DNA from: Blastocatellia bacterium
Lineage (GTDB): Bacteria > Acidobacteriota > Blastocatellia > UBA7656
Length of the DNA: 24,000 nt
NCBI GenBank assembly: GCA_035558335.1
Contig: DATMCM010000680.1
Coordinates: 1 to 24,000 of the forward strand
Direction of reading: 5' to 3'
The notes below the pieces were generated by a model. It ran no database searches. It was given only the letters and a program-made list of their open reading frames with translations, and was not told the DNA's origin. Positions 1 to 24,000 of this stretch are shown piece by piece. The position numbers and the translations under genes are program-made. Position 1 is the stretch's first letter, and the number at the start of each line of letters is the position of its first letter.

Positions 1-2357
1 TCCGAGCCACCGGTCGAGCCGACGCTGTCGGCGTCTTCGTAGTTCTGCCATTTGCCGGTTCCGGTTTCGTAGCTCGCGACTGATTCCGGCCTGCCATCCA
101 ACGCTAAGCCCGCTGCGTCGTTTGCCGAAACCAGCAGTCGCCATGCCGAGGTCAAATCCTCGTCCTGAGTTATCACCGTCTCGCCGATCCAGGTGTCATT
201 TTGATATATGGTTTTCTGCCAACCCTCGCTCGGGCCGACCGCAACCAGCACCAGCTCGTCGTGATTCGCGCCGCGACCCAGCGTCACCCTCGGCGGCAAC
301 GAACTGCTCATTGGCTTTGAAAACTGCAATTGTAGTTGCACTGGACCCGGCTCGATGCCTGGAAACCGAGTGTCGATCACCAATTGGCGCGCCGCGCTTG
401 AAGAGTCAGTAGGCTGTGTCCACCGTGCTGAATAGACCAGTTTCGAGAACGTTCCGTCGCCAACAAAACTGTACGCCTTTACCGATTCGAGAATAGGAGG
501 ACCCGCGGTCCATCGAAGCACACCTAGCGCACCCGCCCAGTTCTCCCTGTTTACTACTTGAATCTCGCTTTCCGGTACCGTGAAATCGCAGCAGCTCGGC
601 CGCATCTCGACGACGAAGGGGGCCGGCACCCGGTTGGTACCGTACGCGTAATCGGTCGAAGAGCCGGTAGTCGCGTACAGATCAATAGCCTGTTCCGGAT
701 GGTAGACTTGATTGGCTATAGCGCGCATGTCGGCGGACATTTGCTGAGCGAGGGACGAAAGCGTCGACGCATCAGGCGTTTCCAACTCCTGATAGCCCCA
801 GGGATAGAGGATGAGCTGGGAATAGTTGTGGTAGTCGAGTTGCGCTCTAAAATGGTGATTGGGGTCGTCCATCAAGCTCTTGATCGCCTTGACCTCGGGT
901 TCGCTCGCAGCAGACGGGCCCCGATAGATTTCGTTCTCCGGGTCGTCGCTTGCACCTATGTCATCGTCGATACACCGCTTGCCTCCAGTGCAGTAGTCCG
1001 GGCACGCATCGTCTCCCTGAATTCGCCATTGATACGGGTAGTTCCGATTCAAGTCCACGCCAACGGACGACAAACAATTGCCAAAACTAAACGTCCGCCT
1101 GTTCTTGCGCCAAAGCCTCACCCCATCAAGGCTGTCGTTGGGCGAGCGCTGACTGTAGGTCAGCCCGTCGGGGTTCACAATCGGAACAATCCAAATCTGG
1201 AGATGGTCGGCAAGATATCTGATTTGATCGTCCGTGGCGTAGCGGTTGATCAACTGGTTCGCGAAATAGACCGGCGCCTCAACGGATATCCACTCTCGCG
1301 CATGATGACAACCAGTGATGAGAGCGTCCGGCTTGCTGGCGTCATCAAGCGCCGCACCGCGAGTTATCTTGAGCGCGAAAATCTCTCTTCCCTCGAAGCT
1401 TGTACCCAGCGTCACATATTGGGCGAGATCCGGGTGCGAGTCGGCTAACGCTCTGAACTCGGTCCGAGTCTCTTCGTAGCTATGGAAGCTGCCTTCTGCA
1501 AGCGTCGTCTGAACCGAACCGGTCGAGCTCGCCGTCCGCCGTCCCGCGTCAAAGCTCTTACCTGGAAAGAACCGACCAGCCGCGTCGGCGAATTCGTTCG
1601 GCCTGAAGAAGCCAGCGAGCTTGAACCCCCGGCTGGTGTACTTGTCTTTAATGTGCGAGCTGATTGATTCGGCGGAGCCGTCCGAGTTGAACACATCCAG
1701 ATAAGCAACCAGGGAGCCGTCGGTCATCAAGATGTTCTCGCGGTCACCAAGCCATCCGGCGCGCCCAGGGCCCGGCTGGCGATCTGCAACATCTACGACG
1801 GCAATGCGCACCTGTGATTGTGCCGCTGATGCCGACTGGTAGTCGGGCGTGATCGCGCTCGCCAGATCGTCGCCTTGTGCGCGAGCTTTTTGCCATTCCA
1901 CGATTGAATCGTAAATGACATCTACGCTAATGCCGGCGCTTCGCAGCCGATCGATTTGGCGGGGCGAAGCCGCTGCGAAGGTTTCGTCACCTTTCGACGA
2001 CCAGACCGAAAGCTGCAGACCCAGTTCGCTTGCGAGCCGCGACAGGCTTCCAGCCTCGGCTCCAATCCGCGCGATTTGCGGGACCAGTTCGTTGCGAACG
2101 AGCTTCGATTGCACCAGCCGATACTCGCTCCACGCACGCAATCGGAGTTGTGGGTTGGGATTGGCCAGAGCTGCGTTCCAGAGATCGAGTTCTCCGTTGT
2201 CCGCCAGCCTGACAAGAGCCGAAAGCGCTTTGCTGAATTCGTCACCGCGGGAAGAAGCCAGCCCCAACTTTAGCTGTTCCTGCGTCTCGTGTGATGAACG
2301 AGCGGATGCCAGCGAGGATAACGCCACGCTGGCGATAAGCAGAGCGAGCGGGGCCAT
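1..2357 (-). CDS. Secreted M14-family zinc metallocarboxypeptidase (3' end runs off the window start)
   Basis: Absent from the ORF track because no stop codon lies inside the window. My own minus-strand translation from ATG 2357..2355 stays open to position 1. The N-terminus MAPLALLIASVALSSLASA is signal-peptide-like. M14 hallmarks read directly: GCHHAREWIS (HxxE zinc ligands, approx 1283-1312), IVNPDG, WRKNRR, VDLNRNY, YHNYSQLILYPWGY (approx 797-845). The plus-strand ORFs 558-1448 and 1915-2427 are Arg/Ser-rich shadow ORFs. Confidence 0.85.
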   Translation of the reverse strand, partial: MAPLALLIASVALSSLASARSSHETQEQLKLGLASSRGDEFSKALSALVRLADNGELDLWNAALANPNPQLRLRAWSEYRLVQSKLVRNELVPQIARIGAEAGSLSRLASELGLQLSVWSSKGDETFAAASPRQIDRLRSAGISVDVIYDSIVEWQKARAQGDDLASAITPDYQSASAAQSQVRIAVVDVADRQPGPGRAGWLGDRENILMTDGSLVAYLDVFNSDGSAESISSHIKDKYTSRGFKLAGFFRPNEFADAAGRFFPGKSFDAGRRTASSTGSVQTTLAEGSFHSYEETRTEFRALADSHPDLAQYVTLGTSFEGREIFALKITRGAALDDASKPDALITGCHHAREWISVEAPVYFANQLINRYATDDQIRYLADHLQIWIVPIVNPDGLTYSQRSPNDSLDGVRLWRKNRRTFSFGNCLSSVGVDLNRNYPYQWRIQGDDACPDYCTGGKRCIDDDIGASDDPENEIYRGPSAASEPEVKAIKSLMDDPNHHFRAQLDYHNYSQLILYPWGYQELETPDASTLSSLAQQMSADMRAIANQVYHPEQAIDLYATTGSSTDYAYGTNRVPAPFVVEMRPSCCDFTVPESEIQVVNRENWAGALGVLRWTAGPPILESVKAYSFVGDGTFSKLVYSARWTQPTDSSSAARQLVIDTRFPGIEPGPVQLQLQFSKPMSSSLPPRVTLGRGANHDELVLVAVGPSEGWQKTIYQNDTWIGETVITQDEDLTSAWRLLVSANDAAGLALDGRPESVASYETGTGKWQNYEDADSVGSTGGS

Positions 2358-2572
2358 GATCGCGATCGCAGTTGCCGGGTTGCGCGACGCCCCCTTCCTC
2401 GTCTTGTTCTTCCTGGTCAGCATCTGAGAGAACCGATCACGCCGCCTACCCGGATCGGGTTGCGGCAGAGCAAACTCGGATGGTCAACGGGGCTGATGGG
2501 GAGCTTACGACGTCAGATGCGGGCTCGCGGGAAACCACGAAGTCTCCAGCAAAGCTCGGGAAATCGAGTCTT

Positions 2573-3835
2573 CTAGGGTTTCTTTCCGCGCTTGGCTGGC
2601 TTCTCCGCTTCTACCTTGTACGCATTCTTCACGCCCTCAAGCGCTTCTTTCACAATGGGTACGCGCTTGTCGGTCGGGGGAGCCTTGGCGACGAAGTCGG
2701 CTAGGGTATTGGCGCCCTCTTGAATCTGCGCTTTCTCGGTCGAGGCGATCAGTGTGAGCCCGAGCCCGTACAACGCATCAATATTTGCCGGATCGACAGC
2801 CAGCACCGCTTTGTAAGCTGCTATGGCCTCATCAGTTCTACCCGCGCCGAAGTACAGGTCACCCTTTTGCACTCCCCACTTGTTCTTGTTCGCGGCGTCC
2901 AGCGATGCGGCCGTATCGTACGACTTGACCGTAGGGTTCACGAGGTCGGCGGCCCCGAAGTACTGAACCAGCAGATTCGCGTTCTTCGCGAGAATATTGT
3001 AGTAGATCACGATGTCGTTGCTGAGGTTTGGATTGTTTTGAGGAGTATCAGTCGAAGCAGCAGCTATCGCCCGGTTTGCTGCTTCGACGGCTTTTACAAA
3101 GTGAGGCTTGGCCTCGTCGCGCTTCTTCTGATTGAACAACTCCACACCAATTTGGTAATGAGATTCCGCGAGGTTGGCAGCTGCCCGGTAAGAAAGCAGC
3201 AGCATTGCCGCGTGCTTTCCGGGGTCTACGGTCGAGGCCTGTTCAAATTCGCTGAGCGCGGCCTGGTAGTTTGGAGGGGTTGCTTTTGTTAGCTCGATGC
3301 CGGCGTTGTAGTGAGTTCTGGCTGAGTCGAAGCTAGCTTGCAGCTCCTCGCCTTCTTTCTTTTTCTGCTCGTATTCCTTCTGCGAGACTTCGGCCTTGGC
3401 TCGGTCCGCCGCAGAGAGTGTTGGAGCTGCGGGTTTTGCTCCCCCGGCTTTCTGCGCGGCCAGAATTTGATCGAGTGTTAAAGTCGAGCCGTCACCTGCC
3501 TCGACATCGAAGTTCACTACCGGCATCGTGGTTATTCGAATGCCGGATTGATAGGCCGGTGCGATGTTTGGTCCAGACGCTACAAAAATAAAAGTGCCCT
3601 GGAGGGGGAGGCCGAGCATCACGAAATGTCCAACCTTGTCGGCCTTCAAGTTCCAACGACCCTTGATGTCAGTGCGATAGATATCAATGACCGCGTTGGG
3701 CACCCCCTTCTTCACGCCGTTCTCAGTAATTCTGACTGTCCCCTCGACGCTGCCCGTCTGAGCGCATACGGTTATCGCTAGAAGAAGAGCGAATCCTACG
3801 GGGGCGACGGCTCGTCTTAGGATTGAGCTGAACAT
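2573..3835 (-). CDS. Secreted protein with an N-terminal carboxypeptidase-regulatory-like (CarboxypepD_reg) beta-sandwich, a Lys/Glu-rich linker and TPR-like repeats
   Basis: ORF 2573-3892. I prefer the internal ATG at 3835, preceded by AGGAGG (3846-3841) with a 5-nt spacer. It gives MFSSILRRAVAPVGFALLLAITVCAQ, a signal peptide. GSVEGTVRI...GVPNAVIDIY...DKVGHFVMLGLPLGTF fits the CarboxypepD_reg pattern. The A/Y/L-rich helical repeats (ALSEFEQAS..., HYQIGVELF..., AIAAYKAVLAVDPANIDALYGLGL) are TPR-like. Confidence 0.8.
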   Translation of the reverse strand: MFSSILRRAVAPVGFALLLAITVCAQTGSVEGTVRITENGVKKGVPNAVIDIYRTDIKGRWNLKADKVGHFVMLGLPLQGTFIFVASGPNIAPAYQSGIRITTMPVVNFDVEAGDGSTLTLDQILAAQKAGGAKPAAPTLSAADRAKAEVSQKEYEQKKKEGEELQASFDSARTHYNAGIELTKATPPNYQAALSEFEQASTVDPGKHAAMLLLSYRAAANLAESHYQIGVELFNQKKRDEAKPHFVKAVEAANRAIAAASTDTPQNNPNLSNDIVIYYNILAKNANLLVQYFGAADLVNPTVKSYDTAASLDAANKNKWGVQKGDLYFGAGRTDEAIAAYKAVLAVDPANIDALYGLGLTLIASTEKAQIQEGANTLADFVAKAPPTDKRVPIVKEALEGVKNAYKVEAEKPAKRGKKP

Positions 3836-4083
3836 TGGTTCCTCCTGGACTCTTCGAGCTGGACTCTTCGAGGAGCACCTCGAACCTATCATTCGGATGC
3901 TGCCTCAAGCGCACCGGTTCGCACAAATACCCTGATTTCATGCTTAGCGATGCTTGGGCTGACTCTCAAATTCACTGCGTATTCCAAGTCTATATCAGCC
4001 ACTTTAGCAGTGTCAACGCACGGTAAGCTCGCAGCGCGGAGCGAACTTTCATTGACAGGACATAACCGATTGAGACAGAGTTA

Positions 4084-4191
<108 letters not shown>

Positions 4192-4668
4192 TCACTCTTC
4201 TTTCTCCTCAGTCCGCCATTCCACCTCACAGCTCGCCTCAGTGTTAAGAAGAAATCCTTGCCGTCATGACCGCGCGGGTCAGATTGTGGTTGTATAAGTC
4301 GCGTCTTATCCACTATTATGCCTGATCGTATTTGTAATCGATCTGCAGGGCTCTGGACTAGGGGAAGGCGCGGGTCGGGTCAAAGTGGCCACGCTGGAAG
4401 GCGAAGTGCCCGCGCTGAGTCATAAAGCCGCAATCACCGCTCTCGGTCGTCTCGGCTCTGTGTCAAAAGCTGAAATGAGGCCTTGATCGGGAATCGCTCT
4501 CAAAGACCCTTCAGGGAGCTATGTGTAGGAATAGTTTGGGTTGAGAGCGGGATGGGTGTCTGGCTCGAACGGGGAATATTAATTGCTCTAATGGTTCGTA
4601 CGCCCTAGTTTTGGTGCTTTACCGGCCTCAACCGAATCGGGCTGCTTCAAATTTTCTCTCTTAAACTT

Positions 4669-5694
4669 ATGAAGCTCTCCAGCAAGCTGAGAATTTACTC
4701 GCGCGAGCTTGCCTTTATGGCAAAGGGGTTACGGTCAACCGACCACCCCATTTTGGCCCACATCATACCGATTCGGCGGTGCAATTTGGCTTGCGCTTAC
4801 TGCAATGAATACGACGACTATTCGAAGCCGGTGCCGCTCGAAGTCATGTTCCGGCGATTGGATAAGCTGGCTGATCTGGGAACGACTGCAATCATCATTA
4901 GCGGCGGCGAACCGCTGATGCATCCGGAGATCGAAGCGATCATCAAGAAGATTCGACAGCGCGGGATGCTCGCGTGTCTCATAACGAACGGATACCTGCT
5001 GACTCAGGAGAAGATCTTAAAGCTCAACAAGGCGGGTCTGGAGTACATGCAGATCAGCATCGACAACGTACAGCCGGACGATGTCTCCAAGAAGAGCCTG
5101 AAAGTATTGGACAGGAAGCTTGAGTGGCTTTCACGGCTTGCTGAGTTTCGCGTGAACATTAACTCGGTGATCGGCGGTGGAATCAAAACTCCCGAAGACG
5201 CTTTAACTGTAGGTCGGCGCGCGGTCGAGTTGGGTCTCTCGAGTTCGCTCGGAATCATCCACGATGGACTCGGGACGCTAAAACCCCTCAAGGGTGTTGA
5301 GCGGGACATCTATTTCAAGATGAAGGGTCTGGGCAAGAAGGGACACACCAGGATTAACCGGTTTCAGAAAAACCTGGTTGACGGCAAGCCCAACGATTGG
5401 CGATGCCGCGCTGGAGCTCGTTACCTCTACATCTGCGAAGATGGGCTGGTGCATTACTGCTCGCAGCAACGCGGTTATCCGGCGGTGCCGCTCGAGAGTT
5501 ACACGGTGGAAGACATACGCCGCGAATATCTGACCAAGAAGGCTTGCGCCGACTACTGCACTATCGCGTGCGTTCATCAGGTTGCGACCTTCGACAACTG
5601 GCGCGATCCGCAGACGCTCGGGGTCAAGGGCGCGGTTCAGCGCGAAGCGGTCCAGGCGATTCAGACCCTGTACCAAATCGAACAGACCGAATAA
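4669..5694 (+). CDS. Radical SAM enzyme with a Cys-rich C-terminal (SPASM/twitch-like) region; substrate unknown
   Basis: 341-aa ORF. Canonical CxxxCxxC motif [18 protein letters not shown] (approx 4781-4804), followed by the GGEPL SAM-binding motif ([13 protein letters not shown]). The C-terminus has extra cysteines ([21 protein letters not shown]...[12 protein letters not shown]). No clear SD sequence; an alternative start is at 4717 (MAKGL). Confidence 0.85.
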
Positions 5695-5801
5695 CTGCAA
5701 GAGGTGCGACGGCAAGGCTAGCGCACTTCACTTACAAGTGATGGCGAAGCGCGGGGGAACAATTTGAAGCTTCGCAGAAGACGACGAGGAGAGAGAGATA
5801 T

Positions 5802-7886
5802 ATGCATAAGCCAACGAAATATGTGGAGAAGGGATTGGCCGTCGCGGCTAACGTTGCGTGGCACATTTACGAGCCGCTCAATCGCATCAAACAGAATCCG
5901 TCCTTCACGCCAAAGTGGTCGGAAAAGCCGCTGCTAAAGTCCTATCAAAAGACAAAACCGCCGCTGGGCTGGCCTCGCACAACCGATTCGCTGTGTCCAA
6001 AGTGCATCCCTGAAATCCGCCAGCAGATCGTTGACGGCAAACTGCCGCACCAGATCCTGCTCAACGAAAAGATAGGCGAGATTAAGGCCCAGATCATCGA
6101 GCGTGACGGCAAGATCCTGATGGTCAAGGACTGCGAGAAACACGGCCACTTCGAAGATGTTATGTCGATCGATCCGGCGTTCTTCAAGCACCTCGAAGAG
6201 GTGTTCCCCGGCCGCGACATTCGCGCGCACAACGACGAAAAGCTCCATAATCATGGATCAAGCACAGTCAAGCACGGTCGCGGCTCAGTGCTCACCGTAG
6301 ACCTGACCAACCGATGCAACATGATGTGCGACCCGTGTTTCATGGACGCAAATCAGGTCGGGTTCGTACACGAGTTGAGCTGGGAAGACATCAAGACGCT
6401 GTTGGAAAACGCCATCTCGATAAAGCCGCGGCGGCAGATGTCGGTTCAGTTTTCTGGCGGCGAGCCGACGTTGTCGCCGTACTTTCTTGACGCGGTGCGT
6501 TACGCGCGCAAGGTGGGTTACAACAGCGTGCAAGCCGCCACTAACGGAATCGAGTTCGCCAAGAGTCCTGAGTTCTGCATGCAGGCAGCCGAAGCCGGCT
6601 TGCGCTACGCCTATCTCCAGTTCGATGGCATTGGCAACGCCGCGAATGAGCATCGCAAAGTCGGAAACCTGTTCGACGTGAAGCTCCGCGCGATTGAGAA
6701 CCTCCACGGCGCCGGCGTCGAGATTGTGCCGGTGACCACCATAATCAACGGAATTAACAACGAGCAGGTCGGACGCATCATAAAGTTCGCGCTCGACAAC
6801 CCGAAGAAGATCTCGTTCCTGTCGTTCCAGCCCGTTTCATTCACCGGCCGGGACGAGGAGATAACCGACGATCGCCGGAACGCCCAGCGATACACGCTGT
6901 CGCACATGGCGCACGACGTGAAGAATCAGACCGGTCTTGGCGAGCCGAACCGCGACTGGTTCCCGATCTCTTTCATGGGGACTTTCTCGGATTGGGCCGA
7001 CCTCGTCCACGGTCCGGAGGGCGACTGGGGTCAGTTGAACTGCGGCTGCCATCCGAACTGCGGAATCGGAATGGCGCTCATGATCGACAAGGAGACGAAG
7101 GAGTCGGCTCCAGTTACCGCTTTCCTCGACGCTGAGCAGTTCGCCAAAGACCTGATGAAGGTTAATGACGCGGCTCGTGGAAAGAAGCTGTCTTTGTTGG
7201 GCGCCGGGCTGGCGCTCTTACGCAACTATGATCCGTTCATGGCGCCTACGCACTTCCGCATCAAAGATCTGATGATGAAGTTTGACAAATCGTTCGGGGC
7301 GTCGGGCAAGGACTACGGCAAGGTTTCGGGCGAAAGAACCGTCGAAGACATCCAGAAGCGTCGCGCCGATCGATGGAACTTCCTGTTTATCGCCGGAATG
7401 TGGTTCCAGGATCTGTTCAACTACGACTTCCGCCGCACCGAACAATGCATCATTCCATACGCGACTCAGGAAGGGGAGATCTCATTCTGCGCGTACAACA
7501 CCGGTGTAGGCTGGCGCAACATCATCGAAAAGATGCACATGACGGCTACGCTCACCAAGTGGTACGAAGAGAACGGACGGCACGAGATTTTCGCCGGCGG
7601 CAAGAGCGTCGCGCTCAACAGCACGGCTCACTCGCTAAAGCTGGACGAGTCGATCATAACCAACGAGGTTCAGCACGACCTGGACTCGCTTGGAATTGCT
7701 AAGAACGCTCGCGAAGAAAAACAGCGCGCACGCGCGATGAAGCTCAGCGATGCGGAGAACGAGCGCATGGCGAAGCTCTACCGGCAGCATATCCTCAAGG
7801 AGCCGGCAACGCCCGACACGCAAATCGTGCAGCTTCAGCTCAAGAAGGCGAAGCCCGAAAGCGCGCCGGCGGGTTTCGGGGACTAG
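5802..7886 (+). CDS. Large radical SAM protein, Tes/GDGT-MAS-like (class D radical SAM family; candidate membrane-spanning lipid synthase)
   Basis: 694-aa ORF with SD AGGAGAGAG 8-16 nt upstream. N-terminal zinc-ribbon or rubredoxin-like motif SLCPKC...KDCEKHGH embedded in IKAQIIERDGKILMVKDCEKHGHFEDV. Radical SAM motif LTNRCNMMCDPCFMD (approx 6303-6345), GGEPTL, and a C-terminal cluster motif QLNCGCHPNCGIG. The family call rests on my recollection of the MJ0619-type N-terminal architecture. It has not been verified by search. Confidence 0.8.
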   Translation: MHKPTKYVEKGLAVAANVAWHIYEPLNRIKQNPSFTPKWSEKPLLKSYQKTKPPLGWPRTTDSLCPKCIPEIRQQIVDGKLPHQILLNEKIGEIKAQIIERDGKILMVKDCEKHGHFEDVMSIDPAFFKHLEEVFPGRDIRAHNDEKLHNHGSSTVKHGRGSVLTVDLTNRCNMMCDPCFMDANQVGFVHELSWEDIKTLLENAISIKPRRQMSVQFSGGEPTLSPYFLDAVRYARKVGYNSVQAATNGIEFAKSPEFCMQAAEAGLRYAYLQFDGIGNAANEHRKVGNLFDVKLRAIENLHGAGVEIVPVTTIINGINNEQVGRIIKFALDNPKKISFLSFQPVSFTGRDEEITDDRRNAQRYTLSHMAHDVKNQTGLGEPNRDWFPISFMGTFSDWADLVHGPEGDWGQLNCGCHPNCGIGMALMIDKETKESAPVTAFLDAEQFAKDLMKVNDAARGKKLSLLGAGLALLRNYDPFMAPTHFRIKDLMMKFDKSFGASGKDYGKVSGERTVEDIQKRRADRWNFLFIAGMWFQDLFNYDFRRTEQCIIPYATQEGEISFCAYNTGVGWRNIIEKMHMTATLTKWYEENGRHEIFAGGKSVALNSTAHSLKLDESIITNEVQHDLDSLGIAKNAREEKQRARAMKLSDAENERMAKLYRQHILKEPATPDTQIVQLQLKKAKPESAPAGFGD

Positions 7887-7908
7887 TTCCACGAGCATCG
7901 ACCAATCC

Positions 7909-7946
7909 AAGGGCCGTCGCAGCTATAAAGCTTCGACGGCCTTTGC
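7909..7946 (+). terminator. Stem-loop terminator candidate after the radical SAM cassette
   Basis: GGCCGTCG (7912-7919) and CGACGGCC (7934-7941) form a perfect 8-bp stem with a 14-nt loop. It is flanked by A-rich and T-rich bases (aag...ttt), about 25 nt after the stop at 7886. Confidence 0.5.
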
Positions 7947-8080
7947 TAATTGCGCGGTGTACTGGCACCATCTTGTCCGCCTTCGATATACTTGCCGCTC
8001 GGTTCGGAGCTCAAGCTCTCAGGTCATTTGCTCGCCGCATTTCCGTGCCCAAGAACTTCTCTTTTTTGCGAGGTAGAAGC

Positions 8081-11000
8081 GTGCTTAGAAATATGCAGAT
8101 CTCCACCCTGGTGCTGTCTTTGTCCATCGCTGCATCAGCTCGCTTTTCCCAGCCGTCGCAAGAGGTTTCAAAACAGGAAGCTCAAAACCAAGATGCTCAG
8201 AAGAAGAATGAACCGTGGGATGTCGAAGGGGATCATGGACCATTCACACTCGTCGAATTCGACACCGACGAAGGCACATGGATGAGCTGCGACGTATCGC
8301 CGGATGGTCAATGGATCGTCTTCGATCTTCTCGGCGACATCTACAAAATGCCGATCGGCGGCGGCAAGGCAGAACTTCTCTCCGCCGGAGCGTCGTGGGA
8401 ATGCCAGCCCAGGTTCAGTCCCGACGGCAAACTGATCGCCTTCACTTCTGATCGTGATGGCGGCGACAACATCTGGGTTATGGAAGCGGACGGCAGGAAC
8501 CGCAGACAAGTAACCAAAGAGAACTACCGCCTGGTGAACAGCCCTGCCTGGACGCCCGATGGTCAATACATTCTCGTCCGAAAACATTTCGTCGATCAGC
8601 GCTCGCTAGGGGCGGGCGAGATTTGGATGTACCACGTCAACGGCGGAGGCACAGGCGTTCAGTTGACGGAGAAGCCCAACTGGACTGCCAATGCTGGCGA
8701 GCCGGCAATCGATCCAAGGGGCCGGTTCGTCTATTTCGTACAAAGCACTGCATTCGACTACAACAAGAATGTCTACGGAAGCATCTACTGGATCGAGCGC
8801 TACGACACGGCCAATGGCCGGCGCTCTGTCTTTGTTCAGGGTTCTGGTGGAGCAATTCGGCCGCAGGTCTCACCCGATGGGAAGTTCCTCTCTTTTATTC
8901 GGCGGGATGGATTGAAGACTGTCCTGTTCCTGCGCGAGATCGAAAGCGGTCGCGAGTGGCCGATCTACGACAACCTCTCGCGCGATCAGCAGGAGACGTG
9001 GGCCGTATTCGGAACTCATCCCGGTTATTCGTGGACGCCCGACGGCAACAGCATCATCATCACAGCCAAGGGAAAGTTTGTGCGAGTCCCGACGCGTACC
9101 AGACAGGCGCCTCAGTGGATTCCATTCACCGCTCACGTTTCCCAGAAGGTCACCAACGCCGTCCGTTTCGAGCAGAAAGTCGCACCGGATCGCGACAGCG
9201 CGAAACTCTTGCGATGGGCAAAGAGTGCGGGCGGTCGAATCCTTTACAGCGCCCTCGGCAAGCTCTACGTCAAGCAAGGCGATGCCGCTCCCAAACGATT
9301 GCTGAGCACAAACTACCTCGAGTTCGCGCCCAGCTTCAGCGCCGACGGGTCCAGGATCACGTACGTGACCTGGTCGGACTCGGAGAAGGGCGCGGTGTGG
9401 ATCGCGAATGCGGACGGCTCCGGTGCGCGAAAGATCACATCCATTGGCGATCAGTACTCGAATCCGGTCTTTTCGCCGGACGGCACCAAGGTCGCTTATC
9501 TCAAAGGGCGCGGGAGTGTTTACCACGAAGAGGACCTCGCGAGCGAGTCGACCTTCGAGATTCACTACTGGGATGGCTCCGAGCACCGCTACGTCATCGA
9601 CCTTTTTAGCCGGGGCCCGAACGCGCGAATGCCGGTTCTCACCTTCGACTCGAAAGGCGATCGCATCTTTTTCATGGAATCGAAGCCCAGCGCGGGGACA
9701 GTCAACACCTACCTCAGCAGCGTGAAGCTCACAGGCGATGACTATAAACAGCATGTGGAGTCGAAATACGCGGCCGAAATGGTGCCATCGCCGGACGGCC
9801 GATGGGTCGCGTTCAAGGAATTGCACAAGCTCTACGTTGCGCCGTTCCCGCTTACTGGAAAAATGCTCAAGCTCTCGGCGACCGACACAATCGTCCCGGT
9901 TAAGCTCGTTTCAGCGAAGTCGGGCGACTGGCTCACCTGGTCGCGGGACAGCAAGTCGGTCGAGTGGACGCTCGGCGAAAACTTTTACGAACAATCGCTC
10001 GACAACGTCTTCAAACAACTGGCTAAGGATCAGAAACCGACCGAGCCAGGAGTCACAAAGATCGGCTTCGAGTTCGAGAGCGCGAAGCCGCACGGTTTGA
10101 TAGCGCTCACCAATGCTCGCATCATCACGATGAAAGGCGATGAAGTCATCGAGCGCGGCAACATCCTCATCGAGGACAACAGAGTCAAGGCTATTGGCGC
10201 GAGTATCGACATCCCAACCAACGCCCGCCGGATAGACATGACGGGGAAAACGATTATGCCCGGGCTCATCGATGTGCACGCGCACATGGGCTATTTCGCG
10301 TTGGATATCGTTCCGGAAAAGCAGTGGCCTTACTTCGCGAACCTTGCGTACGGGGTGACGACCACTCATGATCCGTCGGCTTCAACGCAAACAGTCTTCG
10401 CCCAGTCGGAGATGGTAAAGGCGGGCGCGATGGTTGGCCCGCGCATTTTTTCTACTGGCTACATCCTCTACGGCGCCGAGAATGCCGAGAAGGCGGTGAT
10501 CAACAGCTACGACGACGCGAGAGCACACCTCGAGCGGCTGAAGGCGGCAGGCGCGTTTAGTGTGAAGAGCTACAATCAGCCTCGTCGCAACCAGCGTCAG
10601 CAAGTGATCAAGGCCGCTCGCGATCTTCAGATGATGGTAGTTCCCGAAGGCGGATCGACTTATTTCTATAACATGACCGAAGTGCTGGACGGACACACCG
10701 GCATAGAGCACGCGATCCCAGTCGCGCCGCTGTATAAGGACGCGACCACGCTGTTCGCGAGGAGCCGGAGCGGCTACACGCCGACTTTGATCGTGGGCTA
10801 CGGTGGAATCTGGGGAGAGAATTATTGGTATCAGCACTCGAACGTTTGGGAGAACGAGCACCTGATGCGCTTTACACCGCGCAGCGTGGTTGACGAGCGG
10901 GCGCGCCGGCGAATGATGGTTCCCGAAGACGACTTCTATCACTTCGAGTTGGCGAAGAGCGTGAAAGACGTGCTTCGCGCGGGAGGCAAAGTTCAGCTCG

Positions 11001-11320
11001 GCGCGCACGGCCAGCTTCAAGGTCTTGGCGCTCATTGGGAGCTTTGGATGCTGGCGCAGGGTGGTCTGACTCCGATTGAGGCGATCCGTTGCGCCACGCT
11101 CTCCGGGGCGCAATACCTCGGGTTGGACAATGATGTCGGCTCGCTTGAAGCGGGTAAGCTCGCGGACTTGATGGTGCTAGACAGGAACCCGCTCGAGAAC
11201 ATCCGCAATTCCGAGAGCATCCGCTTGGTGATGATCAACGGAGTGCTCTACGACACGAGCAACATGGACCAGGTGTACCCTCTGCAGCAGGCGAGGTCCA
11301 AGTTCTTTTGGGAGAGGTAA
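8081..11320 (+). CDS. Secreted PD40/TolB-like beta-propeller fused to a C-terminal metal-dependent amidohydrolase domain
   Basis: ORF 7943-11320. The likely start is GTG 8081 (GAGG 6-7 nt upstream) or ATG 8093, giving the signal peptide MQISTLVLSLSIAASA. There are many PD40-like repeats (SPDGQWIVF, FSPDGKLIAFTSDRDG..NIWVM, SPDGKFLSFIR, FSADGSRITYV, FSPDGTKVAYL, PSPDGRWVAF). The C-terminal amidohydrolase has PGLIDVHAHMGY (HxH), GHTGIEHAIP and GKLADLMVLDRNPLENI. The long ORFs 8623-9609(+) and 8870-9826(-) are shadow frames. Confidence 0.85.
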   Translation: MLRNMQISTLVLSLSIAASARFSQPSQEVSKQEAQNQDAQKKNEPWDVEGDHGPFTLVEFDTDEGTWMSCDVSPDGQWIVFDLLGDIYKMPIGGGKAELLSAGASWECQPRFSPDGKLIAFTSDRDGGDNIWVMEADGRNRRQVTKENYRLVNSPAWTPDGQYILVRKHFVDQRSLGAGEIWMYHVNGGGTGVQLTEKPNWTANAGEPAIDPRGRFVYFVQSTAFDYNKNVYGSIYWIERYDTANGRRSVFVQGSGGAIRPQVSPDGKFLSFIRRDGLKTVLFLREIESGREWPIYDNLSRDQQETWAVFGTHPGYSWTPDGNSIIITAKGKFVRVPTRTRQAPQWIPFTAHVSQKVTNAVRFEQKVAPDRDSAKLLRWAKSAGGRILYSALGKLYVKQGDAAPKRLLSTNYLEFAPSFSADGSRITYVTWSDSEKGAVWIANADGSGARKITSIGDQYSNPVFSPDGTKVAYLKGRGSVYHEEDLASESTFEIHYWDGSEHRYVIDLFSRGPNARMPVLTFDSKGDRIFFMESKPSAGTVNTYLSSVKLTGDDYKQHVESKYAAEMVPSPDGRWVAFKELHKLYVAPFPLTGKMLKLSATDTIVPVKLVSAKSGDWLTWSRDSKSVEWTLGENFYEQSLDNVFKQLAKDQKPTEPGVTKIGFEFESAKPHGLIALTNARIITMKGDEVIERGNILIEDNRVKAIGASIDIPTNARRIDMTGKTIMPGLIDVHAHMGYFALDIVPEKQWPYFANLAYGVTTTHDPSASTQTVFAQSEMVKAGAMVGPRIFSTGYILYGAENAEKAVINSYDDARAHLERLKAAGAFSVKSYNQPRRNQRQQVIKAARDLQMMVVPEGGSTYFYNMTEVLDGHTGIEHAIPVAPLYKDATTLFARSRSGYTPTLIVGYGGIWGENYWYQHSNVWENEHLMRFTPRSVVDERARRRMMVPEDDFYHFELAKSVKDVLRAGGKVQLGAHGQLQGLGAHWELWMLAQGGLTPIEAIRCATLSGAQYLGLDNDVGSLEAGKLADLMVLDRNPLENIRNSESIRLVMINGVLYDTSNMDQVYPLQQARSKFFWER

Positions 11321-11341
11321 TAGATTCGTGATCCTGAGTGG

Positions 11342-11368
11342 ATAGAACGGCAGGCCGCCTCGTTCTAT
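11342..11368. terminator. Hairpin between convergent genes (possible bidirectional terminator)
   Basis: ATAGAACG (11342-11349) and CGTTCTAT (11361-11368) form a perfect 8-bp stem with a GC-rich 11-nt loop. It lies 22 nt after the amidohydrolase stop and overlaps the stop of the minus-strand small ORF. Confidence 0.4.
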
Positions 11369-11565
11369 AGACTCCCAGCCAGACTCCGAAGCGCGTCGAG
11401 GCCATCGGCATCGACTAAACGGAAGTCGGCTTCTCCTGAACGGTAGTCGATCAGGAGATGGAACTCACCCGCGATTATGTCTTCGGTAGGAAGCTCGCGG
11501 TTAGCGAGCATTTCAAGCAGCGGTAACGGGTCATGACGGAAGGTAACAATCCGCACAAATGCCAT
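11365..11565 (-). CDS. Small hypothetical protein (66 aa), no family recognised
   Basis: ORF 11365-11568. ATG at 11565 has GGTGA 6 nt upstream. Codon usage resembles the neighbours. The product is acidic (MAFVRIVTFRHDPLPLLEMLANRELPTEDIIAGEFHLLIDY...). No motif that I can name. Confidence 0.35.
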   Translation of the reverse strand: MAFVRIVTFRHDPLPLLEMLANRELPTEDIIAGEFHLLIDYRSGEADFRLVDADGLDALRSLAGSL

Positions 11566-11797
11566 CACAGGTCACCGATTATTATTAGGCCTCACTTCAA
11601 AGTCAACCGGTAAACCGTCGAAAACAGTCTGAATAACCCATTCAAAACAATGGGGACGATAACAGTTCAGACTCGGTCCGAGGAGGAGCACGATATGCAG
11701 ATGTAAGTTATATATCATGCTCAAAGCTGGCTGTGTCTATCCGGGAGTCATCAACGGCCTTGAAAGACATGCCACCACCGCGCAATCATAGTCGCCG

Positions 11798-13209
11798 ATG
11801 CCTAACCCACGAGTCCTGATTATTGACGACGAAGAGATGATCCGTTGGACGCTTACAGAAGCGCTTCGAGGATGGGGCTACACGTCCGTTGGTGTCGGTA
11901 CCGTGGCAGCCGGGCTTGCGGCGTTCGACGCCGAGCGGCCTGACGCCGTCCTGTTGGATGTCAACCTGCCAGATGGCACTGGGCTCGATCTGCTGCTGGC
12001 GATCAAGCGTCACCAGCCGGATGCGGTAGTCATCATAATGACCGGGAATGTGACTGTGGCTGATACGATCGCTGCGCTTCGCGGCGGCGCGTACGACTTC
12101 ATCAGCAAGCCGATCAATCTGGAGGAGCTTCAAGTTACAATTCGCAACGGCATGGAAGCTCAATCGCTCCGCAAACAGGTGCGGTCAATTCGAGGCGAGC
12201 GAGCCCGCAAGTTTAGCTTGAACCAAATCATCGGCCAATCACCAGGTATGGTCGAGATGTTCAACCTCGCGCGCAAGGTGGCCGAAAGCGAGGTCTCTTC
12301 CGTGCTCCTGCAAGGGGAGTCCGGGACGGGCAAGGATTTGGTTGCGAAGGCCATTCACTACGCATCACGTCGCTCAGATGCTCCGTTCGTAGCTATCAAT
12401 TGTGCAGCGCTTCCGGCGACCCTCATAGAGAGTGAGTTGTTCGGCTATGAGAAGGGCGCCTTCACAGACGCGAAGGCGCGAAAGGAAGGGCTCTTCGAGC
12501 AAGCGGAGGGCGGCACTCTCTTTCTGGATGAAATCGGCGAGCTAGAGTTGAGCCTGCAAGCGAAACTCTTACGCGTTCTCGAAGAGGGAGCCTTTCGCCG
12601 ACTCGGCGGGCTGAAGGACATATCGCTCGACGCCCGGGTGATCGCGGCGTCGAACCGAAATCTGAAAGCCGCGAGCGAAACAGGCCGTTTCCGACTCGAT
12701 CTTTACTACCGGCTCTCGGTCATTCAAATCGATATTCCGGCCATACGCGAGCGAGGCGACGACGTGATTCTGCTTGCCGAGCACTACATCGCGCACTTCA
12801 ACGAGCGGCTGCGAAAGCAAGTGCACGGACTGAGGCCTGAGGTCGCCGATATTTTTCGAAGCTACGCGTGGCCCGGAAACGTGCGAGAGCTTCGAAACGT
12901 GATCGAACGCGTTATGATCCTGGAAGACGGGGATGTGATCACGCCGCTTATTTGCCACGGGGAATCACGCCCGAGGACAAGAACGCAACTGTGGTTGGGA
13001 ACTCGGTTGCTCGGAGGACGGACGATGAGCCTCGCGCTAGTGAGTTCGCGCTTCCCGCGAACGGCGTCGTGCTGGACGACGTGGAGATGTCGCTCGTCCG
13101 GCAGGCGCTGGAGCGAAGTGGTGGAAATCAAACTCGCGCTGCTGAGTTGTTGGGCATCTCACGTGACCAATTCCGCTACCGGCTAAAAAAGCTCGAAGAT
13201 CAGGCCTGA
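11798..13209 (+). pseudogene. NtrC-family sigma54-dependent response regulator (REC + AAA+ + Fis-type HTH), with the reading frame broken near 12941-12955
   Basis: REC domain: [11 protein letters not shown]...[13 protein letters not shown]...[13 protein letters not shown]+ domain: Walker [16 protein letters not shown], sigma54-contact loop EKGAFTDA (a GAFTGA variant), Walker [24 protein letters not shown]. After ...LEDGDVITP this frame turns to nonsense ([13 protein letters not shown]...). The frame of ORF 12868-13209 continues correctly: [11 protein letters not shown]...[41 protein letters not shown] (Fis-type HTH). This implies a 1-nt indel. Confidence 0.8.
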
Positions 13210-13222
13210 TTCCAGTAACCCC

Positions 13223-13319
13223 TTCCGGTCCACAAGCCGATTCCCCTCCACTGCGTATTTCTCCGCTGAGGGATAGACAGATTCAGGCAAATTTACCAGT
13301 TCCGGTTCACAAGCCGTTC
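13223..13319 (+). promoter_or_regulatory. Pair of about 20-bp direct repeats (candidate enhancer/UAS sites for the adjacent sigma54 activator)
   Basis: TTCCGGTCCACAAGCCGATT (13223-13242) and TTCCGGTTCACAAGCCGTTC (13300-13319) match at 17 of 20 positions, with starts 77 bp apart. Each contains a small CGGY-N6-RCCG dyad. They sit just upstream of the -24/-12 promoter. Confidence 0.45.
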
Positions 13320-13337
13320 AATCAACACCCTTTCCAG

Positions 13338-13354
13338 CGGCACGCACGTTGCTT
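13338..13354 (+). promoter_or_regulatory. Sigma54 (-24/-12) promoter upstream of the tandem USP gene
   Basis: CGGCACGCACGTTGCTT matches the consensus TGGCACG-N4-TTGCW at every core position. GG is at 13339-13340 and GC at 13351-13352, exactly 10 nt apart. It lies immediately downstream of a sigma54 activator gene. Confidence 0.7.
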
Positions 13355-13364
13355 TTGACACACG

Positions 13365-14345
13365 ATGAACGTCGGGGCGAGACAGCGTCGTCGGACCACG
13401 GCGCCTAACCAGGTCATGTCAGTAGCGAGCTTAAGCCGTATGGTCATCCAGGAGCGCACCACCTTCGAGCGCATTTTGTGTCCAGTCGATTTGATCGCGG
13501 ATTCCGTCGAGGCTTTGCATTACGCGGCAACATTCGCCCGAGCTTGTGGAGCAAAGCTCTTAATCTGTCACTGCCGCGATTCGGCGGAAGCGGGAGGGTT
13601 AATGGAAGCGCGGAGCATAATGGACTCGCTCGACGGGATGGTAGAACAAGCCGTAGCCGAGACGAGGGGACTCCGGGAGAGCTTCGTGGTAGACGGCGAT
13701 CCGGTTGTCGCAATTCCTCGCGTTGCGGCCGACAGACGTATCGATTTGATAGTGATGCGTTCAAGAAGGTGGCAGCATCCGCCGTCTCTAATGGGTTCGA
13801 TAGCCGAAGCAATCAGCCGGATGTCTCCTTGTCCGGTGCTGATAATTCACTCGCAGAAGCGGGAGCCGAACGAGTCGAAGATTGGCTTGCCGCTGCGGCG
13901 AGTGCTGGTTGCATATGACTTTTCGAGCGATGCCGAGCTGGCTCTGTCATATGGGTTGAACCTTTCGCACAAGCATGGAGCCGAAATGCATTTGCTGCAT
14001 ACTCTACCGGCCCGGCTAAAGACCGATGCACCGGAGTTGGCGATGTTGCCGTTGAGTTCCCGGCTGGGATTCGATGAGATCAAGGCTCGGCTGCGAAGCG
14101 CGGTCTCCGGGCCAACGGGTTTGAGGGTTGCGGTAAGGCACGAAGTGCGGGAAGGCCAGCCGTATCGGGAGGTGCTGAACTATGCGGAGGAGCAGGCGAT
14201 CGACTTGATATGCATGGGCGCGAGCGGGACTGGGTTCGGGCTGCACGCGCTCTTCGGCTCGAATGCCGACCGGGTGCTTCGTCAAGCTCGGTGTCCGGTG
14301 ATAATCGCGCGCCCGCTCAGACCGAGTTTGCCCGCAACGAGTTGA
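13365..14345 (+). CDS. Tandem universal stress protein (two UspA domains)
   Basis: 326-aa ORF with two USP units: ILCPVDL...LLICHC...IDLIVMRSRR...SIAEAISRMSPCPVLII, and RVLVAYDFS...EMHLLHT...IDLICMGASGTGFG...GSNADRVLRQARCPVIIARP. The predicted sigma54 transcription start near 13364 argues for a downstream start codon (ATG 13416 or 13440). Confidence 0.85.
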   Translation: MNVGARQRRRTTAPNQVMSVASLSRMVIQERTTFERILCPVDLIADSVEALHYAATFARACGAKLLICHCRDSAEAGGLMEARSIMDSLDGMVEQAVAETRGLRESFVVDGDPVVAIPRVAADRRIDLIVMRSRRWQHPPSLMGSIAEAISRMSPCPVLIIHSQKREPNESKIGLPLRRVLVAYDFSSDAELALSYGLNLSHKHGAEMHLLHTLPARLKTDAPELAMLPLSSRLGFDEIKARLRSAVSGPTGLRVAVRHEVREGQPYREVLNYAEEQAIDLICMGASGTGFGLHALFGSNADRVLRQARCPVIIARPLRPSLPATS

Positions 14346-14353
14346 ACGCGGCT

Positions 14354-14369
14354 CGGTGGTAGACTTGCA
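14354..14369 (+). promoter_or_regulatory. Second, weaker sigma54-type -24/-12 candidate upstream of the single-domain USP gene
   Basis: CGGTGGTAGACTTGCA has GG at 14355-14356 and GC at 14367-14368, 10 nt apart. The -12 element TTGCA is perfect and the -24 element is degenerate. It lies about 30 nt upstream of ATG 14399. Confidence 0.4.
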
Positions 14370-14398
14370 TGGAGAGCACTGATAAACGAGGAGGTGCA

Positions 14399-14872
14399 AT
14401 GATGAAGATACTGCTAGCGGTAGATGGCTCGGAATTCAGCGATGCGGCAGTCGACGAAGTCGCCCGCAGGCCGTGGCCTGAGGCAACTGAGATAGACGTT
14501 CTGGCGGTGTACGAGCCGCCCGCATTACCTGCGACGGAAACCTGGGTGCTTCCTCAGAACTATTACAACGAGATGGAGAAGGCGAGCCAGGAACAGGTGC
14601 GCGACGCAACAAACAACGCTGTCGAGCGACTAGGCAAGGCGCATAGCAAACTACAAATCAACAGCGAAACCGCGCGAGGCTATCCGGCTGAAGTGATTCT
14701 CGACCGTGCGAATCGAATGGAGACAGACTTGATCGTAGTTGGATCACACGGCTACAGCGGCCTAAGGCGCTTCCTGTTGGGCTCCGTTTCCCTGAACGTG
14801 GCGTCACACGCGAATTGCTCTGTCGAGATAGTGCGCGTGAAAGAGACACGCAAGAGGAAGCAAAACCCGTGA
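14399..14872 (+). CDS. Universal stress protein (single UspA domain)
   Basis: ORF 14369-14872. ATG 14399 is preceded by GAGGAGG (14388-14394). MMKILLAVDGSEFSDAAV...DLIVVGSHGYSGLRRFLLGSVSLNVASHANCSVEIVR is a canonical USP. Confidence 0.9.
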   Translation: MMKILLAVDGSEFSDAAVDEVARRPWPEATEIDVLAVYEPPALPATETWVLPQNYYNEMEKASQEQVRDATNNAVERLGKAHSKLQINSETARGYPAEVILDRANRMETDLIVVGSHGYSGLRRFLLGSVSLNVASHANCSVEIVRVKETRKRKQNP

Positions 14873-14916
14873 CCGCGCCGTTGAGAACAAGAACCAGTCG
14901 AATCGGTCGGGAGTAA

Positions 14917-15339
14917 GTGATGATAAAGCCACTCAGCAAAGAACAAACGCGCACGCTGCTGCTGGAAGGCAGAGTAGGGCGCCTCGGTTGTGTGGAAGGA
15001 AGTAAGCCGTACGTGGTGCCGGTGAGCTATGTCCTTCATGATGAGAGCATCTACGTTCACTCACTGGTTGGGCGCAAGATTCGCGCAATGCGCGAAAACC
15101 CGAACGCCTGTCTTCAGGTGGATGAAATCAAAGACGACTGCCACTGGCGAAGCGCGATAGCTTTCGGGCCGTATTAGGAAGTCACGAACGAACAGGAGCG
15201 AAACTGGGCACTGCGGCGTCTACTCTCGCGGTTTCCCGACCTCACACCGGTAGAATCGGTCCCGGTGCACGATGGCCAGTCTTCGGTCATCGTGTTTCGG
15301 ATTCGTATTGACGAGATGAGCGGCGTAGCCGAAGGATAG
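14917..15339 (+). pseudogene. Pyridoxamine 5'-phosphate oxidase-like (PNPOx/Pyridox_ox_2, NimA-related) flavoprotein interrupted by an in-frame TAG at 15175-15177
   Basis: ORF 14917-15177 (86 aa) ends ...WRSAIAFGPY*. The same frame continues open as EVTNEQERNWALRRLLSRFPDLTPVESVPVHDGQSSVIVFRIRIDEMSGVAEG* to 15339. It aligns without gaps to the intact paralogue at 19216-19743 (..QWMTVVVCGRYEELPDTPEY..), which places the TAG opposite a Glu codon. Confidence 0.75.
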
Positions 15340-15638
15340 AACCCACAAGGTTCTTTATCAGGCCTTGACAGCCCTCTTGGCGCCAAGCCTGATCGCGCGG
15401 CGGCTGTTGCTGGTGTCGGATTTCCATCGCTTACCTGTCCCAACATTCCTATCTAGTACAATATTCCAAAAGATTCTTGGGAACTTGATCGTAAGCACAG
15501 CGCGGCGTTCGTGTAGGTGTTGGATATCAGGAGGTTCGGTGCCAACGTGAGTTCCGCTTGTAGACCGCGTTTGAGGCGTCGTACGATTGGCAGCGCCTCA
15601 AGACTCGATGTTAGCTGGGGGCAATCACCGTCCGACAA

Positions 15639-17930
15639 GTGGGTCGAATGAAAGAAGTGCATACTGATCACGACGGCAATCTGCTTTCAGCGATCCTGGA
15701 TTCGACGGCAGCGTTGATCTTAGTCCTGGATCGCGAGGGACGCATTGTTCGCTTCAATCGCGCGTGCGAAGAAGCGACGGGCTACTCCTTCGTTGAGGTA
15801 AGCGGTCGCTTTTTGTGGGACTTCTTTCCAGCGTACGAGCAGGCAGAGCCTGCCAAGACGGCGGTCCGCGCAATTCACGAAACTCGAAGCGCGATCCGTT
15901 TCCAGCATCACTGGCTTTCCAAGAACGGAGAGATCCGCCTGCTAGCGTGGACTGGCGAGCCCTTGCCGTCGCCTGATCGGAATGCTGATCTGGCAATCCT
16001 CTTGGGCCTGGATTTTCCAGAGCGCGGACCGGCTCAAGCGGCTTCGCGGCAGGATCAGGCACAGTTGGCAAGCATTATCGAATCGGCCATGGATTCGATA
16101 ATAATAATAGACCGCGATCAAAACATCGTCCTTTTCAATGCGGCCGCGGAGAGGATGTTCCAATGTCCGGCGGCGTCGGCGATCGGAAAGCCAATCGACC
16201 AATTCATCCCCGCGCGATTCCGAGCGGCACATCGGGACCACGTCAGCCAGTTCGATCGGACCAGTGTTACAAGGCGTCAGATGGGCCAGCTGGGAGCGAT
16301 CTGGGGGGTCAGGCGGGACGGCGCAGAGTTTCCGATCGAGGCCTCAATCTCACAAACCGAAGTAGACGGCGAGAAGTTCTTCACCGTGATCATCCGCGAC
16401 ATCACCCAGCGCAAGCGCTCCGAGGAGCAACTTCGCGAACAGGCAGAGTTCCTTGACGGCGCATCAGACGCGATTATCGTTCGCGACTTGCAGGACCGCA
16501 TCATTTACTGGAACAGAGGCGCCGAGCGGCTGTACGGTTGGAGTGCGGCGGAATCGGTCGGTGTCAGCATCCAAGAGCTCTACTATCAAGAGGCCACACC
16601 TCAGTTCGAAGAAGCTAACCAAATCCTACTGAAAGAAGGTAAATGGGCAGGACACGCTAGGCACTTGACAAAGGATCGCAGACATATCGATGTCGAAACG
16701 AGATTGACACTGATGCGTGACGGCGAGGGCAATCCGAAGTCAGTGCTTGTGATCAACACCGACGTTACGGAACGGAAGAAGCTCGAAGCTCAGTTCCTCC
16801 GCGCGCAGCGAATGGAGAGCATCGGAACTCTGGCGGGTGGGATCGCTCACGACATAAACAACATCCTGTCTCCGATTCTTCTCGCAGTTCGAATGCTTCA
16901 GATGAAGTTCCAGGATGAAGATAGTCAACGACTACTTTCGGTGCTTCACCAGAGCGCGGAACGTGGTGGCGTGATGGTGAAGCAGGTGTTGGAATTCGCC
17001 CGAGGCGTTGAGGGCGAACGCATCGTCCTTCAACTGAACCATCTCATCAAGGAAATCACCAAGACCCTCGCCGAAACGTTCCCAAAATCAATCGCAGTCG
17101 AGTGCTTTGTGCCTGCCGATGTGTGGTCGGTTACCGGCGATCCGACGCAGATACATCAGGTTTTGCTGAACCTCTGCCTGAACGCCCGCGACGCGATGCC
17201 GCGAGGCGGCGTACTGTCGGTCAAGGCTGAAAACGTCTCGATCGACGAGAGCTATGCCCAGATGATAATCGATGCAAGACCTGGGAGCTTCGTTCTCGTT
17301 AGCGTCACGGATACAGGAACAGGAATCCCGGCCGAGATCTTAAACCGGGTGTTCGAACCGTTTTTCACGACAAAGGAGCACGGCAAGGGAACCGGTCTGG
17401 GACTGTCGACCGTGTTGGGCATCGTGAAAAGCCATGGCGGATTCATCAATGTGTACAGCGAGATCGGTAGGGGAAGTCAGTTCAGGCTCTATTTTCCGGC
17501 GGCTGAATCGCCTCTAACAGCTCAGGCCCGGGACGAACGCGTCGATGTTTCACGCGGTCACGGTGAGTTGGTCCTTGTCGTCGACGATGAAGCGGCTATC
17601 AGAGAAATCACAAGAAGCACTCTCGAAACGTTCGGCTACTCCGCGCTCACCGCTAGCGATGGAACCGAGGCGATAGCTCTTTATGCTCAGAACAAAGATG
17701 CGATCGATGTCGTCCTGACCGACATGATGATGCCTTACCTGGACGGAACGGCGACAATTCGAGCCCTCCAGAGGATCAACCCGCGAGTGAAGATAATCGC
17801 CAGCACCGGACTTACCGACGACGGCAAGTCAGCCGAAGCCGCAGAGCTGGGCGTGAAGTCGTTTTTGTCGAAACCTTACACCGCTGAGGAGCTAATGAGT
17901 GCGCTCGCAGAAATCCTCGCCAGAAACTGA
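15639..17930 (+). CDS. Hybrid sensor histidine kinase: three PAS domains + HisKA + HATPase_c + C-terminal receiver
   Basis: 763-aa ORF. PAS-like units: LLSAILDSTAALILVLDREGRIVRFNRACEE, LASIIESAMDSIIIIDRDQNIVLFNAAAERMF, AEFLDGASDAIIVRDLQDRIIYWNRGAERLYGW. H-box: SIGTLAGGIAHDINNIL. N box: LLNLCLNARDAM. G boxes: DTGTGIP and GKGTGLGLS. Receiver: LVLVVDDE...VVLTDMMMPYLDG...LSKPY. The start is GTG 15639 or ATG 15648. Confidence 0.9.
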   Translation: MGRMKEVHTDHDGNLLSAILDSTAALILVLDREGRIVRFNRACEEATGYSFVEVSGRFLWDFFPAYEQAEPAKTAVRAIHETRSAIRFQHHWLSKNGEIRLLAWTGEPLPSPDRNADLAILLGLDFPERGPAQAASRQDQAQLASIIESAMDSIIIIDRDQNIVLFNAAAERMFQCPAASAIGKPIDQFIPARFRAAHRDHVSQFDRTSVTRRQMGQLGAIWGVRRDGAEFPIEASISQTEVDGEKFFTVIIRDITQRKRSEEQLREQAEFLDGASDAIIVRDLQDRIIYWNRGAERLYGWSAAESVGVSIQELYYQEATPQFEEANQILLKEGKWAGHARHLTKDRRHIDVETRLTLMRDGEGNPKSVLVINTDVTERKKLEAQFLRAQRMESIGTLAGGIAHDINNILSPILLAVRMLQMKFQDEDSQRLLSVLHQSAERGGVMVKQVLEFARGVEGERIVLQLNHLIKEITKTLAETFPKSIAVECFVPADVWSVTGDPTQIHQVLLNLCLNARDAMPRGGVLSVKAENVSIDESYAQMIIDARPGSFVLVSVTDTGTGIPAEILNRVFEPFFTTKEHGKGTGLGLSTVLGIVKSHGGFINVYSEIGRGSQFRLYFPAAESPLTAQARDERVDVSRGHGELVLVVDDEAAIREITRSTLETFGYSALTASDGTEAIALYAQNKDAIDVVLTDMMMPYLDGTATIRALQRINPRVKIIASTGLTDDGKSAEAAELGVKSFLSKPYTAEELMSALAEILARN

Positions 17931-17954
17931 CAATCACTCGCTTCGTTCAAAGCT

Positions 17955-19088
17955 TTAGGGTAGTTTCCAGAGCCGCACTATCTTGTCACCTCCGCCTGAA
18001 AGAGCGAACTTCCCGTCTTGTGAAAATGCTACGTCAGTGATCCACGGGGTTTTTGCATCGAAACGATAGAGTTCAACTCCCTTGCTTACATCCCACAACC
18101 GAATTGACTGATCGAAGCTCGCGGACAGAGCGCGGGAGCCGTCCGGCGAAAACGCAACTGCGCGCACAACACTGAGTCCCTGTTGCACCTTCCATCGTCT
18201 CTGTTCCTTTCCGCTTTCAACGTCCCAGACGCGCATCGTACCGTCGGTACTCCCGGAGAGAATGAGTCTGCCATCAGGTGAAAAGGCGACACCGGTCACA
18301 GGCTTGGTGTGACCTTCAAAACGCCGCAGCTCCTTCCCTTCGCTAAGATCCCAGAGTAGCATCGTCCCATCGTGGCTCGAGGAAATAACAGACCGGCCTT
18401 GTGGAGAAAACGCTACCTGAGTGATTCGGTTCGTGTGACCCTCGAATCGGCGTAGCTCCTTGCCGGTAGCTGCATCCCACACCCGAACGCTCTTGTCGTT
18501 GCTGCCTGAGACCACCTGAAGCCCATCAGGTGAGAAGGCCGCAACGGTAACTGATCGCAAGTGCCCCTTTATGAGTTGTATTTGCTTCCCGCTCTCCGTA
18601 GTCCACAGCCTTATGGTCTTGTCCAGACCGGCCGAGAGGACGCGCCGTCCGTCAGGGGAAAAGCAAACGCTCGTGATCGGGCGTGTGTGGCCCACGAAGC
18701 GACGCCGTTCCTTCCTATCCTCGACCCCCCACAATCTGATGGTGTCATCAGAACTGCCCGAGAGAGCGAGGCAGCCGTTTAGTGAGAAGGCCACGCTTGT
18801 AATCCAGTCCGTATGACCTTCAAAGCTTCCGACTGCACCCACTGGAAGGCGGTCGTCTGCTGGACATTGTTGTAGCGGCTCCGCGGGCTCGGCTGAAAGC
18901 CACCATGCCGGATGCGCAGGCTGGCTGCGGGTTGAATACAAGAAAGCCCCCGGTGTTGCGGTGCCACAAATCAGAACCGCCATAATGAGTGCCGCTCGTA
19001 CGATGCCCTGCAGCCACGCCGATAAAGAAGGGTGGTTCGGACCTGAACTCTGCGAGTATCTTGCTCTGGAGTCTCTGCTGATAGCCAT
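17955..19088 (-). CDS. Membrane-anchored or secreted seven-bladed WD40 repeat protein
   Basis: 377-aa ORF with an N-terminal hydrophobic segment (IVRAALIMAVLICGTA). Seven units of about 42 aa each follow the pattern GHTxxITSVAFSPDGxxxLSGSxDxTxRLWDxxxGKELRRF. Confidence 0.9.
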   Translation of the reverse strand: MAISRDSRARYSQSSGPNHPSLSAWLQGIVRAALIMAVLICGTATPGAFLYSTRSQPAHPAWWLSAEPAEPLQQCPADDRLPVGAVGSFEGHTDWITSVAFSLNGCLALSGSSDDTIRLWGVEDRKERRRFVGHTRPITSVCFSPDGRRVLSAGLDKTIRLWTTESGKQIQLIKGHLRSVTVAAFSPDGLQVVSGSNDKSVRVWDAATGKELRRFEGHTNRITQVAFSPQGRSVISSSHDGTMLLWDLSEGKELRRFEGHTKPVTGVAFSPDGRLILSGSTDGTMRVWDVESGKEQRRWKVQQGLSVVRAVAFSPDGSRALSASFDQSIRLWDVSKGVELYRFDAKTPWITDVAFSQDGKFALSGGGDKIVRLWKLP

Positions 19089-19215
19089 CCTTTGACCAGT
19101 GCATCGCGAGTATCGAGCAAGGAAATGCCGTTTGCAACCCAGGAAATGGAAATGGGATCGATCCAGCTTGTTTCAGAAACCGTCAGACCCGAGCCCCGGC
19201 AGGTCGATCAATGCT

Positions 19216-19743
19216 CTAATTTGTCAGGAAGCGGTTTAGCAACCGGCTCATCCACCTCCGAGTCTTGGCAGGTGGGGCAGGATGAACTTCAACTAGATCG
19301 GGCGACGCCTGGCGTCCAGTCAATTGACCTATGTGGATGCGGTAGAATATCGGCGCCATCGATTCAGGATACTCCCGATTCGCAACCGTTGCACAAGCAG
19401 GCTCCCACCACATAGCGCGACTTTGTAACAGCTCATGGGCATGGGCGCGAAGCGCTTTGTATTCAGGTGTATCCGGCAACTCCTCGTATCTGCCGCAGAC
19501 AACAACAGTCATCCATTGATTCTGGCTTTTGATTTCATCAATCTCCACACAGACTAGGGGATTCGCGCGCATACAATCGATCTTATAGCCCATAGTGGAG
19601 AAGCCGAAAAGGCATTTGCCATCGTAAATCATATAGACCGGAACAGCGTACGGCTGACCGTCCATCTCGCAGGCCAATCTTGCGAGGGTCGCTCTCGTGA
19701 GGGCGTCCTGGCATTCCTCAAACGTCATCTCATGGATCAACAT
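19216..19743 (-). CDS. Pyridoxamine 5'-phosphate oxidase-like (Pyridox_ox_2/NimA-related) flavin-binding protein, intact paralogue
   Basis: 175-aa ORF with ATG 19743 preceded by AGGGG. It is colinear with the 14917 gene (ARLACEMDGQPYAVPVYMIYDG...CMRANPLVCVEIDEIKSQNQW) and carries an extra basic tail of about 30 aa at the C-terminus. Confidence 0.85.
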   Translation of the reverse strand: MLIHEMTFEECQDALTRATLARLACEMDGQPYAVPVYMIYDGKCLFGFSTMGYKIDCMRANPLVCVEIDEIKSQNQWMTVVVCGRYEELPDTPEYKALRAHAHELLQSRAMWWEPACATVANREYPESMAPIFYRIHIGQLTGRQASPDLVEVHPAPPAKTRRWMSRLLNRFLTN

Positions 19744-20156
19744 CGCAACCCCTAGCTCGTGCGCGATACGTTTTTTTCCAGGGTCCGTTGAGAGACTCCC
19801 GATCGCGCGTGATCAGTCTGGTGGTTCTCACAGCCATCCATTACTGGCCGTCCGCAAAATTGACCACGCTCCTGACCACCAGACCTACTGCAAACTCTAT
19901 TCCCTCAGACAACCCGAAGGCGCAAAGTAACTAGTCGTGCGGCGGACCATATGGCGACCTGCTTATGCGGAAATTCTCGCATCAGTTTGCGTGAAAGCAC
20001 GCTAAGGTCTGGGCTCGAGTGACCCTACGACAAACTCGACAGGAAATGTTGCTGAACTGTTGTTTGACCGATTGGGTATGTGGTTTGCCGTTACAATCTG
20101 TATGTCGGCGGGGAGATGACTACCTTGCCGTTTCAGCGGCAGAGTTGGAGGTCGAA

Positions 20157-21221
20157 ATGGAAAAGATGCGAGCCAATGTATTTAGAGGATCAAATAGTTT
20201 TCAAATCGAAGAAGTCGAGAAGCCACACGCCGGAGTCGGCGAGGCGCTCATTCGAGTCACGCTCACGACTATCTGCGGAACCGATCTGCATATCGTGCGC
20301 GGGGAGTATCCGGTCAAGCCGGGGCTGGTCATTGGACACGAACCCGTGGGTGTGATCGAAGAGCTTGGGCCTGGTGTTACCGGGTACGATATCGGCGACC
20401 GCGTGCTGGTTGGAGCCATCACTCCGTGCGGTCAGTGCCGGGCTTGCCTTTCAGGTCAGCTCTCACAATGCGGTCACGGCGGCGGCTATGAAGCAATCGG
20501 CGGCTGGCGCTTCGGCAATACGATCAACGGCGCGCAAGCCGAGTACTTGCTCGTTCCGAACGCACAAGCAAACCTGGCCAGGATTCCCGATGAGCTGACT
20601 GACGAGCAGGTCGTGCTGCTTGCAGACATCGCTTCGACCGGCTTCAGCGGGGCAGAGTCCGGCGGCGCGCGAATCGGGGACTCGGTAGTGGTTTTTGCGC
20701 AAGGTCCCATCGGTTTATGCGCGACAGCGGGCGCAAAGTTGATGGGCGCTTCTCTGATCATCGGAGTCGATGAGGACGAAAACCGACTTGCGATGGCCCG
20801 ACGAATGGGTGCCGATGTAACGGTGGACTTTCGTGAAACGGACGTCGTAGCGGAGGTGAAGAAACTCACGGGAGGTGGCGCCGACGTTACGATTGAAGCG
20901 CTCGGCACACAGCAGACCTTCGAAAGCGCGCTTCGCTGTTTGAGACCGGGTGGGACGTTATCAAGCCTGGGCGTTTATTCCGGGAAGCTCCAGCTGCCCT
21001 ACGAAGCTTTCGCGGCGGGGCTGGGAGATCATCGGATCGTGACCACCCTGTGCCCAGGAGGCAAAGAGCGGATGCGAAGGTTGATGGAGGTCGTCCGTTC
21101 GGGGCGAGTGGACTTCACACCGCTGCTCACCCACACTGTTTCGCTCGATGAGATAGTGCAGGGATACAAGATTTTCGGCGAACGGATGGATGGCGTGCTC
21201 AAGGTGGCAGTCAAGCCATAG
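20157..21221 (+). CDS. Zinc-dependent medium-chain alcohol dehydrogenase (NAD(P)-dependent)
   Basis: ORF 20019-21221. ATG 20157 is preceded by GGAGG (20147-20151) with a 5-nt spacer, giving MEKMRANVF. Catalytic Zn ligands: TICGTDLH and GHEPVGVIEELG. Structural Zn lobe: CGQCRACLSGQLSQC. Rossmann motif: VFAQGPIGL. Confidence 0.9.
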   Translation: MEKMRANVFRGSNSFQIEEVEKPHAGVGEALIRVTLTTICGTDLHIVRGEYPVKPGLVIGHEPVGVIEELGPGVTGYDIGDRVLVGAITPCGQCRACLSGQLSQCGHGGGYEAIGGWRFGNTINGAQAEYLLVPNAQANLARIPDELTDEQVVLLADIASTGFSGAESGGARIGDSVVVFAQGPIGLCATAGAKLMGASLIIGVDEDENRLAMARRMGADVTVDFRETDVVAEVKKLTGGGADVTIEALGTQQTFESALRCLRPGGTLSSLGVYSGKLQLPYEAFAAGLGDHRIVTTLCPGGKERMRRLMEVVRSGRVDFTPLLTHTVSLDEIVQGYKIFGERMDGVLKVAVKP

Positions 21222-21286
21222 TTAATGTTCTCACTATCCATTGCGGCTTGGAGAAATGTAACCGTGGCCGAATCGCTCTTCTAACG

Positions 21287-21841
21287 CTACACGCTCCAGG
21301 TGTTTTCCAGTTCGCTCGCCTGTCTCTCGTATTCTCTTCGTGTCCGAGGGGTCATCTCAGCCTCCGCGCGATCGAATCCTTCCTTGAGCGCGGCGATGTC
21401 GGTATCTTCGAGGATTTCGTCTGCTAGCCTGAACAGGATGCTGTCCTCGCTCTGTATGTGCGCGATTAGATGAGCCGTGTACGAGCGAGCGGCGTCAACG
21501 AAATGTTGCCTCGACTCAGGGTGCAGGTCTTGGTAGTCGCCAAATGCGTGGCGCATCTCGGCTGTAAGCTCGCGCTCGGTTTCGTGCTGGTGCACGATCG
21601 CCGCGAGCGGTCCGCCCTCGCGCACGATTCCGCGACGTTCCAACACCGGGAAGAGATAGGTTTCTTCTTTGCCGTGATGAAAGCGATCGGCGAACTCGTT
21701 GAGGAAGGCGACGAGTTGCGCGAGTGCTGAGGAGGGGACGCTGTCTCCCCACTCAAGCCTGATGCAGATACCGTCAAGCGCCCGCAACGCTCTCTCGATC
21801 ACTCGGTGCTCTTGCTTTAGGACATGTAAAGGTGCTGACAT
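21287..21841 (-). CDS. Hemerythrin-like (HHE cation-binding) domain protein
   Basis: ORF 21287-21886. The likely start is ATG 21841 (MSAPLHVLKQEHRVIE). His/Glu metal-ligand pattern: LKQEHR, FADRFHHGKEE, IVHQHETE, AHLIAHIQSEDSILF. Confidence 0.85.
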   Translation of the reverse strand: MSAPLHVLKQEHRVIERALRALDGICIRLEWGDSVPSSALAQLVAFLNEFADRFHHGKEETYLFPVLERRGIVREGGPLAAIVHQHETERELTAEMRHAFGDYQDLHPESRQHFVDAARSYTAHLIAHIQSEDSILFRLADEILEDTDIAALKEGFDRAEAEMTPRTRREYERQASELENTWSV

Positions 21842-21985
21842 CGGTTGATCCCTTTCCCACCGCCGCATTTCCGCGCGCACTTTCACCGGAATTCGGGCTA
21901 ATGAGGCGAGCGGAATCGGCTTCCCGTCATATCCATTGGCAGCTCGCCGCTGTACGCAGCAGCCGCGGGTAAGATATCCCGCCGG

Positions 21986-22441
21986 TCATAACTGGGCAGG
22001 GACCGCCGCAGCCGCGGACACGGGTTCGGGCGACTCCTTTCTCGGCTTGACGGAATAGCCCAGCTTCAAACCAAAAATAAACAACACGAACGCGATCGCG
22101 CCGACCGCGAACAAGGTGTCGCCGGGGACTCGAAGCCACCGCAGCGTGGTCATCAATCCCGTGCCCATGAACTCCGGGCTCCGCGCATACCAGTAGCCGT
22201 CTTTGACCGAAGCCCAGGTCTGTAACAGCCCGACCGGGAGCAGGCTCAGGGCGATCATCAGCATCACCCCGATGTTCATAGACCAGAACGAGAACTTGAG
22301 GAGCCCCTCCTTCCACTCACGGCTGGCCATCAGGGCGCGCAGACACATCAGCGTCAGGCCGATCCCCAGCATCCCGTAAACCCCGAACAACGCGCCGTGA
22401 GCATGAACCGGAGTTGTGTTGAGGCCCTCATGTTGCGTTCC
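21986..22441 (-). pseudogene. norB: 5'-truncated remnant of a quinol-type nitric oxide reductase (qNor/NorB, heme-copper oxidase superfamily); only the last approx 150 codons remain
   Basis: ORF 21986-22390, with the frame open upstream to 22501. It reads ..HEGLNTTPVHAHGALFGVYGMLGIGL...ALSLLPVGLLQTWASVKDGYWYARSPEF...LMTTLRWLRVPGD. This matches the C-terminal helices of qNor as I recall them from the neisserial enzyme (GLNTSAVHAHAALFGVYG ... SLLPVGVIQAYASITHGLWYARSEEF ... LDTLRWVR). An in-frame TGA lies at 22504-22502. No NorB-like sequence is seen in any frame between 22450 and the hsp20 stop at 22777. Confidence 0.7.
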
Positions 22442-22776
22442 TCCTTCGCAGAGAATCTCGATGTTGACCGGTTGAATAGGGCTCTGCTGAGCGCCAACGT
22501 TTCACCTATGTGAATGTTTTTCACTCTATTCGGACTCCTGATCACCAGCGCCTACGAGCACGAGAGCAAGATGCATGCCCAAGACAGGACCCTCGAATGG
22601 GGCGGCCCAGACCGGATCGGGGGCAATAGCGCGAGACTTCGCACTAATGGGAGAAACTCCGCTGCTTCGGTTCAGTGGCGCGCAAGAAGAAGGCCGCGCG
22701 GTGAAGGAGTTAACCGCGCGGCCGAGTAAGGCGACTATCCTGTTCTCCGCTGCACAGGTGCTATTCGCCCGTAGTT

Positions 22777-23253
22777 CTATTTGACCTTTACTTCGATCTG
22801 CTTCGGTTTGGCCTCCTCACGCTTGGGCAGCGTTAGCATCAAGATGCCGTCCTTGAACTCTGCGCCGATCTTGGCGATGTCCACAAAGGCTGGAAGCGTG
22901 AAGCTGCGCATGAACTCACCGTACGTTCGCTCCACTCGGTGAAAATTGTCCTTCTTGGTCTCCTCCTCGAACTTGCGTTCGCCGTAGATGGTCAGCACGT
23001 TGTTCTCGATGCTGACGTTCACATCCTCCTTCTTAAGGCCGGGAAGCTCGGCCTTAACCACTACCTCCTTCTCGGTTTCGTAGATGTCGCACGCTGGCGC
23101 CCACCTGGTTAACGGGAAAGCCTCCTCCGCAAAAGGCGAATTCAAGCCCTCAAAAAAACGATTGAAGGGCGTTTCGAAGAAGCCCAACGGATCCCACCTG
23201 CGCTGAAGGGCGTTAAGTGCCTTCGACGGGGCCATTGCTGTTCCTGTGTTCAT
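22777..23253 (-). CDS. Hsp20/alpha-crystallin family small heat-shock protein
   Basis: 158-aa ORF with SD AAGGAGA upstream of ATG 23253. Alpha-crystallin core: [46 protein letters not shown]...[18 protein letters not shown]...[14 protein letters not shown]. Confidence 0.92.
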
Positions 23254-23281
23254 GATCTGGTCTCCTTAGATAAAGGCATTT

Positions 23282-23368
23282 GAGCTCGTCATTGATTTCG
23301 CGGGCGCGCCGGCGAGCTCGTAACCGGGTCGCCTACCACAACCCATTCTAGTGAGACGAGCTCGCCGG
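23282..23368 (-). promoter_or_regulatory. Three copies of a CGAGCTCG-core palindrome between the Cys-rich gene and hsp20 (terminator and/or hsp20 leader or operator)
   Basis: GAGCTCGTC (23282-23290), CCGGCGAGCTCGT (23309-23321) and ACGAGCTCGCCGG (23356-23368). The last two form a perfect 13-bp inverted repeat with a 34-nt loop. The first can pair alternatively with 23355-23363 over 9 bp. Confidence 0.4.
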
Positions 23369-23382
23369 TTCTACGCGCTGCA

Positions 23383-23973
23383 TCACCAGTCATTGTGACA
23401 TCCGTCACTCTGTCTGATGATGGGCGGGCTTATGCGCGATCGATCCACCGCGATTTCGAGATGTGAGTGCATCAACGACGAGGTTAGGGAGCAGTCCCAG
23501 CAAACCGGCTGGTGTGTCTCAAATACATCGGGCAACCGCTCTGCAGGGACGTCGCGCCATTCGACTATTCGACCCTCAGGACTTAACATAGCGGGCTTGT
23601 GATCGGACCAGCTGATGTCGCCGAATTCCAACTCGCAAAGCACACAAGTTCTTCCGCGATACCATTCGGACAACATTTTGCGCACGAGACAGTCTTCGGG
23701 TGACACCTGGATCTGCAACAGGCACTCCTGCCCGCAGTCTTCTCTTTCGGGCCAGCGCGAGCAAGTCTTGAGTTTGAGATCAGGATCGCCTTCAAGCGCG
23801 CTCAATGCCGCGCGGCGGGTATCAACTTCGATCGCAGCGGGCTCCCGCGTCTCCGGACAGGTGATTACGCGCTTCCCGCGATACTTAACAAACGCGCCGA
23901 CCAGGGGTGCCCCTAAGAAATAAAGCGAAGCAAGCACCAGGAACAGTGCAATCGCAAAGAGTTCGGTGTTCAT
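23383..23973 (-). CDS. Single-pass membrane protein with a cysteine-rich soluble domain; function unknown
   Basis: ORF 23383-23991. I prefer ATG 23973, which has GGAAGGA upstream. TM helix: MNTELFAIALFLVLASLYFLGAPLVGAF. The soluble domain of about 165 aa has 11 Cys, including CxxC pairs (TCVLCELEF, VCWDC) and CSRWPEREDCGQEC. Confidence 0.7.
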   Translation of the reverse strand: MNTELFAIALFLVLASLYFLGAPLVGAFVKYRGKRVITCPETREPAAIEVDTRRAALSALEGDPDLKLKTCSRWPEREDCGQECLLQIQVSPEDCLVRKMLSEWYRGRTCVLCELEFGDISWSDHKPAMLSPEGRIVEWRDVPAERLPDVFETHQPVCWDCSLTSSLMHSHLEIAVDRSRISPPIIRQSDGCHNDW

Positions 23974-24000
23974 GGCTCGACATCCTTCCAACGACTGAGT

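Follow-up and report, generated by a model that had tools for sequence, protein, structure and literature searches.

Acidobacteria carry two different Tes-type radical SAM paralogues, one of which forms a distinct subfamily with three metallocofactors. The gene described here is a member of that subfamily, and lies in a window of 24,000 nucleotides – the whole stretch of DNA that was analysed – from a contig of a Blastocatellia bacterium. [quoted passage not shown] Here, we describe the homology, predicted fold, ligand map and distribution of its product (the Tes-like protein), which is a plausible candidate for producing the iso-diabolic-acid lipids that underlie the brGDGT climate proxies.

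Iso-diabolic acid is made by nearly all cultured species of acidobacterial subdivisions 1, 3, 4 and 6 (PMC13159169). In Edaphobacter its share of total fatty acids is 12-30%, and it is among the primary ones of the Blastocatellia genus Chloracidobacterium. Mss of Thermotoga and Thermoanaerobacter is a bacterial membrane-spanning lipid synthase proven by heterologous expression in E. coli (PMC13159169), and it catalyses the same reaction as proposed here, in which radical SAM chemistry joins fatty acyl chains tail-to-tail to give (iso-)diabolic acid. According to its discoverers it belongs to a different radical SAM family; they also report that Tes homologues do not occur in the organisms with Mss, that no mss homologues were found in Acidobacteria, that Mss is known from anaerobes only, and that it is active only under anaerobic expression (PMC13159169).

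A first-pass annotation of this DNA drew attention to Tes homologues in Acidobacteria, the suspected source of brGDGTs, and stated that no bacterial enzyme had been demonstrated biochemically. Both such homologues and the brGDGT hypothesis had been published by 2022 (PMC8941075) and have been routinely discussed since, which means that this idea has precedent. The statement on bacterial enzymes holds for Tes homologues, for which the evidence is correlative (PMC11868695; Chen et al. 2025, to the extent that it is cited in PMC13023045), but not for bacteria in general, as Mss, a different radical SAM enzyme, has been shown to be active. The literature covered yielded no experiment that demonstrates the activity of a bacterial Tes homologue.

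The gene and its protein family

The Tes-like ORF (Table 1) is intact, with an ATG start and one stop codon, which is terminal, and is directly preceded by the ribosome-binding stretch GGAGAGAGAG; promoter and terminator scans gave background level only. As had been proposed, its product is a radical SAM protein, with matches to Pfam Radical_SAM (E 8.7e-19, residues 168-330) and Zn_ribbon_HMPTM (E 2.4e-12, residues 58-122), and the motifs listed for it are all present at the claimed sites (SLCPKC at 63, CEKHGH at 111, CNMMCDPC at 172-179, GGEPTL at 219 and NCGCHPNCG at 413). There are 12 cysteines (65, 68, 111, 172, 176, 179, 259, 414, 416, 420, 549 and 563), and the lone ones number three rather than the two counted earlier: C549 and C563 show no variation and match GDGT-MAS cluster ligands in the alignment, and C259 is variable (Cys in 50/76 orthologues). 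The sequence has no predicted transmembrane segment (Kyte-Doolittle means over 19 residues peak at 1.08), and the protein is taken to be soluble and probably peripheral to the membrane.

Table 1. Coordinates of the Tes-like gene, its parts and its upstream neighbour in the window
Feature	Position	Strand	Basis
Upstream radical SAM gene, 341 aa	4669..5694	+	Pfam Radical_SAM and Fer4_12
Tes-like radical SAM gene, 694 aa	5802..7886	+	ORF, NCBIfam, PDB, AF2
N-terminal extension, residues 1-60	5802..5981	+	AF2, hydrophobic moment, orthologue identity
Rubredoxin-like zinc-ribbon, C65-x2-C68...C111-x2-H114	5982..6167	+	Pfam Zn_ribbon_HMPTM, 7TOL alignment
Cys-free loop, residues 134-162, replacing the GDGT-MAS [4Fe-4S]N motif CPxxCGxCxxH	6201..6287	+	Alignments
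Radical SAM core, residues 163-350	6288..6851	+	Pfam Radical_SAM, invariant cluster Cys
C-terminal auxiliary-cluster domain, residues 405-580	7014..7541	+	Alignment to MJ0619
C-terminal extension, residues 586-694	7557..7883	+	Secondary structure, pLDDT, orthologue identity

The proposed membership of the Tes/GDGT-MAS lineage is upheld by sequence, profile and predicted fold. Tes (NF045702) is the top NCBIfam family (E 1e-94, 317.8 bits), the closest solved relative is PDB 7TOL (GDGT-MAS; E 1e-61, query residues 93-577), and BLASTP identity to MJ0619 is 32%. An AF2 model (pLDDT 84.5) shares its overall fold with the archaeal enzymes (MJ0619, 7TOL/7TOM; MA_1486): Foldseek gives a target TM of 0.86-0.87 to 7TOM and 7TOL (7TOM E 3.5e-38, 562 aligned columns), and the four-domain fold of GDGT-MAS is present, with low confidence in the segment at the position of the N-cluster domain. 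The next PDB fold match is MoaA, which covers the radical SAM core only (E 5e-9). Taken together, the motif and family matches are far beyond chance. The reading as a straightforward Tes does not stand, however, with 318 bits falling short of the NCBIfam equivalog cutoff of 450 and the N-cluster cysteines missing. The label 'class D radical SAM' given to the archaeal family reflects an older assignment of MJ0619 as a pterin methylase that Lloyd et al. could not corroborate (PMC9433317).

TrsS (NF045646) is the second-best NCBIfam family, with 209.9 bits against a cutoff of 490 and a match confined to residues 92-378. The zinc-ribbon and radical SAM N-terminal half is common to TrsS and the Tes-like protein, but the C-terminal cluster domain is of the Tes type and not of the TrsS type.

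Metal sites and catalytic residues

Archaeal Tes and the Tes-like protein have in common the CxxC...CxxH iron site, the CX3CX2C cluster, the ligands of the C-terminal [4Fe-4S] cluster, and the associated Met and Tyr. They differ in that the Tes-like protein is without the N-terminal [4Fe-4S] cluster and has extensions of 60 residues at its N-terminus and 109 at its C-terminus. The several metal sites suggested previously thus amount to three by motif, compared with four in GDGT-MAS; among the auxiliary sites known from Tes, ligands are conserved for the rubredoxin site and for the C-terminal cluster, but not for the N-terminal [4Fe-4S] cluster.

At the rubredoxin-like site, C65, C68, C111 and H114 are invariant in 76/76 orthologues. 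In the alignment to 7TOL, C111 pairs with MJ0619 C33 and H114 with H36, whereas C65 and C68 are matched to C9 and C12 by motif and Pfam match, because that alignment begins at residue 93. The spacer of this site has 42 residues rather than the 20 of MJ0619, reflecting a 22-residue insertion in the knuckle. The cysteines of CNMMCDPC (C172, C176 and C179) are likewise invariant among the 76 orthologues, GGEPT is found at 219-223, and the loop FQPVSFTGR, which has the same sequence in MJ0619, has invariant Q343, S346 and R350, equivalent to MJ0619 Q268, S271 and R275 of the 5'-deoxyadenosine/SAM loop (PMC9433317). In the C-terminal domain, C420, C549, C563, M533 and Y553 align with MJ0619 C338, C455, C470, M439 and Y459 (by alignment to 7TOL rather than from coordinates) and are present in 76/76 orthologues; M439 and Y459 are fully conserved in 1000 archaeal homologues of GDGT-MAS (PMC9433317). 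Two additional cysteines here, C414 and C416, are conserved in 75/76 orthologues. By alignment, all residues linked to GDGT-MAS catalysis are therefore retained, and are invariant across the 76 orthologues.

The N-terminal cluster site is different. MJ0619 C73, C77 and C80, which together with a His ligate this cluster, align with a gap, S153 and T155, respectively; the stretch between C111 and C172 (residues 112-171) is free of cysteine. The motif CPxxCGxCxxH is missing in every representative with at least 37% identity and found in nearly all of those with 36% or less. The loop that replaces it is modelled with an AF2 pLDDT below 55 and contains H143, H149 and H151, each of which is conserved in 75/76 orthologues.

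Terminal extensions

The 60-residue N-terminal extension has no counterpart in the aligned canonical Tes representatives. It is predicted to form an amphipathic helix (residues 3-27, pLDDT about 79-95) followed by a conserved extended segment at 31-60, which is 85% identical over the 76 orthologues. Residues 12-32 have the highest hydrophobic moment of the whole protein, and residues 1-64 have a net charge of +7. The C-terminal tail, which had been described as 100 residues rich in Lys and Glu, is 109 residues long and has a net charge of 0 (K11/E11/R6/D6); as suggested, it is unlike the archaeal proteins, since neither MJ0619 nor the aligned representatives of canonical Tes have it. Its parts are the conserved segment KWYEENGRHEIFAGG, a linker of variable sequence, a pair of K/E/R-rich helices (636-663) and a disordered terminus, and orthologue identity varies by block (n=76; 94% at 571-600, 43% at 601-630, 70% at 631-660 and 29% at 661-690). 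The amphipathic helix at the N-terminus and the charged helices at the C-terminus may aid membrane or partner binding.

The upstream radical SAM gene

The Tes-like gene is preceded by a second radical SAM gene (Table 1), separated by a 107-bp gap with no terminator-like site. This gene is directly 5' of the Tes-like gene in 7/7 Blastocatellia-type loci, with gaps of 47-184 bp, and at least 15 contigs are apparently common to the match lists of the two proteins. In other classes it was not found within 6 kb, except at one locus (L063) where it lies downstream. The upstream gene is thus a lineage-specific partner of the Tes-like gene.

The upstream protein has a radical SAM cluster (C38/C42/C45) and SPASM/twitch-like C-terminal cysteines (C246/C256/C264/C293/C297/C301). 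Its model is mediocre (pLDDT 69.7), and searches of Pfam, NCBIfam, PDB sequences and folds for a specific relative returned only generic ones (MoaA, PqqE, BlsE and SkfB). Reports of gms-tes clusters in Acidobacteria raised the idea that it could be Gms/Hbs (GMGT synthase), an extended AhbD-like SPASM protein with an N-terminal COG4001 domain, radical SAM cysteines at about 123/127, and two auxiliary clusters, both fully Cys-ligated. We rejected this on the basis of architecture: there are just six C-terminal cysteines, and there is no room for a COG4001 domain because the radical SAM motif starts at residue 38 of 341. An AhbD HMM scores 52 bits, over the N-terminal third only.

Distribution and paralogues

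The acidobacterial context proposed for this DNA is borne out by a 100% identical protein in a Blastocatellia MAG. The best 80 GTDB species matches are to Acidobacteriota only, at 75-91% identity, and cover Blastocatellia (subdivision 4), Terriglobia including Acidobacteriaceae (subdivision 1), Bryobacterales (subdivision 3; about 78% identity) and Vicinamibacterales (subdivision 6). The only two of these identified as isolates are Acidipila rosea and Granulicella aggregans, both of subdivision 1. A genome scan gave at least 599 matches; as canonical Tes can fit its search pattern too, this is not a count of the cluster-less clade.

Canonical bacterial Tes proteins (e.g. of Koribacter versatilis and Solibacter usitatus) are about 560 residues long, have the 20-residue rubredoxin spacer, keep CPxxCGxCxxH, and form a clade apart from the cluster-less type in a midpoint-rooted NJ tree. 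NCBIfam Tes scores are 219-414 bits in the cluster-less clade and 447-645 bits in the canonical clade. The two types share a phylum, a proposed pathway (to iso-diabolic tetraesters and brGDGTs), and sometimes a genome: at one locus (L058) a canonical Tes gene at 10337-12019 lies 2.2 kb from the Tes-like gene, and its product scores 578 bits, passes the cutoff, has CPxxCGxCxxH, and is 44% identical to MJ0619. Because both coexist in one genome they are paralogues, and they probably therefore differ in substrate or step.

Orthologues of the Tes-like protein are 29.4-32% identical to MJ0619 (about 217 bits). In E. aggregans, a producer of iso-diabolic acid and brGDGT-Ia, the only Tes homologue has 32% identity (PMC8941075), a level matching that of the cluster-less clade. 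A survey recorded Tes homologues in just 3/14 iso-diabolic-acid-producing Acidobacteria (PMC13159169). We considered whether this count is a threshold artefact and do not favour that explanation; the clade lies near the cutoffs, yet identity to MJ0619 is 30% or higher in 72 of the 76 orthologues, so the count is not simply due to survey thresholds.

Gene neighbourhoods do not guide the assignment of function. When the ORFs of 85 loci were clustered, no neighbour was conserved beyond close relatives and no lipid-synthesis gene was consistently adjacent; the recurrent neighbours are housekeeping genes (MutY-like, RlpA-like and QueG).

Proposed reaction and alternatives

The explanation we prefer, to which we give about an even chance, is that the enzyme joins the terminal carbons of two iso-C15 membrane glycerolipid chains tail-to-tail, giving membrane-spanning lipids of the iso-diabolic-acid type, on which brGDGTs are built. 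In its favour we count the family and fold matches to Tes and GDGT-MAS, the retained catalytic residues, the occurrence in the four subdivisions whose cultured species nearly all make iso-diabolic acid, the failure of the literature to find mss in Acidobacteria, and the matching identity level of the E. aggregans homologue. The chains coupled would probably be acyl chains in ester linkage, with alkyl ethers also possible; GDGT-MAS itself binds ester-linked phosphatidic acid (PMC9433317). The host is bacterial, with iso-branched fatty acids on glycerol-3-phosphate, unlike the hosts of archaeal Tes. We infer the substrate, the product and each mechanistic step by analogy with GDGT-MAS. The CX3CX2C cluster (C172/C176/C179) would cleave SAM, and the 5'-deoxyadenosyl radical would abstract hydrogen at the end of one lipid tail. 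At the C-terminal [4Fe-4S] cluster (C420/C549/C563, together with the labile M533 and the neighbouring Y553), a sulfide would hold the tail radical until the second tail is activated by another SAM cleavage and the C-C bond forms; the iron site (C65/C68/C111/H114) may act as an electron relay. Because the N-terminal auxiliary cluster is missing, two [4Fe-4S] clusters and one mononuclear iron are expected. We hold it possible, at a little under an even chance, that the cluster-less subfamily, rather than Mss or canonical Tes, is the long-sought iso-diabolic-acid synthase of aerobic Acidobacteria, with the canonical paralogue and, in Blastocatellia, the adjacent radical SAM enzyme acting in later or alternative steps. 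We count against the coupling reaction the score below the Tes cutoff, the loss of one of four Tes metallocofactors, the 3/14 survey count, coexisting canonical Tes, the lack of any consistently neighbouring lipid-synthesis gene, and the other uses of the scaffold seen in TrsS-like relatives.

The protein could instead be a plain bacterial orthologue of archaeal Tes, converting two iso-C15 dialkyl glycerol diethers through brGTGT to brGDGT, which is the pathway model for S. usitatus and the stronger reading of the first-pass annotation. The shared fold and catalytic residues fit this, as do the occurrence of the cluster-less clade in Bryobacterales and the proposal of Halamka et al. (PMC10087280) that diethers are the substrates of 'one or both' of the Tes homologues in S. 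usitatus. We consider it improbable, however, in that the protein falls under the equivalog cutoff and can adjoin a true Tes-type paralogue, the clade occurs in taxa reported to have mainly ester- or monoether-bound iso-diabolic acid and few or no tetraethers, and the Koribacter and Solibacter top matches (40-42% identity; PMC8941075) are of the canonical type. There is also a small chance that the enzyme carries out some other radical reaction on lipid tails – intramolecular macrocyclisation, just one of the two couplings, or a mid-chain cross-link – beside a canonical Tes or another synthase. GDGT-MAS yields both macrocyclic archaeol and GDGT (PMC9433317), and division of labour is suggested by the coexisting paralogues and by the second radical SAM gene fixed alongside in Blastocatellia; but no known acidobacterial lipid requires such a product at phylum scale, and since the Met, the Tyr and the C-terminal cluster are strictly retained, coupling by way of a sulfur adduct, as in GDGT-MAS, is favoured.

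A non-lipid substrate, such as a cofactor, a peptide or another hydrophobic metabolite, would accord with the divergence from Tes seen in the lost cluster and added extensions, with the different role of the related TrsS family, and with a genomic neighbourhood that has no lipid signal. Many orthologues are moreover named HMPTM by JGI, after the legacy '7,8-dihydro-6-hydroxymethylpterin dimethyltransferase'. Pterin methylation by MJ0619 could not be reproduced (PMC9433317), though, the TrsS score is low, and the entire GDGT-MAS fold including the C-terminal domain is kept, so that we regard such a substrate as unlikely.

Significance

The brGDGTs are among the most used continental proxies for palaeotemperature and pH. 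Mss covers anaerobes only, and bacterial Tes homologues are candidates for building the iso-diabolic-acid skeleton in aerobic soils. The cluster-less paralogue scores below annotation cutoffs and sits at the thresholds of earlier surveys; distinguishing the two paralogues gives experimenters a precise gene pair, and metagenome surveys a sharper marker. If the cluster-less type is an iso-diabolic-acid synthase, its gene would be the one to use in tracing which soil organisms produce brGDGT precursors, and the enzyme would be a streamlined tetraether synthase that dispenses with the surface-exposed cluster and has two [4Fe-4S] clusters plus one iron. Such a natural Tes variant lacking the N-terminal cluster would reveal which metallocofactors C-C coupling needs.

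A Tes/GDGT-MAS homologue with three of the four cofactor sites

The Tes-like gene is an intact open reading frame, immediately preceded by a purine-rich ribosome-binding stretch, in a window of uniform G+C content (0.53-0.59), and a protein 100% identical to its product is recorded in a Blastocatellia MAG (Acidobacteria subdivision 4). The motifs named in the first-pass annotation are all located where it placed them (SLCPKC at residue 63, CEKHGH at 111, CNMMCDPC at 172-179, GGEPTL at 219 and NCGCHPNCG at 413), but its 'two lone Cys' are three – C259, C549 and C563 – among 12 Cys in total.

Pfam assigns residues 168-330 to Radical_SAM and 58-122 to the HMPTM/MJ0619-type zinc ribbon. The top NCBIfam model is the tetraether lipid synthase Tes (NF045702, E 1e-94, residues 61-580), with a score of 317.8 bits that is well below the curated 450-bit cutoff, followed by TrsS (210 bits). 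GDGT-MAS (7TOL/7TOM) is the sole close solved relative (E 1e-61, residues 93-577), MoaA being next at E 6e-5. An AlphaFold2 model built with a 28-sequence alignment as input (mean pLDDT 84.5, pTM 0.85) matches 7TOM and 7TOL in Foldseek with E 3.5e-38 and 8e-37 and a target-normalised TM of 0.86-0.87 over ~560 columns; its remaining PDB fold matches are limited to the radical SAM core (E ~5e-9, TM ~0.5). Together, the NCBIfam, structure and Foldseek matches firmly support the homology to Tes/GDGT-MAS proposed in the first-pass annotation, and the comparison of model and crystal structure extends it to the predicted fold.

GDGT-MAS has four metallocofactors (Lloyd et al., PMC9433317): a rubredoxin-like iron (C9, C12, C33, H36), an N-terminal [4Fe-4S] cluster bound by C73, C77, C80 and a His, the SAM cluster, and a C-terminal [4Fe-4S] cluster with labile Met439 and the fully conserved Tyr459. 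We mapped these ligands through a HMMER alignment, allowing for the 20-residue tag on the PDB chain. Both aligned rubredoxin ligands are retained (MJ0619 C33 and H36 as C111 and H114), and C65/C68, which precede the start of the 7TOL alignment at residue 93, are equated with C9/C12 from the motif and the Pfam zinc-ribbon match. C172/C176/C179 make up the SAM cluster; C420, C549 and C563 align with C338, C455 and C470 of the C-terminal cluster, M533 with Met439, and Y553 with Tyr459. The nonapeptide FQPVSFTGR of the 5′-deoxyadenosine-closing loop is identical in both proteins (Q343/S346/R350 as Q268/S271/R275). In contrast, a gap, S153 and T155 stand at the positions of C73, C77 and C80, and there is no Cys between C111 and C172, so that no more than three of the four Tes cofactors could be bound. 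The expected auxiliary-site ligands are thus conserved for the rubredoxin site and the C-terminal cluster and lost for the N-terminal cluster.

Distribution and conservation of the cluster-less proteins

We searched 1.84 billion 50%-identity representatives exhaustively and obtained 624 proteins at E < 1e-30. In the alignment, the N-terminal cluster motif CPxxCGxCxxH is absent from every full-length representative whose identity to the query is ≥37%, and present in MJ0619 and in nearly all representatives at ≤36%. These cluster-less and canonical groups separate in a midpoint-rooted neighbor-joining tree and score 219-414 versus 447-645 bits with the Tes HMM. The rubredoxin-knuckle spacer tends to be longer in the cluster-less group (42 residues in the query versus 20), and acidobacterial members have an extra 60-residue N-terminal and a 109-residue C-terminal extension. 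The extra Cys C416 is frequent in both groups, and so is diagnostic of neither.

When a single genome from each GTDB species was scanned, the best 80 of at least 599 matches – a number that is not a count of the cluster-less clade, because the search pattern may also pick up canonical Tes – are all from Acidobacteriota and 75-91% identical to the query. They include Blastocatellia, Bryobacterales, Vicinamibacterales, Ca. Sulfotelmatobacter, and many Acidobacteriaceae, Terracidiphilus and other Terriglobia, with Acidipila rosea DSM 103428 and Granulicella aggregans M8UP14 as isolates. The metagenomic members of some 90%-identity clusters number in the hundreds to thousands.

None of the proposed ligands varies among 76 orthologues, and core identity is 82-98% in most 30-residue blocks and 65-76% across residues 421-510. 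In the extensions, identity is 85% at residues 31-60, 94% at 571-600 and 70% in the K/E-rich helices at 631-660, with 601-630 and 661-690 variable; the C-terminal tail flagged in the first-pass annotation is thus real and in part under selection. The Cys-free loop in place of the N-cluster motif, which includes H143, H149 and H151, is nearly invariant despite low model confidence, and may act as an alternative metal site or in making contacts. The query has no predicted transmembrane segment; its highest hydrophobic moment lies in the N-terminal helix and its first 64 residues have a net charge of +7, which would fit peripheral membrane binding.

Genomic context

Features of the window and of orthologous acidobacterial loci (L numbers)
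Feature	Position	Strand	Remarks
tRNA-His (GTG)	window 4116-4191	+	in 780-bp non-coding stretch between divergent TPR gene and radical SAM pair
SPASM/twitch-like radical SAM gene	window 4669..5694	+	341 aa; six further C-terminal Cys; directly upstream of Tes-like gene
Tes-like radical SAM gene	window 5802..7886	+	intact ORF, ATG start, 694 aa
Cys-free loop	window 6201-6287		residues 134-162
PD40 beta-propeller + amidohydrolase protein	window 7943-11320	+	1125 aa; immediately 3′ of Tes-like gene
Sensing/stress gene run	window 11798-21886		sigma-54 response regulator, two universal stress proteins, PAS hybrid histidine kinase, seven-blade WD40 protein, PNPOx-like protein, Zn-dependent dehydrogenase, hemerythrin
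Aas-like gene (AMP-binding + acyltransferase)	L002-L004:2912-5422		836 aa; Blastocatellia bacterium AA13; ~1.5 kb upstream of radical SAM pair
Fatty-acyl-reductase-like gene	L011:10720-13083		HAD, NAD_binding_4, Sterile; ~2.6 kb downstream of Tes-like gene
Cluster-less Tes-like gene	L058:6001-8106	same as canonical Tes	319.8 bits; Acidobacteriaceae MAG
Canonical Tes	L058:10337-12019	same as cluster-less gene	560 aa, 578 bits, CPDDCGLCGMH

Each of the seven Blastocatellia-type loci has the two radical SAM genes as a pair, 47-184 bp apart (107 bp in the window, with no terminator-like site), and at least 15 contigs are common to the match lists of the two proteins. In other lineages no copy of the upstream gene lies within 6 kb, except downstream at a single subdivision-1 locus. 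Its product has generic fold matches; we rejected its assignment as Gms/Hbs, since it lacks their defining N-terminal domain and its architecture does not fit.

No other neighbor is conserved beyond close relatives at any locus, and the rest of the window has no gene with a lipid link. The PD40-amidohydrolase arrangement is repeated in L001 and not in other lineages, and the sensing/stress run is not conserved beside the Tes-like gene in other genomes. The fatty-acyl-reductase-like gene is similarly placed in three more Terriglobales loci, which points, if only weakly, to a connection with ether or alcohol lipid metabolism.

At L058, 2.2 kb separates the cluster-less gene from a downstream canonical Tes, which has a 20-residue rubredoxin spacer and 44% identity to MJ0619; PPK2 and OmpA-like genes lie in between. 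Cluster-less and canonical Tes are therefore coexisting paralogues, in agreement with the two Tes homologues reported in S. usitatus (PMC10087280).

Discussion

Acidobacterial Tes homologues are already discussed as possible makers of brGDGT precursors, and some orthologues have the JGI label 'tetraether lipid synthase'. Zeng et al. (2022), who proposed that they take part in brGDGT synthesis, identified 456 bacterial Tes homologues, among them acidobacterial ones: those of Koribacter and Solibacter show 40-42% identity, and E. aggregans has just one, at 32% (PMC8941075). In reviews and surveys published through 2026, bacterial Tes homologues are still described as unconfirmed (PMC11868695). 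As cited by a 2026 paper (PMC13023045), Chen et al. (2025) reportedly linked iso-diabolic tetraesters in Ca. K. versatilis with a Tes homologue by itself, and brGDGTs in S. usitatus with Tes and Ger together.

In GDGT-MAS the lipid-sulfur intermediate forms at the C-terminal cluster with Met and Tyr (PMC9433317). Retention of the catalytic apparatus, with this cluster as its key element, argues for radical C-C coupling of the same kind by the Tes-like enzyme. Iso-diabolic acid constitutes 12-30% of fatty acids in Edaphobacter grown aerobically and is a primary fatty acid of Chloracidobacterium (Blastocatellia). The radical SAM enzyme Mss, a different one, makes (iso-)diabolic acids in anaerobes, and no mss was found in Acidobacteria (Sahonero-Canavesi et al. 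2022, PMC13159169). This absence, together with tight conservation in subdivisions 1, 3, 4 and 6 that parallels the distribution of iso-diabolic acid, favors coupling of iso-C15 chains. On the simplest interpretation, the enzyme would join them tail to tail, giving iso-diabolic-type lipids, a proposal to which we give about an even chance.

It is weakened by the sub-cutoff Tes score and the missing cluster, the canonical paralogue in at least one genome, and the absence of a functional gene neighborhood. Moreover, Tes homologues were counted in three of 14 iso-diabolic acid producers at E ≤1e-50 and identity ≥30% (PMC13159169), and this count stands; identity of the orthologues to MJ0619 spans 29.4-32%, and 72 of the 76 reach 30%, so these thresholds are not by themselves an obvious explanation. 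The remaining likelihood is shared among a strict Tes-like diether condensation, another reaction on lipid tails, and a non-lipid substrate.

In the published literature that we searched, we found no account of a distinct acidobacterial paralogue that is highly conserved, is without the N-terminal cluster, has two extensions and lies near common cutoffs. Rather than being a surprise, this cluster-less paralogue sharpens an open, testable question.
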